Source: Burkholderiaceae bacterium
GTDB taxonomy: Bacteria; Pseudomonadota; Gammaproteobacteria; Burkholderiales; Burkholderiaceae_E
Direction: 5' to 3'
Assembly (NCBI GenBank): GCA_032027205.1
Contig: JAVSMN010000001.1
Span: 1,439,300 to 1,503,299, forward strand
Length of the DNA: 64,000 bases
Both the position numbers and the translations under genes were made by a program. Under the pieces are notes generated by a model. It had not been told where the DNA came from. It ran no database searches and saw only the letters and a list, made by a program, of their open reading frames with translations. Shown here in pieces: positions 1 to 64,000 of this stretch (position 1 is its first letter; every line of letters starts with the position of its first letter).

Positions 1-497
1 CCACGGCTGCGAACGAGGCGCGCAAGCCGCGCGTAGAAATCGTCCGGCACCCCTTCGGGCAGGCTGCCACTGGCCACCACCCACACAAACGCGTCGAGCA
101 GCGACGCGACCCGTTCGAGGCACGCCTGCCATTCGTGCTCGTCGAGCCGCGGGCCGGGCAGCACGAAGCGATATTCGCGACCGCTCGATCGCTCGAGCAC
201 GGTGAACGATTCGCGCGTTTCACCGTCGATGCGAAGCGCCAGCGCCGGCACCGATTCCTCGTCGAGTCGCTGCTGCAGCAACGTTCCGAGCGCGCCGCCG
301 GCGGGAAACAGCGCGAGGCAGTCGGCCCCCAGGCGCGCGAGCACCCGAGCTACATTGATGCCGCCGCCGCCCGGATCGCGATGCAGGCCGGCGCAACGCA
401 GCTTGTGCTCGGGCGTGATCACCTCGGCGCTGGCCGCGACGTCGATCGATGGGTTCGGCGTGACGGTGAGTACCGCCTCGCTCGGGCCGGAAGCCAT
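1..497 (-). CDS. PfkB-family carbohydrate kinase (1-phosphofructokinase / phosphofructokinase-II-like); N-terminal ~165 aa only, the 3' part lies outside the window
   Basis: Own reverse-strand translation from ATG (complement of 495-497): MASGPSEAVLTVTPNPSIDVAASAEVITPEHKLRC..HRDPGGGGINVARVLARLG... The GGGGINV motif is typical of ribokinase/PfkB kinases. The start overlaps the stop of the upstream gene. Not in the ORF track because it is open-ended. Confidence 0.6.
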   Translation of the reverse strand, partial: MASGPSEAVLTVTPNPSIDVAASAEVITPEHKLRCAGLHRDPGGGGINVARVLARLGADCLALFPAGGALGTLLQQRLDEESVPALALRIDGETRESFTVLERSSGREYRFVLPGPRLDEHEWQACLERVASLLDAFVWVVASGSLPEGVPDDFYARLARLVRSR

Positions 498-1690
498 TAC
501 GACGCGCGGCTCGCAGCGAGCGCCGCCTCGAGATCGCTGCGCAGGTCTTCGACGTCCTCGATCCCCACCGACAGCCGCACCAGCGAATCGCCGATCCCGA
601 TTCGCGCGCGCTGCTCGGGCGGAATCGTCGCGTGCGTCATGATCGCCGGGTGTTCGATCAGGCTCTCGACGCCGCCCAGGCTCTCGGCCAGCGTGAAGAT
701 CGAGCATGCCTCCAGAAAACGGCGCGTGCCGGCGAGGTCGGTGTCGAGCTCCACCGACACCATGCCGCCGAAGCCGCGCATCTGCCTGCGGGCGAGTTCG
801 TGCTGCGGGTGCGAGGCGAGACCCGGATAACGCACGCGGCGCACGCCCTTCTGCCCTTCGAGCCAGCCCGCCAGCTCGAGCGCGCTCGCGCAGTGCCGCT
901 GCATGCGCACGTCGAGCGTCTTGACGCCGCGCAGCGCGAGAAAGCTGTCGAAGGGCCCGGCGATCGCACCGACGGCGTTTTGCAGGAAGCCGAGGCGCTC
1001 GGCATGCTGCGTATTGCGCTCGTCACCGGCGACGATCGCGACCCCGCCGATGATGTCGGAGTGTCCGTTCAGGTACTTGGTCGTCGAGTGCACGACGATG
1101 TCGAAGCCGAGCTCGAGCGGTCGCTGCACCCAGGGCGTGGCAAAGGTGTTGTCGGCGACCGAGATGACGCCGCGCTTGCGCGCAATCGACGCGAGCGCTT
1201 CGAGATCGACCAGCCGCAGCAACGGGTTGGTCGGCGACTCGACGAGCAGCATCCGCGTATCGGGACGAATCGCCGCGTCGAGCGCGGCAGGATCGGAAAG
1301 ATCGACGTAGGTCACCGACAGCCCGGCGCTCCGGGTGCGCACGCGCTCGAGCAGTCGGTACGTTCCGCCATACAGGTCGTCGCCGGCGACGATGTGCGCG
1401 CCGGCGTCGAGCAGTTCGAGCACGGTGGCGATCGCAGCCAGACCCGAGGCGAAGGCGAAAGCGCTGCCTCCGCTTTCCAGGTCGGCAATGCACCGCTCGA
1501 GCGCGAAGCGCGTCGGGTTGTGCGAGCGCCCGTAGTCGAGTCCCTGGTGCACGCCGGGGCTGCTCTGCGCATAAGTGGAGGTGGCGTAGATCGGCGTCAT
1601 CACCGCGCCAGTCGAAGGATCGGCCGACTGGCCGGCGTGGATCACGCGGGTGCCGAAGGCGCGGTGCTTCGCGTTGTCGTTGTGGCTCAC
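497..1690 (-). CDS. Cystathionine gamma-lyase/gamma-synthase family PLP enzyme (trans-sulfuration)
   Basis: 397-aa ORF with full-length resemblance to Cys/Met-metabolism PLP enzymes (..VVHSTTKYLNGHSD..). GTG start overlaps the stop of the CBS gene. Confidence 0.85.
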   Translation of the reverse strand: MSHNDNAKHRAFGTRVIHAGQSADPSTGAVMTPIYATSTYAQSSPGVHQGLDYGRSHNPTRFALERCIADLESGGSAFAFASGLAAIATVLELLDAGAHIVAGDDLYGGTYRLLERVRTRSAGLSVTYVDLSDPAALDAAIRPDTRMLLVESPTNPLLRLVDLEALASIARKRGVISVADNTFATPWVQRPLELGFDIVVHSTTKYLNGHSDIIGGVAIVAGDERNTQHAERLGFLQNAVGAIAGPFDSFLALRGVKTLDVRMQRHCASALELAGWLEGQKGVRRVRYPGLASHPQHELARRQMRGFGGMVSVELDTDLAGTRRFLEACSIFTLAESLGGVESLIEHPAIMTHATIPPEQRARIGIGDSLVRLSVGIEDVEDLRSDLEAALAASRAS

Positions 1691-3060
1691 GAGAAAGTCC
1701 TGCGCAGGTGATTGAGAAGATCGAATCGGGTGACGAGGCCGTGAAAGCGTTCGTCGTCGGCGATGATCGCTACCAGGCCGCGGTCGAGCACCGCGCGCAG
1801 CGCCGGCAGCCCCGCGTCGGGACGCAGCGTCTCGAGCGCCTGTGTCATCGCGGTATCGGCGGTCGCCTCGAAACGCGCCGGGTCGTCGAGCGCGTGCAGC
1901 AATACGTCGGATTCGTCGACGATGCCGACGATGCGGCCGTTCTCGAGCACCGGCAACTGCGAGACGTCGGCCGCGCGCATGCGCTGGAATACCGTGCGCA
2001 GCGTGTCGCTGCGCTGCGCCTGCACGACGCTGCCCTCGTCGTAGCGGCGCCCGATCACATCGCGCAGGTCGCCGAAATTTTCCCGCGCGAGCAGTCCCTG
2101 GTCGATCATCCAGTTGTCGTTGTAGACCTTCGACAGGTAGCGCGTTCCCGTGTCGCAGACGAACGAGACGACGCGCATCGGTGTCGTCTGCTCACGGCAC
2201 CAGCGCAGCGCCGCCGCGAGCAGCGTGCCGGTGGACGAGCCTCCGGGCACGCCTTCGGCATGCAACAGTTCGCGCGCCGCGCCGAAGCTTTCGTCGTCGG
2301 GAATCGAGTACGCGCGGCGCACGAGCGAGAAATCGGCGATCGACGGGACGAAATCTTCACCGATCCCTTCGACCGCCCACGAGCCCGCCTCGCCGACCTT
2401 GCCGGTTCGCACGTAGTCGGCGAGCACCGAGCCCTGCGGGTCGGCGAGCACGAACTCGACCTCGGGCGCGACCTCGCGAAAGAACGCCGTGAGCCCGGCC
2501 AGCGTGCCGCCCGAGCCCACGCCGCAGACGATCGCGTCGATCGCATGCCCGCTCTGCGCCCACAATTCCGGCGCAGTGGACCAGCGGTGCGCGGCTGCGT
2601 TATCGGGATTGCCGAACTGATCGACGAAGAATGCGCCCGGCGTTTCGCGTGCGAGACGCGCAGCGTAATCCTGGTAATAGTCGGGATGCCCGCGCAGCAC
2701 GTCAGAGCGCGTCGTATGCACCTCCGCGCCGAGCGCCTTCAGGTGCAGCACCTTCTCGCTCGACATCTTGTCGGGCACGACGAGCACGACGCGGTACCCC
2801 TTCGCCCGCGCGACGAGCGCAAGCCCCAGGCCGGTGTTGCCGGCGGTTGCCTCGACGATCGTCCCGCCCGGCTGCAACTGCCCGCGCCGCTCGGCGCCCT
2901 CGATCATCCACAGGCCGATGCGGTCCTTGATCGAGCCACCGGGGTTCTGCGATTCGAGCTTCAGGAATAGCCGGCACGGGCCGGTGTCGAGCCGCGTGAT
3001 CTCCAGCAGCGGCGTGTTTCCGATGAGGGCGAGCACGCCCGGTCGACGCCGAGAGTCCAT
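1687..3060 (-). CDS. Cystathionine beta-synthase (PALP domain plus tandem CBS domains)
   Basis: ORF-track frame 1687..3483 trimmed to the internal ATG (complement of 3058-3060): MDSRRRPGVLALIGNTPLLE.. Shows GSIKDR and GNTG PLP motifs and a C-terminal CBS pair. The longer N-terminal extension is Arg-rich and overlaps the next gene. Confidence 0.8.
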   Translation of the reverse strand: MDSRRRPGVLALIGNTPLLEITRLDTGPCRLFLKLESQNPGGSIKDRIGLWMIEGAERRGQLQPGGTIVEATAGNTGLGLALVARAKGYRVVLVVPDKMSSEKVLHLKALGAEVHTTRSDVLRGHPDYYQDYAARLARETPGAFFVDQFGNPDNAAAHRWSTAPELWAQSGHAIDAIVCGVGSGGTLAGLTAFFREVAPEVEFVLADPQGSVLADYVRTGKVGEAGSWAVEGIGEDFVPSIADFSLVRRAYSIPDDESFGAARELLHAEGVPGGSSTGTLLAAALRWCREQTTPMRVVSFVCDTGTRYLSKVYNDNWMIDQGLLARENFGDLRDVIGRRYDEGSVVQAQRSDTLRTVFQRMRAADVSQLPVLENGRIVGIVDESDVLLHALDDPARFEATADTAMTQALETLRPDAGLPALRAVLDRGLVAIIADDERFHGLVTRFDLLNHLRRTFS

Positions 3061-3140
3061 GGCTTTCCCCGTTCGTTCCGAGGCACGCCCCAGCATGCCA
3101 GAACCGTCGGGGCGCGCACGTCTTGCCCCGCCAGTCCGCG

Positions 3141-3515
3141 CTAGCGGATCCCGACGCGGCGCTGCTGCGAGCGCACGTACGCGACGATGTGCGCGACGTC
3201 GTCGGCGCTCAATCCCGGGACCGGCTTCATGTCGCCGAACTTCCAGTGATGCGCACGCACGCCGTTGCGCACTGCGAGCTGGAAGGACGCGTCGCCGTGA
3301 TGCGAGGGCTCGTAGATGCGGTGCAGGAACGGCGGCCCCTGGTCCGTGCCTTTCAGGTCGGCGCCATGACAGCTCGCGCACTTCTCGTCGTATAGCGCCT
3401 TGCCGCGCGCCGCGTTCGGCATCAGCCCAGGACTCGGCTGCGGGACCTGCATCGGTTGTGCGGCCAGCAGCGCCGGAACGCATACGAGGGAAAGAAGCGC
3501 CTTCGCCTTCTTCAC
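3141..3515 (-). CDS. Monohaem c-type cytochrome (class I), secreted
   Basis: 124 aa with signal peptide MKKAKALLSLVCVPALLAA and a single CASCH haem-binding motif. Confidence 0.8.
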   Translation of the reverse strand: MKKAKALLSLVCVPALLAAQPMQVPQPSPGLMPNAARGKALYDEKCASCHGADLKGTDQGPPFLHRIYEPSHHGDASFQLAVRNGVRAHHWKFGDMKPVPGLSADDVAHIVAYVRSQQRRVGIR

Positions 3516-3522
3516 GCCGGGG

Positions 3523-3789
3523 TCACTCCGAAAGATCCTTCTTCTTCGCGTCGAACTCGGCCTTGTCGATCTCGCCGCGCGCGTAGCGCTTCTTCAGGAT
3601 GTCGAGCGCGGTGTCGGGCGCTTCGCGCGCCGCGGTCGAACGCAACTCGCGCGAATCACGCGAATCACGTGAATCACGCGACACCAGGCGCACCAACAGG
3701 GCGATGCCCAAGCCCAAAAGCACTAGCCACAGCAGGCCGTGCACGAGGCCCATGCCCCAGTACCAACCGCCGTATCCGTCGTACATCAT
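3523..3789 (-). CDS. SHOCT-domain small membrane protein
   Basis: 88 aa with an N-terminal hydrophobic segment. C-terminal LKKRYARGEIDKAEFDAKKKDL resembles the SHOCT short C-terminal domain. Contains an (SRD)3 repeat. Confidence 0.6.
   Translation of the reverse strand: MMYDGYGGWYWGMGLVHGLLWLVLLGLGIALLVRLVSRDSRDSRDSRELRSTAAREAPDTALDILKKRYARGEIDKAEFDAKKKDLSE
3652..3678. repeat. 3 x 9-bp perfect/near-perfect tandem repeat (CGAATCACG) inside the SHOCT gene
   Basis: Read directly: cgaatcacg cgaatcacg tgaatcacg. Encodes SRDSRDSRD on the minus strand. Confidence 0.8.
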
Positions 3790-3918
3790 CGATGGTCCCC
3801 GAAGCGATGCCGATACCGAGCATACGGCAGTCGATCCGGCGCGAAGATGTCGCGAGGATTACGAATCGGTCATCTGCGCACGCTCGACTACCATCCGGCC
3901 ACCCGGACGGAAACGACG

Positions 3919-4371
3919 ATGACGAAACCCGCCTCGAACCAGATCAGGCCGCCGCTCACCCTGCTGTTCGGACTTGCGCTCGCCGCGTGCACCGCTGGCG
4001 TCGAGGCTTCGGAGGCGCGTGCGGAAGCAGGCAGGTCGGGACGGCAGGTCTATGAGAAGACTTGCGTCACCTGCCACGCCACGGGAGTGGAGAACGCGCC
4101 ACGATGGGGCGATCGTGCCGCCTGGAAGCCGCTCGTCGAAGAGGGCCAGGAGGTGCTGACGGCGCACGCGTGGGTCGGCGTGCGCGCGATGCCGCCGCGC
4201 GGTGGCGATCCGTCCCTCTCGCTGGTCGAGTTCGCGCGCGCCGTCGCGTACATGGTGCGCAGTGCGGGAGGCGACTGGGAAGACCCCGATGACGAGATGC
4301 TCGAGGAGATCCGCGAAGAGGAAGCAGATCGCATTGCAGCGATGCGCGCCGGCGCCAGGGCAGCCAACTGA
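3919..4371 (+). CDS. Cytochrome c5-family monohaem cytochrome (lipoprotein-like signal)
   Basis: Trimmed to ATG 3919 (MTKPASNQIRPPLTLLFGLALAAC..). Shows a CVTCH motif and AMPPRGG, typical of cytochrome c5. Confidence 0.75.
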   Translation: MTKPASNQIRPPLTLLFGLALAACTAGVEASEARAEAGRSGRQVYEKTCVTCHATGVENAPRWGDRAAWKPLVEEGQEVLTAHAWVGVRAMPPRGGDPSLSLVEFARAVAYMVRSAGGDWEDPDDEMLEEIREEEADRIAAMRAGARAAN

Positions 4372-4427
4372 CGCGCACCCCCCGCGGCTATAATCCCCCG
4401 CTCCGAATCCTCCGAGGGGGCGCAGGC

Positions 4428-5063
4428 ATGAGCGACGACCATCAGTCCTTCATCAACACTCCGCGTCAGTTGATCGTCGTCGTCGTTCTCGCATTCCTCG
4501 TTCCAATCGTCGTCATCGCGCTCATCGCCACCTACGTCCAGACGACGAAGCGAACCGGCACCGGTGCCGACGCGATGACGGCCGAAGCGATCGCCAAGCG
4601 ACTGCAGCCGATCGGCCGGCTCGAAGTCCAGGCGGCCGCGGCGCCGGAGGGCAGCACGCCAGCGCCCGCCGCCGCAGCCCCGGCGGCTGCACCCGCCGCG
4701 CCCGCAGCCGCTGCGGCACCTGCAGCAGCGGCTCCCGCTGGAGCCGCCGCGCCGGCGCCGGCCGCCTCGGCACCTGCGGCCGGCGCCCCTGCGCCCTCGC
4801 AAGCGGCGGGCAAGGTCGACGTCGCCGCCGGCGAAAAGATCTACAAGGCCACCTGCGGCGTCTGCCACGAGAGCGGCGTCGCCGGCGCGCCGAAGCACGG
4901 CGACAAGGCCGCGTGGAAACCGCGCCTGGACCAGGGCATGGACGTTCTCGACAAGCACGCGATCGAGGGCATCCGCGCGATGCCTCCGCGCGGCGGCAAC
5001 GCCAAGCTCACCGACGCCGAAATGCGCGACGCCGTCGCGTACATGGTCGCCGCGGTTCAGTGA
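4428..5063 (+). CDS. Membrane-anchored cytochrome c5-family protein with a long Ala/Pro-rich linker
   Basis: 211 aa with an N-terminal TM helix, a ~90-aa (A/P)n low-complexity linker (about nt 4630-4800), then CGVCH and AMPPRGG motifs. Confidence 0.8.
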   Translation: MSDDHQSFINTPRQLIVVVVLAFLVPIVVIALIATYVQTTKRTGTGADAMTAEAIAKRLQPIGRLEVQAAAAPEGSTPAPAAAAPAAAPAAPAAAAAPAAAAPAGAAAPAPAASAPAAGAPAPSQAAGKVDVAAGEKIYKATCGVCHESGVAGAPKHGDKAAWKPRLDQGMDVLDKHAIEGIRAMPPRGGNAKLTDAEMRDAVAYMVAAVQ

Positions 5064-5074
5064 GTTTCGCCACT

Positions 5075-5106
5075 GCGAACCGGGCGCTCTTCTGCGCCAG
5101 GTTCGC
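5075..5106. terminator. Hairpin between convergent genes (putative bidirectional terminator)
   Basis: GCGAACCGGGCGC / GCGCCAGGTTCGC form a 13-bp stem with one mismatch and a 6-nt loop TCTTCT. It lies between the cytochrome c5 stop and the amidase stop. No clear U-tract. Confidence 0.45.
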
Positions 5107-5108
5107 GG

Positions 5109-6605
5109 TCAGCGGCCGGGCGGCGCGAGCCGCCCGAACACCTGCTCCAGCGCCATCCCGATCGCGACGAGGCGTCGGTCACTACCCGCCGGCCCGTCGA
5201 TCTCGAGACCGACCGGCAGTCGCGTCGTCTCGCCGAGCGCCACCGGCAACGTGATCCCAGGCACTCCGGCGTTGCTGCCCGGGTCGGTGTTGCGGATATA
5301 GCGCACGAAGTTCTCCACGCTGCTCGATTCCGGACCGGCGGGCATCGCCACCGCCGGCACCGTTGGGAAGACAATACCGTCGAGTCGGTGCTGCGCGAAG
5401 GTGTCCGCGTAGAGCTTTTGCAATGCCGGACGCGCGTCGCGCATCGCCGCCTCGTAGACCGGCCGGGCATCGACAGTGCTGCCATCGGGGCCCGGCAGCT
5501 TGCGCGGCAGCACCAGGTTATCGAAGGTGCCCTTGACGTCGGGGCTGGAGATCTGCGCGGCCAGTTGTTCGAGCGTGACGTCGGTGGAGTAGTGCTTCAG
5601 GTAGCCGGCCACGTCGTCGTGCGCCTCGAACAGCGCCAGCGGGAAGCCGATCCTGCCGCTGAGCTCCATCAGCTGCGGCATCTCGATGTCGATCAGCGTG
5701 ACGCCTGCCGCGCGCAGCTTCGCGAGCGCGGCATCCATCGCAGCACGTGTATCGGCATCGAGATCGGCGTACAGCGGCGCGACCACGCCGAAGCGCACGC
5801 TCGCGGGATCGGCGGCCTGCGCCGGCTCGTCGCCGCTGATCACGCGGTCGAGCAACTCGACGTCGCGCATCGACACGGCCATCGGCCCGGCCGTGTCGCG
5901 CGTGTGCGAAATCGGGGTGATGCCCGCCTGCGGATAGCGGCCTACGGTCGGCCGCAGCGCCGCGCATCCGTTGAACGCGCACGGAATGCGAACCGAGCCG
6001 CCGGTATCGGTGCCGATTCCCGCCGGCGCGATGCGCGCGCCGATCGCCGCGCCGTTTCCGGAAGACGACCCGCCCGCCATCCGCGTGGGATCGTAGGCAT
6101 TGCGCACGCCGTACGACTCGCCGGTCTTGAACGCGGTGTTGTAGCCGCTGATGCCGAAGGCGAGCTCGTGCATGTTCGTCTTGCCCATCACGATCGCGCC
6201 CGCGTCGCGCAGCTTGCGCACGACAGGCGCATCGACGGGCGGCTCGAAGTCTTTCAGTGCCGGCGTGCCGGCGGTGCTGCGAATCCCCGCGACGTGGATG
6301 TTGTCCTTGACGACGATCGGCAACCCGTCGAGCGGCAGGCACTTGCCGCGCGCACTGCGCGACGTGTCTGCGGCGCTCGCCGCACGTAGCGCGGGCGCTT
6401 CGTCCAAGGTGATGAACGCGTTCAGGTCGGGGCGGGCGCGCGCGCGCTTCAGGTAGGCATGCATCAGCGACTGACTGTCGAAGCGGCCCTCGCAGACCGC
6501 CTGCACGGCTTCGGCGGCGCTCATCGTGTCGATTGCCGGAGCCGAACCGGCCGCGAGCGCGGCGCCGCTCACGGCGAGCGCCGTGATCGCGATGACTGTC
6601 TGCAT
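5109..6605 (-). CDS. Amidase (amidase-signature family), secreted
   Basis: Trimmed to MQTVIAITALAVSGAALA.., which has a GGAGG Shine-Dalgarno sequence upstream. Carries the amidase signature ..MAGGSSSGNGAAIGA.. Confidence 0.85.
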   Translation of the reverse strand: MQTVIAITALAVSGAALAAGSAPAIDTMSAAEAVQAVCEGRFDSQSLMHAYLKRARARPDLNAFITLDEAPALRAASAADTSRSARGKCLPLDGLPIVVKDNIHVAGIRSTAGTPALKDFEPPVDAPVVRKLRDAGAIVMGKTNMHELAFGISGYNTAFKTGESYGVRNAYDPTRMAGGSSSGNGAAIGARIAPAGIGTDTGGSVRIPCAFNGCAALRPTVGRYPQAGITPISHTRDTAGPMAVSMRDVELLDRVISGDEPAQAADPASVRFGVVAPLYADLDADTRAAMDAALAKLRAAGVTLIDIEMPQLMELSGRIGFPLALFEAHDDVAGYLKHYSTDVTLEQLAAQISSPDVKGTFDNLVLPRKLPGPDGSTVDARPVYEAAMRDARPALQKLYADTFAQHRLDGIVFPTVPAVAMPAGPESSSVENFVRYIRNTDPGSNAGVPGITLPVALGETTRLPVGLEIDGPAGSDRRLVAIGMALEQVFGRLAPPGR

Positions 6606-6728
6606 CGAAACCTCCCGCGGAAGAAGATCGGTGCCGGCCATTCTCCTGCAACGCGCCGGGGGAGCACGCGGTAGCCGGACTGCCGCACCAAGTACGCGCC
6701 CCGCGCGTGATAGGAAGATGAGGCGGTA

Positions 6729-7523
6729 TCAGGCGCCGGGGTACGACGCGCAGGAGTCGAGAAAGCACGCGAGCCCCTCGCGTGCGTCGGCACCGCCCAC
6801 CGTGGCGACGAAGCGTTCGCGCTCGGCGTCGAGCGCCTGCTCGACCGCGTCGAGATCTCCGGCAAGCAGGCGCTTTCCTTCGCAGACCGTCGTTCGCGGC
6901 GCCGCGGCGATGCGCAACGCGATCTCGCGCGCGAGTCCGGCGACGCCTTCGCGCACGGTCAATTCCGTGACCAGCCCGCAGGCGAGCGCTTCGTTGGCCT
7001 GCAATGCGCGATCGAGCAGCAGGCACGCCGACGCACGCCGCCGGCCCACGACCTGCGGCAGCAGCGCCGTCCAGCCGCCGTCCGGCGTAAAGCCGGCGCG
7101 CGCGTACTGCGGATCGAAGCGGCAGTCGTGCGCGGCGACGACGATGTCGCAGCCGAGCACGAGCCCGATTGCTGCGCCTCCCACCGCCCCCTGCACCGCA
7201 CCGACGACCGGCTGCGGCAGGCGCAGCAACGACACGATCGCCTGGTTCAGCAATCCCACGTACTCGGCGGCATAGCTGGCGAGCGCCGCGCCCTGCATCT
7301 CGCGCGCGAAGCGGCGCAGGTCGGCGCCGATCGAGAACGACTCGCCTTCTGCGGCCAACAGCACGACGCGCGTGTCGTCACGCCGGCCGACCTCCTCGAG
7401 GGAAACGCACAGATCGAGCAGCAGGTCCGGAACGAGCGCGTTACCCATCGAGGCGCGCGCCAGCGTCACCGTGGAGAGCGCGCCGGCATGGACCAGCCGC
7501 ACCGACGGAGCCGTCGCGCTCAT
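6729..7523 (-). CDS. Enoyl-CoA hydratase/isomerase (crotonase) family protein
   Basis: Trimmed to MSATAPSVRLVH.. The start overlaps the stop of the upstream permease (ATGA). Crotonase-like ..GESFSIGADL.. and ..VVGAVQGAVGGAAIGL.. Confidence 0.8.
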   Translation of the reverse strand: MSATAPSVRLVHAGALSTVTLARASMGNALVPDLLLDLCVSLEEVGRRDDTRVVLLAAEGESFSIGADLRRFAREMQGAALASYAAEYVGLLNQAIVSLLRLPQPVVGAVQGAVGGAAIGLVLGCDIVVAAHDCRFDPQYARAGFTPDGGWTALLPQVVGRRRASACLLLDRALQANEALACGLVTELTVREGVAGLAREIALRIAAAPRTTVCEGKRLLAGDLDAVEQALDAERERFVATVGGADAREGLACFLDSCASYPGA

Positions 7524-8596
7524 CGCAGCGTTCGCGCGATCGCCCGCGCGCGCAATCGACCGACGATGCCGGTCGGGAAGTAGTAAACCGAAAGCACGAA
7601 CAGCAGCCCGAGCCACAGCAGCCAGCGATCGGGCGAGAAGAGCGCCGCTGCGAGCGGCACCGGCTCCAGTGCGCCCGAAACGAGCCGCATCAGGTCCTGC
7701 AGGTAGCTCTGCGCGAGCACGAAGATCGCGCTGCCGATCACCGCGCCGTACATCGTGCCCATGCCGCCGATGACGACGATCAGCAGGATGTCGACCATGA
7801 TCTCGAAAGACAGCGACGTGTCGGGACCGTTGTAGCGCAGCCAGATCGCGAGCAATGCGCCGGCGAGCGTGGCGAACAGCGCGCCGAGCACCGATGACAC
7901 CGTGCGGAAGACCACGGTGCGGTAGCCGATCGCCTCGGCGCGGAAGTCGTTCTCGCGGATCGCCTGCAGCACGCGACCGAAAGGCGAGTTGACGATGCGC
8001 AGCAGCACGAGGAACAGCACGAGAACCGAGAAGAACACCAGGTAGTAGGTGAGGAAGCGCCCGTCGATCGACGCGCCGAGTACCGTGTCCTCGAACAGCT
8101 CGAACGAAGGCTGCAGCACCGCCGGCACCTTGAAGCTCAGGCCGTCCTCGCCGCCGGTGAATTCGGACAGCTGCGAGGCGAGCGTCTGGAACGCGGCCGC
8201 GACGGCGAGCGTGATCATCGCGAAGAAGATCGCCTTCACGCGCAGGCTGAACAGGCCGATCGCGAACGCGAGCAGCGCCGACAGCACGAGCGCGAGGACG
8301 ACGCCGACGACGATCGCATCCCAGCCCGGACCCATGCGCGTGCTCGCGATGGCCACGCCGTAGGCGCCGATGCCGAAGAACATCGTGTGCGCGAACGAGA
8401 CGATGCCGGTGTAGCCGAGCAGCAGGTCGTAGCTCGCCACCAGCAGCACGAAGACGAGCACCTTCGCTGCCACCGACAACGAACGCGCGCCGGGGAACAC
8501 GAACGGCACGAGCAGCAGCGCGAGCACGATCACGATCAGGATCGCCGCCGCGAAGCGGCTGCGCGGATAGTCGCCCGAGAGCAGCGTGCGGATCAT
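7520..8596 (-). CDS. Branched-chain amino acid-type ABC transporter permease (LivM-type)
   Basis: 358-aa polytopic membrane protein with LivM-like sequence, in an operon with a LivH-type permease and two ATPases. Confidence 0.9.
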   Translation of the reverse strand: MIRTLLSGDYPRSRFAAAILIVIVLALLLVPFVFPGARSLSVAAKVLVFVLLVASYDLLLGYTGIVSFAHTMFFGIGAYGVAIASTRMGPGWDAIVVGVVLALVLSALLAFAIGLFSLRVKAIFFAMITLAVAAAFQTLASQLSEFTGGEDGLSFKVPAVLQPSFELFEDTVLGASIDGRFLTYYLVFFSVLVLFLVLLRIVNSPFGRVLQAIRENDFRAEAIGYRTVVFRTVSSVLGALFATLAGALLAIWLRYNGPDTSLSFEIMVDILLIVVIGGMGTMYGAVIGSAIFVLAQSYLQDLMRLVSGALEPVPLAAALFSPDRWLLWLGLLFVLSVYYFPTGIVGRLRARAIARTLR

Positions 8597-8609
8597 CGCA
8601 TCGACCCCA

Positions 8610-9596
8610 TCAGCGCCGGGCCACCGGGAACAGTCCCTGCGGCCGCCACAGCAGGATCGCCATCATCAGCAGGATGTTCGAGAAGAGCGCCACCTTCGGC
8701 GCGAGAAAGCCGGTGTAGTTCGCCATCAGGCCGACCAGCAGCGCGCCGACGAAGCAGCCGGTGGTCGAGCCCAGCCCGCCGATGATGATGACGATGAAGA
8801 TCAGGATGTTCACCTGCGCGCCCATCTGCGGCACGACGCTTTGCTGGTACAGCCCCCACATCACGCCGCCGAGGCCGGCGAGCGCCGAGCCGACGACGAA
8901 CACGCCGACGAACAGCCGCCGGATGCGGTAGCCGAGACTCTCGACCATCTCGCGGTCCTGCACGCCGGCACGGATCAGCAGGCCGATCTTCGTGCGCTCG
9001 AGCACGAAGAGCAGCGCAAGGAACACGGCGAGGCCGACGACGACCGCGAGCAGCCGGTATTTCTCGATCGCCGCGTCGCCGACGAGGTAGGCGCCGCGCA
9101 GCGCCGCCGGCAGCGGCAGCGGGATCTGCTGCGGTCCCCAGATGACCTTGATCAGCTCCTCGCCGATGATCATCCCGCCCATCGTGATCAGGACCTGCTT
9201 CAGGTGATTGCCGTAGACGGGCCGCACGATCAACCGCTCGAACACGACACCGATCGCCGCGGCGACCGCCATCGCCGCGAGCATGGCCAGGCCGATCGCG
9301 CCGAGGTTCGCCGCGAGCGACGCCGATTCGGTCCAGGCGCCCAGCGGCGCGAGCACCGACATCGCGACGAAGGCGCCGAATGCGATGAACACGCCGTGGC
9401 CGAAGTTCAGCACGTCCATCAGGCCGAAGACGAGCGTGAGTCCCGAGGCGATGATGAAGACGATCATTCCCATCGCCAGCCCCGCGACCGTCAGCGTGGC
9501 CCAGGTCGGCACGCTGCCGATCAGCGGCAGCGCGACGAGCGCGAGAACCGCGACGAGCGCGTACGGGAGCAGCTGTCGCGTACTCGTCGGGTTCAT
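8610..9596 (-). CDS. Branched-chain amino acid-type ABC transporter permease (LivH-type)
   Basis: 328-aa polytopic membrane protein with LivH-like sequence. Confidence 0.9.
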   Translation of the reverse strand: MNPTSTRQLLPYALVAVLALVALPLIGSVPTWATLTVAGLAMGMIVFIIASGLTLVFGLMDVLNFGHGVFIAFGAFVAMSVLAPLGAWTESASLAANLGAIGLAMLAAMAVAAAIGVVFERLIVRPVYGNHLKQVLITMGGMIIGEELIKVIWGPQQIPLPLPAALRGAYLVGDAAIEKYRLLAVVVGLAVFLALLFVLERTKIGLLIRAGVQDREMVESLGYRIRRLFVGVFVVGSALAGLGGVMWGLYQQSVVPQMGAQVNILIFIVIIIGGLGSTTGCFVGALLVGLMANYTGFLAPKVALFSNILLMMAILLWRPQGLFPVARR

Positions 9597-10369
9597 TGAT
9601 GCGCTCCGAGGGACAGGCCGAGCAGGCGCTGCTGCAGCGACTCGTCCGCGGCGAGCGCCGCCATCGAGCCGCGATGCACGATGCGTCCGTCCTCCATCAC
9701 TGCGACGGTATCGCCGAGTTCGCGCGCGAACGCGAAGTTCTGCTCGACGAGCAGGATCGTCGCGCCCGCGGCCTTCAGCTGCCGGAACGCTTCGAGCATG
9801 TTGCGGATGATCGACGGCGCCAGGCCCTTGCTCGGCTCGTCGATCAGGATCAGCTCACGCGGCTCGACGATCGCGCGCGAGACGGCAAGCATCTGCTTCT
9901 GCCCGCCCGACAGCAGCCCCGCCGGGTGGTCGCGGAACTTCTTCATCGCCGGGAACAGCTCCTCGATCCAGCGCAGCCGCTCGGCGTCGATCGCGTCGGC
10001 GTTGCGCGCACCGCGCGCAGCGAGCAGCAGGTTCTCGCGCACCGTGAGGTCCGAGAAGACGCCCATGTTCTCGGGGACGTAGGCGATGCCCAGCCGCGCG
10101 ATGTCGGGCGTCGCGCGTCGCGTGATGTCGGTGCCGCCGAAGCGCACGCTGCCGGCGCTCGCCGTCCACATTCCCATGATCGTGCGCAGCGTCGTCGTCT
10201 TCCCGGCGCCGTTGCGCCCGAGCAGCAGCGTCGTCTGCCCCGCGGGAACGTCGAGGTCGACGCCGTGCAGGATGTGATACGCGCCGATGTGCGTGTGCAC
10301 GCCGGCCAGCGAGAGCAGCGCTGCGGTCGAGCGCCCGCTCGCCGACGAAAGCGCAACGCCCGAGGACAT
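9593..10369 (-). CDS. ABC transporter ATP-binding protein (LivF-type)
   Basis: Trimmed to MSSGVALSS.. Shows Walker A GRNGAGKTT, LSGGQKQ signature and Walker B ILIDEP. Confidence 0.9.
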   Translation of the reverse strand: MSSGVALSSASGRSTAALLSLAGVHTHIGAYHILHGVDLDVPAGQTTLLLGRNGAGKTTTLRTIMGMWTASAGSVRFGGTDITRRATPDIARLGIAYVPENMGVFSDLTVRENLLLAARGARNADAIDAERLRWIEELFPAMKKFRDHPAGLLSGGQKQMLAVSRAIVEPRELILIDEPSKGLAPSIIRNMLEAFRQLKAAGATILLVEQNFAFARELGDTVAVMEDGRIVHRGSMAALAADESLQQRLLGLSLGAHQ

Positions 10370-10389
10370 CGCATCTGCCGCCCGCGCGC

Positions 10390-11166
10390 TCACGAGGCGA
10401 CCTCCTCTTCCTGGTCGACGCTGATGCCGAGATACGCCTGCTGGACCACCGGCGACGCGATCACCTCGGCCGGCGCGCCGTCGGCGGCCAGGCGACCGTT
10501 GTGCAGCACGATGATGCGGTCGCTGAGCTCGCGAACGACGTCCATCTTGTGCTCGACGAGCAGGATCGTTTTCGTCGAGTCGAGCTTGATGTCGCGAATG
10601 AGGTCGAGGATCACCGGCACCTCGTCGACGCTCATCCCGGCGGTCGGCTCGTCGAAGAGGAACACGGCGGGCTCGAGCGCGAGCAGGATCCCGACCTCGA
10701 GCTTGCGCTGGTCGCCGTGCGGCAGGCTGCTCGCCGGCGCATCGCGACGCGCGGTAAGCGCGATGCGCTCGAGGATTGCCTCGGCCTCGCCGATCAGCGC
10801 CCTGTGGTCCGACCAGATCGACCACAGGTTCAACCCCATCCCGCGCCGCGCCTGGATCGCCAGCCGCACGTTCTCGAGCACCGTGAGGTTCGGAAAGAGG
10901 TTCGTCAGCTGGAACGCGCGCCCAAGCCCGCGCTTCGTGCGCTCCGGCGCCCCGAGCGCGCTGACGTCGTCGCCGCCAACGAGCACGCGGCCGGCGCTCG
11001 CCTTCAACTGCCCCGAGATCAGGTTGAAGTAGGTCGTCTTGCCCGCGCCGTTCGGCCCGACAATCGCGGTGAGCGTGCCGGGGCGAAACGCGCACGAGAC
11101 GGAGTCGACGGCCACGTGCCCACCGAACCGAATCGTGAGCTCGCGCGTTTCGAGGGAGGGAGTCAT
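10390..11166 (-). CDS. ABC transporter ATP-binding protein (LivG-type)
   Basis: Trimmed to MTPSLETRELTIRFGG.. Shows Walker A GPNGAGKTT and Walker B FLFDEP. Confidence 0.9.
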   Translation of the reverse strand: MTPSLETRELTIRFGGHVAVDSVSCAFRPGTLTAIVGPNGAGKTTYFNLISGQLKASAGRVLVGGDDVSALGAPERTKRGLGRAFQLTNLFPNLTVLENVRLAIQARRGMGLNLWSIWSDHRALIGEAEAILERIALTARRDAPASSLPHGDQRKLEVGILLALEPAVFLFDEPTAGMSVDEVPVILDLIRDIKLDSTKTILLVEHKMDVVRELSDRIIVLHNGRLAADGAPAEVIASPVVQQAYLGISVDQEEEVAS

Positions 11167-11202
11167 CGTTGGTCTTTGTTCGCGTCTCGTCGCGCGGGAC
11201 GC

Positions 11203-11420
11203 CGGGCGGTTGCGCACTGCGTTTCGCCGACGACGGAGCCGCCCCTTCGGGGTCCCCTGCGCTGCTCGCGCTCGCGGGCGGCTGCGCAACTCGCCCTCAT
11301 CGCGGCGGCCCCTGCGGGGCCTTGCGCTTCGGGGCTCGAACAGTGCTCGCCGACTGCCCCCGCGAGCACTGCGCTGCTCGGCGGCTCCGAAGTCGGCAAA
11401 ACGCAGCCCGCAACCGCCCG
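11203..11420. repeat. Palindromic repeat element A: ~41-bp imperfect inverted arms around a 148-bp GC-rich core (11238-11385)
   Basis: The left arm cgggcggttgcgcactgcgtttcgccgacgacggagccgcc matches the reverse complement of the right arm cgggcggttgcgggctgcgttttgccgacttcggagccgcc. The core recurs inverted at 11763-11909. Confidence 0.75.
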
Positions 11421-11650
11421 GCGTCTCGATGCGTCGTGGCGTGCGAAGACGACGAATGCGTGCACGTCTCCCTCGAACGCTTTCGCTTTGCCTGGGGTGT
11501 ATTCGACCGTCATCGCGCTCGCGTCGCTCTTTTGTACGCCACCGGTTTTCACCTGCAATGAAAGAGCGACGTCGTTTTGGTCATCGCGAAGACGCGACGC
11601 GGTTCGCAACAACACGACATGCGTGCGCTCGCGGACAGATACGTTCCCTG

Positions 11651-12023
11651 CTGCGAGGGGTTGGCGTGCGGCCGGAGGCGGCGAGGGCCGCCGGCGCGCG
11701 CGTTGCGCCTGGGCGCCGCTGCGGGCAGGCCCGGTGGGGGCGCCCGATGCGCGAGCGTCGAAGCCGCCGAGCAGCGCAGTCATCGCGGGGTAGTCGGCGA
11801 GCACTGTTCGAGCTCCGAAGCGCAAGGCCCTGAAGGGGCCGCCGCGATGAGGGCGAGTTGCGCAGCCGCCCGCGATGACGAGTAGCGCAGGGAACCCCGA
11901 AGGGGCGGCTTCGACGCTCGCGCATCGGGCGCCCCCACCGGGCCTGCCCGCAGCGGCGCCCAGGCGCAACGCGCGCGCCGGCGGCCCTCGCCGCCTCCGG
12001 CCGCACGCCAACCCGTCGCAGCC
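11651..12023. repeat. Palindromic repeat element B: perfect ~104-bp inverted arms (11659-11762 / 11910-12013) around an inverted copy of the same ~147-bp core
   Basis: The reverse complement of 11910-12013 reads identically to 11659-11762 by eye. Core 11763-11909 is about 90% identical to the reverse complement of 11238-11385. Confidence 0.85.
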
Positions 12024-12044
12024 GCGCGTTTCACTGCCCGCACA

Positions 12045-13244
12045 TCATTGCTTGTTGCGGATCGGGACGTTCATGTCCTCGGGTTTGATTTCCTTCACGA
12101 GCTCGGGGATCCCCCATGCGACGTTCGGATCCACCTTGATCCGGAAGTGATACATCGACTGCATCGCCTGGTGGTCTTCCTTGCGGAAAGTCATCTTCCC
12201 TTTCGGCGTATCGAAGCTCATCCCCTCCATCGCCTTGATCAGGTTCTCCGTCTTGGTGTCGCCGTTGGTCTTCTTCAGCGCCTCGACCACCGCCATCGCC
12301 GCCGCCATCCCGCCCGCCGTGAAGAAGTCAGGCGGCGAGCCGAAGCGCTTCTGGTGCTCCTTGACCAGCCAGTCGTTCACCGGATTCTTCGGAATCTCGT
12401 AGTAGTAGTAGGTGGCGCCTTCCATGCCGGGGAAGTTCTTGTATGCCGCCATCGCCGGCAGGATGTTGCCGCCGGTGGCGATCTCGATGCCGTAACGCTT
12501 CGGATCGAGGTCGGCGATCTTGAACGGATTGCCCGCCCCCGCCCAGACGATCCAGATCACCTTGCGCCCGGGCTTGTCCTTCAGCGCATCGAACAGGCGC
12601 TGGGCGCCGGCGGTGAAGTCGGTGGTGTTGGCCGGCAGGTATTCCTCGTGGACGACCTTCGCCTTCTTCAGCGCGTCCTTGAACGCCTTGACGCCGTCGC
12701 GGCCGAACGCGTAGTCCTGCGCGAGCGTGGCGATCGACGTGCCTTCGTCATCCAGCGCAACGGCGTTGGAGATCGCGTCCTGCGACGAGTTGCGCCCGGT
12801 GCGGAAGATGTAGCGGTTCCACTTGTCGCCGGTGATCGAGTCGGCCACCGCCGGTTCGACGAGCAGGATCTTCTTGTATTCCTCGGCCACCGGCAGCAGC
12901 GCGAGCGCCACGCCCGAAGAGGTCGGCCCGATGGCGAGATCGGCCTTGTCGTCGCCGTAGGCCGCCTGCAGCAGCGACTTGCCGACGTCGGGCTTGCCCT
13001 GGTCGTCCTTTTCGATGACGACGATCTTGCGACCGGCAACCTCCATCGTGCCCTTCGTCGCATACTCGAAACCGAGCAGCAGGCCGGTCTGCGTCTGCTT
13101 GCCGTAGGCCTCGAGCGGCCCCGTTTTCGAGTAGACGTGCGCAATCGTGACGTCCTTCGCGACGGCCACGCCGGCGAGCATTGCGCCGGCCACCAGCGGC
13201 ATCGCGAGACGGCCCGCATGCCGGAGTACCGAAAAGCAGTTCAT
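12045..13244 (-). CDS. ABC transporter periplasmic substrate-binding protein (LivK / branched-chain amino acid-binding family)
   Basis: Trimmed to MNCFSVLRHAGRLAMPLVAGAMLAGVAVA (signal peptide) with a GAGGAGG Shine-Dalgarno sequence upstream. Type-I periplasmic binding fold sequence. Confidence 0.85.
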   Translation of the reverse strand: MNCFSVLRHAGRLAMPLVAGAMLAGVAVAKDVTIAHVYSKTGPLEAYGKQTQTGLLLGFEYATKGTMEVAGRKIVVIEKDDQGKPDVGKSLLQAAYGDDKADLAIGPTSSGVALALLPVAEEYKKILLVEPAVADSITGDKWNRYIFRTGRNSSQDAISNAVALDDEGTSIATLAQDYAFGRDGVKAFKDALKKAKVVHEEYLPANTTDFTAGAQRLFDALKDKPGRKVIWIVWAGAGNPFKIADLDPKRYGIEIATGGNILPAMAAYKNFPGMEGATYYYYEIPKNPVNDWLVKEHQKRFGSPPDFFTAGGMAAAMAVVEALKKTNGDTKTENLIKAMEGMSFDTPKGKMTFRKEDHQAMQSMYHFRIKVDPNVAWGIPELVKEIKPEDMNVPIRNKQ

Positions 13245-13475
13245 CGAATCCCTCCTCTTGTCAGTCGCGATCGGTTCGGTCGCGGTCCTCGTGTGCAGAC
13301 GCAACGTCCGTGCCATCGAGCGTTGCAGCCGCAAGTCGTTGATCCGTCGTGGAGAAGCGCTCCTTGAATCCGCTGGCTGCGAGTTCTGCGTCCGGTAAAC
13401 GGACACTAGGCGAGCAAGTGGGCGTCTCGTTTCCGGACATCATCGGTCGAATAACGACTGCTGTCCCGAATACGG

Positions 13476-15560
13476 TCAATGACGCACGCTTCCGACCATG
13501 AGCGAGCGACGCAATTCGTCCAGCGAGTCGATCGCCGGCAGGCACTGCGTGCCGCGGCACACCCAGGCCTGGGGCTTCACCGACGCGGGCCGCGTCAGTG
13601 TCGCAGGCAGCGTCTTGGCGTCTGCGGGCAGCACGAACACGAGCGTCGTCGGCAGCGCCTCGCGCGCGAGCGCGCGGCTCCAGCGCAGGCATTCGTCCCG
13701 GGGGCCGGCGAGCAGCACGAGCGCCGGCGGCGAAGCGTATTCGGACATCGCGGTGACGAGGGTGGCGAACGCGTGCGGCGTTTCGCGCACCGACGCAGCG
13801 AAGCAGGCCATCGTGCGCCGCGCCGCGTCGAGATAGCGCGTGTCGCCGACCAGGTGGCCGAGCCGCTGCAGATGTAGTGCGGCTGCGCCGTTGCCCGACA
13901 TCATCGCTGCGTCTACGGCCGACTTCGGTCGCATCACGAGCTTCTCGTGATCGTGCGCGGTGAAGAAGAATCCGTTCGCCTCGCGGTCCTCGAAGCGCTC
14001 GAGCAGCGCGTCGGCCAGCGCGCAGGCGAGATGCAGGTCGTCGGTGCGCATCGCGTCGTCCTGCATCGTCTCGAGCAGCGCGCCGAGCAGGAACGCGTAG
14101 TCGTCGAGGTAGGCGTCGAGGTGGGCGCGACCGTCCTTGTACGTGGCGAGCAGCCGGCCGTCGCGCCATGCAACGCGATCGATGAAATCCAGCGCATCGC
14201 GCGCCGACGCACGCCAGCGCGGCTCGTCGAACACGCGACCCGCAAAGGCCATCGCCTCGATCATCAACGCGTTCCAGCTGGTGAGTACCTTGTCGTCGAG
14301 GCCGGGATGCACGCGCGTCTCGCGTAGCGCGTACAACTGCTCGCGCGCCCGCTCGATCTGCGCGGCAACCGGCGCACCGGAGACGTCGAAGCGCGCGGCG
14401 ATCGCCTCGATCGGCTGCGCGACATGCAGGTGCCACGCGCGCCCTTCGAAGTTCGGCGGCTGGTCGAGCCCGTAGCGCGCGGCGAACGGCGCGAAACCGT
14501 CACCAAGCTCGCGCGCGACGACGTCGCGATCCCAGACGTAGAAGCGTCCCTCCTCACCCTCGGAATCGGCATCGCGGCTGCTGTAGTAGCCGCCATCGGG
14601 CGACTGCATCTCACGGATCGCCCATTGCGCGGTACCGGCGCAGACGTCGCGAAAGAGCAGCGAGCGGTCGAAGCGCCACGCCTGCGCGTAGAGCCGCAAC
14701 AGCGGCCCATTGTCGTAGAGCATCTTCTCGAAGTGCGGGATGCCCCATTGCGCATCGACGCTGTAGCGGTAGAAGCCGCCGCCCAGCTGATCGTAGAGCC
14801 CGCCCTCGGCCATCCGCACGAGCGTCGTCGTCACCGCGTCGCGCGCGCCGCGATCGGCGCTCGCTTCCGATCCGTGCAGCAACGCTGCGAGCAGCGACGG
14901 CTGCGGAAACTTCGGCACGCCGCCGAAGCCGCCCCAGCGACGGTCGTAGCTCGGCATCAGCGCGTCGCGCAGGGCACCCGCCGCGTCGGCCGCGAAGGCA
15001 TCGAGCTCGCGCTCCCCCGATTTCGCGCCGTCAGCCTCCTCGCCGTCGCGCGCGTTCGAGGCGGACTGCAGAAAGCGCACGATCTCGTCGCCTTGCGCGA
15101 GCAGTTCGTCGCGGCGCTCGTCCCAGAGTTGCGCCACGCGCGCGAGCAGCGCGTCGAAGCCCGGCAACCCGTGACGCGCGGTGCGCGGGAAATAGGTGCC
15201 GCCATAGAACGGCTTGCCGTCCGGTGTGAGGAACATCGTCAGCGGCCAGCCGCCGCCGCGCTGCGTGATCACCTGGTGCGCCGCCTGGTAGATCTGGTCG
15301 AGATCGGGACGCTCCTCGCGGTCGACCTTGATCGCGACGAAATGCCGATCGACCAGCGCGGCGATGTCGCGGTCCTCGAAAGACTCGTGCGCCATCACAT
15401 GGCACCAGTGACAGGCCGAGTAGCCGATCGACAGCAGGATCGGGCGCCCCAGGCGCCTGGCGAGCGCCAGCGCCTCGTCGTCCCACGGATGCCAGTCGAC
15501 CGGGTTGTCGGCGTGCTGTCGCAGGTAGGGGCTGGTCTCGTGCGCCAGTCGGTTGGCCAT
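13476..15560 (-). CDS. Thioredoxin-domain protein (DUF255 / YyaL-like; thioredoxin plus six-hairpin glycosidase-like fold)
   Basis: Trimmed to [49 protein letters not shown].., the characteristic N-terminus of this family. Confidence 0.85.
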
Positions 15561-15661
15561 TGCGTTCTCCGCGTTCTGGGCGGACAGGCGACGACGGTAC
15601 CCGGCGCTTCGACGAGCCGCGCGAGTACCCTGCTCGCTCGATCCGGATAAGGGAGCAAGCG

Positions 15662-16420
15662 ATGAACCAGCGGGTGTTGGTGACGGCCGGGGCATCCGGC
15701 ATCGGACGCGAGATCGCGCGCGCGTTTGCCGCCGCCGGAGCCAGGGTGTTCGTCTGCGACATCGACGAGGCGGCGCTCGAGGCGCTGGAGAAGGAACTGC
15801 CCGGCGTCGGCACGACTCGCTGCGACGTGTCGAAGCGCGCCGAGAACGAGCGGATGGTCGCCGCGGCGCTGAAGTGGCTAGGCGGACTGGACGTGCTGGT
15901 GAACAACGCGGGCATCGCCGGGCCGACGGTTCCCGTCGACGAAGTGCCGCCCGAAGAATGGGACCGCGTGCTGCAGATCAACCTGACGGCCGCCTTCGAC
16001 GTCACGCGACTGTCGATCCCGGCGCTGAAAGCGTCGGCAGCCGGCGTCGTCATCGTGATGTCGTCGGCCGCCGGGCGCTTCGGCTACCCGAACCGCGTCG
16101 CCTACGCGGCGACGAAATGGGGGCTCGTCGGATTCACGAAGACGCTGGCGATGGAGCTCGGTGCCTTCGGCATCCGCGCCAACGCGATCCTTCCCGGAAC
16201 TGTCGAGGGCGATCGCATCCAGCGCGTGTTCGAAGGGCGCGCGAAGCTGTCGGGCAAGAGCGTCGACGAGGTGCGCGACGCGTCGATGCGCAACCAGTCG
16301 CTGCAGTCGCTGGTGAACCCGAAGGACATCGCGGCGCTCGCCGTGTTCCTCGCGTCCGACGCAGGCAAGTCGATCTCCGGCCAGGCGCTGGCGATCGACA
16401 ATGACATACAGCGGCTGTAG
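15662..16420 (+). CDS. SDR-family oxidoreductase
   Basis: [19 protein letters not shown] (TGxxxGIG), NNAG motif and YAATK catalytic motif. Confidence 0.85.
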
Positions 16421-16451
16421 GCGAGGCGCGCGGGGAACGCCGCGCGCCCGC

Positions 16452-17555
16452 TCAGCCGCGTTCCACCGCTACGGCTGCGATCGGCGGCAGCGACGTCGAG
16501 ATCGTCTGCCAGTGATCGCCGCTGTCATCACTCGCCCACAGCGAGCCGGTGGTCGAGCCCATCATCAGCGTGCGACCGTCCGCGCCGACATCGAGGCAAT
16601 GCCGGTAGACAAGGTCGTAGCAGTGCGACTGAGGCAGTCCGTTGCGGAGGACGTGGAACGTCTGCCCGCCATCGTCGGTGCGCAGCACCGCGAAGGCGGC
16701 GTCGACCGGCACGCGGCGCAGATCGGCGACCGCCGGCGCGAACCATGCTCGCAGCGGATCGTTCGGGTCCGCCGCGACGGCGAAGCCGAAGGACGATACC
16801 GGCACGTCGGTGAGCTCGCGCCAGCTGCGACCCGCGTCCGTCGAGCGGAACATGCCGTTGTGATGCTGGCACCAGACGGTGTCGGGCTGTGACGCGCACG
16901 CGGCCAGCCGGTGCACGTCCTGCGCAATCTCGTCGTAGGCGCGCTCGGGCGGCATGTACTCGGCGCGCAACCCCTTGCCGACCAACATCCAGCTCGACCC
17001 GCCGTCTTCGCTCGCCCAGGCGCCACCGGTGCTCACGCCGACCAGCATGCGTTGCTGCGCCGGATCGTCGTCGCGCGGATCGAGCACGATCGAATGCAGG
17101 CCGGGTGCGTCGTAGCCGCCGCCCATCCATTCGCGCCGGCGCACGTCGTTCCACAACGCGTCGTTGAGCTGCCACGACTCACCGGCGTCGCGCGTGCGGA
17201 ACAGACCGCCGGGCAGCGTGCCCGCCCAGACGTCGTCGCCCTTGCCGACGAGCGTCCAGACCTGCTGCAGCTTCCACTCGACATCGTCGTTCGCCTCGGC
17301 GGGCTGCGCCGGATACGCGGGCGCGGACACCTCCTGCCAGGTCTCGCCGCGGTTGGCGGACACATGGCACTTCACGCCGAAGTGGCCGAGGTTGAGCGCG
17401 GCGATCATCGGTCGCGACGACGACGCCGGATCCGGCGGCAGCACCGCGGTAACCGGCTCGCCGAGAAAGCTCACGGTGCCGATTTGCCAGCCATCGGTGC
17501 CCCGGCGCAACTCGAACAGCCCCTTGCGGGTTGCGACCCAGGCTCGATCGCTCAT
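16452..17555 (-). CDS. BNR/Asp-box repeat beta-propeller protein (sialidase-like fold), function unknown
   Basis: Repeated S-x-D-x-G-x-(S/T)-W Asp-box motifs (TRDAGESW, SEDGGSSW, STDAGRSW, TDDGGQTF, SDDSGDHW). Start taken at MSDRAW, with GGAGGA 6 nt upstream. The ORF-track start at 17561 is also possible. Confidence 0.7.
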   Translation of the reverse strand: MSDRAWVATRKGLFELRRGTDGWQIGTVSFLGEPVTAVLPPDPASSSRPMIAALNLGHFGVKCHVSANRGETWQEVSAPAYPAQPAEANDDVEWKLQQVWTLVGKGDDVWAGTLPGGLFRTRDAGESWQLNDALWNDVRRREWMGGGYDAPGLHSIVLDPRDDDPAQQRMLVGVSTGGAWASEDGGSSWMLVGKGLRAEYMPPERAYDEIAQDVHRLAACASQPDTVWCQHHNGMFRSTDAGRSWRELTDVPVSSFGFAVAADPNDPLRAWFAPAVADLRRVPVDAAFAVLRTDDGGQTFHVLRNGLPQSHCYDLVYRHCLDVGADGRTLMMGSTTGSLWASDDSGDHWQTISTSLPPIAAVAVERG

Positions 17556-17557
17556 CG

Positions 17558-17827
17558 TCATCCTCCGGAAAGCGACTGGAACACATGAACCGTGTTGCCC
17601 GGCGCGAGCGGCACTTCGAGCCTCTCGCGCACGTGCAGGCGCCGACCGTCGACGAAGACGACGACGTGCCGGCGCAGATGCGACTGATCGTCGAGCACGT
17701 AGCCACGAAGCCGCGGATTCACGGCGAAGGCCGCTTCGAGCGCCTGCGCGAGCGTGGCCGCGTCGGCGTCGATCTCGGGCACTTCGGTGAAGCGCGCCAG
17801 CTGCTGCGTGAAGATCACGCGGGGCAT
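17558..17827 (-). CDS. MoaD/ThiS-family ubiquitin-like sulfur-carrier-type protein (C-terminal GG)
   Basis: 89 aa ending ..VHVFQSLSGG-stop, with the size and C-terminal Gly-Gly typical of MoaD/ThiS. Its stop is embedded in the Shine-Dalgarno/start region of the BNR gene. Confidence 0.7.
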   Translation of the reverse strand: MPRVIFTQQLARFTEVPEIDADAATLAQALEAAFAVNPRLRGYVLDDQSHLRRHVVVFVDGRRLHVRERLEVPLAPGNTVHVFQSLSGG

Positions 17828-17849
17828 GTCGGCAGGGCCCGATGACCGG

Positions 17850-18287
17850 TCAATGGGAAGCCGGATGCGAGATGACCATCCAGCCTACGCCGAAGCGGTC
17901 GGCGAGCATTCCAAAGCGCGACGCGAAGAAGGTCTGCGCCAGCGGCATCTCGACCTTGCCGCCGGCCGACAGCGCGGCGAACAGTTGCTCAGCGTGCGCG
18001 TCGTCGCGCGCCTGGATCGTCAGCGCAATGCCCTCGAAGCGTGCATTGCCCGTGCAGCGTCCGTCGGAGGCCATCAGCACCGAATCGCCGATGCGCAGGC
18101 TCGCGTGCATCACTTTGTCGCCGGTGACGGCCGCCGGCATCTCGCCGCAGCCGGCCGAGGCATCGGCGGACGCCGGCGCATCGCGAAAACGCATCAACGC
18201 ATCCACCTTCGCCCCGACGGCGTCGGCGTAGAACTGCAGCGCCTCTTCACAGCGGCCTTCGAAGCACAGGTAGGGCGTGACTTGCAT
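17850..18287 (-). CDS. VOC (glyoxalase/PhnB-like) family protein
   Basis: Trimmed to MQVTPYLCFEGRCEEALQFYADAVGA.., typical of PhnB/YjdN-like VOC proteins. CCTCCT-complement Shine-Dalgarno sequence upstream. Confidence 0.7.
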   Translation of the reverse strand: MQVTPYLCFEGRCEEALQFYADAVGAKVDALMRFRDAPASADASAGCGEMPAAVTGDKVMHASLRIGDSVLMASDGRCTGNARFEGIALTIQARDDAHAEQLFAALSAGGKVEMPLAQTFFASRFGMLADRFGVGWMVISHPASH

Positions 18288-18488
18288 GGAACCTCCTCGG
18301 GTGCGGCGCCGAACGCCGCGAACGAGACGCGAAAATCGCTCGCGCCGAGTGACATCGTGCGCAGTAATGTGGACGATGTACACAATACACCTGGTCGCCG
18401 TCAGGGATTCGGCGAGCGCCGCGCGGCAGCGGTTGCGGCGCCGATTCCGACGGCGGATGATGTGCGGCTCTTTTGCCCGCAAATCCCG

Positions 18489-19016
18489 ATGTCCGACGCG
18501 AAGTTCGACTCCCCGCCGTCACCCGAAAGCGGGGCCGCGCGCGACCCGCTCGAGTTGCTCGATCTCGGCATCGGAGTGTCGATCGCCTCGCGCGATGCCA
18601 ACGGTCTTCCCGACCTCGTGCGCGCGCTCGGCGCCACACGCGACGCGTCCGGAACGATCACCGTCTACGTCTCCGGCCGCGACGCTCGACACGTGCTCGA
18701 CAACCTGCGCGGCAACGGCGCCATTGCGGTGGTCTTCAGCCAGCCCACCACGCACCGCACCGTGCAGGTCAAGGCGGGCCACGTGACGATCGAGGCCGCC
18801 ACGGATGCGGATGTGGTCCTCGTGCACCAGCGCATCCGGGCGATGGCAGCCGAGCTCGAGCGCCACGGCTACGAGCGCGGCTTCACCGAGAGGATGCTGT
18901 CCTTCGATGCGGCGGATCTCACGCTCGTGCGATTGCGACCCGAGGAGATCTTCGACCAGACGCCGGGTCCGCAGGCCGGCCGCGCATTCGGCGTATCGAC
19001 GCAACGCCCGGCATGA
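18489..19016 (+). CDS. Pyridoxamine 5'-phosphate oxidase-like (FMN-binding split-barrel) family protein
   Basis: Trimmed to MSDAKFDSPP.. 175 aa with split-barrel-like sequence. The stop overlaps the start of the next gene (ATGA). Confidence 0.6.
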   Translation: MSDAKFDSPPSPESGAARDPLELLDLGIGVSIASRDANGLPDLVRALGATRDASGTITVYVSGRDARHVLDNLRGNGAIAVVFSQPTTHRTVQVKAGHVTIEAATDADVVLVHQRIRAMAAELERHGYERGFTERMLSFDAADLTLVRLRPEEIFDQTPGPQAGRAFGVSTQRPA

Positions 19017-20350
19017 CACCAACGCTCGAGGCGATCCGCGATTGCCTGGAAGGCGCCACACCGGCCCTGATCGCCACCTGCTCGTCCGACGGCACGCCGA
19101 ACATCAGCTACCTGTCGCACGTGCAGTACGTCGACCGCGAGCACGTCGCGCTGTCGTACCAGTTCTTCAACAAGACACGCGCGAACGTGCTGGCCAACCC
19201 GCGCGCCCGCCTGCTCGTCGTGCATCCGCGCACCGGCGCGATCTACCGGCTCACGCTCGAGTACCTACGCACCGAGTCTTCGGGACCTCTGTTCGAGGGC
19301 ATGCGGGCGACGCTGGCCGGCATCGCGTCGCACAGCGGGATGGCCGGCGTTTTTCGCCTGCTGGGTTCGGACGTCTACCGCGTGCGCGCGATCGATCTGT
19401 CGCACTCGACGCCGGGCGCGGGCTTCGAGAGCCACAGTCGCCTGGCGGCGTTGCGCGGCGCCGTTGCCGACATCGTCGCGTGCCGCGAACTCGACCAGTT
19501 GTTCTCGACGACACTGCAGTCGGTGCACGATCGCTTCGACGTTTCGCATGCGATGCTGCTCCTCGTCGAGCGCGGCGCGCAGCGCCTGTACACGGTTGCG
19601 AGCCTCGGGTACCCGAACTCGGGCGTTGGCTCGGAGATCCCGATCGGTGCCGGAATCGTCGGCGTGGCAGTGCGCGAAGCGACGCCGATCCGCCTGTCGC
19701 GCGCCGCTTCGGCCTACGCCTACGGCCGCGCGATCCGCGAAGCGGCCGAGCGCGACGGCGGCAGCGCGGCGCTCGAGACCGAGATCCCTTTCCCCGGCCT
19801 CGAACGCCCGGGCAGCCAGCTCGCCGTGCCGATCCCGATGGCCGGCGACGTGGTCGGCGCGCTGCTCGTCGAGAGCGAGGACGAGCGACGCTTCGACCAT
19901 GAAGACGAGGATGCGCTGACGACCTTCGCCGCACTCCTCGGGCAGGCAATGTACGCGCTGCAGCACCCCGACGAGCCCCCGGTGCCGGAGGAGCACGCTT
20001 CGGTGCGACGCAACCAGGCACACGGTCCACCGCTGCGCGTGCGTCATTACACCGCCGACCACAGCGTGTTCCTCGACGGCGAGTACCTGATCAAGGGCGT
20101 CGCGGGGGCGGTGTTCTGGGCGATCGTCTGCGACCACGCGAACGAAGGCCGCACCAGCTTCAGCAACCGGGAGCTGCGCCTCGATCCGCGCATCCGCCTG
20201 CCCGACCTCGCCGACAACCTGGAGGCGCGCCTCGTGCTGCTGCAACGACGGCTCGCCGACCGCTGCGATTCGATCGGACTGCACAAGACCGGACGCGGTC
20301 GCTTCGCGCTGTCGGTGAAGCGGCCGCTCAAGCTCGAAGAAGCGGGCTGA
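19013..20350 (+). CDS. PNPOx-like domain plus GAF domain protein with an unassigned ~110-aa C-terminal domain
   Basis: [35 protein letters not shown].. (PNPOx-like N-terminus). The central region ..[35 protein letters not shown].. is GAF-like. Confidence 0.65.
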   Translation: [445 protein letters not shown]

Positions 20351-20391
20351 GCGGGAGCAGCGCTACCCGCGGGCCTCACGCGCCCGTCGCT

Positions 20392-21081
20392 TCATGCCGC
20401 GCGCGCCAGCACGTTCGTCCCGGTTCGAGAGGCGGCCAATCGATCGTGCTCGCGCGGGCCCAGCTGCCGGCCGACGGCGTCGAGTGCGAGCTCGACCAAC
20501 TCCGGCGGCGCCTCCGGCGGCAACAGCGCAATGCGCTCCGGGTGCGACACTGCCGGGAACATCCAGCCGACGAACCGCGCCATCGTCTGCGGCTCGATCG
20601 AGGCGACGATCGCCTGCTCGATCGCGACCAGTTCGTCGTCGTCGTAGCGCTCCCACAACGCCGGCATGTTGTGCGTCTCCTCGTGGTGCATGTGCACGAA
20701 GTTCTCGGCGACGTACAGTGCCAGCTGCCGGTATAGCTGCAGCGCCTGGTCGGCGCGCTCGGCCGGCGCCGATCGTTCGAGCGCCCGCAGGCCCGCGCGC
20801 AGCGATTCGATCTCGTGCTCGTGCTCGACGTGCTCGCGCGCGCTGCGCTCGGCCGCGTCCGAGCAGCGCGCGGCGAGCGCCGGATGCACGAACCGGTTCT
20901 CGTCCTCGAGATGCACCGCGGCCAGGTCGAGCATCGAACGCACGCTTTCGATCGCTTCGGCGCACTCCTCGTCATCGGCGGCGTCCATCCGGCCGAAGCG
21001 CACGAGCGCATCGGTCATGCACAAGCGCATCGTCTTGTGGATGACTGCGTACAGGTCGTGGCGGGGGGCAGAGCGATTCAT
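20392..21081 (-). CDS. Hemerythrin-like (HHE cation-binding) domain protein
   Basis: 229 aa. Shows H-x3-E-type motifs (HLEDENRFVHP, HVEHEHEIE, HMHHEETH). Confidence 0.7.
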   Translation of the reverse strand: MNRSAPRHDLYAVIHKTMRLCMTDALVRFGRMDAADDEECAEAIESVRSMLDLAAVHLEDENRFVHPALAARCSDAAERSAREHVEHEHEIESLRAGLRALERSAPAERADQALQLYRQLALYVAENFVHMHHEETHNMPALWERYDDDELVAIEQAIVASIEPQTMARFVGWMFPAVSHPERIALLPPEAPPELVELALDAVGRQLGPREHDRLAASRTGTNVLARAA

Positions 21082-21201
21082 CGAGACATCCTTTTGTCGG
21101 TCGGCGCCTGCGAAGGCGAAGCGCGAAGTCTAGGAAGCGTCACCGACACGCGTTGCGAAGATTCCACTCAGGAATTCCTAAAAGTTCCTTACCCTTGACG
21201 A

Positions 21202-21876
21202 ATGGACGCCGCTCCGCAGACCCGCAGCACCTATCGTCATGGCGACCTTCGTCGCGCGCTCATCGCCGCCGGCATCGAGTTGGCGCGCGCCGGAGGCCCC
21301 CAGGCCGTCGTGCTGCGCGAGGCGACCCGCCGCGCCGGCGTGGTGCCGAATGCCGCCTACCGGCATTTCGAGAGCCGGCTCGATCTTCTCGCCGCCGTTC
21401 GCTCCGCTGCCATTGCCCGGGTGGCCGTCGCGATGGAGAAGGAATTCGCGCGCGCGCAGCGAAGGATGCGACCGACCGGGACGAAGGAAGACGATCGTCG
21501 CGTGGCGCGCGAGAGCCTGCGCGCGGTCGGCATCGGCTACCTGCGCTTCGCGCACGACGAGCCGGGGCTCTTTCGCACTGCTTTCGCATCCGCCACCGCC
21601 GCAATCGATGCGCCGACCGGGCATCGCAGCGCCGATCCCGAGCGCGCGGGTTCGAGCGGCCGCAACCCGTTCCAGTTGCTTGGCGACGCACTCGACCGCT
21701 ACGTCGACGCCGGCTTGCTGCCGCCGGAGCGCCGACCGGGCGCGGAGTACCTCGCGTGGTCAGCGGTGCACGGCCTGGCGATGCTCGCACTCGACGGACC
21801 GCTGCGCGGCACGCCTCGCCGCCAGCTCGACGCGCTGGGCGAGCGGATTGTCGAGACGGTCGAACGCGGACTCTGA
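21202..21876 (+). CDS. TetR/AcrR-family transcriptional regulator
   Basis: N-terminal HTH region ..YRHGDLRRALIAAGIELARAGGPQAVVLREATRRAGVVPNAAYRHF.. Confidence 0.85.
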   Translation: MDAAPQTRSTYRHGDLRRALIAAGIELARAGGPQAVVLREATRRAGVVPNAAYRHFESRLDLLAAVRSAAIARVAVAMEKEFARAQRRMRPTGTKEDDRRVARESLRAVGIGYLRFAHDEPGLFRTAFASATAAIDAPTGHRSADPERAGSSGRNPFQLLGDALDRYVDAGLLPPERRPGAEYLAWSAVHGLAMLALDGPLRGTPRRQLDALGERIVETVERGL

Positions 21877-22001
21877 ACGTCGGGCTCCGGTCCCCGCGCG
21901 GAGCAGCCGCGCGGCAAATTCCGGCGCTCGCGCTTCGCTGCGCGCGCCAAGCCACGCTCCTCAGGTAGCATCGTCCGGATCGGTCGAAGAAGGAGAATGC
22001 A

Positions 22002-22397
22002 ATGAACGGTTTCGTCGGCGACATCGAAGACCTCACGGAGGACAACACCGACTTCCGCCGCGTCCTCTACACCGGCAAGCACATGCAGCTCGTGCTGATG
22101 TCGCTCGCGCCCGGCGAGGAGATCGGCGAGGAAGTGCACGACGATAGCGACCAGTTCTTCCGCGTCGAGGAAGGCAGCGGCGAGATCATCATCGACGGCA
22201 AGGTGAACCCGGTCGAGGACGACATCGCGGTCATCGTGCCGGCCGGCGCGCGCCACAACGTGCGCAACACCGGCGACGAGCCGTTGCGCCTGTACACGAT
22301 CTACTCGCCGCCCGAGCACATCGACGCAACCGTCCACGCAACGAAGGCCGAAGCCGACGCTTCGCACGAGCACTTCGACGGTCGGACCACCGAGTAG
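22002..22397 (+). CDS. Cupin-domain protein
   Basis: 131 aa with cupin motifs ..GEEIGEEVHDDSDQFFRVEEG.. and ..VPAGARHNVRNTG.. Confidence 0.8.
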   Translation: MNGFVGDIEDLTEDNTDFRRVLYTGKHMQLVLMSLAPGEEIGEEVHDDSDQFFRVEEGSGEIIIDGKVNPVEDDIAVIVPAGARHNVRNTGDEPLRLYTIYSPPEHIDATVHATKAEADASHEHFDGRTTE

Positions 22398-22460
22398 CGT
22401 GAACGCGCGCGAAGACGAGAGCGCCAGGCGCCGCCGGCGAGCGCCTCGCGCGCTTGCGGC

Positions 22461-23699
22461 ATGACCGCGCCCATCGTCGTCTTCGGCGCCTTCGACCGGC
22501 ACAACCTCGGCGACCTGCTGTTCGCGCACGTCGCCGAAGCGCTTCTCGGCGAAAGCGAATGCGTATTCGCCGGCCTGGCCGATCGGGACCTGCGCCCGTA
22601 CGGCGGCCACCGCGTCTACGCCCTCGGCGCCGCCGTCCGGGAAGCGCGCGGCGAACAGGGCGGCCGCATCGCACTACTCCATGCCGGCGGCGAGATTCTC
22701 AGCTGCGACGCCTGGCAGGCCGCGGTGATGCTGCTCGAACCGCACGAGGCCGAACGGATCGTCGCCCGGCTCGCTGCGCAGCCGCGCGAACGCGAACGCT
22801 GGGCGCGCCAAGCGCTCGGCCCCGCGCTCGGCGTGGCGCCGACCGACGTGCCGCGCGCGCCCTACGTCGTCTCGCGCGCGTCGCAACCCGAACTGGGAAC
22901 CGTCGTTTTCGATGCGGTCGGCGGCGTCGACCTGCACGCATGCGACGAAGCGTTGCGCGCCGAAGTATCGGAGGCCCTTCGCAGCGCGGACCACCTGAGC
23001 GTGCGGGACGAGGTCACGCACGCGCAATTGCGTGGAAGGGGCCTCGACCCGACTCTGATCCCCGATCCGGCAGTGCTGGTCGCGCAGCTGTTCGGGCAAG
23101 AGATCCGGAGTCGGTCAGACGAATCGCAGGAGCTCGCGCGCGTGCGCGACGCCTTCCCCGCCGGCTGGGTCGCGACGCAGTTCAGCGCCGATTTCGGCGA
23201 CGACGAGACGCTCGAGTCCATCGCCGCACAACTCGACGGCGTGCATGCGGATACCGGCCTGGGCTTCGCGCTCTTTCGTGCCGGAGCCGCCCCATGGCAC
23301 GACTCCCTCGACGTGCTCGACGCCCTGGTATCGCGCATGCGCACGAAGGCCCTCGTGTTCGAGCCGATCCACCTGTGGGACATCTGCGCGCTGATTGCCG
23401 GCAGCCGCGGCTTCTGCGGCAGCAGCCTTCATGGACGCATCGTCGCGTCGGCCTTCGGCCTTGCGCGCGTGAACGTCTCGCATCCGTCGACGCGGACCGA
23501 GACCACCAAGCAGCATGCGTACGCAACAACCTGGGAGCGCGAAGCGCAACCCGGCGTGGTTTCGCTGCCGGCGCTCGGCGCCGGTCTTCGCGCGGCACTG
23601 GCAGTCGACCGCGGCACACGAGAACGTGACGCGCAAGCGCTCGCTTCGTTGTATAGCGAGCGCTTCGCGTCGATCCGTGCAGCGCTGGTAAGCCGATGA
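22461..23699 (+). CDS. Polysaccharide pyruvyl transferase-family protein
   Basis: 412 aa. N-terminal ..VVFGAFDRHNLGDLLFAHV.. and ..SVRDEVT.. are characteristic of the PS_pyruv_trans family, as I recall it. Confidence 0.65.
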   Translation: MTAPIVVFGAFDRHNLGDLLFAHVAEALLGESECVFAGLADRDLRPYGGHRVYALGAAVREARGEQGGRIALLHAGGEILSCDAWQAAVMLLEPHEAERIVARLAAQPRERERWARQALGPALGVAPTDVPRAPYVVSRASQPELGTVVFDAVGGVDLHACDEALRAEVSEALRSADHLSVRDEVTHAQLRGRGLDPTLIPDPAVLVAQLFGQEIRSRSDESQELARVRDAFPAGWVATQFSADFGDDETLESIAAQLDGVHADTGLGFALFRAGAAPWHDSLDVLDALVSRMRTKALVFEPIHLWDICALIAGSRGFCGSSLHGRIVASAFGLARVNVSHPSTRTETTKQHAYATTWEREAQPGVVSLPALGAGLRAALAVDRGTRERDAQALASLYSERFASIRAALVSR

Positions 23700-23794
23700 A
23701 TGTCCCGGCCTCGGTCTCGCCCCGCGGAAAGCGCGTGCCTGGACAAGCGCCCGGACTAGCGCGTCTCGAACCCGATGTGTACAAGTCCCCGACC

Positions 23795-24283
23795 ATGAAA
23801 CACGCCCGCACCCGCCGCTCGCTGATCGGCCTGCTGTTCCTCGCTCCGCTCGCCCCGCTCGCCGCCGCCCGCACGACGTCGCCCTGGGGCAGTGCCGACG
23901 AGATCGAGCGCCACTACGCGCCGGCCAAAGCCGTCTACGACGTCGACGCCCGCAACGCGGCCACGCTCGCCCGCGTGCTCGATCGCATCAGCTACCTGAA
24001 CAAAGTCTACGAAGCGAACCCCTTCGAGTCGGCGATCGTCGTCGTCGTGCACGGCGAAGCGATTCCACTGTTCGGCATCCGCGACCTCGATCGCTACCGC
24101 GCGGTGATGGAGCGTGCGCAAAGCCTGACGCAGAGCGGGCCGATCGAATTCCGCGTCTGCCGCGCCGATGCGGCGATGCGCGGCTACGCCGCTTCGGACA
24201 TCCACGGCTTCGCGCGCATGGTGCCGATGGCCGACGCCGAAATCGTCCGCCTGCAGGGCGAGGGGTACGCCTACATGCGCTGA
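23795..24283 (+). CDS. DsrE/DsrF-like family protein, secreted
   Basis: Trimmed to MKHARTRRSLIGLLFLAPLAPLAAA (signal peptide). The remainder (..AVYDVDARNAATLARVLDRISYL..VVVVHGEAI..) resembles DsrE-like proteins. Confidence 0.55.
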   Translation: MKHARTRRSLIGLLFLAPLAPLAAARTTSPWGSADEIERHYAPAKAVYDVDARNAATLARVLDRISYLNKVYEANPFESAIVVVVHGEAIPLFGIRDLDRYRAVMERAQSLTQSGPIEFRVCRADAAMRGYAASDIHGFARMVPMADAEIVRLQGEGYAYMR

Positions 24284-24287
24284 TGCC

Positions 24288-24650
24288 ATGAACCGCAAGC
24301 TCGTCGCCCTCCTGAGCGCGCTGTCGACTTTCGTCGTCGTGCTCGTCGCCTTCAATCTCGCACTGGGCAACAAGCAGATCGACGCGCCGCTCGAGCATCG
24401 CTACACGGTCTCCGACGCGCAGTTCCCGCGCGCGATGAGCTCGGTTCTCACGCCCTCGCTCGTCGGCGGCAATCGCATCGAGGCGCTGATCAACGGCGCC
24501 GAGATTTTCCCGGCGATGCTCGCGGCGATCCGCTCCGCACGCGAGTCGATCACGCTCGAAACGTACATCTACTGGTCGGGCACGATCGGTACAACCTGGC
24601 GCAACTGAACAACCGCACACATCGAAAGCTGCTCGCCATCGAATGGAATG
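24288..24650 (+). pseudogene. Phospholipase D / cardiolipin synthase-family gene remnant (internal deletion, frameshift, 3' truncation)
   Basis: Frame 1: MNRKLVALLSALSTFVVVLVAF..GGNRIEALINGAEIFPAMLAAIRSARESITLETYIYWSGTIG, then stop. From 24590 in another frame: YNLAQLNNRTHRKLL (first HKD motif), followed by non-homologous sequence. No second HKD motif. Confidence 0.6.
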
Positions 24651-24788
24651 GCGCGCGCGTTCGGCGTGGGATCGGGCGCTCGACCTCGCGGCCAGCGTAT
24701 TCAGCTCACAGCTCTAGTACGCGTACCCGTTTGGGGGCGCAAAAACGGCCTGAACGCAAAACGAAATAACTCTCACCTCCGCTCCAGA

Positions 24789-24802
24789 TTGATTCCAATC
24801 AA
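24789..24802. promoter_or_regulatory. Perfect FNR/Anr-type box TTGAT-N4-ATCAA
   Basis: Read directly as TTGATTCCAATCAA, 125 nt upstream of the ATG of the first cytochrome gene, in the lowest-GC stretch of the spacer. Confidence 0.6.
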
Positions 24803-24926
24803 GAAACTTGCGGTTGAGTTGCCGCATCGCACTGCACAACGAGGCTTACACGCACGCAACTGATTGACGGACCTTCCAACGGCGATAACCATCGGGTCAA
24901 GTAGGCCAATCCCGTGTGGAGTCGAG

Positions 24927-25253
24927 ATGTTCCAGAAGGCATTGATCGCAGCAGCAGCCACCCTCGCCCTCATCAGCGTCAACGCAAACGCAGTCGACGA
25001 AGATTCTGCCAAGGCGTTGGCCAAGCAGAACAAGTGCACGAAGTGCCACTCGGTCGACAAGAAGAAGGACGGCCCGTCGTTCAAGGAAACGGCCGCCAAG
25101 TACAAGGGCAAGCCCGACGGCCCCGACAAGCTCTACACGCACCTCACGACAAGGCCGGAGATCGAGGTCGACGGCAAGAAAGAAGAGCACACGGCGGTCA
25201 AGGGCAGCGACGCCGACATCAAGAACCTGATCGCCTGGATCCTGTCGCAGTAG
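24927..25253 (+). CDS. Small soluble monohaem cytochrome c (c551/c552-like)
   Basis: Trimmed to MFQKALIAAAATLALISVNANA (signal peptide). Single CTKCH motif; 108 aa. Confidence 0.8.
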   Translation: MFQKALIAAAATLALISVNANAVDEDSAKALAKQNKCTKCHSVDKKKDGPSFKETAAKYKGKPDGPDKLYTHLTTRPEIEVDGKKEEHTAVKGSDADIKNLIAWILSQ

Positions 25254-25326
25254 CCGCGGCGCGGTCGCGCACACCGGTTCCGCTCCCTCCCCTCATTGCG
25301 TCGACCACCGCCCGGAGGCACTTGAC

Positions 25327-25974
25327 ATGTCCGCGCCACGTCGCTTCGGCTGGAAAGGCCTGATCGGGCTCGCCTTCGTGGCCGTGCTCGCCGGGGCCAC
25401 GCTCGTGGTGGGCGGTGCCGCCGGCCTGGCGTGGACGAGCACCGAGTCCTTCTGCATCGGCTGCCACGAGATGAAGGACAACGTCTACGCCGAATACAAG
25501 AACACGATCCACGACACCAACCATAGCGGCGTGCGCGCCATCTGCACCGACTGCCACGTGCCGCGCGAGGTCGGCCCGCTGCTGCTGCGCAAGGCGCAGG
25601 CGTCGATGGAGGTGTGGCAGCACCTGCTGGGCAAGATCGACACCCGCGAGAAGTTCCTCGAGCACCGCTCGGAGCTCGCGTCACACGTGTGGAAACGCAT
25701 GCTCGAGACCGACTCGCGCGAGTGCCGCAACTGCCACGTCGCGGCCAAGTTCAGCGAGGAACTGCAGTCGGAGAAGGCCTGGGCGCGGCACACGAAGGCG
25801 CGCAACGAAGGCTGGACGTGCATCGAATGCCATTACGGCATCGCCCACAACGAGCCCGAAGGCGACGGGCCCGTCGAACTGCGGGCGAAGCTGAACCTTC
25901 CGCGCAAGCCTGCGGGCGCGGCGAGCGCGGCGGCGAAGGATCCCGCACCGGTGGGAATGAACCGCGAGCGTTGA
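25327..25974 (+). CDS. cymA: NapC/NirT/CymA-family membrane-anchored tetrahaem quinol dehydrogenase
   Basis: 215 aa with an N-terminal TM helix and four CxxCH motifs (CIGCH, CTDCH, CRNCH, CIECH). Confidence 0.85.
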   Translation: MSAPRRFGWKGLIGLAFVAVLAGATLVVGGAAGLAWTSTESFCIGCHEMKDNVYAEYKNTIHDTNHSGVRAICTDCHVPREVGPLLLRKAQASMEVWQHLLGKIDTREKFLEHRSELASHVWKRMLETDSRECRNCHVAAKFSEELQSEKAWARHTKARNEGWTCIECHYGIAHNEPEGDGPVELRAKLNLPRKPAGAASAAAKDPAPVGMNRER

Positions 25975-26092
25975 CGGCAACCGCGCGAATCGCGACGTCG
26001 CCACGAACACGAATACCGGCAGCAACAACCACAGCAGCATCCGCAACGGTTTCGAACTGCGAACGGGCAAGGGTCCCGTCGGGGGAGTCGAC

Positions 26093-28750
26093 ATGAAGAG
26101 CTCTTGTTTCCGCTTGGTCGCGGCGTCCCTGCTGACTCTCGTCATCGCCGGTTGCGGCGGAGGAGGCGGCAGCGATAACGGAGCGGCCCCCCCGCCGGCC
26201 CCCGAGTCGGTGCAGGGCATGATCGCGGCAGCCGCGGCCGACAAGGCCAACGATTCGTCGACGAATCCGGCTGCGTCGCTCGCCGTCGTTCAGAAGGCCG
26301 GCGTGCCGGCAGTCGTCGTGGGCCAGCCGACGAAGGTCAACTTCTCGGTGTTCTCCGACGGCGGCATCGTCAAGTCGCTGAAGCTGACCAACGTCAGCTT
26401 CGTCATCGCCAAGCTCATTCCGGGCGTGAACGGCGAGATCGACCGGTGGGTCAACTACGTGTACCGCACCGAGACGCCCCCGGCCGGCGCTGGTCCGGGC
26501 GGCGTACCGGTAATGGCGAAGGCGACGCAGGCGACGACCGATCCGAAACCGGCCGCCATGGCCGCCACGCAGCTCGTCTACAACGACGACGGCTACTACA
26601 CGTACACCTTCTCCACCGACATCACCGACCCGACGAAGACGAACGGCGTGGTCTTCGAGCCGAATCGCACGCACCGCGTCGTGATCCAGCTGAGCTATCT
26701 CGACGGCAAGGGTCGCCAGGTGCTGGTGAACCCGTCGATCGACTTCACCGTCGACGCCAACGGCAACGCGCTGCCGATCACCGACCCGCTGCAGACTCGC
26801 AAGATGGTCGACATGAACACCTGCAACGGCTGCCACTCGAAGCTGTCGCTGCACGGCGGCGGACGCGTCGACACGCAGTACTGCGTGACCTGCCACAACG
26901 CGGGCACCACCGACGCCAACAGCGGAAACCCCGTCACCTTCATGACGATGGTCCACAAGATCCACGCGGGCCGCTTCCTGGCCAAGGCTCTCGGTGGCGA
27001 GCACTACACGATCTGGGGCTTCAACAACACGGCCTTCGACTTCTCGGAGGTCGGCTTCCCGCAGGACCTGCGCAACTGCAGCACCTGCCATACCGGCGCC
27101 AACCCGGCGACGCCGCAGGGCGACAACTGGAAGACGCGCATCAGCAAGGAAGCGTGCCTGACGTGCCACGCGAGCGCCGTCGGTTCCAAGTGGGAGACCA
27201 GACATGCACCGATCGCGGTGACTCGCCTCGGCGCCGGCGCGGCCGCAACCGCACTGCCGAATGCCGAGTGCCTGACCTGCCACATCCCGGGCTCACGCAT
27301 CGGGTCGGACGTCGTGCACTGGGCGCAGGTCCAGCAGAACAGTGCGAAGTACAAGATGAACATCGTGAGCGCCACGCTCACCAACACGCCGACGACGACC
27401 ACCACCGGAACGACGACGGTGACGACCACACGCAGTGTCCAGGTCGTGTACTTCCTCTCGGATCCGACGAACGCTAACGCGGCGTACGACCTTACCGAGG
27501 GTTGCACTGGCGCACCGCCGAACCTCTGCGCGACCACCAACCGTTTTGGCAACCTGCAGCTCCGCATCGCCTACCAGAACCTGGTCGGGCAGCCGACGTC
27601 CGCAACGGAGTTCACCGCGTACAACAACGGAGGCACGGCGGCAGTGGCGAGCGCCTGGGCGGGCGTCAACGACGGCAGCAACCGCTATACGGTGAACATC
27701 CCGCTGCCCGACGACACGGCAACGGCGGTCGCCGCAGGAACGGCGCGCGTGGTCAGCGTCGGCCAGGTCAAGGAAGCGAAGATCGACGTAAAGGACCCCG
27801 CGAAGAAGGCGCTGGACACCTTGCTTCCCGGAGTATTGAACGTCACGGTGCAGCACGCCTCGCAGGAATTCGCGATCAGCGGCCCGCTGAACCCCCGCCG
27901 CAAGATCGTTGCGACCGAGAAGTGCAATGTCTGCCACGGCTCGCTCGGCACGACCTCGGGCTCGAACACGCTGGCCAACGCGTTTCATGCGGGCGGACGC
28001 ACCACCGTCGAGGCCTGCGTGGTCTGCCACGACCCGAACCGGATGTCCGCAACCGTGATGACTAACGGCATCGCGATGAACGAGTCGTACCAGTTCAAGC
28101 GGATGATTCACGGCATCCACGGCAACGGAAAGCGCGTCTATCCGTTCACGGCGGGCAACCGCGTCTCGGGCCAGTTCAACGACCTCGGCGTGCTGCTCAC
28201 CGACGGCGTGTTCCTGGCCAACTACTCGGTGACGGTTGCCGGCGCACCAAAAGTCGTCGTTCCTGCCGGAACCATGGTGCCGGCCGGCGAGTCGTTCACG
28301 ACGATCACCAACCTGATCCAGACAAATGCGACGGCAGCCGGCTACACCGGCGCACCGATCGCCGTACCGACCAACTTCGCCGAGGAAGCTCCGTGGCCCG
28401 GCATGGGAACGACAACCGCGCGGAACTCCGGGGCGAACGCGCGCAACTGCACGGCCTGCCACGTCGACGACTCGCACCTGCTCGATCGCGGCCCGGTCGG
28501 CGCAGTGGTGTCGAAGCCAGCCGGCGAGCTCGATCCGAAGAAGTGGGGCGTGATCTCGCCGAAGGCCGCGACCTGCACGTCGTGCCACGACTCGAGCAAG
28601 GCGATCGGCCACGTCACGAGTTGGGGCTTCGGGTCCTACGGGAACGAGACACAGGCGCAAAGCGCGTGGGGCTCGAAGGAGATCTGCGCCGACTGCCACT
28701 CGCCCGGCGGCTTCAAGGCGGTGGACGTAGTGCACGGGCTGCTGCCGTAA
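26093..28750 (+). CDS. mtrC: OmcA/MtrC-family outer-surface decahaem lipoprotein cytochrome c
   Basis: 885 aa with lipobox LVIAGC. Ten CxxCH motifs begin at residues 244, 264, 329, 355, 392 and 611, 642, 786, 827, 865 (a 5+5 arrangement). The haem-free middle domain carries a CTGAPPNLC cysteine pair. Confidence 0.9.
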   Translation: MKSSCFRLVAASLLTLVIAGCGGGGGSDNGAAPPPAPESVQGMIAAAAADKANDSSTNPAASLAVVQKAGVPAVVVGQPTKVNFSVFSDGGIVKSLKLTNVSFVIAKLIPGVNGEIDRWVNYVYRTETPPAGAGPGGVPVMAKATQATTDPKPAAMAATQLVYNDDGYYTYTFSTDITDPTKTNGVVFEPNRTHRVVIQLSYLDGKGRQVLVNPSIDFTVDANGNALPITDPLQTRKMVDMNTCNGCHSKLSLHGGGRVDTQYCVTCHNAGTTDANSGNPVTFMTMVHKIHAGRFLAKALGGEHYTIWGFNNTAFDFSEVGFPQDLRNCSTCHTGANPATPQGDNWKTRISKEACLTCHASAVGSKWETRHAPIAVTRLGAGAAATALPNAECLTCHIPGSRIGSDVVHWAQVQQNSAKYKMNIVSATLTNTPTTTTTGTTTVTTTRSVQVVYFLSDPTNANAAYDLTEGCTGAPPNLCATTNRFGNLQLRIAYQNLVGQPTSATEFTAYNNGGTAAVASAWAGVNDGSNRYTVNIPLPDDTATAVAAGTARVVSVGQVKEAKIDVKDPAKKALDTLLPGVLNVTVQHASQEFAISGPLNPRRKIVATEKCNVCHGSLGTTSGSNTLANAFHAGGRTTVEACVVCHDPNRMSATVMTNGIAMNESYQFKRMIHGIHGNGKRVYPFTAGNRVSGQFNDLGVLLTDGVFLANYSVTVAGAPKVVVPAGTMVPAGESFTTITNLIQTNATAAGYTGAPIAVPTNFAEEAPWPGMGTTTARNSGANARNCTACHVDDSHLLDRGPVGAVVSKPAGELDPKKWGVISPKAATCTSCHDSSKAIGHVTSWGFGSYGNETQAQSAWGSKEICADCHSPGGFKAVDVVHGLLP

Positions 28751-28771
28751 GCGATCGGGGGAGCGTAGTCG

Positions 28772-29737
28772 ATGCGTTGGAGAGCAGCGCTGGCGGTCGC
28801 GGTCCTGTGCCTGGCCGGTACGGCAGGCACGGCGCACGCGGCCGGCCGCGACGCGCAGGCGTCGGAGAAGTGCGTCGAATGCCATGACGAGGAAGACCTC
28901 CCCGACATGAGCCGCAGCGCGCATGCGGTGTCGGCCGATCCGCGCACGCCGGGTTGCGTCACCTGCCACGGCCCGAGCCGTGAGCACGTCGAGAAGAAGG
29001 GCGGCCAGCGTCCGCCGCCCGATCGCGTGTTCAGCCGCAAGGGCGGCTCGCCGGCCGCCGAGCGCACCGAGGCCTGCATCGGCTGCCACGACCGCGACCC
29101 GAAGCGCGCGCTGTGGCCCACCAGCCAGCATCACGCGTCCGACGTCGCCTGCTCGTCGTGCCACCGCATCCACACGAACCGGGATCGCGTGCTCGTGAAG
29201 ACCGAGCAGCCCGAGGTGTGCTTTGCCTGCCACAAGGAGCAGCGGGTGCAGCTGCGACGCCCGTCGCATCACCCGATTCCCGAAGGCAAGATGACCTGCT
29301 CAGACTGCCACAACGTGCACGGTTCGATGGGGCCGAAGCTGGTCAGCCGCGACAGCACCAACGACACCTGCTACACCTGCCACGCCGAGAAGCGTGGCCC
29401 CTTCGTGCACGGGCACGAGCCGGTCACCGAGAACTGCGCGAACTGCCACAACCCGCACGGCAGCACGATCGCGGCGATGCTCACCGCGCGGCCGCCGATG
29501 CTGTGCCACCAGTGCCACACCTCTCACGTCACCGGCAACGTCGGCGCGCTCGGCGGACAGCCGGGCGTCTTCACGGCCGCCGACCCCGATCTCGGTGCGC
29601 AGATCATCGGAACGACCGGCGGCAAGAACGTCGTGAACATCTGGCAGGCGCGCAGTTGTATGAACTGCCATACGCAGGTCCACGGCTCGAACAACCCGTC
29701 GACGACGAATCCGACCCCGGCGTTCCTGGGCCGCTGA
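28772..29737 (+). CDS. mtrA: MtrA/DmsE-family periplasmic decahaem cytochrome c
   Basis: 321 aa with a signal peptide and ten CxxCH motifs (CVECH, CVTCH, CIGCH, CSSCH, CFACH, CSDCH, CYTCH, CANCH, CHQCH, CMNCH). Confidence 0.9.
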   Translation: MRWRAALAVAVLCLAGTAGTAHAAGRDAQASEKCVECHDEEDLPDMSRSAHAVSADPRTPGCVTCHGPSREHVEKKGGQRPPPDRVFSRKGGSPAAERTEACIGCHDRDPKRALWPTSQHHASDVACSSCHRIHTNRDRVLVKTEQPEVCFACHKEQRVQLRRPSHHPIPEGKMTCSDCHNVHGSMGPKLVSRDSTNDTCYTCHAEKRGPFVHGHEPVTENCANCHNPHGSTIAAMLTARPPMLCHQCHTSHVTGNVGALGGQPGVFTAADPDLGAQIIGTTGGKNVVNIWQARSCMNCHTQVHGSNNPSTTNPTPAFLGR

Positions 29738-29746
29738 GGAGGCGAG

Positions 29747-31957
29747 ATGACCACCGGGAACGCGAATCGACGCTTCGGCCGCGGAGCCCTCGCGCTGGCG
29801 TTGCTGGCGGCCTTCGGCGCCGCGCACGCGGAAGAAGACGAAGTCGTCACCGAGAAGTCGGTCACCGCCGGCGTGGGCGTGGTCAGCGGCGACGACAAGG
29901 ACCGCGCGCTCTTCGGGCAGTACAACGGACTGCGCCCCGATCGCGCCTACGGCCTTCTCGACTTCGACTACTACCGCCGCGACGACGAGAAAGGCGCGGT
30001 GGTCCGCTTCAGCGGAACCGACCTGGGGCGCGAGAACCGCGAATTACACTTCCTGTGGAAGCGGCAGGGCAACTGGAAACTCACGGCCGACTACAGCGAA
30101 CTGGTGCGCCGCGACCCGCGCACGGTGAACACCGCGATGCTCGGTTGGGGATCGACGACGCCGCAGGTCGTTTACCTGGCCACCGGACCCGGAACAGGCG
30201 CCGAGATCCACCCGAAGACGAAGCGCGAGGGCATCGCCTTCGGCTTCTCGAAGTGGGTAGCCGAGAACATCGAGTTCCAGGCGAGCCTGAAGAGCGAGAA
30301 CAAGGACGGATCGCGCATTTCCGGCATCGGATTCAACTGCCCCTCGCCGATCGCCCCCGGTTGCCGTCCGGGCACCGCGATCAGCCCGGGCTGGGCCGTG
30401 CTGATGGTTCCCGAGCCGGTCGACTCGAACCACAGCCAGATGGAAGCGCGCCTGAGCTACGCCGGCGAAAAACTGCGCATGAGCGTCGGCTACTACGGCT
30501 CGTTCTTCAGCAACTCGCACGGCTCGCTGACGCCGTTCGTGCCGGGGAGCCTGAACAACCCGCTCGGCGTGCTGCAGCCGCTGAACGCGGGCCTGCAGCC
30601 GCTGCTGTCGCAGTCGATCGCGCTCGCGCCCGACAACCAGGCGCATCACATCGACGTGACCGGCATGTACGTGTTCACGCCGAGCACGCGCGGCACCTTC
30701 AAGCTCGCCACGGCGCGAGCAACGCAGGACCAGAGCTTCGCCAGCGCGGGCCTGATCGGTCCGGCAGGAATCACCGACCTCGACGGGCGCGTCGACACGT
30801 CGTTGGCGCAGGTAGGCCTGTCGTCGCGACTCACGCCGAAACTGTCGGTGCTCGCCGAATACCGGCGCGACCGGCGCAACGACAAGACGCCGATGGCGCT
30901 GTACGACGTCATCGGCGACCCGGCGACGACCACCTATCTCACCTACACGAACCGGCAGTACGACTACACGAAGAGCCGCGGCAAGCTGCAGGCGAGCTAC
31001 CAGTTCAGCAGCGACTGGCGCGGCACGCTCGGCCTGGACTACGAGGCGATCGATCGCGGCACCATCACGCAGAGCACCGCGTTCTTCGGCATCAGCGCGT
31101 TGCGGCAGAAAACCGAGGAACTGGGCTGGCGCGCCGAGTTGCGCAAGCGCATGACCGAGACCTTCAGCGCCGGCATCAGCCTGGTGAGCAGCAATCGCGA
31201 CGGCTCCGGCTGGCTGCGGCCGGTGAGCTGGGGAACCGGCGTGGTGCCGTACGGCAACCCGCCCACGTGGCTCGCCGAAAGTTCCGTCTTCATGCCGACG
31301 CTGGCCGATCGCGATCGGGACAAGGTGCGCCTGCATGCGGTCTGGCAGCCGCTGGACGAGTTGACGCTGCAGTTCAGCGCCGACTACGGACGCGACAAGT
31401 TCAGTTCGCCGAGCATGCAGGGGCTGCAGCACACCGACATGCGGCTGTACAACATCGACTGGGACTACGCGCTGTCGCTGCGCTGGAGGCTGAACGGCTA
31501 CGTGTCCGTGGGCAGCCAGACACTGGACCAGGCACGCCCGGCCGGCTACGTGATGGCCTACGACAACGACAACACGTCGATCGGCGTCGGCGCGGTCGGC
31601 AAGGTCGATTCGAAGCTGCAGGTGGGCGGCACGCTGTCGTGGTTCAACGACCGCAACGCCTACTCGCAGACGCTCGAGCGCAACGCCGACTACGCCAGCA
31701 CCGTGCTGCTGGCGGCAACGGGCGGCCTGCCCGACATCGTGTTCCGCACGACCGAGCTGAGACTGTTCGGCCGCTACCTGCTCACGAAGAGCTCGTCGGT
31801 GCAGGTGGACTTCGTCCACTACCGCGCGCGCTTCAACGACTGGTCGTACCGCTACGACGGTACGCCGTTCGTGTTCAGCGACAACACGACGGTGGAGCAA
31901 TTGCAGCGACAGAAGGCCTCGTTCGTCGGCGTCACCTACACGCACCGGTGGCAGTGA
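29747..31957 (+). CDS. mtrB: MtrB/PioB-family decahaem-associated outer-membrane beta-barrel porin
   Basis: 736 aa with a signal peptide ..ALLAAFGAAHA and beta-barrel-like alternating sequence ending ..VGVTYTHRWQ. Lies immediately downstream of mtrA. Confidence 0.85.
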   Translation: MTTGNANRRFGRGALALALLAAFGAAHAEEDEVVTEKSVTAGVGVVSGDDKDRALFGQYNGLRPDRAYGLLDFDYYRRDDEKGAVVRFSGTDLGRENRELHFLWKRQGNWKLTADYSELVRRDPRTVNTAMLGWGSTTPQVVYLATGPGTGAEIHPKTKREGIAFGFSKWVAENIEFQASLKSENKDGSRISGIGFNCPSPIAPGCRPGTAISPGWAVLMVPEPVDSNHSQMEARLSYAGEKLRMSVGYYGSFFSNSHGSLTPFVPGSLNNPLGVLQPLNAGLQPLLSQSIALAPDNQAHHIDVTGMYVFTPSTRGTFKLATARATQDQSFASAGLIGPAGITDLDGRVDTSLAQVGLSSRLTPKLSVLAEYRRDRRNDKTPMALYDVIGDPATTTYLTYTNRQYDYTKSRGKLQASYQFSSDWRGTLGLDYEAIDRGTITQSTAFFGISALRQKTEELGWRAELRKRMTETFSAGISLVSSNRDGSGWLRPVSWGTGVVPYGNPPTWLAESSVFMPTLADRDRDKVRLHAVWQPLDELTLQFSADYGRDKFSSPSMQGLQHTDMRLYNIDWDYALSLRWRLNGYVSVGSQTLDQARPAGYVMAYDNDNTSIGVGAVGKVDSKLQVGGTLSWFNDRNAYSQTLERNADYASTVLLAATGGLPDIVFRTTELRLFGRYLLTKSSSVQVDFVHYRARFNDWSYRYDGTPFVFSDNTTVEQLQRQKASFVGVTYTHRWQ

Positions 31958-31958
31958 C

Positions 31959-32636
31959 GTGCCTCGAACCGCGATCGAACGACTCGGCTTCGCGCTTCTC
32001 CTGGCGATCCCGCTGGCGATCGTCACGCTGTTCTGGCGCTTCGAGGTCGCGCCGAGAGGCGCGACGTCGATGACCGCGCGGCTGCCCGGTGCAGCGCAGC
32101 TGTCGGGCGGCGGGCAACTCTCGGGCGGCGGCGCCCAGCACGACGCGGCGAGCGACCCGGAAATGCAGCAGATGGCCGCGCGGCTCGCGCAGCGCCTCGA
32201 ACGCGAGCCGGGGGACGCGGAAGGCTGGCGCACGCTCGCGCGCACCTACTACGTGATGCAGCGCTTCCCGGAAGCGGTCGCGGCCTACGAACGGCTCGAC
32301 GCGCTCGGCGCGCCCGACGCCGACGTGCTCGCCGACTGGGCCGACGCGGCAGCGATGGCGCAGGGTCGGCGCCTGGACGGCCGCCCACTGCAGCTCGTGC
32401 GGCGCGCGTTGGCCGCGAACCCGACGCAGTGGAAGGCGCTGTCGATGGCGGCCACCGACGCACTGGAGCGCGGAGACGTGAATGCGGCGATCGAAGGCTG
32501 GGAGCGCGCGCTAGCTGCCGTGCCCGAGGGTTCGGACAGGGCTGCATCGATCCGCTCCAGCCTAGAGCAGGCGCGCCAGTCGCTCACGGCGAGCGCCAAC
32601 AACGAGACGGGCGGCAACAGAAACGCGATCCGCTGA
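31959..32636 (+). CDS. TPR-repeat protein resembling the C-terminal apocytochrome-chaperone part of CcmI/CycH (NrfG-like)
   Basis: GTG start 2 nt after the mtrB stop. N-terminal TM segment, then ..MAARLAQRLEREPGDAEGWRTLARTYYVMQRFPEAVAAYERL.., which matches the CcmI/NrfG TPR pattern as I recall it. Confidence 0.55.
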   Translation: MPRTAIERLGFALLLAIPLAIVTLFWRFEVAPRGATSMTARLPGAAQLSGGGQLSGGGAQHDAASDPEMQQMAARLAQRLEREPGDAEGWRTLARTYYVMQRFPEAVAAYERLDALGAPDADVLADWADAAAMAQGRRLDGRPLQLVRRALAANPTQWKALSMAATDALERGDVNAAIEGWERALAAVPEGSDRAASIRSSLEQARQSLTASANNETGGNRNAIR

Positions 32637-32664
32637 TGCGGCGCGTCTCGCGCCGCCGCCAGCT

Positions 32665-33171
32665 TCAGCGCGTGCGCACCGGGATCGGCGTTGTCCGGTC
32701 GACGGGCACCGTCGTCACCGAGTTCTGCGGCGAACCTTCAATCAGGCGTTCGGCGTAGGTGAGGTAGACGAGCGCATTGCGCTGCCGGTCGACCATCCGC
32801 ACGATGCGCAGTTTCTTGAACACGAGACTGATGCGCTCGCTGAATACCTCCTCCTGCTCGGGCAGCGGCTGTGCGATCGCGATCGGCGCGACCTGCGTGC
32901 AGGCGATCGACGCCTCGGAGCGGTCTTCGGCGACGCCGAGCGCACCCTTGATGCCCCCGGTTTTCGCGCGCGACACGTAGCAGGTGACGCCGCTCACCTT
33001 CGGGTCGTCGTAGGCCTCGACGACGATCTTGTGGTCGGGGCCGATCCACTTGAAGACCGTGTCGACCTCGCCGATGGGTTCGGCCGCGGCGACGAGTGGC
33101 GCGGCAACGAGCAGCGCCGCGGCACTGCAGCGCGCGACGCCGCGCCTGGCGAGGAAAGCTGCAATCGACAT
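32665..33171 (-). CDS. creA: CreA-family protein
   Basis: 168 aa with a signal peptide. ..[29 protein letters not shown].. is characteristic of CreA. Confidence 0.8.
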
Positions 33172-33210
33172 TCGTTCGCGCTCGGAGACAGGATTTGCGC
33201 GTGCCAGGCG

Positions 33211-34666
33211 TCAGGGTCGCTGCGCGCGCCCGCTGGCCAGCAGCGCGCGGACGAAGGCGCGCGTGTGCGCACCGTATTCGCGCATCAGCGGAACGACGGT
33301 GCGAACCATCGCGTCGCGTGCAGCCGGCCCGCTCTTGGTGAGTTGCGCGTTCAGGTCAACGCCTCGCGCGTCGACCCCAAACTCGAAATCGGGGTCGTCG
33401 ACATATCTGGCCGGCAGCGCCGCGGCGACCTCGCGGTCGAGCGCATTGGCGGACTTCGCTGCACGTTTCGCCACCACGGCGCGCGGATCGTCCTCGCCGA
33501 ACACCGGATGTCGGCCAGCGGCCGCTGCGCCCCCGGCAGCCGCGGCCGCCTGGGGATCGTCGCGGCCCTCATCGGACAGCGCGCGAAGCAGCGGCCCTTC
33601 ACCGGCAGCGCCTTGCTCGGCGACCACCGCCGTGCGCTGGAAGTTCTCCAGCGCCAGGTGCCGGTTCGACACCAGCGTAATCGCCCGCGTCTTCGCGCCG
33701 GGCGAGCCGGCCATGTCGAGCGCGTTGATCCACAGCATGCGCAGCGTGCTCACGCCGGGGGAGCACGCGCGCGTGGTAGGGCTGCGTCAGATCCTGGATG
33801 TAGTGCATCGCCCAGCCGGCGAAGCGCCAGCCCCAGTAGTCGTGGCCGGTGCGCAGCGCGTGCTGCGCCAGCGTGCGGTAGAGGTGAATCCGGTATTCGG
33901 GATAGGTGCGCTTCAGGAATCCGGCCGCGGCATAGATGATCGACGACTCGTAATAGAAGCCCATGTGGAACGGCGCCTGCGTACCGAACGAGAGCGCCGG
34001 GTTGCCGAAGGGCTGCTTGCCGAAGCCGTACATGCGACCGTGCGGCGTGCCGTTGTCCTCCCAGACGCCGATGTCGAGCCCATAGTCGGGCTCGTCCGAA
34101 GCGGTGGCGCCGACGTCGAGAGGGGAAACGGACTCGCCCTCGCGCAGCGCGACGAAGGGCGAAGCGCCGACGGCGTCCTCGCCGTCGTCGTCGGCGAGCG
34201 TGCTGACGCGAGAACGGGCGAGCACCGGTCGATCGGTTGCGTCGTTCGGCGAAAGCCGCTTCAAGAACAGCGCGAGCCGCGCGTCGGGCGCGATGCGCAG
34301 CGCAGCAACGAAGCGGCGGCGCAGTTCGTCCGGCGTCTGCGCGCCTGCCGCGACGAAGCGCAGCGCGTCGGGTCGCGGCGGATACGTCGGCACGTGCTCG
34401 CGCGACCATGCTTCCGCGGCGTCGAGCACCGGCTCGAGCGCGTCGGCCTGCGCGGCAAGAAAAGCGTCGAGCGACTCGACGCGCACGGGTTCGAGCCGAG
34501 CGAACTCGGGCATGTCCTTCAACGCCGCCCAGGTGTCCAGCGCGTGGCCGCTCCAGGCGAGGGCCGGCGCGGCACACAATGCCACCGATGCGGACAGCGC
34601 GGCTCGAAAGAGCGCGAACGCCGACACGCAGCGCCGCGGGGGTCGACAGCAGGCAGGCCGATGCAT
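33211..34666 (-). pseudogene. Zinc-dependent phospholipase C / P1-nuclease-fold-like secreted protein; reading frame broken at a C5 run
   Basis: The upstream frame ends ..AMHYIQDLTQPYHARVLP. Removing one C from the C5 run (G5 at 33757-33761 on the plus strand) continues it as GVSTLRMLWINALDMAG.. (ORF 33211..33753). The mature N-terminus AWSGHA and the H-Y-x2-D-x3-P-x-H motif are PLC/P1-like. Confidence 0.5.
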
Positions 34667-34706
34667 CGGCCTCAGGATACCGTCACCCGGAAGCAGTTGC
34701 GCCGAA

Positions 34707-35060
34707 TCAGCGGCCCCTGCCCCCGCCCGACCCCGCTCCGCCGGCTCCGGGGCCGACCCCGCGCCCGGCTCCGCCGCGACTCGCGGCATTGCCGCCACGC
34801 ACCGCCGGCGGCTCGTCGGGAATGGCGACGCCGCGCGCCTGCGCGCGTTCCTTCATGAGCTCGTGGTGTTGCGCGCGGATCTGCTCTTGCTCCTGCGCGG
34901 TTTTCGCCGCGCGCATCCGGTCGCGATACTCGTTGCGCTCCTGCTGGGTCATCAGCTGGCTGCCATAGATCGGCTCTTGCGGATCAGCCGCGAATGCGAG
35001 CGACGCCGGCAGCGACAACGCAGCCGCCAGGGCCGAAGCCATCAGTGTTCGCCTGTTCAT
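34707..35060 (-). CDS. Small secreted protein of unknown function (helical, Gly-rich tail)
   Basis: Trimmed to MNRRTLMASALAAALSLPASLAFA (signal peptide). Followed by ..QQERNEYRDRMRAAKTAQEQEQIRAQHHELMKERA.. and a G/R-rich C-terminus. Confidence 0.5.
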   Translation of the reverse strand: MNRRTLMASALAAALSLPASLAFAADPQEPIYGSQLMTQQERNEYRDRMRAAKTAQEQEQIRAQHHELMKERAQARGVAIPDEPPAVRGGNAASRGGAGRGVGPGAGGAGSGGGRGR

Positions 35061-35196
35061 CGATACTCCTCGTGCTTTGACTTCGATCGTAGGCTCGCGA
35101 AACGCACGCTGCCAGCGAGACACGATTGGGCATTGATGCAGGTCAGAGTCCCGACGATCGATCGCGCTTGCGACTTCTGCAGTCTCTTCGAGGGCG

Positions 35197-35646
35197 TCAA
35201 CTACTCGGCGACACGATGGGAACGCCCGTCGTCCACGCGGACGCGAGGAGTGCGAATGCCCAGTACACGCCGATCGCCATCTGCACGGCGAAAGCGGTGA
35301 AGCGCACCGTGACCGCGGCGGGGCTGATCGAGGCCAGGTGCACGAGCGATTGGAACACGCGCGCTCCCAGGAACACGTAGGCAAGCGAATCCGTGATCGC
35401 GCTGCGATCGGTGGCGAGCGCAGCGATCAGCAGGCCGCCGAAGATCGGCAGGCCCTCGACACAGTTCGCGTGCGCCCTGGCAAGCCGCTGCATGAAGGGC
35501 GAGAGGTTCGAGTTGTCCGGCGCGAAGCCGTTCGCGGGAACCCTCCCCCGCAACACAAGCTGCGTGCGAATGACCTCCATGAGCACGAGCAGTAGCAGCG
35601 CCCAGGTGGCGAAACCGGTGAACGCAACGAAACTCGGGGACGTCAT
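35197..35646 (-). CDS. MAPEG-family membrane protein
   Basis: Trimmed to MTSPSFVAFTGFATWALLLL.. About 150 aa with 4 hydrophobic segments and ..RAHANCVEGLPIFGG.., typical of MAPEG. Confidence 0.7.
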   Translation of the reverse strand: MTSPSFVAFTGFATWALLLLVLMEVIRTQLVLRGRVPANGFAPDNSNLSPFMQRLARAHANCVEGLPIFGGLLIAALATDRSAITDSLAYVFLGARVFQSLVHLASISPAAVTVRFTAFAVQMAIGVYWAFALLASAWTTGVPIVSPSS

Positions 35647-35704
35647 CGCGGCCTCGATCGGAATGCAGGCGTTGCCGACGGACTCGCGCCGGTTCCACCA
35701 GTAT

Positions 35705-37117
35705 CTACCCGCCTCCGGGCCCCCGTGCCGGCGCAGCACTCGCTCCCACGAGCCTGGCCGCATTGGCTACAGCTGCCGCCCCGTAGCGCTTGATCCGCTC
35801 GCGGCAGTCGATCACCGTCGGGTGATCGCGATGAGTCCCGATTCTGCCGAGCGGATTGAGCCGCGACTCCTTCGTCCAACTCGCCAACACCGGGTGCTCG
35901 GCACGTGCGCGGTTCGCGGATGCCAGGAACGCCGACAGGAAATCGGCATTCGCGTCCCAATTCGCAATGGGAGGGCACAGGCGGTTCTTTTCCTCGTCGC
36001 TGGCCACCGTGGCCTCGACGACGCCCAGCATCGCGAACTGGAAGCACGCGAAGCTCCAGAAGAACGGCTGGACGACGACCCGTCCGGGCTCGAAGATCGG
36101 GCGCAGCGGAGCTCGTCCGAGCCCACGCGATGCGCAGTGAACGTGCACCGTCTTCTCGTTCGTCGGAACGGTGCCCTCGTCCAGGACGATCCGGTCGCGC
36201 TCGATCCGGCGCACGTGTCCCAGGCGGACGACATCTTCTATGCGGCGCAGGAGCTCCAGCTCGGCCTCGCTGATCACCGCGCCCCGAAACATCGTCGGCT
36301 CGACGCTGCGATCGACGCGAAGGAAGAACGCCTCGGCTTCGAGGCGTCGGAAAAGATCGTCGATCGAATCTGCCTGTGCCACCGCTTCGAACTGGAGCGC
36401 CACGCCGCGGTACAGGTCGGGGAGAAGCGTGTGGGGCTGGTGAAAGCGCCGATTCAGCCACCACCCCTCGCGCGGCTTGATCCAGCGGATCGCGGAAGCG
36501 GGGACGTCCTGCTCCAGCAGCCATACGCACGCATCGAGCGCCGTCTTGCCGGCGCCGATGACGACGAACCGCTCCGGACGCTCCGCGATGCGTGCGATCT
36601 CGCCAGCGGGCACGCAGCGCACCCCTTCGGCCACCTCGAACGGAAGCGCCGCGGTGGCGGGAACGTCGCCCTCGAGGTACGTGGTATCGACAATCTTGCG
36701 CCGCACGTGCGCCTTGCGCGACACCTGCCCGAGCCGCGAAACGAAGCGACCCTCGTCCAGGTACTCGCTGCAGGGGAAATAGCGGACCCGGCCGCTGGGC
36801 AGGAAGCGGCGCCGCATGACGTGATCGAAGTAGGCCCGGATCTCGTCCGCGCCGGCGAGCTCGTAGTAGCCGGCGTTCGATCCAGCGACGTCGAGCGCGT
36901 CTTGCCCGAGCGGCACGGAGCCGACTCCGTAGAACGCCGACGGCTGATGCAGGCGCACGTAGGGATAAGCGTCGATCCAGTGTCCGCCGGGAGCATGGCG
37001 GCGATCGACGATCGTTACCGTGGCGTCGGAATGTTCGAGCAGCGCGTCGGTGAACGCCATCCCGGCGGCGCCCGCACCGACGACCAGATAGTCCGTTTCG
37101 AACTCTGCATCGATCAT
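35705..37117 (-). CDS. FAD/NAD(P)-binding oxidoreductase (flavin monooxygenase-like)
   Basis: 470 aa. N-terminal dinucleotide fold DYLVVGAGAAGMAF and a second fold FVVIGAGKTALD. Confidence 0.8.
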   Translation of the reverse strand: MIDAEFETDYLVVGAGAAGMAFTDALLEHSDATVTIVDRRHAPGGHWIDAYPYVRLHQPSAFYGVGSVPLGQDALDVAGSNAGYYELAGADEIRAYFDHVMRRRFLPSGRVRYFPCSEYLDEGRFVSRLGQVSRKAHVRRKIVDTTYLEGDVPATAALPFEVAEGVRCVPAGEIARIAERPERFVVIGAGKTALDACVWLLEQDVPASAIRWIKPREGWWLNRRFHQPHTLLPDLYRGVALQFEAVAQADSIDDLFRRLEAEAFFLRVDRSVEPTMFRGAVISEAELELLRRIEDVVRLGHVRRIERDRIVLDEGTVPTNEKTVHVHCASRGLGRAPLRPIFEPGRVVVQPFFWSFACFQFAMLGVVEATVASDEEKNRLCPPIANWDANADFLSAFLASANRARAEHPVLASWTKESRLNPLGRIGTHRDHPTVIDCRERIKRYGAAAVANAARLVGASAAPARGPGGG

Positions 37118-37219
37118 TCGCGGAGCGTAGTCGAATCCGAGGGCGCAACGATCCCTTGCAGGAGCAACGGCCGGCGTCGGAGTTCCGAAAACCCGCTGCG
37201 CTTCTTCGTTTCCTCAGCG

Positions 37220-37702
37220 TCAATCGCGACGTGCCGCCTCGATGGCAGCGACGTCGATCTTCTTCATCTGCAGCATCGCTTCGAACGCGCGCTGTGCGGC
37301 AGCGGGATCGGGATCGGTGATCGCCTCGGTCAGGGCGACCGGAGTGATCTGCCAGGACAATCCCCATTTGTCCTTGCACCAGCCGCAGACGCTCTCCTCG
37401 CCGCCGTTGCCGACGATCGCGTTCCAGTAGCGATCGGTCTCAGCCTGGTCGGCGGTGGCGACCTGAAACGAGAAGGCTTCGCTATGCCTGAACTCCGGCC
37501 CGCCGTTGAGTCCGAGACACGGGATACCCAGGACGGTGAACGAGACCGTCAACACATCGCCCTTCTTCCCGGACGGAAAGTCTCCGGGTGCGCGGTACAC
37601 CGCGCCGACGGACGAATCGGGAAAGGTTTCGGCGTAGAAGCGCGCCGCTTCCTCGGCGTCGTGGTCGTACCAGAGGCAGATCGTGTTCCTGGCTGGTGTC
37701 AT
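37220..37702 (-). CDS. VOC-family protein (PhnB / 3-demethylubiquinone-9 methyltransferase-domain-like)
   Basis: Trimmed to MTPARNTICLWYDHDAEEAARFYAETFPDS..GWCKDKWGLSWQI.., characteristic of this family. Confidence 0.75.
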   Translation of the reverse strand: MTPARNTICLWYDHDAEEAARFYAETFPDSSVGAVYRAPGDFPSGKKGDVLTVSFTVLGIPCLGLNGGPEFRHSEAFSFQVATADQAETDRYWNAIVGNGGEESVCGWCKDKWGLSWQITPVALTEAITDPDPAAAQRAFEAMLQMKKIDVAAIEAARRD

Positions 37703-37726
37703 TCTGACTTCTCCCATTCCGACGGC

Positions 37727-38311
37727 CTACGCATCCGCGGCGGAGCGCCCGAACGTGACCGCGGTCCGTACCTCTGCCGGAGTCGTTTCGAAGAGTTTGG
37801 CGTCCGGATGGATGCCCAATGCGTCGTTGACGGAAGCAAACGCCAGTCGAAAAGCAATGAAGGCTGTTGCCTCGAATATCTCGCGCTCCGACAGGCCGAT
37901 CTCCCGCAGCGCGTCGACGTCGGATGACCTGGTGGCGTTGGGATTCGCCACCACCTTGCGCGCCCAACCGGCAATAGTTCGATCGCGTTGACTCAAATCG
38001 CCCCCTGCCGAGTCACTGATGACCGCAGCCGCAATGCCGGCCCCGGCCTCCTTCGAGAGAATCTTTCCCCACGCCAGCGAGCAATAAGAATCACCCAGTT
38101 CCGAAGCGGTTGCACAGACCATCACCGCGTAGTCACGATTGCTCAAGTGCGACTCGCTCATGAGCTGGTTTCGAAGCGCAACGAAGCCGTGGAAGACATC
38201 GGGGCGCCATGCCCAGGCGCGACTCAGATTCGTCACGTAGCCCTGGGCGTCGATACTCGACTGGTAGACGTTGGCCGTTTCGGCAGAGTCGGCGGGCCTG
38301 GCGATGAACAT
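37727..38311 (-). CDS. Carboxymuconolactone decarboxylase (AhpD-like) family protein
   Basis: Trimmed to MFIARPADSAE.. ..NRDYAVMVCATASELGDSYCSLAWGK.. matches the AhpD-like CxxC/helical pattern. Confidence 0.65.
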   Translation of the reverse strand: MFIARPADSAETANVYQSSIDAQGYVTNLSRAWAWRPDVFHGFVALRNQLMSESHLSNRDYAVMVCATASELGDSYCSLAWGKILSKEAGAGIAAAVISDSAGGDLSQRDRTIAGWARKVVANPNATRSSDVDALREIGLSEREIFEATAFIAFRLAFASVNDALGIHPDAKLFETTPAEVRTAVTFGRSAADA

Positions 38312-38373
38312 GAGAAGTCTCCGGAGAAGATTGCGCACGCGAACCGCCTGGCACGGCGTTCGCGATGGAAGGA

Positions 38374-39183
38374 TCAGATCAACTCGAGAAAGCGTTGGAT
38401 CTCGGTATTCACGACCTCCGGATGCGTGATCGGGCCCATGTGCCCCAGTTCGTCGAACTCCACGGCGCGCGCCGCAGGAAGTTCGGGAATCAGTATCCGG
38501 GCGACACCGTGTGCGGAGGCGGTCGAGCGCGTGCCGACCATGTACAGCACGGGCACGGCAATTCTCCGGAACTCTTCGATGCGTGCGGGCTCCGTGAACA
38601 ATGCGTGTGCCCACCTGCGGACGTTCGCGACCGAGTCCGCGATCGGTTGCCGGCGCGGCGACGGCGTATTCGCCCACGCGCCCGCACCCATCCAGTAGTC
38701 GATGAACGCCTGCGCCGCCGCGTCACGATCGCCGGAATCGAGGGCGGCGGCTGCGTCGGCGACTGCGTTGCGAATGCCTTCCGCCGGGTTGGGGCGCGGA
38801 AGCGCAGCATCGATCAGCGCAAACAGCGTGGGCTCGTACAGCGCCAGCGCGCGAACTCGGTCCGGATACGTCAGCGCGAGCTTGAGCGCCACGGCCGCGC
38901 CATAGGAATGCCCCACCAACGTGACGGGTCCCTGCAATCGATCGAGAAGAGCCGCGATGAGCGCGACCTCGTCGGCAAGCGATATGTAGCGGTCGGACGG
39001 CCAGTCGGGGCTCTTGCCCGAGCCGTAGGAATCCGGCGCCAGCACCTGGTATGCAGGAGCCAGGAGATCCATCAGCGCGCGCCATTGACTGGAACTGCTG
39101 GCGTTGGAGTGCAGGCAGACGACGGCTGCGCCGGCACCTGACTCGCGCACGAACGGTAGGGAAAGTTCCACGCGCGCTCCCAT
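38374..39183 (-). CDS. Alpha/beta-hydrolase fold protein
   Basis: 269 aa with the nucleophile elbow GHSYGA and a C-terminal H (..LGHMGPITHPE..). Confidence 0.85.
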   Translation of the reverse strand: MGARVELSLPFVRESGAGAAVVCLHSNASSSSQWRALMDLLAPAYQVLAPDSYGSGKSPDWPSDRYISLADEVALIAALLDRLQGPVTLVGHSYGAAVALKLALTYPDRVRALALYEPTLFALIDAALPRPNPAEGIRNAVADAAAALDSGDRDAAAQAFIDYWMGAGAWANTPSPRRQPIADSVANVRRWAHALFTEPARIEEFRRIAVPVLYMVGTRSTASAHGVARILIPELPAARAVEFDELGHMGPITHPEVVNTEIQRFLELI

Positions 39184-39327
39184 GGTCCGTGCAAGGCTTC
39201 TTGCCGCAGCTCAGCTGCCGTTCGAAGCGCCAGTTCGCCGATCCGGCGCCGTCGTGATCCCCGATCACGCCGCATTCTCCTCCGCGCGACGCAGCGCGTC
39301 CCGGTACCCCTCAGGGCCGTGGGCGCG

Positions 39328-39399
39328 GCGGCGACGCATGACGTGATCGAAGTAGGCGCGGATCTCGTCCGCGCCGGCGAGCTCGTAGTAGCCGGCGTT
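39328..39399 (-). pseudogene. 72-bp relic of a paralogue of the FAD oxidoreductase gene
   Basis: 39328-39399 matches 36808-36879 with 2-3 mismatches (..catgacgtgatcgaagtaggc.cggatctcgtccgcgccggcgagctcgtagtagccggcgttcg.). It would encode NAGYYELAGADEIRAYFDHVM. There is no flanking ORF. Confidence 0.6.
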
Positions 39400-39435
39400 C
39401 GGACGCCGATCGCGCCGAGGACATCCCCCGGCCGC

Positions 39436-40248
39436 TCACTCCTTGTACGACGGATCGATTGCGTCGACCCTTCTCACCAGTGCATCGAAAGCTGCCAGGC
39501 AGATCTTCGGTTGCAGCGCCGCCGCTTCCCGGTGCGCCTGCATCAGCGCGGCCTCAGCCGGGCGTCGCATCGGCCCGAGCGCTGCCGCTGCAACCTGAAC
39601 GTCGCAGGCACGTTGCAGCAACCACAGCCACATGAACGCTTCCTCGAGGGTCTCGCCCCAGGTAAGCAATCCGTGGTTGCGAAGAATCACCACCCGGCGG
39701 TCACCGATGCTGGCCAGCATCCGCTGCTGCTCGTCCGGGTTGACCGTCACGCCCTCGAAGTCGTGATACGCCACTCGACCGCGCAGTTGTGCGCCGTAGA
39801 ACGAGTCGTGCGACAACCCGCCGCCCGAGCAGGCGACCGCGCTTCCGGTGGTCGTATGCGTGTGCATCACGCAGTGGGCGGCGTGAATATGACCATGGAT
39901 CGCGCTATGCGTGACGAAGCCGGCGAGATTGACCGGATGGTCGGCCGGACGAACCGGCTGGCCCTCGAGGTCGATGGCAACGAGATTCGACGCGGTCACC
40001 TCGCTGTAGTGAAGCCCGAACGGATTGATCAGGAAGACCGTCTCGGGTCCGGGAACTCGCAACGTGATGTGATTGAAGATCGATTCCGTCCACCCGAGGT
40101 GGTCGAAGATGCGATAGCACGCAGCCAAGCGCACTCGCGCCGTGCGCTCCGCGTCCGTCATCGGGACGCTATGCGCGCCTGCCCGAGCGGCTTTCTCCAA
40201 AAGGAGGCCTTGCGGCTTCGAGGCGTCCGACATGGCGGCCTCCGGCAA
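39436..40248 (-). CDS. Class II aldolase/adducin-family protein
   Basis: 270 aa. ..FNHITLRVPG.. and ..HCVMHTHTTTGSAVA.. are typical motifs. Confidence 0.85.
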   Translation of the reverse strand: MPEAAMSDASKPQGLLLEKAARAGAHSVPMTDAERTARVRLAACYRIFDHLGWTESIFNHITLRVPGPETVFLINPFGLHYSEVTASNLVAIDLEGQPVRPADHPVNLAGFVTHSAIHGHIHAAHCVMHTHTTTGSAVACSGGGLSHDSFYGAQLRGRVAYHDFEGVTVNPDEQQRMLASIGDRRVVILRNHGLLTWGETLEEAFMWLWLLQRACDVQVAAAALGPMRRPAEAALMQAHREAAALQPKICLAAFDALVRRVDAIDPSYKE

Positions 40249-40258
40249 AGAATTCAGA

Positions 40259-40684
40259 TCACTGCGGGGCAGCAGGTGCCAGACCGTACCGGGCCATCAC
40301 CGCCATGAGCGCGACCTTGTCGGGCGGGCTTCCTGCGTTGATCACCTCGGCGACGTCCTTGAAGTACTGCACGCCGATATCCGGCGACTGGATGATCAAC
40401 GCACGCGCGCTCGCCGAAAACGGATTCGCAAAGGCGTGCACGACCCCTTTCGGCGTGCTCATGCTCTCGCCCGGGCCGAGGTCGCGCGTTTCGTTGCCCG
40501 CCGTGTAGCGCAGCGTGCCCTCCAGCACGTACACGCACTCCTCGTTGTTGGAGTGACTGTGCGGCGGCGGCACGTTCGAGCCTGCGGGCACCGTCAATTC
40601 GAATACGCCGAGCCCGCCTGAGCGGGAGCCGTCGAGGATGTAGTGGATGCCCAATTGACCGACCTTCACTTCGGCAGTGCTCAT
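40259..40684 (-). CDS. Cupin-domain protein
   Basis: Trimmed to MSTAEVKVGQLGIHY.. Cupin motifs ..PPPHSHSNNEECVYVLEG.. and ..PKGVVHAFAN.. Confidence 0.75.
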   Translation of the reverse strand: MSTAEVKVGQLGIHYILDGSRSGGLGVFELTVPAGSNVPPPHSHSNNEECVYVLEGTLRYTAGNETRDLGPGESMSTPKGVVHAFANPFSASARALIIQSPDIGVQYFKDVAEVINAGSPPDKVALMAVMARYGLAPAAPQ

Positions 40685-40818
40685 GAGCTCTCCCTCGTCC
40701 ACGGCAGTCAGTCGGGATGATCGCGCCGCGATGCGGCACTTGCACTCGACTTCAGGAAATATTCTCCTCCGATCGGCGCAACGCGTCCGGCTAGGCCCGG
40801 GCTCGAGCATCCACCGGC

Positions 40819-40941
40819 TCATCCCGCTGCCGCGCGCTTTCGACCCGCGCCTTCAGCGCCCGAAAAATCCGTCAGCACGGCCCACACCCGCTCTGCCGAC
40901 GCCTCGATCTCGATTTGCGTATGCAGGTTGTGAACGGCCAT
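40819..40941 (-). pseudogene. Possible N-terminal stub of an SRPBCC (polyketide cyclase/START-like) protein
   Basis: MAVHNLHTQIEIEASAERVWAVLTDFS.. then terminates after 40 codons. The N-terminus resembles SRPBCC proteins. Confidence 0.35.
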
Positions 40942-40969
40942 CCGACTCCTTATGGTGTTCCGGTCCAAG

Positions 40970-41250
40970 TCACCGGTTGTAGAACTCGTCCCATTCGAGT
41001 TCGGTCCACCACTCGGCCTCGAGTCCGTTGCAGGTCTCGCCGTAGCCTCGGCACATGAAGCAAGCGTCACCGCGCACGAGCGCATCGTCACGGGTCCGCG
41101 GTCAGCCGGCAACTGCGCTTCCTTCACGAGCGCGTCGAAGAGCACGTGCTCTTCGCGATCGTGATGGAAACGGCCGGCGAACTCGGTGAAGAAGGCAGCG
41201 AACCGTCTGCCGTCCTCCAGGTCCGCAGTTCCGGCGACGCGTTCGCGCGC
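40970..41250 (-). pseudogene. Possible hemerythrin-like domain remnant with a frameshift
   Basis: Own translation: ..RFAAFFTEFAGRFHHDREEHVLFDALVKEAQLP.. Then, in another frame, ..DDALVRGDACFMCRGYGETCNGLEAEWWTELEWDEFYNR-stop. There is no start codon, and the upstream end abuts the methyltransferase stop. Confidence 0.35.
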
Positions 41251-41254
41251 CTCG

Positions 41255-42001
41255 TCACCGCCTCATCAGCGCGAACACACCCCAGCCCAGGTATTCACGC
41301 GTGTATGTGGCATAGCGCTCGGGTTCCGAGGTCAGTGTGGCTCGAACCTCTTTCGCGAACTCGTCGTCGGGATTGGCTTCAAGCCACCGGCGCATCGTGA
41401 GCCACTTGGCCGCCTCGTATCGGTCCCAGCTGTCCTGGTCCGCCAGGACCATCTCCACGACGTCGTAGCCGAGGCGGCCGAAAGACGCGAGAAGCTGCGG
41501 AAGCAGGAGGAAATCGGAGATCGAGCCGGCGAGACAGCCCTTGGCGACATCTTCCGTCGGCGGCAACTGCCGCCAATAGGGTTCGCCGATGAGGATGATT
41601 CCGCCAGGGCGCAGGCTCTGCGCCAGAAGTTCGATGGTGCCGGCGACTCCCCCACCGATCCACGTGGCGCCCAGACATGCTGCCACACCGACCTTCTCGT
41701 CAGAGACGAAGCCGGCAGCATCGCCATGGAGGAACGTGACTCGATCGGCGACACCCAGTTCTTCAGCGCGAAGTTTCGCTTGCTCGGTGAACAACTGGCT
41801 CAAGTCGATTCCGGTGCCGATGACTCCGTAATCGCGTGCCCAGGTGCACAGCATCTCCCCCGAACCGCTACCGAGATCGAGCACTCGGGTTCCCGGTTCC
41901 AGACGCAGCGCGGCGCCGAGAGTGGCTAGCTTTTCGGGCGTGAACGGGTCATGGATGCGGTGAGCGCTCTCGGTGATGTTGAAGATCCGTGGAATATCCA
42001 T
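41255..42001 (-). CDS. Class I SAM-dependent methyltransferase
   Basis: Trimmed to MDIPRIFNITES.. Motif I is VLDLGSGSGEM. Confidence 0.85.
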   Translation of the reverse strand: MDIPRIFNITESAHRIHDPFTPEKLATLGAALRLEPGTRVLDLGSGSGEMLCTWARDYGVIGTGIDLSQLFTEQAKLRAEELGVADRVTFLHGDAAGFVSDEKVGVAACLGATWIGGGVAGTIELLAQSLRPGGIILIGEPYWRQLPPTEDVAKGCLAGSISDFLLLPQLLASFGRLGYDVVEMVLADQDSWDRYEAAKWLTMRRWLEANPDDEFAKEVRATLTSEPERYATYTREYLGWGVFALMRR

Positions 42002-42147
42002 TGCGAGAATCTCCCGAGTTGCTTTTGGAACGACGCGTCGATCGTGCTCGTCAGCGTCTTGAGGGCCCGGTTTCGCGGGCTCGCGAACATGTCGGCGCCA
42101 CTTCGGGAGTGGCAAGAACCTCGCGCGCCGAGCGTCGGCGACCGACT

Positions 42148-42489
42148 CTAGGACTGGGGATCGGCCCCGAAGACGCGAAGCTCTTGGCCGCAGCGGCAGG
42201 CCTTTGCGATGCGGGCGGCCCATAGAACAGCCTCTTCACGCGCCGGAACTTCCAGCACGGCAAAACCGCCGTTCAGCATGGGTGCCCACGGATAGCCGCC
42301 CTCTACGACAGTACCGTCGGCGGACACGAGCACGGGCGGCACCTGTTCGTCGATTCCTCCGGCAAACACATACACGCCAGCAGCCTTGGCTTGGTCGATC
42401 ACCGCGCGCGCGTCGCGGCCCACCGCCTCCCACTCACCGTCCGCGACGCGCATCGCAGCGCTCGGGAACGAGATCAGGTATCTGGCCAT
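42148..42489 (-). CDS. YciI/DGPF-like family protein
   Basis: 113 aa: MARYLISFPSAAM..AAGVYVFAGGI..GGFAVLEV.. is YCII-related-like. Confidence 0.7.
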   Translation of the reverse strand: MARYLISFPSAAMRVADGEWEAVGRDARAVIDQAKAAGVYVFAGGIDEQVPPVLVSADGTVVEGGYPWAPMLNGGFAVLEVPAREEAVLWAARIAKACRCGQELRVFGADPQS

Positions 42490-42559
42490 GGTGCTCTTCC
42501 GGGAACCAGCGCCGGCGACGGCAGTACTGCTATTGCAGTCGCCACATTGCCCCCTTGGC

Positions 42560-42637
42560 AGCTAACGTTCGACACGAGCGGCGGACGAAAGCTGGCGCAG
42601 TCCGCTGGAGGACGTCCGCTCGATGGAGGGGTCAGGC
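42560..42637 (-). other. attC recombination site (78 bp, 'house' family)
   Basis: agCTAACgttcgacacgagcggc...gtccgctcgatggagggGTCAGGc. The stop codon of the upstream cassette ORF lies in the GTCAGG end. Confidence 0.7.
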
Positions 42638-43078
42638 CCCGCCTTCGACATTCTGCGGCTCATGCTCGAGGGACGCGTCCGGTCTCCCGCTGACGGCGAC
42701 CATTGTCCACTGATCACCTTGCTTGAGATAGACCTCTGTCCACTTGCCCGTGACATCGAGTGGCATGCCCACCCGGGGCTCCACTGTCGCTCTGTAGGAG
42801 TAGTGCACGACACCGACCTTGTGCTCGTAGACCTGGACGCTATGCGGAAAGAGTGAGTAGCGCTGCAGTACCGGCGTATCTCCAGTGACCGACTCGATGG
42901 CGGAGTCCTTGTCGTGTGGAAGCTCCGTCGACATGTCCCAGCCGACGTACTGTGGATGCAGGGCCGATCCGATGAGTGCTCGATCGCGGCTGCGCGACTG
43001 AGCCCACAACTCATCAACTCGATCCCACAACTCGCGTTGCTCCTGTGACAACCCCTGTATGGCGATACTCGTCCGCAC
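42632..43078 (-). CDS. SnoaL-like / DUF4440 (NTF2-fold) protein, cassette-type
   Basis: 148 aa with a GTG start. ..GKWTEVYLKQGDQWTMVAVSG.. is typical of NTF2-like proteins. Confidence 0.65.
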   Translation of the reverse strand: MRTSIAIQGLSQEQRELWDRVDELWAQSRSRDRALIGSALHPQYVGWDMSTELPHDKDSAIESVTGDTPVLQRYSLFPHSVQVYEHKVGVVHYSYRATVEPRVGMPLDVTGKWTEVYLKQGDQWTMVAVSGRPDASLEHEPQNVEGGA

Positions 43079-43116
43079 AACGGTGACTCCTGCCGCCCAT
43101 CGCTCGAACTGAGCGG

Positions 43117-43767
43117 TTAGTCCGCACTCTTGCCGGGAAATAGAAGATCGAACAGAGCTGCGATCTTCGGAGTCATGGCCGACCGCCGAGGTCTGGCGAA
43201 GTCGTCTTCGTCGACAAGGACCTTCGTGTAGATCGCTTCGTAGACCCGCTTCACGACGCCGGGCTCCACGAGCTCCTGGTCGAAGCCAGGAATGATGCCG
43301 ATCAACTGCCAGCCGAGCCGCTCGAATTTTTCCGCCATGTACGGCACCTTGAGCGTTGCCAGGCTGTACACCATGCCCATTCCCATCGCACGGCCAAGTG
43401 CCTCGATGAGGCTGGGAAAGCGTTCGCTCAGGTTGATTCCGCGGTGTTGTGGGGAGATGGCGCCAACCCGCCCGTACAACACTTCACTGTCCTTGTCTCG
43501 CTCCACGGAGAGGACTCCCACGAGTTCCTGGCCGTGCTTGAACAGGATGACGAAGAAGTCGCGCTCCGGCTGACCGTCGAGCACCACTCTTTCCTCGTAG
43601 AAGCTCGGCTTGAGGTGGCAACTCGCGTTGCCGACGGCGATGCCTGGATACCAGGAGGCGAAGGCGTTCACCGTTTCCGGGATGTCGGCCCGCGTAATCA
43701 GCTGATACCGGTAGCCCTCGGGAAGCGGGGCACTCGTGGAGAGGTTGTCGATGCTGGTCCACGGCAT
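43117..43767 (-). CDS. GNAT-family N-acetyltransferase
   Basis: Trimmed to MPWTSIDNLS.. (GGGAGA Shine-Dalgarno sequence). Motif A-like ..VGAISPQHRGINLSERF.. Confidence 0.7.
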   Translation of the reverse strand: MPWTSIDNLSTSAPLPEGYRYQLITRADIPETVNAFASWYPGIAVGNASCHLKPSFYEERVVLDGQPERDFFVILFKHGQELVGVLSVERDKDSEVLYGRVGAISPQHRGINLSERFPSLIEALGRAMGMGMVYSLATLKVPYMAEKFERLGWQLIGIIPGFDQELVEPGVVKRVYEAIYTKVLVDEDDFARPRRSAMTPKIAALFDLLFPGKSAD

Positions 43768-43857
43768 GGCGTTCTCCCGAGGCACAGAGCATGCGGCCGC
43801 CGGTTCATTCTGCGCGCAAGAATCGCGCACGTCACCATCGCGGCTCTGTCTCGGCAC

Positions 43858-44268
43858 TCATGAGGTCGCGATCTCGTCGTAGCCACGGCCAACAAACTCA
43901 ATCAGGCACAGACCATTGCCGAAGGGATCCGCCAGGAGCGCCAACTTGCCCCAGGTGCTGCTCCGAGTGGGCGTCTCGACAGTGGCGCCCGCCGCGACGG
44001 CACGACGAAGTGCGTTGTCGATATCGCGAACAACGAAGTCGAGGTGAACCGGCGTCCAATGACGCCCGTAGTCGCGGAGCTGCGTGGCATTCGCAAATGG
44101 CTGGGTGCCACGTGCCTTGACCAGCAGATAGATCGGTGCGCAAGCTCCGAGCAGTTCGACTGCGTCCGTTCCCAATCTGCGCCCGATCCGCAAATCAAAC
44201 GCGCCGGTATAGAAGGCAATGGCGCGCTGCAAGTCGTCGACGTCGATATTCACCAACAGCTCGGCCAT
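43858..44268 (-). CDS. VOC (glyoxalase/bleomycin-resistance) family protein
   Basis: 136 aa: MAELLVNIDVDDLQRAIAFYTGAFDL..LADPFGNGLCLIE.. Confidence 0.8.
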   Translation of the reverse strand: MAELLVNIDVDDLQRAIAFYTGAFDLRIGRRLGTDAVELLGACAPIYLLVKARGTQPFANATQLRDYGRHWTPVHLDFVVRDIDNALRRAVAAGATVETPTRSSTWGKLALLADPFGNGLCLIEFVGRGYDEIATS

Positions 44269-44280
44269 CGCTGCGTCCCG

Positions 44281-44358
44281 AGCTGACGTTCGACGTGAGC
44301 GGCGACTGCAGGCGAGCGAAGCTTGCCGGCAGACGTCCGCTCGATGAAAGGGTCAGGC
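44281..44358 (-). other. attC recombination site (78 bp, 'house' family)
   Basis: agCTGACgttcgacgtgagcggc...gtccgctcgatgaaaggGTCAGGc. Same backbone as the sites at 42560 and 50944. Confidence 0.7.
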
Positions 44359-44393
44359 CGCGCGTTCGACCTCTTCTGGTTCGGCGTCATCCG

Positions 44394-44795
44394 CTACCGA
44401 TCTTCGCCGTGAAAAGAAATGCGCCACCGATCCGGCTCGTGGCACTCGAACAACTCGATAAGCAAGTCGTCCGGTCCGGCGATCATGACGTATTGGAATG
44501 TCTCGTCTTCCTGGATCGGCTTGCGAAAGGCGAACCCGTTCGACTTCATATGGTCGACCAGCCGGGCGAGATCGTCAGTCGCGATTCCCAGGTGATGAAA
44601 CGCCCCACCTCGCGGAACCTTGGGCGGCTGATCGTAGATCAGGATGAACGCACCTCCGATCTGCAGGCGGATGCCTCGCGCGCCGGCCACCACTTCATCC
44701 CAAACGACAGTCGCGCCGAACATGGTCTGGAAGAAACGGACCGTGGCCGCTGGGTCCGAAGCGAAGATATGGGCGTGGTCCAGACTGACTCGCAT
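44394..44795 (-). CDS. VOC (glyoxalase) family protein
   Basis: 133 aa: MRVSLDHAHIFASDPAATVRFFQTMFGA..FHHLGIATDDL.. Confidence 0.8.
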   Translation of the reverse strand: MRVSLDHAHIFASDPAATVRFFQTMFGATVVWDEVVAGARGIRLQIGGAFILIYDQPPKVPRGGAFHHLGIATDDLARLVDHMKSNGFAFRKPIQEDETFQYVMIAGPDDLLIELFECHEPDRWRISFHGEDR

Positions 44796-45048
44796 GGCGT
44801 CCTCAGTCCTTCATGTTGATGACATCCGAGACGCGCTGGTACCGTGCAGCCACGTGATCGTTGATCCAGACGTGCAGTTCCTCGGCGCTCGCCGTCGCGC
44901 GCTCGCGCAAGAACGAGAGTCGCGAGGTCGAGTGACTCCCTGGCGCGGCAATTACATCACGCGAGCGACCAACAATCCTGGATGACACTTCAGGGCGCGC
45001 GCGAGCCCCTTTGCACGTTCGACGCCAATCCGAACGCGCTCGTTCTAA

Positions 45049-45423
45049 TCAGGTCGGCTCGAACATGATGAGACGACAACCCGACGTGCCGATGTTCTCG
45101 ACGACGTGGCCAGGGATCGGCCGCTGCACGTTTGCGGCGCCGGCGCGTAGGTGGGCGTCCCGGTATGTTCCGTCCTGGGAGTACATCCTGAGACTGCAGT
45201 CCGTCAGAGGGTAGACGGCGTTGGCCGGGTGCGAGTGGACTACGTCCTTCTGCCCCGGCTTCCAGGTCACCTCAATGACCTTGTATTGGTCGTTCTGAGC
45301 GATGACCTTGTAGATGTCGGGCGATGCCACGAATGAGCGAGGCAACTCTTGCGCGAGCGCCTGGCTGGCAGGGCCCAGACAGTTCGCCGTGAGCAGAGCG
45401 GCGACAGCGATGTATCTGCGCAT
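45049..45423 (-). CDS. Secreted cupin-like protein
   Basis: Trimmed to MRRYIAVAALLTANCLGPASQALA (signal peptide). ..DVVHSHPANAVYPL.. and ..GHVVENIG.. are cupin-like. The ORF-track start at 45450 is also possible. Confidence 0.6.
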   Translation of the reverse strand: MRRYIAVAALLTANCLGPASQALAQELPRSFVASPDIYKVIAQNDQYKVIEVTWKPGQKDVVHSHPANAVYPLTDCSLRMYSQDGTYRDAHLRAGAANVQRPIPGHVVENIGTSGCRLIMFEPT

Positions 45424-45539
45424 ACGGTTTCCTGAGGGGTGCGTGGTCATGTGACCACGGCCTCAGGTTAGCGGTCGTGTTAGCGCCGCAGTAATACTGA
45501 CCCACTTCGTCGGAGTAAAACTGACCCACCTGGCCGACG

Positions 45540-48374
<2,835 letters not shown>

Positions 48375-48426
48375 AAGCTGGAGTAGCCTGCCTCCGGAGC
48401 CCCTTCAAAGAGGGCATGGAGGAGCG

Positions 48427-49538
48427 ATGAAGAAGTCGAGGTATACGGAGGAGCAGATCGCCTATGTGCTGCGTCAGGCCGAATCGGGTACGCCGGTGTC
48501 TGACGTGTGCCGCAGCACCGGGATCTCGGAGGCGACCTTCTACAACTGGAAAAAGAAGTACGCGAACCTGGGTGTCACGGAATTGCGCCGGCTCAAGCAG
48601 CTCGAAGACGAGAACGCACGCCTGAAGCGCCTGGTGGCCGATCTGACGCTGGACAAACACATCCTGAACGAGGTGATCCGAAAAAAGCTCTGACGCCGAC
48701 GCGGCGCCGAGAGCTCACTCGATGGATCCACGAACGGTTCCAGGTGAGCTTGACGCGAGCGTGTCGGCTGGGTGGGGTCAGCCGGGCCGGTTGGTACCGG
48801 CGCAGCACCGCACGGGATCACAGTGGGCTGCAGATGCGAATTCGCGATCTCGCGCTCAGCCGGCCACGCTTCGGCTATCGGCGCATCCATGTGCTGCTGC
48901 GTCGCGAGGGCTGGCTGATCAACCTGAAACGCGTACATCGGCTCTACCGCCTGGAAGGGCTGCAGGTGCGAATGCGGGTCAGGCGACGCAAGCGGCTCAG
49001 CCTGCATCGCGGCCCCGCGCCCGCAGCGCGGGCCCTTGATGAACGGTGGAGCATGGATTTCGTCCACGATCAGCTGGTCGACGGCAGGACGTTTCGTGTG
49101 CTGACCGTCGTCGACAATTGGAGTCGTGAGAGCGTATTGCTGGAGGCCGGGTTCCGGCTCACCGGCCAGAGCGTCGTGGCGGCACTGGCGAGAGTGGCAA
49201 CCCGACGCAAGCTTCCGCGTTCGATCACCGTCGACCATGGCACCGAGTTCACCTCGCGGGCTTTGGATGAATGGGCGTGGGCGAGCGGAGTACAGCTGGA
49301 CTTCACGCGACCCGGCAGGCCCACCGATAATGGGCTGTGCGAGTCGTTCAATGGTCGGCTGCGCGATGAATGCCTGAACGTCACCGAGTTTGAATCGATT
49401 GCCCATGCGCATCAAAGGCTGGAGGCTTGGCGCACCGACTACAACGAGCAACGTCCACATGGCGCACTCGGTCATCTGACCCCGAGTGAATACGCCCGAT
49501 CAGGTCGGACCCATGCTTCGGAAGGCGAGTCACCCTAG
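48427..49538 (+). CDS. IS3-family transposase OrfA (48427-48693) / OrfB (to 49538), with an A6G slippery heptamer at 48681-48687
   Basis: OrfA is MKKSRYTEEQIAYVLRQAESGTPVSDVCRSTGISEATFYNWKKKY.. The -1 frame after AAAAAAG continues KKALTPTRRRELTRWIHERF.. with DDE motifs ..WSMDFV..TVDHGTEF..ESFNGRLRDECLN.. Confidence 0.85.
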
Positions 49539-49622
49539 TTCAGAACCGTCTACAAAATGGGGCAACGTCATCGTCAAAGCGGACTCTAATCCCGGGCGGG
49601 ACTGATTCAGGGGAGCAGGTCA

Positions 49623-49806
49623 GGTAAAGACAATCTGCGTTAACGCCACCATCAAGGGGGTCGAAATACGGGATCTCATACCCGCTACCCATCTCTATTC
49701 GGAGACTTCTAACGAAAGCCGAAACCGGTGCGACGTGGTCGTCTTCAATTGCTGCGAGACGCTGCTGGCGCGCTTCGGGTGATCTGAGAATCTTCGGCGC
49801 GCCCAT
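49623..49806 (-). pseudogene. Cassette ORF truncated by IS insertion (possibly a uracil-DNA-glycosylase-superfamily-like N-terminus)
   Basis: MGAPKILRSPEARQQRLAAIEDDHVAPVSAFVRSLRIEMGSGYEIPYFDPLDGGVNADCLYL, then runs into the IS terminus. The FDPxDGG motif recalled from UDG-like proteins is weak evidence. Confidence 0.4.
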
Positions 49807-49821
49807 GTCTTCGCTTATGTC

Positions 49822-49920
49822 GACTAACGTTCAAGCTCAGCGGCCGGCAAAAGAGGCGCGGCTTTTGCGCAAGCAAAAGGCGTGACGCATTTGACGGTCC
49901 GCTGCAGCGAAATGTTAGGC
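49822..49920 (-). other. attC recombination site (99 bp, divergent type)
   Basis: GACTAACgttcaagctcagcggcc...gacggtccgctgcagcgaaatGTTAGGC. The central arms are complementary (ggcaaaagaggcgcggcttttgcgcaagcaaaagg). Confidence 0.75.
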
Positions 49921-49930
49921 CGCACCATCA

Positions 49931-50353
49931 TCATTTCTGTCCGCGAATCCACAGCGGGTGAATGTACTGACCATGGATGGAACGTAGCTCTGGCTCATTC
50001 GTGTGTCGGAGCTGGCCACTCGCTGAATCGTGCCGAAAGCGACTGTAGGCCTCGCTGTCAGCCGCAAGAATCTCAAGAGCACCGCGACGAACCCGCCAAG
50101 TCGATTCATTGGCATTGCGACCTTCTCCGATGTCACCGTTATCCAGGAACGTGAGCACTTTCGACTGGCCGGTCATCGGATTGAATACGAAGTTAAATCG
50201 CCTCCCATTCAGAAGCAGCTTCCCAAGCTTGCGCGAAGAAAGCCACCATCTCAATGGCCCAGCAAGCCAAGCGACCGCTGCCAGGAAAGCCGTTGCCAAG
50301 ATAGTGGCAATGATCTGCCCCGCGATCGAGCTAAGTAAGGCGTCTGGATCCAT
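49931..50353 (-). CDS. Cassette 3 ORF: small N-terminally membrane-anchored protein, no recognisable domain
   Basis: 140 aa with a TM helix IAGQIIATILATAFLAAVAWLAG followed by a ~100-aa soluble part. Low GC. Confidence 0.6.
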   Translation of the reverse strand: MDPDALLSSIAGQIIATILATAFLAAVAWLAGPLRWWLSSRKLGKLLLNGRRFNFVFNPMTGQSKVLTFLDNGDIGEGRNANESTWRVRRGALEILAADSEAYSRFRHDSASGQLRHTNEPELRSIHGQYIHPLWIRGQK

Positions 50354-50371
50354 CGGCGACCTTGCGCTGCG

Positions 50372-50429
50372 GCCTAACGTTAGAATTCACCGGCTGCCAA
50401 AGGCAGTCCGGTGCGACGACCGGTTAGGT
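50372..50429 (-). other. attC recombination site (58 bp, canonical short type)
   Basis: GCCTAACgttagaattcaccggctgccaaaggcagtccggtgcgacgaccgGTTAGGT. Has perfect RYYYAAC and GTTRRRY ends and complementary inner arms. Confidence 0.8.
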
Positions 50430-50439
50430 CGGGGCATGC

Positions 50440-50922
50440 CTATGAGATTTTCCGAATGGAGACCACCGCCGACTCAATTTTCAGGGTATCTCGGTCGAAC
50501 CACGTGGCCTGACCGTCCATAGCGAGTCGATCTGGGCTGACAATGAGCTGGATAAGGCCGTTGCCTGTTGTATTTCCTTTCTCTCCAACCTTTTCGTACG
50601 AACCGAATACGAGGTTGTGCTTGATTCGTAAGTCGTAGAGAAACCTCCGCTTCTCAGACTTCGTCTCCCCTTCTCCGGACACGCTGCTTCCAAGATGACG
50701 AAGCCGTAGACATTCGAGCTCCTCTCGAAGTGACTTCGGGTCTATAGGATCAGGTTCCTTGAACGTGTACTCCCACGTCCCGGTTAGATCGAAACGATCC
50801 GGATTGACGAAGTGAAAAAGCCAGCCGAGCAAGTTGCCCGAGACTCTTGCGAATGGCGGTGACATGTAGTTTGCGACGAGGCTCGCTACGACCCCCAGGG
50901 CAAAACCGGTCAGTATCTCCAT
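50440..50922 (-). CDS. Cassette 2 ORF: small N-terminally membrane-anchored protein, no recognisable domain
   Basis: Trimmed to MEILTGFALGVVASLVANYMS.. 160 aa. The ORF-track N-terminal extension would run into the attC. Low GC. Confidence 0.6.
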   Translation of the reverse strand: MEILTGFALGVVASLVANYMSPPFARVSGNLLGWLFHFVNPDRFDLTGTWEYTFKEPDPIDPKSLREELECLRLRHLGSSVSGEGETKSEKRRFLYDLRIKHNLVFGSYEKVGEKGNTTGNGLIQLIVSPDRLAMDGQATWFDRDTLKIESAVVSIRKIS

Positions 50923-50943
50923 AAGCTTCCCATTGGTGTTACG

Positions 50944-51021
50944 CCCTAACGTTTGACATGAGCGGCAGTTGGAGGCAAGCAAAGCTTGCCGGAAGCTGTC
51001 CGCTCGATGGAGGGGTTAGAG
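50944..51021 (-). other. attC recombination site (78 bp, 'house' family)
   Basis: CCCTAACgtttgacatgagcggc...gtccgctcgatggagggGTTAGAG. Confidence 0.75.
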
Positions 51022-51036
51022 CGCGTTGATCTGAAC

Positions 51037-51948
51037 TCACGCATTCATCGGCCCCCAAGAGTGCAGGCCGCGGACCGAGAGAACTGGTTGGAGCGGAGGA
51101 GCTTCGCTTTCTCCAAGCTTTTGCCAATGATTCTGGACAGCGACGGGGTCGAGCGCACCGAGTGTGAATGCATTCGTGATAACGAAACCTGTCTGCTCAT
51201 CGCGTAGACCGCTGAGCTGCTCTATCGGCACATGACCATAGTACCTCTGGCGTGTGACGTGAAGCGAAACAGTTAGAGCGACAGGAATGAGCATCCCGTA
51301 ACTGTTATCGATCTTGGTGACGATATCGGGAATAAGCGGAACCTGCTCGTGGACGCCGGGATCGGATGGGTACGTGCCTTCGTTCCATCGCTGGGTAGCG
51401 ATGTCGTAGATGACACCGAGGGGTTGCCCATCCTCAGAGAAAACGGGTAGCTCAAAAAACCGCTGCGGGAGACTAAACGGTACAGGTGCGGAACAAGAAA
51501 TCTCGAAACCGATACGGGTGGCTCGAAAGTCGCACACGACTGGCAACGCTAGTCGGACCTGCCATTTGTGAGAGCCTGTGTCCGCAGGACTGTAGAGATC
51601 AATATGCAGCTTTTTAGCGCGCTTCTTGGCAGACTTTGTGAAGCCAGAGGGGCAAACAAGAGCGCCCTTGTGAGCGCCAATGTCTTGGACAAGGCCATGA
51701 AACTCTTCGACACCTTTCACATCAACGGGTGACCCATAGTCTTTGCAATCGAGTGCAACTCGCATCGGATACTGACCGATGTTCTGCTCAACCAGAACAT
51801 CGATCTGACGGGTTGTCTCGCTCAGCAGACCGGGCACCTTCGCGTTGTGTGTGACTTTGGCGTGCGGTGCGAGTTGCTTCTGGATGGATGCGACTAACAG
51901 CTCAAGCTGTTGCCACTCAGGTTTCTGTGCGTTCACCGTTTTGCGCAA
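51037..51948 (-). CDS. Cassette 1 ORF: PD-(D/E)xK restriction-endonuclease-like (Mrr_cat-type) N-terminal domain fused to an unknown ~175-aa C-terminal domain
   Basis: 303 aa with a TTG start (alternative GTG at 51936). ..RQIDVLVEQNIGQYPMRVALDCKDYGSPVDVKGVEEFHGLVQDIGAHKGALVCPSGFTKSAKKRAKK.. fits the D..(D/E)xK core and layout of Mrr-type nucleases. A spot count gives 53% GC. Confidence 0.65.
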   Translation of the reverse strand: MRKTVNAQKPEWQQLELLVASIQKQLAPHAKVTHNAKVPGLLSETTRQIDVLVEQNIGQYPMRVALDCKDYGSPVDVKGVEEFHGLVQDIGAHKGALVCPSGFTKSAKKRAKKLHIDLYSPADTGSHKWQVRLALPVVCDFRATRIGFEISCSAPVPFSLPQRFFELPVFSEDGQPLGVIYDIATQRWNEGTYPSDPGVHEQVPLIPDIVTKIDNSYGMLIPVALTVSLHVTRQRYYGHVPIEQLSGLRDEQTGFVITNAFTLGALDPVAVQNHWQKLGESEAPPLQPVLSVRGLHSWGPMNA

Positions 51949-51975
51949 AGGGATACAAGCCGTTGTACGCCGCGG

Positions 51976-51994
51976 GTTAGCACGCGCTCTAACG
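51976..51994 (-). other. Putative attI / first-cassette junction
   Basis: On the plus strand this reads GTTAGCACGCGCTCTAAC|G. CTCTAAC sits where the other cassettes have their RYYYAA|C boundary. No integrase-binding repeats were identified. Confidence 0.3.
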
Positions 51995-52349
51995 TGTTTT
52001 GGAGCGATCCCGCACCGCGATTCCGTCCCCCCGCACGGCGATAACCTGTGTGGTCACGTGACCGCAAGTGCTTCTTGCCATTGACGAAAATCCCCGCGCT
52101 CACCACGAACGGCCGACGTAACCGGGCCTGCAAGCACCGCTGGACCGACGACGGTGCCCGGTCGCACCGATATAAACCGGCGCCGACGAAATAACCGTAC
52201 GCGTCCGCACGCGCCCGAACGACGCTCACGCTACGTCTTTCGCGAAGTGCCCCGCAGGCGACACGAATAACAACTTCGCAACGCCCGCTGGCGATTGCAC
52301 GACTCCACCCGTTCTTATTAGTCCGTTCGCACGATGGTCGCAATCCTTT

Positions 52350-52365
52350 CTGTATGAAGATACAG
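52350..52365. promoter_or_regulatory. LexA (SOS) box CTGT-N8-ACAG immediately upstream of intI
   Basis: Read directly as CTGTATGAAGATACAG, ending 6 nt before the ATG at 52371. Confidence 0.7.
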
Positions 52366-52370
52366 CGATC

Positions 52371-52801
52371 ATGCAACCGCCGTCCACTCATTCGATCGCC
52401 GTGAGCCGACCGACGGCCGGTCGCGAACATGGCGAGGCCCAACCTCCGCGTCTGATCTCGAGCTGCGTGAGCGCATTCGCTACCTTCATTACAGCCTTCG
52501 CACCGAGCAGGCATATATCTATTGGGTTCGCGCGTTCGTGCGCTACAGCGGCATGCGCCATCCTCGGGAACTCGGGCAGGGCGATGTCGAACGCTTTCTC
52601 TCGTTTCTCGCGAACGAGCGCCACGTCTCGGTCTCGACACACAAGCAGGCGTTGTGCGCGTTGCTCTTTCTCTACCGGGAAGTGCTGGGGCACTAACTGC
52701 CGTGGATGGAGAAACTCGGCCGCCCGAAGGCCCGCGCGCGGGTTCCAGCGCCCAGCCCGCTCGACGGTCTCCCGGTCGACGTGCCGATCCCTGCGGACTA
52801 A
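52371..52801 (+). pseudogene. intI: Integron integrase intI, inactivated (frameshift near codon 28, in-frame TAA at 52694-52696, 3' two-thirds deleted)
   Basis: The ATG frame gives [28 protein letters not shown]. The -1 frame from 52454 gives [101 protein letters not shown]. Homology is lost beyond about 52750. Confidence 0.8.
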
Positions 52802-52951
52802 TGCTCGATGCGCGAGCGTCCTGTCCGTTCGGCGGCTCGCCCGCGCTTCGAATCGCCCGGCGAGGATGCGCGAGAATCCTCCCGTGCGCGCCGGTCCCCG
52901 CGCGCAGGTTCCCTACGCAGTCCGCCCGCAACCTCCTCCCCGGAGTCCGAC

Positions 52952-53314
52952 ATGGGTTGGTTCTCGAAGAAGCAGGAAGACGACTTCTTCCTCGCTACCG
53001 TCGCGCCCGACGACGATGTCGCGCGCGTCGGGGAATACCTCGGCGTCGTGAACGGCGAGGCGATCATCGGTGCACACATCCTGCGCGATCTTTTCTCGTC
53101 GGTACGCGACATCGTCGGCGGCCGCGCGGGCGGCTACGAGCGGGCGCTGTCCGGCGCGCGCGACGCCGCGCTGGGCGACATGATCGCCGCGGCGCGCGAA
53201 CGCGGTGCCGACGGCGTCGTCGGCATCGATTTCGACTACGAGGTTCTCGGCGAGACCAACGGGATGATGATGGTGTCGGTCAGCGGGACGGCGGTGAAGA
53301 TGGCGAAGCGCTAA
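52952..53314 (+). CDS. YbjQ (UPF0145) family protein
   Basis: Trimmed to [12 protein letters not shown].. ..[41 protein letters not shown].. is characteristic of the family. Confidence 0.8.
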
Positions 53315-53342
53315 AGGCGCGCTGCGTGAGCCCGAGGTGCCC

Positions 53343-53960
53343 TCACGACGTAGCCCACAGCGGCCGGCCGATCGGAGCGCACAGCACGATGAATGCCGCG
53401 ACATTCACGACCACCGTTCCCCAGAAGACCGCGCGGAACTCCGCCTTCGCCGACTTGTGCCGAAGCATCTGCTGCGCGAGGAGCGCGCCGGGCCATCCAC
53501 CGGCGAGCGAGAGCGCGTGCAGCTTTCTCTCAGAGATGCGCCATCCACCGCTCCGGGCCAACGACTTGTCCATGGCGTAGGCGGCGAAGGTCACGACGCT
53601 GGCTACGAGGTAACCCCACGCAAGCCACGACGGAGGCCGCCACAACACGCCGACAGCGACGTACACGACGAGAAACGCCGGAATCGCGAACAGCGTCGCG
53701 CCACCGTATCGAACCGCCGAGTTCTCCGGTCCCCTGACTCGCAGCCGTGCCGGTCGCACCGGCTGCACTTTGCAGGCGCGCTTCTTTCCCTGCGGGCTGA
53801 GCTCCACTTCGAAGGAAACCCGCTGTCCGGGCGTCGGCCGTGCCGCGCCTCGAGCGAAGGCCTTCACGTGGACGAAGACCTCCTGCCCGCCCAGGGTCGG
53901 CTCGATGAAGCCGAAACCACGCTCGTCGTTCCAGGAGCGGATGACACCTTCGAATCGCAT
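53343..53960 (-). CDS. Cold-shock-domain plus DUF1294 membrane protein
   Basis: An N-terminal CSD (..WNDERGFGFIEP..GQEVFVHV..), followed by TM segments and ..YAMDKSLARSGGWRISE.. Confidence 0.8.
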   Translation of the reverse strand: MRFEGVIRSWNDERGFGFIEPTLGGQEVFVHVKAFARGAARPTPGQRVSFEVELSPQGKKRACKVQPVRPARLRVRGPENSAVRYGGATLFAIPAFLVVYVAVGVLWRPPSWLAWGYLVASVVTFAAYAMDKSLARSGGWRISERKLHALSLAGGWPGALLAQQMLRHKSAKAEFRAVFWGTVVVNVAAFIVLCAPIGRPLWATS

Positions 53961-54097
53961 GGGCGCAGGCTACGGTATCGGGAGACGCAATTGGGGCGCA
54001 GGCGGATGGCCGCGGGATGGCGTCCGACCGGCGCCTCGATGAATCCCGGCACGGGCCGCCCGATAATGCTCACCGCCTGCATCTGCCGCGCTCGCCC

Positions 54098-55465
54098 ATG
54101 TCTGCCCTCCCCGCTGCGCCCCTGCGAAACCGCGTCTACGAAGTCCTCACCGGCGACGACGTAGACCGCGTCTGTCTCGACATTCCCGAGGAGAGCTGCC
54201 GCGAGCAACCGCGCAACTTCCTGCTGCACGTGTCGGCACTGTCGGCCTCGAAGACCGCCGACGGCCTGCTCGACCCGAAGATCGTGCTCGCCTGGCTGGT
54301 CGGTGCGGTCGGCGCGCCGACGTTCATGCTCGGGTTGCTCGTGCCGATCCGCGAGGCAGGGGCGCTGCTGCCGCAACTGGTGATCGCGGCGGCGATCCGC
54401 TCGATGCCGATTCGCAAGTGGGTGTGGGCGATCGGCGCCACCGTGCAGGGCGTGTGCATGATCGGGATGGCGCTCGCTGCGCTGCTGCTCGACGGCGCTG
54501 CGGCGGGCTGGGCGATCCTCGCGCTGCTCGTGTCGCTGTCGCTCGCGCGCAGCGCCGGCTCGATCGCACATAAAGACGTGCTCGGCAAGACGATCCGCAA
54601 GGCGACGCGTGGCACCGTGGCCGGCACCGCGGGAACGCTGTCGGCGGTGCTCGTGCTCGTGTTCGGCGTGCTGCTCGGCACGGGCATCATCGAGCGCTCG
54701 ATCACGACGATCGCCGCGGCGCTCGTCGTCGGCGGCGTGCTGTGGATCGTCGCAGCACTGCTCTTCGCATCGCTTTCCGAGGAGCCCGGCGCCACCGAGG
54801 GCGGCGGCAACGCGCTCGCCGTCGCGATCCGGCAGTTCGGCCTGCTGCGCGAGGACCCGCAGCTCGTTCGCTTCATCGCGGTGCGTTGCCTGCTGATGGC
54901 GACGGCGCTCGCGCCGCCCTTCGTCGTCGCGCTGGGCGAGCGCGAGTCGGCCGATGCGGGTACGGGGACGCTCGGTCCCTTCGTGATCGCCGCTGCGCTG
55001 GCGGCCATCTCGAGCAGCTACGTCTGGGGGCGCATGTCCGACGTGTCGAGCCGGCGCGTGCTCGTCGTCGCCGCCGGCATGGGCGCGGCGTGCCTCGTCC
55101 TCGCGGCAGCGATCGGCACGGGGATGGGCGAACCCTTCGGCATGGACGCCAACTCGATGTTCGCGCTGCCCGCGCTCGTCTTCGTCGCGACCATCGCCGA
55201 CCAGGGCGTGAAGCTCGGTCGCACGACGCACGTCGTCGACATGGCGGGCACGACCGACCGGGGCGCGTACACGGCGCTGACGAACACGATCGGCGGCATC
55301 GCGATGCTCGGCGCCGGCGTCTTCGGTTTCGTCGACCAGCGCTTCGGCGCGTTGACGGTGCTCGTGCTGCTCGCGGCGATGTGCGTGATCGCGATGCGGC
55401 TCGCGGCAGGGCTCGAGGAGGTACAGCGAATCGCGCCGTCTGGAACCGCTGCGGTCGAGCGGTAG
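54098..55465 (+). CDS. MFS transporter
   Basis: Trimmed to MSALPAAPLRNR.. About 455 aa with roughly 12 hydrophobic segments. Confidence 0.75.
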   Translation: MSALPAAPLRNRVYEVLTGDDVDRVCLDIPEESCREQPRNFLLHVSALSASKTADGLLDPKIVLAWLVGAVGAPTFMLGLLVPIREAGALLPQLVIAAAIRSMPIRKWVWAIGATVQGVCMIGMALAALLLDGAAAGWAILALLVSLSLARSAGSIAHKDVLGKTIRKATRGTVAGTAGTLSAVLVLVFGVLLGTGIIERSITTIAAALVVGGVLWIVAALLFASLSEEPGATEGGGNALAVAIRQFGLLREDPQLVRFIAVRCLLMATALAPPFVVALGERESADAGTGTLGPFVIAAALAAISSSYVWGRMSDVSSRRVLVVAAGMGAACLVLAAAIGTGMGEPFGMDANSMFALPALVFVATIADQGVKLGRTTHVVDMAGTTDRGAYTALTNTIGGIAMLGAGVFGFVDQRFGALTVLVLLAAMCVIAMRLAAGLEEVQRIAPSGTAAVER

Positions 55466-55505
55466 CGGACACGCGGAGGGCACCGCGGCCCCGGCGTCGC
55501 GCGAC

Positions 55506-57149
<1,644 letters not shown>

Positions 57150-57152
57150 GCT

Positions 57153-57854
57153 TCAGCGGACGTTGATCACGCGCATGCCCTGCTGCCGGCCGTTCGGTGC
57201 GTCGAGCACGCGAATCGTCGTCTGCCGCGCGGTGAAGCCCTCGGGCAGCGGCAGGACACCCTGCAAATGCTCGTACGAGGCGAGGTTCACCTGGATCGGA
57301 TCGAGCGTGACGGTGGCGTTCGCGCCGCTCGAGCGCGCGCCGGAGACGACGAACTGAATCACGCCGCGAAACGGCTTGCCGGCCTTCGCCTCGCGCGTGA
57401 GCAGCACGTGGTAGGCGAGCTTGCCGTTGTCATTCGCGAAGCGCGCGGCGCGCACGTCGATCGCGCCGTCGCGCGGATCGGCCGGCAGGACGTCCTGGAA
57501 CAGCACGATGTCCTGCTGCAGCTTCTGCGCCTGCTCGCGCGCACCGCTGAGCTCTGACGACAGGCGCTTCGTTTCGGTCGCGCGCGCCTCGAGCTGTTTG
57601 GTGGCGTCGGCAAGCGACGACTGCAGCTTGTCGCGCTCGGCGGACAGTTCTTCGACGCGCGCCTGCAGGCGCTGCGATTCCTCGGGGCTGAGTCGCTGCG
57701 GCAGGTACTCCTGCTGCACGTACAGCAGTCCGCCGGCGCCGATTGCGATGCCCACGAGCAGCAGGACCAGCCATCGCGGAATGCCCCACGATCGCCGCTT
57801 GCGATACCCGTACGGTTCGAAGACAACCGGTCCGCCGCGTCGAAACAATGCCAT
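57153..57854 (-). CDS. Membrane-anchored coiled-coil protein of unknown function
   Basis: 233 aa with one TM helix (IPRWLVLLLVGIAIGAGGLLYV), a coiled-coil region and a beta-rich C-terminus. Confidence 0.55.
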   Translation of the reverse strand: MALFRRGGPVVFEPYGYRKRRSWGIPRWLVLLLVGIAIGAGGLLYVQQEYLPQRLSPEESQRLQARVEELSAERDKLQSSLADATKQLEARATETKRLSSELSGAREQAQKLQQDIVLFQDVLPADPRDGAIDVRAARFANDNGKLAYHVLLTREAKAGKPFRGVIQFVVSGARSSGANATVTLDPIQVNLASYEHLQGVLPLPEGFTARQTTIRVLDAPNGRQQGMRVINVR

Positions 57855-57989
57855 CGCGCGCTGATTCCTCCCCAGAAGGGGCGAAGAATAACGCGTGAAC
57901 GCACGACCGGTCCGGATGCCGGCAGGGGAATGGCAGCCTGCGTGCCGGGTTCGAAGCGGGCAGGCGCCGGAGCTGCGCCCCGTCTGCGC

Positions 57990-58442
57990 TCAGTTCGCGC
58001 GCTTGTCGGCCGCCTTGCGCGCCTGCACAAACACCGGGCCCCACAGCGGATGGCCGGCCTCGGCAGGCTTCAGCGCGAAGGCCGGGTCGATCGTGAGGAC
58101 ACGATCGAAAGTCTTGCGGCAGAGGGTGCGGCGGTTCGTCACGCAGTAGCTGAACGCGAGGTACTTGCCCGCCTCGACGCGCGTAGCGGCGTCGGACTGC
58201 TCGATCTCGGGCGCACTCAGCGCGCGAATCGCGCTTGTGAAGTCGCCGGCGTCGTAGCGATCGACACCCTCGGCGAGCCTCGCCCTGCCCGGCTCGGGCG
58301 CTTCGGAACTGCCCGAAACCGCCGAAGTGACCGAGTCGGCCCAGTCCTGCACCGTGGCGCAGCCGCCAACCAGCAGCGCGATCGCGAATGCAGTCGTCGC
58401 GGCGAGCAACGGGCGTTGTGTCCTGGCGGTTTCGTTCGTCAT
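57990..58442 (-). CDS. Lipoprotein of unknown function
   Basis: Trimmed to MTNETARTQRPLLAATTAFAIALLVGGC (lipobox). The start overlaps the kinase stop (ATGA). Confidence 0.6.
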   Translation of the reverse strand: MTNETARTQRPLLAATTAFAIALLVGGCATVQDWADSVTSAVSGSSEAPEPGRARLAEGVDRYDAGDFTSAIRALSAPEIEQSDAATRVEAGKYLAFSYCVTNRRTLCRKTFDRVLTIDPAFALKPAEAGHPLWGPVFVQARKAADKRAN

Positions 58443-60043
58443 GGGAAGCGATGCGTGACGGTGGTTCGCTGGCCCGCGACGACGTCGACATTCCTCGTCC
58501 ACGACGGGCCGGCGGGGTTGCGGATCTCGATGCGATGCACGCCGGCATCGAGCGTGAGTTGCTTCAACGGCGGCGTCACGCCGCGCGAGGCGCCGTCGAC
58601 GAACACCTCGCCCCACGGCCTCACCGCGAGTCGGACGGTTCCGCTGGAGGCGGCAGCAACAACGGGCGGGGCGGCGGCGCGCTCGCCGGCTAGATCGGGC
58701 GTGTCGACGACGAGCGAAATCGCGGACGTTTCGCCCTGCGGGATCGATGGCGTCTCGTCGGCGCGCTGGTCGACGCTCGTCGGCGCTTCGCCTTCGCGGG
58801 TCACAGCGGCGGCGGTCGTCGTTGCGTTCGCCACGTCGCGGGCGTTGCCCATCTCGGGCGCAGGCGAAACCGGGACCGCGGCGCGTGTCGCGACCTTCAG
58901 GGTCGCTGCAGGCGTTGCGTCTTCCCCACCGAAACCGAGCCAGACGAAAGCGGCGACGAGCGAAACGGCCACGGCGCCTGCGATCCAGGCGAGCGGAGCG
59001 CGTCCCTTGCGCAGATCCGCGCGAGACTCGGCGACGGCGGCCGGCGGAAGGACGTCGGGCGCCGGCACGGTCGACGCCGCCGCCTTCGGCGATGTCGCGC
59101 CGCGCGGCGACGACTCGACTGCCGCGATGCCGTCCTCGGGTGACGCGGCGAACAACAGCGAGCGGAATTCGCCGACCGTGCGCGGGCGTTGCTCGGGGCG
59201 GATCGACAATCCGCGATCGATCGCCTGCAGGAAGCGCCGCGAGTATCCGGGCGGAGCGAGCGCAGCCAGCGACGGCAGCGAATCGTGCATTACGCGCGAA
59301 GCCGATGCGGGCGGCATCCGTTTCGTGACGGCGTGGTGCAGCACCGCGGCCACCGCGTAGATGTCGGTCCACGGACCTTGTCGACACGCCGGGTCATCGG
59401 CGTACTGCTCGATCGGCGCGTAACCGGGCTTGAGCATGACGGTCAGCGCGCGGTCGCTCTCGCCGATCACGCGGCGGGCCGCACCCAGGTCGAGCAGCAG
59501 CGCCTTGCCGTCCGGGCGGATCAGGATGTTGTCGGCAGAGACGTCGCGGTGATAGCAGTCCTCGCCGTGCATGTGCTCGAGCGCATCGAGCACCGGCCGG
59601 ATCACCGACTTCAGCCACGCCTCGTCGATCACGTGCGGGCCGTTGGCGAGCACCTGATCGAGCGTGCGGCCCTCGTAGAACGGCATCACCATGTACGCGG
59701 TGCCGTTCTGCTCCCAGAAATGCAGCACTTCGAGCAGGCCCGGATGGCGGAACTGCGCGAGCAGCCGTGCCTCGGCGAGGAAGCTGCGGCGACCGAGATC
59801 GAAGGTCTTCGCGTAGCGGCTCGACACGACACCCACCGTGCCGTCGATGCGCGTGGCGAGTTGCGCCGGGATGTACTCCTTGATCGCGACGCGCCGCTGC
59901 AGCGTGAGGTCCTCGGCTTCGTAGACGATGCCGAAGCCGCCCTGGCCGACGACGCGCGTGATCAGGAAGTCGCCGAGGCGCAGCCCGGGTTGCAGCGTCA
60001 TCGAATCGCGCATCGCGACGGTTGTGTCGGCCGCAGCGCTCAT
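58439..60043 (-). CDS. Ser/Thr protein kinase with TM segment and C-terminal PEGA-like domain
   Basis: Trimmed to MSAAADTTVAM.. Shows GQGGFGIVY, AIKEY, HRDVSADNIL, DLGAAR. The C-terminus ..VRPWGEVFVDGASRGVTPP..AGVHRIEIRNP.. is PEGA-like. Confidence 0.85.
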   Translation of the reverse strand: MSAAADTTVAMRDSMTLQPGLRLGDFLITRVVGQGGFGIVYEAEDLTLQRRVAIKEYIPAQLATRIDGTVGVVSSRYAKTFDLGRRSFLAEARLLAQFRHPGLLEVLHFWEQNGTAYMVMPFYEGRTLDQVLANGPHVIDEAWLKSVIRPVLDALEHMHGEDCYHRDVSADNILIRPDGKALLLDLGAARRVIGESDRALTVMLKPGYAPIEQYADDPACRQGPWTDIYAVAAVLHHAVTKRMPPASASRVMHDSLPSLAALAPPGYSRRFLQAIDRGLSIRPEQRPRTVGEFRSLLFAASPEDGIAAVESSPRGATSPKAAASTVPAPDVLPPAAVAESRADLRKGRAPLAWIAGAVAVSLVAAFVWLGFGGEDATPAATLKVATRAAVPVSPAPEMGNARDVANATTTAAAVTREGEAPTSVDQRADETPSIPQGETSAISLVVDTPDLAGERAAAPPVVAAASSGTVRLAVRPWGEVFVDGASRGVTPPLKQLTLDAGVHRIEIRNPAGPSWTRNVDVVAGQRTTVTHRFP

Positions 60044-62505
60044 GGAGACGTCACCGGTTCGTGCGCTGTCGTGGGCCCGACGGCGTGCGCGCGGGCGGCG
60101 TCGGCGCGCGGACGCGCAGCGCGGCCGGCTGCGCCGTCCGGCGCGTGCGGGCTTGCCGGGCGTGTCCCGCCCTGGCAGGCGCGTGCGGTAACGAGCGGCG
60201 CGAGGTCCACCGCCTGGCCGAGCCAGTGCTCGATCGGCGCGGGACGCGCCAGAACGAAGCCCTGCGCGTAGTCCATTCGCACGCGCAACAGGAAGGCGAG
60301 CGCCGGCACGTCCTCGACCCATTCGGCCACGCACGCCATGCCGAGTTCTTCCGTGAGCCGGCGGATGCCGCTGACGATGACCTGGTTGCGCGGTTGCGCG
60401 TCGATGCCCGGCATGAACTGGCCGTCGATCTTCACCAGCGAAGCGGGCAGCTCGCGCAGGTAGGCGAACGACGAGTAGCCGGCGCCGAAGTCGTCGAGCG
60501 CGATACGCACCCCGAGCGAACGCATCCGCTCGACGAAACGGCCCGTGCTGCGCACGTCGAACATCGCGACCGACTCGGTGATCTCCAGGCACACGCGGGG
60601 CGCCACGACGGGACAGTCGCGCAGCAGCGCGTGCGCATCGGCGAGGAAATGCTCGTCGTTCAGCGAGATGCCGCTGAGGTTCACGGTGATGAAGTCGATC
60701 TTCGCCGCATGCTCCCGGTTCTCGTCCAGGTGCTGCAGCGTGCGTTCGAGCATGTGCCAGTCGATGCGCCGCATCGCGCCGTGGCGCTCGGCGGCGGCGA
60801 TCAGGCGTCCCGGCGGCAGGAAAGAGCCGTTCTCGTCGCGCTCGCGAAGCAGCACTTCGTAGGACATCGATGCGTGCTCGCGCCCAGGGCGGCGCAACGG
60901 AACGATCGGCTGCGCGAAGACCGCGATGCGCTCGATCGGCAAGCTCGTGCGCAGGCGCAGGCCCAGTTCGACCTCGGCGCGATAGCGCGCAAGATGCTCG
61001 CCGGACGACTGCGCAGCGGCGATCCCGCTGTCGCGATCGCGAGCCGCCTCGCGGCAGGTTGCGCTCGCGTAGGCGATCAATTCGGCGGCGCCCATGTCGG
61101 CGGCGAGTTCGACCACTCCGGTGCTGGCAGCGACGCGAATGCGCTTGCCGTCGACCTCATAGGCATCGGCGACGATTGCCGCGCGCGTTGCCTGCGCGAC
61201 GAGCCTCGCGCGGTCGAGCGGGCAATCGGGCAGCACGACGAGGAACTCGTCGCCGCCCAGGCGCGCGATCGATGCGCCCGCTGGCACGCTCGCCTCGATG
61301 CGGCGTGCGACCTCGGCGACCAGCGCGTTGCCCGCAGCGTGACCGAAGACATCGTTGACCGCCTTGAAGCGACGCAGATCGACGTAGAAGAGCGACGCGA
61401 CCTCGCCCGCCGCGACCCGTGCGGCCACTCGCCGGATTTCGCGCTCGAGCCCGTGCAGATTCAGTTGCTCGGTAAGCGAGTCGTGATAGGCCATGTGCTC
61501 GAGCGTCTGCGCGAGCAGCGTGCGCTCGGTCACGTCGACGAAGCTGATCTCGATGGCGTCGGCAGCCAGCAGGGCGTCCACTTCGACGATGCGCTCGGCG
61601 TCGGCGAAGGCCACGCGAACCTCGCAGCGGTGGCGCCCCTGCCCCATCGTCTGCGCGAGCAGGGCGCCGGCGCGCTCCTCGCCGAGCAGCACGCCGAGCG
61701 TGTTGACGCGGCCCTGGCGCAACAGGCCCTTGAACAGCAGGCTCGCCTGGTCGTTCCAGCGCTGGATCTGACCGGCCAGGTCGACCGACAGCAGCGCCAC
61801 CGGCGCCGAGTAATAGACGTGCCGGTACTTGCGCGCCGAATCGAGCAGGTTGCGCTGCGTGCGGCTCTGCTGGCTGCGCTCCGCATAGGCGGACTGCGAA
61901 GCAACCGCGATCACGCACGCGAGAAGCGCCAGCGCACCCAGGCGTGCGTCGAGCATCGGTTGCGCGTGCGAGGAAGCGGAGGCGTCGAGCGCCGCGACGA
62001 TGCCGACCGAGTGCAGCAGATAGCCCAGCGCGAAGACGAGCAGCGGCAGGTACGCGCGCGACGACTGGGCCGCAGCCAATCCGGCGAGTACTGAGACGAC
62101 GAGCGCCGTCACGAGGTAACCCACCTCGGCGAAGCGAAACGGCGCGAAGAAAGCGGCGGCGCCCAGGGCGGCGGCGAAGCCGACCACCGGCGACAAGCGC
62201 AGCGCACGGCGCAGCCTCGCCGCACTCGACTCACGCTCGATGAAGGCGAGGACCAGCTCGACGCCGGCGATCGAAAATGCCAGCCAGAGGACGACGCGCA
62301 CGAGCGCGCCGAACGAAGTTGCGGTCAGCTCTTCGAAGGACGCCGGGAGGACCTGGGGCGCGGCGCACAGCACCCACAGGACGAGCCACGCCGCCAGGCA
62401 AAGCGTCTGGTGCGCGCGCTGGCTCCAGGAAGGACCCAGCGCGCGCGCTGCCGAGCTCAGCGAGCGCCCGACAACGATCCTTCCCATGGCAGGAAATGCG
62501 AGCAT
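60040..62505 (-). CDS. Membrane-bound PAS / GGDEF / EAL c-di-GMP turnover protein
   Basis: An N-terminal polytopic region, then GGDEF (..RLGGDEFLVV..) and EAL (..YEVLLR.., ..DDFGAGYSS..) domains. The start is uncertain (taken at MLAFPAMGR). The stop overlaps the kinase start (ATGA). Confidence 0.8.
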   Translation of the reverse strand: MLAFPAMGRIVVGRSLSSAARALGPSWSQRAHQTLCLAAWLVLWVLCAAPQVLPASFEELTATSFGALVRVVLWLAFSIAGVELVLAFIERESSAARLRRALRLSPVVGFAAALGAAAFFAPFRFAEVGYLVTALVVSVLAGLAAAQSSRAYLPLLVFALGYLLHSVGIVAALDASASSHAQPMLDARLGALALLACVIAVASQSAYAERSQQSRTQRNLLDSARKYRHVYYSAPVALLSVDLAGQIQRWNDQASLLFKGLLRQGRVNTLGVLLGEERAGALLAQTMGQGRHRCEVRVAFADAERIVEVDALLAADAIEISFVDVTERTLLAQTLEHMAYHDSLTEQLNLHGLEREIRRVAARVAAGEVASLFYVDLRRFKAVNDVFGHAAGNALVAEVARRIEASVPAGASIARLGGDEFLVVLPDCPLDRARLVAQATRAAIVADAYEVDGKRIRVAASTGVVELAADMGAAELIAYASATCREAARDRDSGIAAAQSSGEHLARYRAEVELGLRLRTSLPIERIAVFAQPIVPLRRPGREHASMSYEVLLRERDENGSFLPPGRLIAAAERHGAMRRIDWHMLERTLQHLDENREHAAKIDFITVNLSGISLNDEHFLADAHALLRDCPVVAPRVCLEITESVAMFDVRSTGRFVERMRSLGVRIALDDFGAGYSSFAYLRELPASLVKIDGQFMPGIDAQPRNQVIVSGIRRLTEELGMACVAEWVEDVPALAFLLRVRMDYAQGFVLARPAPIEHWLGQAVDLAPLVTARACQGGTRPASPHAPDGAAGRAARPRADAARAHAVGPTTAHEPVTSP

Positions 62506-62698
62506 TGCTCCGACGAATGCCTTCTCTTTCGCCTGCCGCGCGGATTGCGCAGCTTCGGTTGGCGAATCCTTCGCGAGGATCTCGCGCCGGTCGGCGCGGA
62601 GCTGGAGGCGGCGGACGATCGGGCGACCGGTGGGGATGCGCGGCGTGCCGTTGTCGTTTGCGGCCCAGCGCAAGCGCCGAGCGGTTCAGCCGCCCAAC

Positions 62699-64000
62699 CT
62701 ACGTGGGCCGAGCGAGCAGCGCGCGCAGGTTGGCCAGCCGCACCTTGCCCATTTCCTGACTGACGGCCTGCGCCGGGGACGGCGATGCATCGAGCTGCAT
62801 CTCGGCGAGGAAGCGCGACGGCAGTTGCGCGAGGTGCTCGCGGCCGCGCTTGCGCTTGCGGCACCAGGTGAGCGTGAGGCTGCGCTGCGCGCGCGTGACG
62901 GCGACATACATCAGGCGGCGTTCTTCCTCGATGCGCTGGGCCTGCGCGTCGGCGTGCAATATTTCACGCTCGCGTACGGCGCTGGGCGTACGCTCGCGCA
63001 CGACGCTCGATGCACGCTCGCGCTCGCCGTCGCCGGCAGTCGCGTCGTCGTCCGCGGACGTGGCCGAAGCATCGCCGCGATGCGGCAGCAGCCCTTCCTC
63101 GCAGCCGACGACGAACACGTGCGCGAACTCGAGTCCCTTGGCGGCGTGGATCGTCGTCAGGCGCACCGCGTCGAGCTCGGTGTCGCGTCGGTCGAGCTGC
63201 GAGAGCAGCGCGACGGTCTGCGCGAGCTTGAGCAGCGTGGCGCCGTCCTCTTCGGCACGCTTCTTCATCCAGTCGACGAAGTCGCAGACGTTCTGCCAGC
63301 GCGAGGCGGCGACCTTGTCGTCGTTCGTGCCGAACAGATGCGCCTTGTAGTCGATCGCCGACACGAAATCGTCGAGCACCTGAGCGGCCGGCTCCTTGCC
63401 GGCGCGCCAGTTCATCCGGTTGACGAACTCGCCGAACTCGCGCAGCGGCTCGAGTTGTCGCGCAGCGACACGCGACTCGAATCCGGTTTCGAAGAGCGCC
63501 GCGAACATGGAAACGTTGCGCTCGCCGGCGTAGGCGCCGAGCGCCTGCAGGCTCGCGGTGCCCACGCCGCGCTTGGGCGTCGTCACCGCGCGGATGAACG
63601 CCGGATCGTCGTCGTCGTTGGCGAGCAAGCGAAGGTAGGCGAGCAGGTCGCGGATCTCGGCGCGCTCGAAGAACGACTGCCCGCCTGAGAGAACGTACGG
63701 GATCTTCTCCTTGCGCAGCGCCTGCTCGAAGATGCGCGCCTGGTGGTTGCCGCGATACAGGATCGCGTAGTCGGCGAACTTCGCGCGCCGCTCGAAGCGA
63801 TGCGCCTGCAGGCGCATCACGACCGATTCGGCTTCGGCTTCGTCGTCTTCGCAGGGCACGACCTGCACCGGATCACCGGGCCCGAGCTCGGACCACAGCT
63901 TCTTCGCGTGCAGCTTCGGGTTGTGCTCGATCAGCCGGTTCGCTGCGCGAAGAATGTTCACGCTCGAACGATAGTTCTGCTCGAGCTTGACGACCTTCAA
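62699..64000 (-). CDS. rep: ATP-dependent DNA helicase Rep (UvrD/Rep family); C-terminal ~433 aa, the 5' part lies outside the window
   Basis: ..LEQNYRSSVNILRAANRLIEHNP..YRGNHQARIFEQAL..IPY.LSGG.SFF.R.EI.DLLAYLRL..TIHAAKGLEF..VAVTRAQ.. is colinear with Rep as I recall it. Confidence 0.85.
   Translation of the reverse strand: MKVVKLEQNYRSSVNILRAANRLIEHNPKLHAKKLWSELGPGDPVQVVPCEDDEAEAESVVMRLQAHRFERRAKFADYAILYRGNHQARIFEQALRKEKIPYVLSGGQSFFERAEIRDLLAYLRLLANDDDDPAFIRAVTTPKRGVGTASLQALGAYAGERNVSMFAALFETGFESRVAARQLEPLREFGEFVNRMNWRAGKEPAAQVLDDFVSAIDYKAHLFGTNDDKVAASRWQNVCDFVDWMKKRAEEDGATLLKLAQTVALLSQLDRRDTELDAVRLTTIHAAKGLEFAHVFVVGCEEGLLPHRGDASATSADDDATAGDGERERASSVVRERTPSAVREREILHADAQAQRIEEERRLMYVAVTRAQRSLTLTWCRKRKRGREHLAQLPSRFLAEMQLDASPSPAQAVSQEMGKVRLANLRALLARPT

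Follow-up and report, generated by a model that had tools for sequence, protein, structure and literature searches.

A six-gene operon in the 64-kb stretch of DNA analysed here (the window) almost certainly encodes a betaproteobacterial "Group 4" Mtr porin-cytochrome conduit in a Zeimonas-like Burkholderiaceae genome. The cluster is real and complete, yet it is an ordinary example of a type already catalogued in the Burkholderiales. Betaproteobacterial Group 4 mtrCAB clusters with mtoC/imoA and mtoD neighbours have been described (Baker et al. 2022, mBio, PMC8805035), and the betaproteobacteria named there include Caenimonas koreensis DSM 17982, Ramlibacter lithotrophicus RBP-2 and Albidoferax ferrireducens T118. 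We annotated the following features:

24789–24802, no strand assigned: FNR/ANR (CRP-FNR family)-type palindrome TTGATTCCAATCAA, 138 nt upstream of the mtoD-like start codon
24853–32639, plus strand: conserved module, seen as a block of nucleotide similarity (blastn)
24927–25253, plus strand: MtoD-type periplasmic monohaem class I cytochrome c, 108 aa (PF00034, E 6e-10; match to 4XXL)
25327–25974, plus strand: inner-membrane NapC/NirT-family tetrahaem quinol/quinone oxidoreductase (ImoA/MtoC/'CymA'-like), 215 aa (PF03264, E 4.7e-62)
26093–28750, plus strand: MtrC/OmcA-family outer-surface decahaem lipoprotein, 885 aa (TIGR03507, 510 bits; cut-off 209)
28772–29737, plus strand: MtrA-type periplasmic decahaem cytochrome, 321 aa, 10 CxxCH (TIGR03508, 291 bits; cut-off 192)
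29747–31957, plus strand: MtrB/PioB-family outer-membrane beta-barrel, 736 aa (TIGR03509, 441 bits; cut-off 240)
31959–32636, plus strand: short membrane-anchored TPR protein (related to the TPR parts of CcmI, E. coli CcmH and NrfG), 225 aa (PF23914)

The first five genes (24927–31957) are all on the plus strand, with spacers of 73, 118, 21 and 9 nt in order and a GGAG-like ribosome-binding site ahead of each. The four cytochrome genes carry 25 CxxCH motifs (1 + 4 + 10 + 10), out of 30 six-frame occurrences in the whole window. A preliminary description of this DNA had reported five co-directional genes with 25 haem motifs, and we recovered every one of these features. However, it missed both the upstream FNR-type box and a sixth gene, since the operon runs past 31957 and the next gene begins after a 1-nt gap from the mtrB stop codon. 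The six ORFs, like all 25 haem motifs, are intact, and each ORF has a ribosome-binding site. A small ORF just upstream of the module (24288–24608) may be a gene remnant, and IS elements lie 13–17 kb away.

Profile searches matched the OmcA/MtrC, DmsE/MtrA and MtrB/PioB families far above their cut-offs and, together with matches to solved structures, uphold the earlier identification of an MtrCAB-type conduit with an inner-membrane tetrahaem protein and a soluble cytochrome. MtrC has the MtrC/OmcA architecture attributed to it: a lipobox (LVIAG/C21), five CxxCH motifs at residues 244–393 and five at 611–865, and a C471-X7-C479 pair in the haem-free middle part. It matches PF22113 in three stretches (E 1e-59) and also PF22112. 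In an alignment of 120 family members, none of the ten CxxCH motifs varies, and conservation of C471/C479 is 90% or higher. The sequence matches solved structures of OmcA, MtrF, UndA and MtrC; for the AlphaFold model (pLDDT 81.8, pTM 0.77), all 15 structure matches with E ≤ 0.001 are OmcA, UndA or MtrC chains (E 2e-28 to 9e-9). The preliminary description had singled out the length of this protein and the roughly 140 residues between haems 7 and 8. We measured a gap of 144 residues, but this is not distinctive, the median being 132 in 119 homologues; by sequence comparison, a long MtrC with wide haem 7–8 spacing is normal for the betaproteobacterial group, and Group 4 proteins (812–902 aa) share it. 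An extra segment of ~90–100 residues (~680–770) in this gap is predicted by AlphaFold to form a confident alpha/beta sub-domain and is the most variable stretch of the family alignment.

MtrA has a signal peptide (…AHA/AG) and matches MtrA of Shewanella baltica (6R2Q chain A) over residues 28–310 (E 5e-62). MtrB matches the full PF11854 profile (E 2e-132) and 6R2Q chain B (E 9e-15), and has a signal peptide (…AHA/EE) and no CxxCH. Its only cysteines, C198 and C206, lie within a CPSPxAPGC motif; all nine Burkholderiales MtrB proteins examined have a Cys pair (CX6-7C) at that position, and the six closest have the full motif. An N-terminal CXXC has been reported in MtrB of metal-reducing Gammaproteobacteria. 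The mature protein encoded here has no such N-terminal motif, the conserved CPSPxAPGC standing in its place.

The preliminary description took the cluster to be a Shewanella-type module with a CymA-like quinol dehydrogenase. This holds for the MtrCAB core, which shares with the Shewanella proteins (6R2Q; 4LM8 MtrC, 4LMH OmcA, 3PMQ MtrF, 3UCP UndA) its three-part architecture, its folds and the Cys pair in haem-free domain III, and whose MtrC model matches full-length OmcA, UndA and MtrC chains at E 2e-28 to 6e-18. However, MtrC is just 14–19% identical to these when structurally aligned and has the additional sub-domain, and the accessory proteins are of the Sideroxydans types, MtoD and NapC/NirT (ImoA), rather than CymA, FccA and CctA (STC). 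The tetrahaem protein does belong to the NapC/NirT/CymA family, with four CxxCH motifs and an N-terminal hydrophobic membrane helix, but it is of the NapC/NirT (ImoA) type: over 176 aa it shares 43% identity with E. coli NapC (E 6e-52), the CxxCHEM first motif included. Since it scores 212 bits on TIGR02161, under the 311-bit cut-off, we consider it a family member and not a canonical NapC/NirT protein.

The monohaem protein (signal peptide …NANA/VD; CTKCH at residue 37) has as its best solved structure MtoD of Sideroxydans lithotrophicus ES-1 (4XXL, E 1.2e-26, residues 7–107). Cys37, Cys40 and His41 align with Cys43, Cys46 and His47 of MtoD, and His88 aligns with His95, the distal ligand (MtoD haem ligands from PMC4412085); both axial histidines are thus conserved. 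His/Met ligation is excluded because the only Met is the initiator. These alignments identify the protein as an MtoD orthologue. It is the single monohaem cytochrome of the module; two more monohaem cytochromes, of aerobic type, are encoded in the window.

Compared with Group 4 as described (PMC8805035), the operon has the same mtrC-mtrA-mtrB order, MtoD-type and NapC/NirT (MtoC/ImoA) genes alongside, and a Burkholderiales host. MtrC, MtrA and MtrB are 58, 67 and 48% identical to those of C. koreensis DSM 17982. In that genome mtoD lies downstream and no NapC/NirT gene lies within 10 kb of the cluster, whereas here both genes lie upstream in one operon. Also unlike Group 4, a short CcmI-like TPR gene is found 3' of mtrB, and neither ccmA-I nor frdABCD adjoins the operon.

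CcmI, the C-terminal TPR part of CcmH and NrfG are the apocytochrome-handling TPR components of system I cytochrome c maturation. The sixth protein resembles them in its match to PF23914 (TPR_CcmH_CycH; 72 bits, cut-off 42) and its N-terminal membrane helix, is 29% identical to residues 197–345 of E. coli CcmH (E 1e-14), and has NrfG as the sole natural protein among its top structure matches (2E2E, E 4.5e-6). However, it is far shorter than full-length CcmI (~225 against 280–460 aa), lacks the Ig_CycH part, and its gene is coupled to mtrB, outside any ccm operon. About 40 short homologues (~200–260 aa) outrank full-length CcmI proteins. The gene lies directly 3' of mtrB in all seven loci examined (the window, L009, L011, L012, L014, L015 and L016). 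Between modules the proteins share 57–71% identity, the TPR core being strongly conserved. Since L015 also carries a full-length ccmI, the short gene is a paralogue and not a leftover; since the syntenic relative L008 lacks it, the protein is not indispensable. Judging from its sequence relatives and the position of its gene behind mtrB, the co-translated protein most likely aids system I haem attachment on the haem-rich apoproteins, or assembly of the complex. The terms "TPR", "tetratricopeptide" and "ccmI" do not occur in the text of Baker et al. 2022 (PMC8805035).

The palindrome upstream of the operon is the only perfect TTGAT-N4-ATCAA in the window, where shuffled sequences give an expectation of 0.01. 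Its TTGA-N6-TCAA core is invariant among six aligned related upstream regions. A scan of 12 loci (292 kb) that tolerated one mismatch gave 13 matches, 10 of them located no more than ~210 nt upstream of mtoD or mtrC. Because the box is perfect, unique in the window and positionally conserved in relatives, this predicted FNR-type site suggests that the operon is induced at low oxygen; it would fit microaerobic Fe(II) oxidation and anaerobic respiration equally well. We found no gene for an FNR-type regulator among the scanned ORFs of the window and no sigma-70 promoter by consensus scan. No FNR-type site is mentioned in the sections of Baker et al. 2022 (PMC8805035) that were consulted.

We propose that, under oxygen limitation, an FNR/ANR-type regulator would bind the candidate box and switch the operon on. 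The NapC/NirT-type protein would then exchange electrons with the quinone pool in the inner membrane; the bis-His MtoD-type cytochrome, possibly with other periplasmic cytochromes, would ferry them through the periplasm; MtrA inside the MtrB barrel would relay them over the outer membrane; and surface MtrC would hand them on outside the cell, to Fe(III)/Mn(IV) minerals, humics or electrodes. Menaquinone is the usual quinone partner for such outward flow. The preliminary description held that direction cannot be read from sequence, which agrees with the report that MtoA and PioA form no function-specific clades (PMC8805035); direction is decided by neither sequence nor phylogeny. Outward flow is plausible because MtrC is present, whereas Fe(II) oxidisers have MtoAB or PioAB systems made up of MtrA/MtrB homologues alone; Baker et al. 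float the possibility that the capacity for reduction comes from MtrC (PMC8805035). It is also plausible because ImoA, the Sideroxydans NapC/NirT homologue, oxidises quinol and substitutes for CymA in Shewanella (PMC9600427), because MtoD can link CymA to MtrA as an electron carrier in Shewanella (PMC13390432), and because an iron-reducing betaproteobacterium, Albidoferax (Rhodoferax) ferrireducens T118, encodes MtrCAB (PMC8805035).

Alternatively, these components could work in the inward direction. At low oxygen, Fe(II), Mn(II) or reduced minerals would then supply the electrons, which the high-potential MtoD-type cytochrome would pass to a terminal oxidase and the NapC/NirT-type protein to the quinone pool, along the lines suggested for Sideroxydans Mto; we regard inward flow as possible but distinctly less probable. 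The operon resembles the ES-1 Mto system (MtoA, MtoB, ImoA/CymA-ES-1, MtoD, PmcA) in its close MtoD orthologue with both His ligands kept, its NapC/NirT-type tetrahaem protein and its MtrA/MtrB-type core, and mtoC and mtoD neighbours are the hallmark of the Fe(II)-oxidiser pathway (PMC8805035). In Sideroxydans, neither ImoA nor MtoA interacted with purified MtoD (+155 mV), and a terminal oxidase was put forward as the electron acceptor of MtoD (PMC13390432), which fits inward flow; the ES-1 carrier that did interact with both ImoA and MtoA is PmcA. R. lithotrophicus expresses mtrCAB in Mn(II)-oxidising co-culture (PMC8805035), the FNR box suits a microaerobic niche, and the two additional aerobic-type monohaem cytochromes in the window are consistent with inward flow. 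Against this, MtrC is present, whereas the Mto components described for ES-1 include no MtrC homologue; ImoA acted as a quinol oxidase in vivo; and the module has one monohaem gene, of MtoD type, so no second, PmcA-like one. The surroundings also look heterotrophic rather than lithoautotrophic: we found no carbon-fixation or lithotrophy genes in the window, and the neighbours include genes for an amidase, amino-acid ABC transport and an enoyl-CoA hydratase.

It is very improbable that the operon is a DmsEF-like module delivering electrons to a surface reductase whose substrate is soluble (such as DMSO or iodate) instead of to minerals, the alternative that the preliminary description had raised against itself. 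The best NCBIfam model of the decahaem protein is named "DmsE family" (TIGR03508), and MtrAB-type cores serve Shewanella DmsEFAB (PMC8805035; abstract of PMC9732548). However, TIGR03508 is a subfamily model that covers MtrA as well, the 10 kb flanking it on each side contain no molybdopterin or DMSO-reductase genes, and an MtrC/OmcA decahaem gene lies directly upstream of mtrA, the defining mtrCAB layout.

The module occurs in different genomic settings. Window positions 24853–32639 align with 8793–16491 of L009 at 84% identity (blastn), in unrelated flanks, with a cox CO-dehydrogenase cluster upstream of the L009 module; L011 and L012 share 24912–31953 and 32171–32598, again in other flanks. 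Over four differently placed copies, module proteins are 57–93% identical, which speaks for selection. The window, L008 and the Zeimonas MAG L014 represent three related genomes in which the module occupies the same chromosomal site. Although differing flanks, a GC content slightly below that of the surroundings (0.64–0.68 against 0.69–0.71), the possible upstream remnant and the IS elements might suggest a decaying or silent horizontally acquired cluster without present function, this is highly unlikely given six intact ORFs with ribosome-binding sites, conservation of every haem motif and axial ligand, occupancy of that shared site, and MtrA identity of 81–93% across copies, which indicates purifying selection.

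We thus lean, with modest confidence, towards outward, reductive flow through a wire that is probably reversible; the conduit would let an otherwise aerobic heterotroph dispose of electrons under hypoxia.

The preliminary description had placed five co-directional, tightly spaced genes with 25 haem motifs at window positions 24927-31957, and ORF listing and motif counts recovered all five. A sixth gene, absent from that account, starts 1 nt past the mtrB stop codon. The cluster reads as follows.

24927-25253, + strand: MtoD-type monohaem cytochrome, 108 aa, one CxxCH (CTKCH)
25327-25974, + strand: NapC/NirT-type tetrahaem cytochrome, 215 aa, four CxxCH, hydrophobic helix at the N-terminus
26093-28750, + strand: MtrC, 885 aa, lipobox LVIAG/C21, five CxxCH at residues 244-393 and five at 611-865
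28772-29737, + strand: MtrA, 321 aa, ten CxxCH
29747-31957, + strand: MtrB, 736 aa, no CxxCH
31959-32636, + strand: short TPR protein, 225 aa, membrane helix at the N-terminus and TPR domain

The gaps between the first five genes are 73, 118, 21 and 9 nt, the last two lying within a contiguous mtrC-mtrA-mtrB run, and a GGAG-type ribosome-binding site precedes each of the five starts. A six-frame search of the 64-kb window found 30 CxxCH motifs, 25 of them inside these genes; hence, their clustering is not due to chance. GC content is 0.64-0.68 in the cluster, as against 0.69-0.71 in the flanks. Elsewhere in the window, one CxxCH lies in a DUF255 thioredoxin-like protein and is probably a redox CxxC rather than a haem site. 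Two further monohaem cytochromes are encoded ~20 kb upstream of the module: a 124-aa secreted c-type cytochrome with a CASCH motif (3141-3515, - strand) and a 211-aa membrane-anchored protein with an Ala/Pro-rich linker and a CGVCH motif (4428-5063, + strand). Both look like ordinary aerobic respiratory carriers whose partner could be either the MtoD-like protein or an oxidase.

We compared the cytochromes and the barrel protein with curated family profiles. The scores of the three core proteins all far exceed the cut-offs, which agrees with the MtrA-family and MtrB/PioB assignments proposed earlier for the 321-aa decahaem and 736-aa proteins.

Table. Profile matches of the first five proteins
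108-aa protein: Cytochrom_C, PF00034, E 6e-10
215-aa protein: NapC/NirT, PF03264, E 5e-62
885-aa protein: OmcA/MtrC, TIGR03507, 510 bits (cut-off 209)
321-aa protein: DmsE/MtrA-family, TIGR03508, 291 bits (cut-off 192)
736-aa protein: MtrB/PioB, TIGR03509, 441 bits (cut-off 240)

The MtrC/OmcA architecture attributed to the 885-aa protein is present in full, with four domains, a lipobox, two sets of five CxxCH motifs and, between the two sets, the CX7C pair C471-X7-C479. Sequence comparison with solved structures matched MtrC to OmcA, MtrF, UndA and MtrC, MtrA to 6R2Q_A (MtrA of the Shewanella baltica complex; E 5e-62) and MtrB to 6R2Q_B (E 9e-15); PF11854 is matched by MtrB across the full profile length. 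We also made an AlphaFold model of the 885-aa MtrC from 120 homologues (pLDDT 81.8, pTM 0.77). All 15 structure matches of this model at E <= 0.001 are OmcA, UndA and MtrC chains (E 2e-28 to 9e-9); the best of the remaining matches has an E-value of 0.012.

MtrC has more than 1000 database homologues, the best 120 of which share 53-91% identity with it, have 812-902 aa and, where named, come from Ramlibacter, Caenimonas, Piscinibacter and unclassified Burkholderiales/Burkholderiaceae. The closest named homologues belong to Comamonadaceae and other Burkholderiales, in genera that include strains treated in PMC8805035. A scan of a genome collection with very specific MtrC peptide patterns returned three relatives at 50-58% identity, and closer relatives were obtained by exact-protein look-ups. 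None of the ten haem motifs varies among 120 sequences, and the family alignment shows 90% or higher conservation for the Cys pair of the haem-free third domain. MtrC had been described as long, with ~140 residues between haems 7 and 8, and we found the spacing to be 144 residues. Homologue lengths and spacings mark both features as group traits and rule them out as peculiarities of this locus: among 119 ten-haem homologues the median spacing is 132 residues (range 86-144), with the window's protein at the top of the range. Residues 678-779 comprise ~100 residues where MtrF has ~10, and the model confidently predicts that this insertion forms a small alpha/beta sub-domain (pLDDT 90-97 at residues 680-760). 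It is the least conserved stretch of the family alignment, consistent with a surface-exposed, fast-evolving region.

The only two Cys residues of MtrB lie in a CPSPxAPGC motif at residues 198-206 (window 30338-30364). All nine Burkholderiales MtrB sequences that we examined have a Cys pair (CX6-7C) at this position, the full motif being present in the six closest, and the pair may form a group-specific disulfide. An N-terminal CXXC, which is reportedly a marker of MtrB in metal-reducing Gammaproteobacteria, is absent from the mature protein in all nine.

The accessory cytochromes have different kin. The soluble monohaem cytochrome c reported upstream of the tetrahaem gene is indeed there, and its closest solved structure is 4XXL, MtoD of Sideroxydans lithotrophicus ES-1 (E 1.2e-26). 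Its residues C37, C40, H41 and H88 align to Cys43, Cys46, His47 and His95 of MtoD, the last being the distal ligand named, with the other three, in PMC4412085. The protein has no Met besides the initiator, so the usual His/Met ligation is impossible; bis-His ligation is therefore the arrangement that we would predict from sequence. The tetrahaem protein shares 43% identity with E. coli NapC across 176 residues, its first motif (CxxCHEM) among them, and a structure search gave only a weak match to NrfH (E 0.002). For ImoA, the NapC/NirT homologue of ES-1 (formerly CymA-ES-1 or MtoC), the reported identities are 54% with NapC and only 33% with Shewanella CymA (PMC9600427). Hence, the earlier label of a CymA-like quinol dehydrogenase holds as to NapC/NirT family and as a fair functional analogy, but NapC/NirT(ImoA)-type is the better name. 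Similarly, the description of the module as Shewanella-type is apt for the MtrCAB trio, given the profile and 6R2Q matches, but not for the accessory cytochromes, both of which, as judged from their sequences, are of the Sideroxydans type.

This combination corresponds to a known class of cluster. In 2022 Baker et al. surveyed mtrCAB across Bacteria; their Group 4 is almost entirely betaproteobacterial, mostly from Burkholderiales, with mtoC and mtoD homologues adjoining mtrCAB (PMC8805035). The window likewise has an MtoD-type monohaem gene and an MtoC-type NapC/NirT tetrahaem gene beside mtrCAB, and flank synteny with a Zeimonas MAG puts its host in the same range. MtrC, MtrA and MtrB are 58, 67 and 48% identical to those of Caenimonas koreensis DSM 17982, whose cluster is included in PMC8805035, and the C-A-B order and the family membership of all three proteins are shared with Shewanella MtrCAB. 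An MtrA-type decahaem protein and a barrel also occur in the DmsEF(AB) DMSO-reductase module; that arrangement is excluded, since the 10 kb to either side contain no molybdopterin or Fe-S reductase genes and no further genes for respiratory proteins or reductases, and mtrC lies directly beside mtrA. Fe(II)-oxidation modules of the MtoAB/PioAB kind have MtrA and MtrB homologues only, whereas here an MtrC homologue is encoded immediately upstream of mtrA. This lowers the likelihood that the cluster is an MtoAB, and does not count against its running inward. The sequence evidence supports interpretation of the module as an MtrCAB-type conduit with NapC/NirT and MtoD-type cytochromes. We conclude that it is a further example of an already described betaproteobacterial cluster type, whose spread in Burkholderiales has been published. 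Its sixth gene, FNR-type site and insertion sub-domain extend that type in small ways and do not amount to a new system.

By analogy with well-studied homologues, the quinone pool would exchange electrons with the NapC/NirT-type protein, the MtoD-like protein would serve as periplasmic carrier, MtrA within the MtrB barrel would transfer electrons across the outer membrane, and MtrC at the surface would hand them to an extracellular substrate. We lean slightly towards outward flow. The module includes MtrC, and its neighbourhood looks heterotrophic. ImoA oxidises quinol and substitutes for CymA in Shewanella (PMC9600427), MtoD is able to link CymA to MtrA in Shewanella (PMC13390432), and PMC8805035 gives Albidoferax (Rhodoferax) ferrireducens T118 as a betaproteobacterium that has MtrCAB and reduces iron. 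Inward flow through the same conduit seems less likely, with two observations in its favour. First, MtoD of ES-1, with its potential of +155 mV, showed no interaction in vitro with either ImoA or MtoA, and a terminal oxidase was proposed as the recipient of its electrons (PMC13390432). Second, Ramlibacter lithotrophicus expresses mtrCAB with Mn(II) (PMC8805035). The conduit may also be reversible. The preliminary description held that direction is not readable from sequence, and we agree: in Baker et al. (PMC8805035), MtoA and PioA nest among the MtrA sequences of complete MtrCAB modules, and trees of the MtoAB/PioAB/DmsEF type do not separate oxidisers from reducers. Because of this nesting, phylogeny would not settle the direction.

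Within the 318 nt that precede the first gene, TTGATTCCAATCAA occupies 24789-24802; it is the sole perfect TTGAT-N4-ATCAA in the 64-kb window, where shuffled sequences give an expectation of 0.01. Its TTGA-N6-TCAA core is invariant and in register across six aligned upstream regions. Allowing up to one mismatch, we found 13 sites in 12 loci (292 kb), 10 of which sit within ~210 nt upstream of mtoD or mtrC; these include sites in Caenimonas, Ramlibacter and a Rhodoferax MAG. The pattern points to control of the module by an FNR/ANR-type regulator, and such control would mean induction at low oxygen. No FNR-type regulator gene was found among the ~30 window ORFs scanned with Pfam. A consensus scan detected no sigma-70 promoter, and terminators were not above the level in shuffled sequences. 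Downstream of the box, at 24826-24895, the blocks ATCGCACTGCA..., TTGACGGACC and GATAACCAT are conserved with L008, L009, L011 and L012, four of the loci that we compared with the window; they were not called by the consensus promoter scan, and may be a core promoter or a second regulator site. A Ramlibacter MAG (L013) encodes a Crp/Fnr-family regulator (1632-2432 of that locus) and a two-component system, both a few kb upstream of an mto/mtr cluster that has its own FNR-type box at -92.

Both flanks of the module are common to the Zeimonas sp. MAG (L014), with 69-81% protein identity. The shared genes are those for a pyruvyl transferase and a DsrE-like protein upstream and a 355-aa protein downstream, and they also occur in L008. 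The window's proteins are also encoded, unchanged, on an NCBI contig of 4.01 Mb. The flanking amidase has a cluster-mate with the name Burkholderiaceae bacterium. Since the flanks are shared with a Zeimonas MAG and the amidase has this cluster-mate, we take the host to be a Zeimonas-like member of Burkholderiaceae; Zeimonas has been reported from anammox reactors. The module itself is found in other surroundings. Comparison of the window with L009 by blastn gave a single block, 24853-32639, at 84% identity, the flanks of L009 being unrelated (a CO-dehydrogenase cluster lies upstream), and L011 and L012 carry the module in yet other flanks. Across four module copies protein identity is 57-93%, highest for MtrA (81-93%) and lowest for MtrC and the TPR protein. 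A search for direct and inverted repeats at 24200-33300 gave only haem-motif codon repeats and weak chance pairs; with neither flanking repeats nor an adjacent integrase, no mobile-element boundaries were found, and the nearest transposases are 13-17 kb from the module. This pattern agrees with the picture of modular, partly horizontal spread in Baker et al., together with vertical inheritance in the Zeimonas-like lineage.

The surrounding sequence has several other features. A mobile-element patch that does not adjoin the module (45540-49538 and 51037-51948) comprises IS21-type IstA/IstB genes (45540-47197), IS3-type transposase genes (47165-48070, - strand; 48507-49538, + strand) and a gene for an Mrr-type restriction endonuclease, and GC content dips to 0.55-0.61 at 48000-52000. 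Between the DsrE-like gene and the module is a 106-aa ORF (24288-24608, + strand) that by eye resembles a truncated phospholipase D/cardiolipin synthase-type N-terminus. It has no match in Pfam and no tblastn counterpart in L008, L009, L014, L015 or L016, and may be a gene remnant at the left edge of the module. Two overlapping ORFs on the - strand at 33211-34798 (33599-34666/34798 and 33211-33753) correspond to one 484-512-aa gene in L014, L007 (JARXNP010000839.1) and L008, the tblastn alignment ending at residue 303 of 355; the split is probably a frameshift, reflecting either a pseudogene or an assembly error. At 31972-33236, L008 lacks the TPR gene and a CreA-family gene (32665-33171, - strand), with ~60 nt in their place, and L014 has the TPR gene and lacks creA; these differences indicate that the right edge of the module is an indel hotspot. 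MAG GCA_029980345.1 contains two syntenic versions of the region, upstream flank included, the window's on JARXNP010000293.1 and the other on JARXNP010000839.1, with MtrC 75% identical; this bin probably mixes two related populations. The mtr genes of L016 (ERZ25039600 contig_28760) are broken into many short ORFs, most likely owing to assembly frameshift errors rather than real decay.

The product of the sixth gene matches PF23914 (TPR_CcmH_CycH) with 72 bits (cut-off 42) and is 29% identical to residues 197-345 of E. coli CcmH, the C-terminal TPR part (E 1e-14). Its N-terminal hydrophobic helix is conserved, and NrfG is the only natural relative among its top structure matches. It thus shares a membrane-anchored TPR_CcmH_CycH domain with the apocytochrome chaperones CcmI, CcmH-TPR and NrfG. 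Full CcmI has two membrane helices, TPR and Ig_CycH domains and a ccm operon context, whereas the 225-aa protein has no PF23892 match and is encoded after mtrB. A database search ranked ~40 short homologues (about 200-260 aa) above full-length CcmI proteins. In all seven loci looked up (the window, L009, L011, L012, L014, L015 and L016), the short form is directly 3' of mtrB, usually overlapping it or starting no more than 13 nt away. L015 also has a full-length ccmI with ccmABCDE 700 nt further on; hence, the short gene is a paralogue rather than a remnant. In the Ramlibacter MAG, an entire ccmA-I operon follows mtrB in place of the short gene, an arrangement that Baker et al. (PMC8805035) noted for six clusters. 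The short gene is not universal: it is present in four of the nine loci reached through MtrC rather than by way of the TPR protein, and absent from the syntenic L008. The terms "TPR", "tetratricopeptide" and "ccmI" have zero occurrences in the main text of Baker et al. (PMC8805035).

From these sequence relationships, we infer that the TPR protein may help to attach haem to these haem-rich proteins or to assemble them. A bolder reading, possible though doubtful, is that it is an unrecognised dedicated Mtr maturation or assembly factor and, with the FNR-type box, makes the block of six genes (7.8 kb) a "low-oxygen electron outlet" that is self-contained and transferable among Burkholderiaceae with an otherwise aerobic life. 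If the protein does aid maturation, heterologous expression of Mtr conduits, whose efficiency is a known problem (PMC12175506), might be improved. With this module, a Zeimonas-like Burkholderiaceae lineage joins the bacteria for which electron exchange with minerals or electrodes is predicted and, if the FNR-type site is functional, a widespread betaproteobacterial type of Mtr system would be tied to oxygen limitation.

Follow-up and report, generated by a model that had tools for sequence, protein, structure and literature searches.

The loss of a working integrase together with the breaking up of the cassette array by insertion sequences (IS) is a well-known and common fate of integrons. Xanthomonas integrons with an inactivated intI are reportedly found beside ilvD. 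Cambray et al. (2011; PMC3108266) estimated the inactivated share of intI homologues at 43-46%, and inactivation was found to correlate with the loss of LexA control. Clusters of attC sites lacking integron-integrases (CALIN) hold a mean of about five attC sites and have a neighbouring insertion sequence in 38% of cases; decaying integrons, or integrons disrupted by IS, were proposed as their source (Cury et al. 2016, PMC4889954). IntegronFinder calls CALIN where at least two attC sites are no more than 4 kb apart, with no intI called nearby, while sedentary chromosomal integrons are defined by more than 19 attC sites or by presence in all genomes of a species (PMC4889954).

The DNA analysed here, a 64-kb window of a 4.0-Mb contig, very probably carries a decaying chromosomal integron of an uncultured Burkholderiaceae bacterium (Table 1). 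Like the chromosomal integrons with inactivated intI known from soil and freshwater proteobacteria, it has a divergent intI/attI/array arrangement at a fixed chromosomal site, an integrase gene ruined by lesions of the usual kinds (frameshifts, stops, deletions or insertion sequences), and cassettes whose products are for the most part small and either accessory or of unknown function. It differs from them in that the LexA box has been retained, in its host, known from a metagenome-assembled genome (MAG), and in its location, flanked by a hemerythrin gene and ybjQ. The intI/attI/cassette-array layout proposed in an earlier note on this DNA, including the small divergent minus-strand ORFs to the left of intI, was borne out.

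Table 1. Features of the integron locus and its flanks (positions in the window).
Feature	Coordinates	Strand	Remarks
Hemerythrin pseudogene (left flank)	40970-41244	-	5' end missing; 297-bp internal deletion
Terminal segment without attC	41245-42565	-	absent from relative L081
SAM methyltransferase	about 41255-42001	-	terminal segment
YciI-like 113-aa ORF	42148-42489	-	terminal segment
attC closing 1.7-kb unit	42560-42637	-	91 bits
1.7-kb unit between two attC sites	42566-44286	-	three ORFs; ends in attC 42560-42637
DUF4440 ORF	42632-43078	-	1.7-kb unit
ORF of unknown family	43117-43857	-	1.7-kb unit
VOC ORF	43858-44268	-	1.7-kb unit
attC closing distal array segment	44281-44358	-	91 bits
Distal array segment	44287-45477	-	ends in attC 44281-44358
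VOC/glyoxalase ORF	44394-44795	-	Pfam Glyoxalase 1e-13
XRE/HigA-type antitoxin gene, 3' remnant	44952-45044	-	distal array segment
Secreted 133-aa ORF	45049-45450	-	distal array segment
IS21-family element	45478-47148	+	istA intact; istB truncated; tandem terminal repeats at left end
Outer IS3-family element	47149-49622	-	~41-nt terminal inverted repeats starting TGACCTGCTCCC; split by nested element
Nested IS3-family element, 1227 bp	48344-49570	+	in leader of outer IS3; inverted repeats TGACGTTGTCCCAT / ATGGGGCAACGTCA
Cassette 4, truncated	49623-49827	-	first ~61 codons of ORF only; cut by end of IS3-family element
attC of cassette 3	49822-49920	-	71 bits; fold z-score -5.5
Cassette 3, 550 bp	49828-50377	-	hypothetical 140-aa ORF 49931-50353 + attC
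attC of cassette 2	50372-50429	-	58 bits
Cassette 2, 572 bp	50378-50949	-	hypothetical membrane-like ORF within 50440-50982 + attC
attC of cassette 1	50944-51021	-	98 bits
Cassette 1, 1043 bp	50950-51992	-	Mrr_cat restriction-endonuclease-like ORF 51037-51948 + attC
Candidate attI	51993-52060	-	reads ...GGTTATCGCC...CTCCAAAACAC-G|TTAGAGCGCG; crossover between 51993 and 51992
Candidate LexA (SOS) box CTGTATGAAGATACAG	52350-52365	.	5 nt upstream of intI ATG
intI pseudogene	52371-52801	+	ATG at 52371; stop at 52799-52801; C-terminal tail APSPLDGL...
ybjQ-family gene (right flank)	52952-53314	+	

Profile comparisons indicate that the intI relic is an integron integrase by descent. The IntI-like frame described earlier is present: it spans 52454-52693 (+) and ends at TAA, beyond which the translation continues with LPWMEKLGRPKARARVP. 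Its proposed colinearity with the N-terminus of integron integrases was upheld, IntI-specific models scoring far above Xer-type models: NF011946 (NCBIfam integron integrase) matched with E=3.2e-42 (144.9 bits, profile positions 19-115 of 337) and TIGR02249 with E=7e-31 (107.7 bits), whereas XerA reached E=1.2e-4 and 21.7 bits only. A better fit to XerC/XerD-type recombinases, which the earlier note had named as part of the grounds for abandoning its reading, was not found. Pfam Phage_int_SAM_4 matched at 4e-26. That the scores lie under the full-length cut-offs is due solely to the fragmentary state of the gene.

The integrase had been described as non-functional on account of one lesion; three were found. 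These are a -1 frameshift at about 52455, the ATG at 52371 being out of frame with the IntI-like translation; a GAA to TAA change at 52694-52696; and an in-frame internal deletion of ~624 nt with its junction at 52747/52748. The deletion spans residues ~137-344 of an intact relative (~208 residues) and has removed the entire catalytic domain, a region that held the catalytic residues and the IntI-specific insertion. Two pieces are left, residues ~32-136 and the final ~17 codons (the SPLDGL tail and stop). Protein alignment showed that the N-terminus reads in the frame of the ATG and that the SPLDGL tail is retained, and the DNA of the tail matches the 3' ends of intI in three relatives (L001, L018 and L002). 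When the intact IntI of L001 was used as a tblastn query only 52436-52747 were matched, at 78% identity, and no catalytic domain was found anywhere in the 64-kb window. The gene does not encode a full tyrosine recombinase, that is, one with both catalytic domain and IntI-specific insertion, and the production of recombinase from this locus is impossible. One could argue that the integron is still active and that the frameshift and stop are bypassed by recoding or are assembly errors, since the lesions are few and sequencing error in a MAG could account for a one-base frameshift and a single stop. Such a reading has a negligible probability, as the ~208-residue catalytic region is missing from the whole window and the intI-spanning contigs L082-L084, from three samples and different assemblers, are 99.9-100% identical over intI, stop codon and deletion included.

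The perfect LexA box reported before the intI ATG is present, with a spacing of 5 nt rather than 6 nt. It is the sole CTGT-N8-ACAG match in the 64-kb window, against a chance expectation of 0.30. Of 19 related non-class-1 loci, 12 have a box at a distance of 74-94 nt upstream of the IntI match and two more have one at 222 nt; class 1 loci also carry one upstream of intI. A candidate LexA box is thus found at the promoter region of intI, as would be expected of SOS-regulated intI. No sigma-70 consensus match for Pc or PintI was found on either strand of 51900-52850, using a scan that is crude for a genome of ~67% GC.

A putative attI crossover motif, CAAAACAC-G|TTAGAG, is situated at 51993/51992; the upstream extent of the candidate attI is a presumptive one. 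As at this site, a AACACGTTAG/GTTAGG motif is found upstream of intI in L016, L013 and L018. The crossover context AAAACAC-GTTAG resembles attI1, for which the comparison sequence was AAAACAAAGTTA in L009. This resemblance to class 1 integrons extends to the LexA box immediately upstream of intI and to 74% identity with IntI1 over the N-terminal 76 residues. The relic is nevertheless not IntI1, its closest intact relatives being environmental Burkholderiaceae IntI proteins (78-90% identity), and the element, unlike class 1 integrons, holds no 3' conserved segment, tni genes or resistance cassettes. The starts of the cassettes pair with their own inverse cores (the R'' side of attC): in cassette 1 the first 11 nt complement its own R'' side exactly, cassette 3 agrees at 11/11 positions and cassette 2 at 8/11, and the 1.7-kb unit starts with GTCAG where its own R'' reads CTGAC, a matched T to C / A to G change.

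Five palindromes with attC-type ends had been listed in the earlier note, with coordinates that proved right to within 4 nt. They form one sequence family with a common hairpin, while varying in length (58-99 nt) and identity (64-77%). The proposed check by covariance model was made with a model built solely from the five sites of the window, which score 58-98 bits under it. With this model, minus-strand arrays were found upstream of intact intI in L001, L003, L016, L018, L019, L097, L098 and L101, all on contigs unrelated to that of the window. Across 24 sites, 93.7% of cells were paired, compared with 23-41% with slid partners, and compensatory changes were observed at 14 pairs. The five minus-strand attC sites are therefore real, and the cassette array adjoins intI and is divergently transcribed. 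The sites fall into two groups, three at 49818-51025 and two at 42556-44362, which the insertion sequences separate by 5.4 kb. No attC was found left of 42556 with either model, and an attC-like remnant at 43091-43126 is weak and non-significant (E 0.5-1.2). The surviving sites are predicted to fold correctly, and their recombination would require an integrase acting in trans.

With three plus two attC sites by the window-built model and no intact intI, the locus would be called CALIN by the working definition of IntegronFinder, probably twice, given the 5.4 kb of insertion sequence between the groups. It shares with CALIN the possession of at least two attC sites, the lack of a functional integrase, a small size and nearby insertion sequences. 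The pseudogene test of IntegronFinder uses a C-terminal IntI profile (PMC4889954), and this region is deleted here, so that the remnant lacks what the published screen looks for. An origin from cassettes at a secondary chromosomal site, or from a translocated array fragment that was never an integron platform here, is nonetheless extremely improbable, since both ends of intI, the LexA box and the attI-like site stand in canonical divergent layout beside the first cassette. In contrast to CALIN, the origin of the cluster is directly visible in the window, the intI remnant and attI-like site being still attached; these two features already refute CALIN without a former platform.

The ORF of cassette 1 matched Pfam Mrr_cat (1.1e-11) and, weakly, PADLOC PDC-S02 (4e-6); that of cassette 2 had no match in the family search. 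The GC content of the proximal cassettes is 53-57% (cassette 1, 53-56%) compared with 67-72% in the core flanks. The antitoxin remnant shares 81% identity with its counterpart in a toxin-antitoxin cassette of the intact L097 array, and no other cassette gene is common to the window and the L001/L097/L098-type arrays. The two distal intervals each contain several ORFs with no internal attC, which is unusual for cassettes. Limited evidence, namely the one antitoxin remnant and the one non-significant attC-like remnant, points to loss of attC sites as the cause.

Three insertion sequences had been claimed within the array, and these were confirmed as one truncated IS21-family element and an IS3-family pair in which one copy is nested within the other. 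Both IS3 copies score above the NCBIfam cut-off of 160 bits. The outer element matched transpos_IS3 at 2e-73 (orfB) and 2e-14 (orfA), with inverted-repeat arms at 47167-47189 and 49581-49603 and the right inverted repeat ending at 49622. No target-site duplication was found at its ends, which is consistent with adjacent deletion. The nested element (transpos_IS3, 6.7e-72) has a 14-nt inverted repeat, 93% complementary, and is flanked by the direct repeat TCGTC as a target duplication; a scaffold from another sample has exactly 1227 N at its coordinates and other contigs break there. The third element has the istA, istB and multiple terminal repeats of the IS21 family: istA matched transpos_IS21 at 7e-96 (321 bits, cut-off 160), left-end direct repeats lie at 45484-45531 and the right end is missing. 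As a result of the IS3 insertion or of deletion, istB breaks off near residue 189 of ~253, its match covering profile positions 1-188 of 253. Plasmid IS21 matches cover only 45477-47148.

The left end, described earlier as unclear, could be placed at 41244/41245 by comparison with the congeneric contig L081; the absence of attC beyond the 42560 side held, and the region differing from L081 extends past the last attC. The boundary lies within the hemerythrin pseudogene, whose blastn matches (L081 7934-8053 and 8351-8506) fall inside an intact hemerythrin gene at 7934-8584. On the right, core homology resumes at about 52847, ~45 nt past the 3' end of intI, giving an island of 11.6 kb (41245 to about 52846). 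The alignment with relatives that had been called for yielded one locus without the element, L081, with VOC and RibD_C genes at the corresponding place, and one, L098, where the integron is intact. The IntI of L098 measures 398 aa, its array has three attC sites, and a hemerythrin homologue in the same orientation lies at the array's distal end. L001/L097/L098-type integrons share the IntI clade and attC type of the window; they differ in having full-length intI (384-398 aa), 3-7 attC sites in the DNA examined, and a CoA-transferase gene cluster downstream of intI where the window has ybjQ. The intI fragment is 76-80% identical to L001/L098-type intI at the DNA level compared with 86% identity to relatives for neighbouring core DNA; the L098 integron is therefore only a possible orthologue.

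The description of the integron as chromosomal stands in so far as the flanks are syntenic core genes on the 4.0-Mb contig, yet there are only five attC sites and, while all near-identical population contigs carry the structure, congeneric L081 does not; the definition of a sedentary integron does not extend to it. A formerly mobile integron, borne on a transposon, plasmid or island, that landed near ybjQ and then decayed would account for the absence from L081, for attC sites as few and heterogeneous as those of mobile integrons, for the low GC of the proximal cassettes, for the insertion sequences, and for the greater divergence of intI than of core DNA. Such an origin is considered unlikely. 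No Tn402-type tni genes, transposon ends or plasmid genes were found in or near the island, intI ends close to the resumed core homology, the intact integron of L098 adjoins a hemerythrin homologue in equal orientation, and 15 of 15 metagenome/MAG contigs of the population, from several samples, share the structure at ≥99.87% identity.

For the preferred reading, a resident integron in decay, the following history may be proposed. IntI would originally have been expressed from a LexA-repressed promoter and would have put promoterless cassettes into attI (G|TT, 51993/51992), building the minus-strand array. The integrase was then lost through the observed frameshift, nonsense mutation and in-frame deletion of the catalytic domain. 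In an order that is conjectural, the IS21-family element and the two IS3-family elements landed in the array, adjacent deletions took away part of the IS21 and most of cassette 4 along with further cassettes, and other deletions removed attC sites and most of the toxin-antitoxin cassette, reaching into the neighbouring hemerythrin gene. The low GC of the proximal cassettes and the few lesions in the intI relic suggest that inactivation was fairly recent. The earlier picture of a frozen array was correct as regards the dead integrase, but the array has not simply been frozen: the truncated cassette, antitoxin remnant, truncated IS21, IS3 without target duplication and left end inside a hemerythrin pseudogene are scars of erosion by deletion. 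The remainder is a static island of about a dozen small accessory genes, including those for an Mrr-like nuclease, two VOC/glyoxalase proteins, DUF4440 and YciI-like proteins and a methyltransferase.

In-frame internal deletions of intI are also found in P0098 and P0003, with breakpoints differing from those in the window. It is conceivable, albeit doubtful, that in this Burkholderiaceae IntI clade such deletions have repeatedly abolished the recombinase while leaving the first ~380 nt of intI, and its 3' end, in place. If so, selection would be suggested for switching recombination off while keeping the LexA-controlled promoter region, which may drive the cassettes. Many 'orphan' attC clusters (CALIN) would then be decayed integrons, whose N-terminal-only integrase relics escape current screens based on C-terminal profiles.

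The integrase-like translation described in the earlier note proved exact and corresponds to frame 2 of 52370-52801. Against NCBIfam it matched the integron integrase models NF011946 (E=3.2e-42, profile positions 19-115 of 337) and TIGR02249 (7e-31), while the best Xer-type model reached merely 1.2e-4. Because the IntI models far outscore the Xer-type models, the relic clearly does not match XerC/XerD better and is IntI, as had been proposed. Pfam recognised the SAM-like domain usual at the N-terminus of IntI (4e-26). The gene had been described as dead, and the damage is heavier than was then stated, comprising three lesions: a frameshift, a nonsense mutation and an internal deletion. The ATG at 52371 lies in a different frame from the IntI-like translation and, in the protein alignment, relatives read ...QPPRLLxxLRERIRY across the region, from which the first lesion is read as the loss of one base directly after CTG 52452-52454. 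The second puts a TAA at 52694 where the conserved GQELPW motif has its E. An intact 397-aa IntI from a related locus, L001, shows homology as far as RVP (52747), and tblastn found no IntI catalytic-domain sequence anywhere in the 64-kb window. The last 17 codons (APSPLDGLPVDVPIPAD, then the stop) are the IntI C-terminal end (compare TPSPLDGL in L001 and RSPLDAL in IntI1), and the DNA of this tail aligns to the intI 3' ends of L001 and two other compared loci, L018 and L002, with a score of 34, where the best of 200 shuffles scored 30. The third lesion is best described as an in-frame internal deletion of ~624 nt (residues ~137-344), which takes out the catalytic residues and the IntI-specific insertion and leaves the original start, the LexA box and the stop codon. 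Since start and stop are retained, 52371-52801, the coordinates first assigned to intI, are the true ends of the pseudogene. With the integrase in this state, an integron that is still active is effectively excluded.

A perfect LexA box (CTGTATGAAGATACAG, 52350-52365) was confirmed upstream of the relic, separated from the ATG at 52371 by 5 nt rather than the 6 nt previously given. The pattern CTGT-N8-ACAG occurs once in the 64-kb window, compared with 0.30 occurrences in shuffled sequence. Of 19 related non-class-1 loci, 12 have such a box 74-94 nt ahead of the IntI match and two more have one at 222 nt; that of class 1 integrons is likewise within the 74-94 nt range. Sigma-70-type consensus scans of both strands of 51900-52850, which are crude at ~67% GC, gave no match for the Pc and PintI promoters.

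Integrated cassettes start with TTRRRY, which pairs with their own inverse core (R''). This signature was seen at cassette starts in the window (Table), and the agreement of those starts with the complements of their own R'' places a putative attI crossover at 51993/51992, where the minus strand reads CTCCAAAACAC-G/TTAGAG (slash, crossover). The attI motif is also present upstream of intI in the related loci L016 (CAACACGTTAGGCC), L013 (GAACACGTTGAAC) and L018 (ATTAGGTTAGGCG); class 1 attI1 reads AAAACAAAGTTA. Cassettes 1-4 have a GC content of 53-57%, the distal part 60-63% and the flanking chromosome 67-72%. PADLOC returned a single weak match, to the Mrr-like protein, and scans for Rfam families and tRNAs found neither in the window. 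No cassette genes in common with 164 compared loci were found by tblastn with the cassette proteins; the query for an antitoxin remnant in the distal array was out of frame, so that its sole link to another locus is a DNA match to the array of L097.

Table. Cassettes, insertion sequences and neighbouring accessory genes, with positions in the window
Feature	Position	Strand	Remarks
Cassette 1	50950-51992	minus	Mrr_cat nuclease-like (Pfam 1e-11); start GTTAGAGCGCG, 11/11 complementary to own attC R'' side
Cassette 2	50378-50949	minus	start GTTAGGGCGTA, 8/11 complementary to own attC R'' side
Cassette 3	49828-50377	minus	start GTTAGGCCGCA, 11/11 complementary to own attC R'' side
Cassette 4, truncated	49623-49827	minus
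Outer IS3-family copy	ends at 47149 and 49622	minus	~41-nt inverted repeats (TGACCTGCTCCC...AGTCCCG...TAGAGTCC)
Nested IS3-family copy	48344-49570 (1227 bp)	+	inverted repeats TGACGTTGTCCCAT/ATGGGGCAACGTCA; TCGTC on either flank
Distal unit (1.7 kb)	42566-44286	minus	VOC, unknown, DUF4440; start GTCAG..., own R'' CTGAC, a matched pair of unusual bases
Accessory genes	35161-40970	minus	MAPEG, oxidoreductase, 3-dmu-9_3-mt, CMD, alpha/beta hydrolase, class II aldolase, cupin
NapC/NirT (CymA-like) tetrahaem protein	25327-25974		electron-transfer cluster
MtrC/OmcA-like multihaem protein	26093-28750		electron-transfer cluster
MtrA-like paired-CXXCH protein	28772-29737		electron-transfer cluster
MtrB/PioB porin	29747-31957		electron-transfer cluster; E=2e-132
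CcmH-TPR protein	within 24778-33229		electron-transfer cluster

The five palindromes put forward earlier as attC sites are present, each where it had been placed, and belong to one repeat family. Aligned on the minus strand they share an R'' of (G/C)CCT(A/G)AC, an L''/L' helix of GAGCGGAC/GCCGCTC and an R' (the core at the other end) of AACGT(T/C)AG, and they span 58-99 nt owing to a central part of variable length. RNAalifold yielded one hairpin for the five with 10 compensated pairs. The sites fold on the + strand of the window, opposite the cassette-coding strand, with a conserved unpaired T in the GTCCGC arm. Matches of a covariance model to the sites used to build it prove nothing, and the real test lies in other contigs. 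The five-site model gave 19 further minus-strand matches, every one lying upstream of an IntI homologue and pointing away from it, on contigs chosen by IntI similarity alone (L001, L003, L014, L016, L018, L019, L072 and L073); a second model, of 24 sites, detected more attC in L097, L098 and L101. Over the 24 sites, 93.7% of cells were paired compared with 23-41% when partners were slid, double changes were observed in fourteen pairs, and the observed covariation score was reached by no shuffle. On this comparative evidence the five sites in the window are regarded as genuine. Using both models with filters off, no further significant minus-strand attC was detected in the window, and none left of 42556 (minus strand), in the variable small-gene region at 33-41 kb or in L081, a congeneric contig used as comparator. 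A match at 43091-43126 (11.5-12.1 bits, E 0.5-1.2) was not significant and was kept merely as a possible remnant. A degenerate attC at ~45010-45048 (ACGTTCGACGCC...GCGCTCG) was rejected, as comparison with L097 revealed antitoxin-remnant coding sequence. An attC cluster that has no platform (a CALIN, or cluster of attC sites lacking integron-integrases) is effectively excluded here, where the sites adjoin the intI relic, its LexA box and the putative attI.

Three IS elements had been claimed in the array, and NCBIfam identified three transposase sets, one of the IS21 family and two of the IS3 family. The leader of the outer IS3-family copy houses the nested one; where the nested copy lies, a scaffold of a different sample shows exactly 1227 N, and other assemblies break at its start, 48344. 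The outer copy lacks a target duplication and both its neighbours are cut, the IS21 istB on the left at ~residue 189 and cassette 4 on the right after 61 codons, a combination which points firmly to an adjacent deletion that took what is missing of IS21 and of cassette 4, together with anything between. Plasmid copies of IS21 match the window at 45477-47148 only; a left end at 45462 was rejected in favour of ~45478 from the sequence and the plasmid matches. A 37-nt imperfect palindrome at 45431-45467 (CCTGAGG-ggtg-CGTGGTCA-tg-TGACCACG-g-CCTCAGG) lies 10 nt from this end, a short way upstream of where a 133-aa secreted ORF probably starts. An inverse-core-like CGCTAAC comes before it on the minus strand; the palindrome has no R' core and received no score from the attC models.

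The final 30 codons of an XRE/HigA-type antitoxin occupy 44952-45044 (minus), starting 4 nt past the stop codon of the adjoining 133-aa ORF. This remnant and a complete HigB/HigA-like cassette of the L097 array, which is intact, share 81% DNA identity, and the R' core of that cassette's attC falls in a 7-nt gap in the window. In L097, a related uncultured Burkholderiaceae contig, the complete cassette (HigB/RelE-like toxin and XRE antitoxin) lies at 3504-4046. The distal array has probably lost attC sites and genes through deletion, which would explain its multi-ORF intervals.

Fifteen contigs from other samples were 99.87-100% identical over the island (41245 to ~52846) or portions of it. The lesions recur in all three that span intI, and the elements in those reaching the insertion sequences, so the structure is taken to be fixed in the sampled population and not an assembly artefact. 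L081 has ~86% DNA identity to the window and is syntenic on both sides, with hemerythrin-VOC-RibD_C-ybjQ in place of the island, and has no attC or intI at the corresponding locus. In the window, the hemerythrin pseudogene (40970-41244) has its 5' end deleted at the island boundary and is missing 297 bp internally relative to the intact L081 gene (7934-8584), losses that identify the left boundary as a deletion junction. The left end had been considered unclear in the earlier note; its observation that attC sites are lacking farther left holds, and the end is now placed within this pseudogene.

The nearest intact relatives of the IntI fragment are from environmental Burkholderiaceae, namely L001 (84%), L097 (90%) and L098 (87% over the N-terminal ~77-residue match, as for the others), all with full-length intI and 3-7 attC sites. 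At the far end of its array L098 has a hemerythrin homologue in the same orientation, 86.6% identical to window 41106-41239, which suggests, without proving, long-standing use of the locus as an integron site in this Burkholderiaceae group. Downstream of intI, L098 differs in having a CoA-transferase cluster where the window has ybjQ. The main rival reading, a once-mobile integron that landed at the locus as opposed to an old resident, would differ in history and not in nature, and is considered improbable.

Taken together, the locus is very probably a decayed integron in which IntI has been lost and the array is static and IS-eroded; the intI / attI / array anatomy first proposed for it is supported. 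Judging from that anatomy, IntI would in the past have captured cassettes at attI under SOS control. The integrase has since been lost, and the array would now be static and eroded by IS elements, its five intact attC sites presumably usable solely by an integrase supplied in trans. A fairly recent death is suggested by the small number of lesions in the relic, by a LexA box that is still intact and by the low GC of the proximal cassettes, which has not been ameliorated.

Elsewhere in the window, 24778-33229 is an 8.4-kb insertion relative to L081 that holds a porin-cytochrome extracellular electron-transfer cluster (Table), and a second insertion at 22440-23811 contains a polysaccharide pyruvyl transferase ORF (22461-23699). 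Small accessory genes on the minus strand make up a variable region at 35161-40970, which has several indels relative to L081. This region resembles a cassette array, but attC sites were absent under both models and no tie to the integron was found.

Inactivated integrases make up 43-46% of intI homologues and are correlated with loss of LexA control (PMC3108266), and integrase-less attC clusters are common, often adjoin insertion sequences and have been proposed to originate by integron decay (PMC4889954). The present locus is a further example of known integron decay, the host and site being new. Two L001-type IntI proteins from other MAGs or metagenomes, P0098 (locus L096, 236-715) and P0003, have in-frame internal deletions in the catalytic region with differing breakpoints (...GQE/LLGHSDV... 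and ...VLSRE/PPQPPP...). Alongside the window relic they hint that such deletion may be a recurrent route of inactivation. Gene callers take these deleted genes for intact short ORFs. In L009, a class 1 integron locus on the Comamonas testosteroni NFYY023 chromosome, the intI1 frame at 9947-10600 is cut after ...DLPW and runs into GroEL-like C-terminal sequence, which makes it a truncated or fused intI1.

The published pseudogene screen relies on a C-terminal IntI profile and PF00589 (PMC4889954). Since the relic consists of the N-terminal part and extreme C-terminus only, this screen would overlook it, and the locus would be called an orphan CALIN. Understanding of integrons is unchanged, inactivated integrases and IS-disrupted arrays being common and well described (PMC3108266, PMC4889954). 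An attC cluster that current software would class as an orphan CALIN has here kept enough of its platform, in an N-terminal intI relic, a LexA box and a putative attI, for its origin to be traced, and the locus offers a clean, fully dissectable case of chromosomal integron death by way of point lesions and catalytic-domain deletion in intI, nested insertion sequences, array deletion scars and the loss of a stabilising toxin-antitoxin cassette.

Follow-up and report, generated by a model that had tools for sequence, protein, structure and literature searches.

We analysed a 64-kb stretch of DNA, here referred to as the window, in which a two-domain nuclease gene lies on the minus strand at 51037..51948. 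According to the ORF list and the sequence, it encodes 303 aa when read from a TTG start codon at 51948 to a TGA stop codon at 51037–51039, and an alternative GTG at 51936 gives 299 aa. An identical protein (100% identity) is present in NCBI under P0001, where it starts at GTG 51936 and has 299 aa. The 303-aa ORF claimed in an earlier note on this DNA is thus real, and all the peptides quoted there fall within it. No interruption breaks the ORF and none of its catalytic residues has been lost; nor is it a chance reading frame, as 473 full-length homologues were found at E<1e-3, the best 120 of them at 52–100% identity.

An attC site was identified by an inverted-repeat and folding search 16 nt after the nuclease stop, spanning 51021–50944 on the minus strand, with R/L-box architecture and a folding energy of −33.1 kcal/mol. 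Its R'' and R' boxes read CTCTAAC and GTTAGGG, respectively, with the R' box at 50950–50944. At the attI-cassette junction, the sequence contains the recombination core GTTAGAGC (51985..51992, minus strand), 36 nt upstream of the TTG start. The span of 50950–51992 proposed earlier matches the cassette boundaries exactly, from GTTAGAGC at 51992–51985 to the R' box GTTAGGG. In GC-rich DNA, the heuristic attC finder often reported spurious GCAAC...GTTGC-type sites; sites were accepted only if they were of the YTAAC...GTTA type and adjoined the gene, and they were counted by inspection. The whole-window scan gave no attC between the intI remnant (described below) and the nuclease gene, and the scan and the sequence agree with the earlier claim of a single-gene first cassette; the ORF sits alone in the first cassette after attI. 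The nuclease locus is thus a true integron gene cassette, mobile by horizontal transfer, and a self-contained DNA endonuclease is its only product.

Two more cassettes follow on the minus strand. Cassette 2 (50372..50943) consists of an orphan ORF at 50440–50982, encoding 180 aa, or 160 aa from an ATG, and an attC at 50429–50372, whereas cassette 3 (49822..50371) consists of an orphan ORF of 140 aa at 49931–50353 and an attC at 49920–49822. Both products have an N-terminal hydrophobic helix, and searches in Pfam, PADLOC and other family collections gave zero matches for the first and no significant match for the second. The three consecutive minus-strand attC sites are the sole YTAAC...GTTA-type sites in the window. 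A fourth cassette, with an 88-aa ORF at 49540–49806, is interrupted by an IS3-family insertion sequence (48427..49538, plus strand), identified from the translations of its HTH and DDE(rve)-type transposase ORFs, and the array ends there. The same IS3 genes, with Pfam HTH_Tnp_1 and rve, were found in locus L002.

On the other side of the nuclease cassette, tblastn with the full-length IntI of locus L039 detected an intI pseudogene remnant at 52469..52750 on the plus strand, divergent from the cassettes. It showed 41% identity to the L039 IntI over 94 aa (residues 157–250). Its frame translation contains an in-frame stop at 52694–52696 and shows a loss of homology; two thirds of the integrase, its catalytic C-terminal part, are absent. 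Since intI is a truncated pseudogene, the integron platform is inactive in cis. No sigma-70 promoter was found in 50900–52800 by a scan that amounts to a crude consensus test in an organism of 67% GC, and no Rfam RNA family was detected in 46000–54000. With intI truncated and the promoter scan empty, the high expression that the earlier note presumed for a promoter-proximal cassette, which would come from the platform promoter Pc, is less secure than implied there. The GC content of the nuclease ORF is 54.6% against 69.6% in the right flank; the low GC pointed out earlier was reproduced, at 53.3% for 51241–51300 and 70.0% for 54241–54300.

The N-terminal part of the protein is, judged by sequence and structural model, an Mrr-type PD-(D/E)xK nuclease whose metal-binding and catalytic residues are all in place, and it is predicted to cleave DNA. 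Pfam, AF2 and Foldseek place this Mrr_cat domain at residues 11–118 (51595..51918, minus strand). The Pfam match to Mrr_cat (PF04471) covers residues 11–118 with E=1.1e-11 and 45.3 bits against a cut-off of 21, and PF04471 matches 62 of the 62 family members. The catalytic codons, on the minus strand, are those of E16 (51901–51903), D50 (51799–51801), D67 (51748–51750) and K69 (51742–51744); the residues are conserved in 60, 61, 59 (as D or E) and 60 of the 62 members, respectively. In the AF2 model, the domain has the alpha-beta-beta-beta-alpha-beta core of restriction-endonuclease-like proteins, in the order H11–26, E31–39, E46–57, E60–68, H77–90 and E94–98. Foldseek matched this part to 1y88 (9e-7), MspJI (4e-4) and AspBHI (6e-4), as well as to Can2 and FokI, and the full-length search was dominated by it. 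Both the D...(D/E)xK nuclease read from the letters and the PD-(D/E)xK fold expected from it were thus recovered, with the tetrad intact. The domain is basic (pI 9.3), and the pTM of the full-length model (0.61) leaves the inter-domain geometry uncertain.

The family-specific C-terminal domain comprises residues 121–303 (51040..51588, minus strand). Modelled alone by AF2, it reached a pLDDT of 86.6 and a pTM of 0.74, and it is predicted to be soluble and mostly beta with two helices. Its most conserved residues are W129, W188, G198, G247, W275 and P288. With a column entropy of 2.6 bits versus 1.7 bits in the N-terminal domain, it evolves faster than the nuclease. It is also acidic, with a pI of 5.4 and a net charge of −6 (family means of −10.3 in A1 and −7.4 in A3).

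No match in Pfam, NCBIfam, PHROG, PADLOC or PDB covers residues 121–303, and nothing consistent emerged when Pfam was searched to E 10 on the 62 members and PDB by phmmer and with a profile. The best Foldseek matches were at E=0.68 in PDB and E=0.15 in BFVD, and none of those in PDB was to an SRA, PUA, winged-helix or B3-like fold. Resemblances to a GFP barrel and to a ligand-gated channel were rejected as Foldseek noise (probability ≤0.04). The C-terminal part, called unrecognisable in the earlier note, therefore stays so for sequence profiles and for a fold search with a confident model, and a housekeeping family, which the note had considered, did not appear in the Pfam, PDB and BFVD searches.

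We searched 1.84 billion representatives exhaustively with phmmer, and also ran a profile search, and found the C-terminal domain only behind an Mrr_cat nuclease, in 214 representatives at 50% identity. Full-length matches have 288–357 aa, with the domain starting from about residue 104–167, and shorter ones look like fragments. The 10 distant members that were tested all carried Mrr_cat. Departures from this architecture were limited to fragments, a single SEC-C-tagged variant and a 36-residue match, probably spurious, within a 4799-aa protein. Since the domain, unlike many defence sensors, never occurs with another effector, it is not a modular sensor, and the term "sensor-like" used for it earlier does not hold in this sense. 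Having no relatives in Pfam, PDB and BFVD, it might show how a PD-(D/E)xK nuclease can be gated or targeted by a novel route.

Members of the family were found in Pseudomonadota (alpha, beta and gamma), Nitrospirota, Desulfobacterota and Bdellovibrionota. The family is sporadic, of low GC and horizontally spread, and in most loci the GC of the nuclease gene is below that of the locus. At least 11 of 39 loci have the status of an attC-flanked cassette, the attC following immediately on the stop codon in L006, L007, L008, L010, L012, L013, L037, L039, L042 and L043. In three of the four loci with intI in view (the window, L010 and L042) the gene is the first cassette, and in L010 and L042 a GTTAAG core precedes the start of the homologue by about 30 nt. 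That the gene recurs next to attI suggests that it was captured recently and under selection. Accompanied by its own attC, it moves between integrons of several phyla. Three independent assemblies carry a 100% identical nuclease protein. In phage and plasmid collections, matches were at the level of the nuclease domain only, and nothing was found in 5,426 E. coli genomes.

We examined 133 neighbour ORFs from 23 loci with Pfam, PADLOC and all-against-all BLAST, and no partner gene, immunity genes included, recurs among them. None of the 133 carries a DNA-methyltransferase motif ([DNS]PP[YFW] or C5), and no methyltransferase family is among the first 25 listed of 109 neighbour families. [quoted passage not shown] Neighbouring defence genes comprise BrxL, PD-T4-6, AriA, AbiLi, HEPN_AbiU2, PLDc_2 and HEPN RiboL-PSP, as an anecdotal and uncontrolled observation.

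The PADLOC check suggested in the earlier note was run with version 2.0, which did not recognise the family. It did return a nuclease-core match, but holds no model of the family itself; the sole output for the window protein was a weak partial match to PDC-S02 (24 bits, E=4e-6) over the 61 residues 56–116, also seen in 52 of the 62 members. Since the match falls at model positions 244–304 of 346, the nuclease is C-terminal in PDC-S02. Membership in PDC-S02 was rejected, as only residues 56–116 align and the C-terminal domain of the window protein is left uncovered.

Close parallels in organisation among known systems are two Vibrio integron cassettes of a single gene each, Epona and Divona, Mrr_cat fusions for which experiments showed anti-phage activity (Darracq et al., 10.1101/2024.07.02.601686). 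Epona combines Mrr_cat with a holin-like module of two transmembrane helices, and Divona combines DUF4365 with a crr6 domain (10.1101/2024.07.02.601686). The window cassette resembles them in having one gene, an Mrr-type nuclease fused to an unusual second domain and no methyltransferase, but its second domain is soluble, acidic and beta-rich, with no detectable relatives. No 19-residue stretch of the window protein has a Kyte-Doolittle mean above 1.6, and membership in Epona was ruled out, since transmembrane segments are absent.

The fold, the E...D...(D/E)xK set and an HMM score above the cut-off are shared with E. coli Mrr, PF04471 and AF1548 (1y88). In E. coli Mrr, a winged-helix DNA-binding domain is N-terminal and the nuclease is C-terminal, whereas the window protein has its nuclease at the N-terminus and an unrelated accessory domain.

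As for what the protein does, we tentatively lean towards a solitary defence nuclease that is gated or targeted by its own C-terminal domain, a reading based on context. A defence role is proposed because of the integron cassettes, the sporadic distribution, the low GC, the nearby defence genes and the lack of a methyltransferase. It is plausible that the family provides one-gene anti-phage defence, spread by integrons across bacterial phyla. The protein would shield its host from phage or mobile DNA entering the cell. With no methylation to protect the host chromosome, the nuclease would have to be restrained, and the acidic C-terminal domain may act as an intramolecular gate or sensor, most likely as a restraint. 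It could occlude or mis-orient the basic nuclease domain until an infection cue releases it, and the released enzyme would then cut DNA; a protein made by the phage, or DNA or a nucleotide of an unusual kind, could serve as the cue. The fused toxin-antitoxin CapRel and the regulated nuclease Shedu reportedly follow the same restraint logic. The likeness to CapRel and Shedu SduA is conceptual, in that an effector may be restrained by a covalent regulatory domain with no partner gene, and no sequence or fold relationship of either to the window protein was found.

A bolder form of this proposal, which we regard as somewhat unlikely, is that the C-terminal domain is a new fold, working as a built-in infection sensor and autoinhibitor. 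The family would then be among the smallest single-polypeptide abortive or restriction nucleases, and the unit, attC included, would have been carried by integrons through several phyla and captured time and again next to attI, where expression is best.

Work from 2024–2025 established that integron cassettes harbour a pool of compact anti-phage genes, of which many encode nuclease fusions. To this pool the present family would contribute a widespread member that carries no defence annotation: the first search gave 473 homologues, and there are 214 clusters at 50% identity. The hypothesis is cheap to test, as it concerns a single 0.9-kb gene with obvious active-site controls.

An improbable alternative is a solitary Type IV-like restriction endonuclease, in which the C-terminal domain would be a new reader of modified bases or another non-self DNA feature and neither a methyltransferase nor an activation step would be needed. 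A nuclease with an extra domain in about 300 aa and no methyltransferase parallels MspJI, AspBHI and PvuRts1I, which are likewise stand-alone PD-(D/E)xK enzymes (about 300–450 aa) with one further domain. Foldseek ranks the nuclease domains of MspJI and AspBHI among its best matches, no neighbour carries a methyltransferase motif, and the strongly conserved aromatic residues W129, W188 and W275 might line a pocket that binds a base. In MspJI, AspBHI and PvuRts1I, an SRA-like beta-barrel does the reading of DNA, whereas the C-terminal domain of the window protein is acidic and shows no similarity to SRA or PUA, nor to winged-helix or B3-like folds (best PDB E=0.68). Pfam detected no domain besides Mrr_cat in the window protein, and thus no recognisable reader of modified DNA. 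The nuclease-first order also differs from that of MspJI and AspBHI. PADLOC mREase_IV models match 11 of the 62 family members, but weakly (3e-5 at best), and leave the window protein unmatched. A net charge of −6, with −7 to −10 in the family, is atypical of a DNA-binding domain, and this acidity may argue, indirectly, for a regulatory or autoinhibitory role over DNA reading.

We likewise give little credence to a role outside defence, be it as a toxin-like stabiliser of the cassette array (a fused toxin-antitoxin addiction module), a competition factor or an accessory repair or recombination nuclease. Integron arrays are rich in toxin-antitoxin cassettes, and ParE/Phd cassettes are present in the same arrays as the nuclease gene in L039 and L043. 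Repair and recombination likewise employ PD-(D/E)xK nucleases, the family is recognised by no defence model, and many of its non-integron copies sit among ordinary metabolic genes. However, the sporadic, low-GC, horizontal spread is unlike that of a repair function, no repair or recombination partner recurs, and the repeated place next to attI points to selection. Anti-phage activity is moreover proven for cassette Mrr_cat fusions (10.1101/2024.07.02.601686). If the gene does not serve in defence, the family would neatly illustrate how guilt-by-association can mislead in integrons.

Finally, it is very improbable that the gene is a silent passenger here, intact yet functionally irrelevant in a dead integron and a cassette with no promoter. 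The truncated intI with its in-frame stop, the array cut by IS3 elements and the empty sigma-70 scan of 50900–52800 speak for this reading. Against it speak an uninterrupted ORF that has kept every catalytic residue, a protein that is 100% identical in three independent assemblies, and the crude nature of the consensus scan at 67% GC.

The two-domain nuclease gene is an uninterrupted ORF with a TTG start at 51037-51948 (-). It encodes the 303 aa announced in the earlier note, and all the peptides quoted there are present in its translation. The identical deposited protein is recorded as "MAG: restriction endonuclease [Burkholderiaceae bacterium]", with its start at a GTG at 51936, four codons downstream of the TTG, which gives 299 aa. 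Three independent assemblies share the gene with identical neighbours. The GC contents first quoted (53.3% at 51241-51300 vs 70.0% at 54241-54300) proved exact; the nuclease ORF has 54.6% GC and the whole cassette array 55%, compared with 69.6% in the right-hand flank.

A canonical attC site (51021-50944, -; folding energy -33 kcal/mol) begins 16 nt past the ORF stop, with R'' (CTCTAAC), R' (GTTAGGG) and paired L boxes. Scanning the whole 64-kb window for YTAAC...GTTA-type sites revealed only this one and two others, at 50429-50372 (-) and 49920-49822 (-), each closing a small orphan ORF, that of cassette 2 (50440-50982, -; 180 aa, or 160 aa from an ATG) and that of cassette 3 (49931-50353, -; 140 aa). 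Both proteins have one N-terminal hydrophobic helix and showed no significant match in Pfam, NCBIfam, PADLOC or PHROGs. As other genes adjoin the nuclease homologue in the loci whose neighbours were examined, cassettes 2 and 3 appear independent of the nuclease. The array is ended by two back-to-back IS3-family elements (47165-49538), of which the first (orfA/orfB, 48427-49538, +) truncates a fourth cassette with an 88-aa ORF (49540-49806), and the second lies at about 47165-48330 (-). The sister assembly L002 has an IS21 IstB-type gene adjoining the IS3 element.

On the other side of the gene, the attI-side recombination core GTTAGAGC (51992-51985, -) is located 36 nt upstream of the TTG. The junction at 51975-51992 (-), GTTAGAGCGCGTGCTAAC, is an imperfect palindrome (GTTAG...CTAAC) that contains the upstream in-frame stop (TAA) of the nuclease ORF; it may represent the vestige of a minimal attC or else a hybrid of the type attI x attC. 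No attC was found between the core and an intI pseudogene remnant (52469-52750, +), which is divergent from the cassettes and shows 41% identity to a full-length IntI over the latter's residues 157-250. The remnant is interrupted by an in-frame stop (52694-52696), and its homology ends shortly after; thus, the catalytic two thirds are gone. The public annotation instead places a 332-aa minus-strand ORF here (51933-52931; 609-1607 in L001), which has no Pfam match and, in DNA of such high GC, is probably spurious. Directly adjoining the remnant is a YbjQ/UPF0145-type gene (52950-53314, +), which in L001 matches Pfam YbjQ_1; it marks the return to host-like GC, and the integron may have inserted into the chromosome at this point.

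Since an attC follows the ORF, a core precedes it and no attC lies between it and the intI remnant, 50950-51992, as delimited in the earlier note, corresponds exactly to the first cassette of a chromosomal integron that has decayed (core at 51992, R' at 50950-50944). With its attC, its array and its attI/intI adjacency, the element qualifies as a bona fide integron cassette. A simple sigma-70 scan of 50900-52800 detected no promoter, so that the high expression attributed to the first cassette stays an assumption.

The N-terminal domain belongs to Mrr_cat, of the PD-(D/E)xK nucleases, as had been proposed. Over residues 11-118 it scores 45 bits with Pfam Mrr_cat (E=1.1e-11; cut-off 21 bits), and an AlphaFold2 model of the full protein (30 homologues, mean pLDDT 87) shows an alpha-beta-beta-beta-alpha-beta core, which Foldseek aligned across about 110-125 columns to Mrr-like nuclease domains in PDB, namely AF1548 (1y88, 9e-7), MspJI, AspBHI, Can2/Cdn1 and FokI. 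In a 62-member alignment reaching down to 27% identity, the catalytic set is near-invariant (E16 in 60, D50 in 61, D/E67 in 59 and K69 in 60 of the 62), and the domain thus looks like an active nuclease rather than an inactivated REase-like domain.

The C-terminal domain, which had been called unrecognisable, stayed so. Modelled alone, residues ~121-303 gave a confident fold (pLDDT 86.6, pTM 0.74) that is mostly beta apart from two short helices. Foldseek found nothing credible in PDB (best E=0.68, probability ~0.01-0.04, TM-score ~0.1) or among BFVD viral structures (best E=0.15); NCBIfam, PHROGs and PDB profile searches gave no match, and no Pfam family recurred in this region across the 62 members at E up to 10. 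Exhaustive phmmer of the domain against 1.84 billion representatives returned 214 matches at E<1e-3, with a profile search in agreement. Full-length matches have 288-357 aa, and in them the domain begins near residue 104-167; the shorter ones look like fragments. Mrr_cat precedes the domain in all 10 distant members checked (one has an extra SEC-C motif), and hence the domain is tied obligately to this nuclease instead of being exchanged as a module between effectors. In the window protein the domain has a pI of 5.4 and a net charge of -6, next to a nuclease domain of pI 9.3; mean net charges across the family are -10.3 (A1) and -7.4 (A3). It is more variable than the nuclease domain (column entropy 2.6 vs 1.7 bits), with W129 (62/62), W188, G198, G247, W275 and P288 as its best-conserved positions.

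A first search retrieved 473 homologues, the best 120 of which had query coverage of about 80-100% and 52-100% identity. Thirty-two genome loci span Pseudomonadota (alpha, beta and gamma classes), Nitrospirota, Desulfobacterota and Bdellovibrionota; the family is large and crosses phyla, and in most of these loci the gene has a lower GC than its surroundings. Together with the window, the ten loci in which a canonical attC comes immediately after the gene (L006, L007, L008, L010, L012, L013, L037, L039, L042 and L043) bring the integron cassettes to at least 11 of 39 distinct loci; L004, L009 and L019 are possible further cassettes. The stop codon usually lies within the R'' box (ACT-TAA-C) in the ten loci. 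It does so in four Gammaproteobacteria of different families that share a near-identical attC, ACTTAACAAGGCC...CGCTGAAGGCAACGTTA (L006 ~1588-1660, L008 1950-2015, L010 ~10903-10970, L039 ~8903-8975); evidently, the gene and its attC were transferred together as a conserved unit. Of the four loci with a visible intI, three have the gene as their attI-proximal, first cassette, namely the window, Reinekea (L010) and a metagenome contig (L042), with a GTTA(A/G) core ~30-36 nt upstream of the start codon (51992, ~9970-10001 and ~7971-8001, respectively). This position, in a sample too small for statistics, suggests recent or recurrent capture.

Around copies with no obvious attC, the 133 nearest ORFs from 23 loci had no family in common (Pfam's top count was HTH_3, in three ORFs), all-against-all BLAST gave two unrelated pairs only, and none carried a DNA-methyltransferase motif. 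Some neighbours are resolvases or integrases, and an uncontrolled tally of defence genes includes BrxL, PD-T4-6, AriA, AbiLi, HEPN_AbiU2 and a PLD nuclease. In two Enterobacter species (L011 and L015, 9600-13000), a small island next to miaE contains the homologue together with a serine resolvase and two unannotated ORFs (282 aa and 271 aa); as no attC is present there, the same gene has used a different mobility route. No full-length family protein was found in 72,556 plasmids or 50,697 phage records, and none of the family in 5,426 complete E. coli genomes.

Integron cassettes with Mrr_cat fusions, Epona and Divona, protect against phages (Darracq et al., 10.1101/2024.07.02.601686), which provides a precedent for the general class; Kieffer et al. 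also listed a putative restriction-endonuclease cassette, Brc142. Epona itself was rejected, as its Mrr_cat is fused to a two-transmembrane holin-like domain (Darracq et al., 10.1101/2024.07.02.601686) whereas the window nuclease has no hydrophobic segment. Also rejected were a Type IV enzyme of recognisable kind (the window protein has neither a reader domain nor a match to the PADLOC mREase_IV models), a Type II R-M system (the 133 neighbouring ORFs lack a methyltransferase motif) and the PADLOC model PDC-S02 (alignment limited to 61 residues of the nuclease core). The window nuclease represents a widespread, uncharacterised variant of an established class, the single-gene nuclease-fusion defence cassette, from which its orphan acidic domain distinguishes it; the concept is already known, and the C-terminal domain is new. 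Of the single-gene defence cassette proposed earlier, the anatomy (nuclease, orphan domain, first cassette, low GC) stands by profile, fold, attC and GC evidence, and the defence role is what we infer.

The nuclease has an intact Mrr-type domain and an obligate acidic companion; it comes with neither a partner nor a methyltransferase, and it is mobile as a cassette. Unable to rely on host methylation, it must be specific for non-self DNA or kept inactive. We tentatively favour the C-terminal domain as an intramolecular gate or sensor on the basic nuclease domain, which it would free upon an infection cue. A Type IV-like enzyme, whose reader domain would be new, ranks second and is rather unlikely, since the domain is acidic and has no SRA, PUA or winged-helix similarity, which makes DNA reading less likely and argues for the gate. 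A role outside defence, for instance in addiction, competition or repair, comes next and seems improbable. That the gene is a silent passenger within the decayed window integron is the most doubtful reading.

In the Candidatus Thiodiazotropha integron (L039, 482-8909), the nuclease is a later cassette. The IntI encoded there has 467 aa, including a long N-terminal extension, and the array ahead of the nuclease cassette contains a HEPN RiboL-PSP cassette, an IS91 transposase, a Phd/ParE pair, a group II intron reverse transcriptase and a GNAT acetyltransferase.
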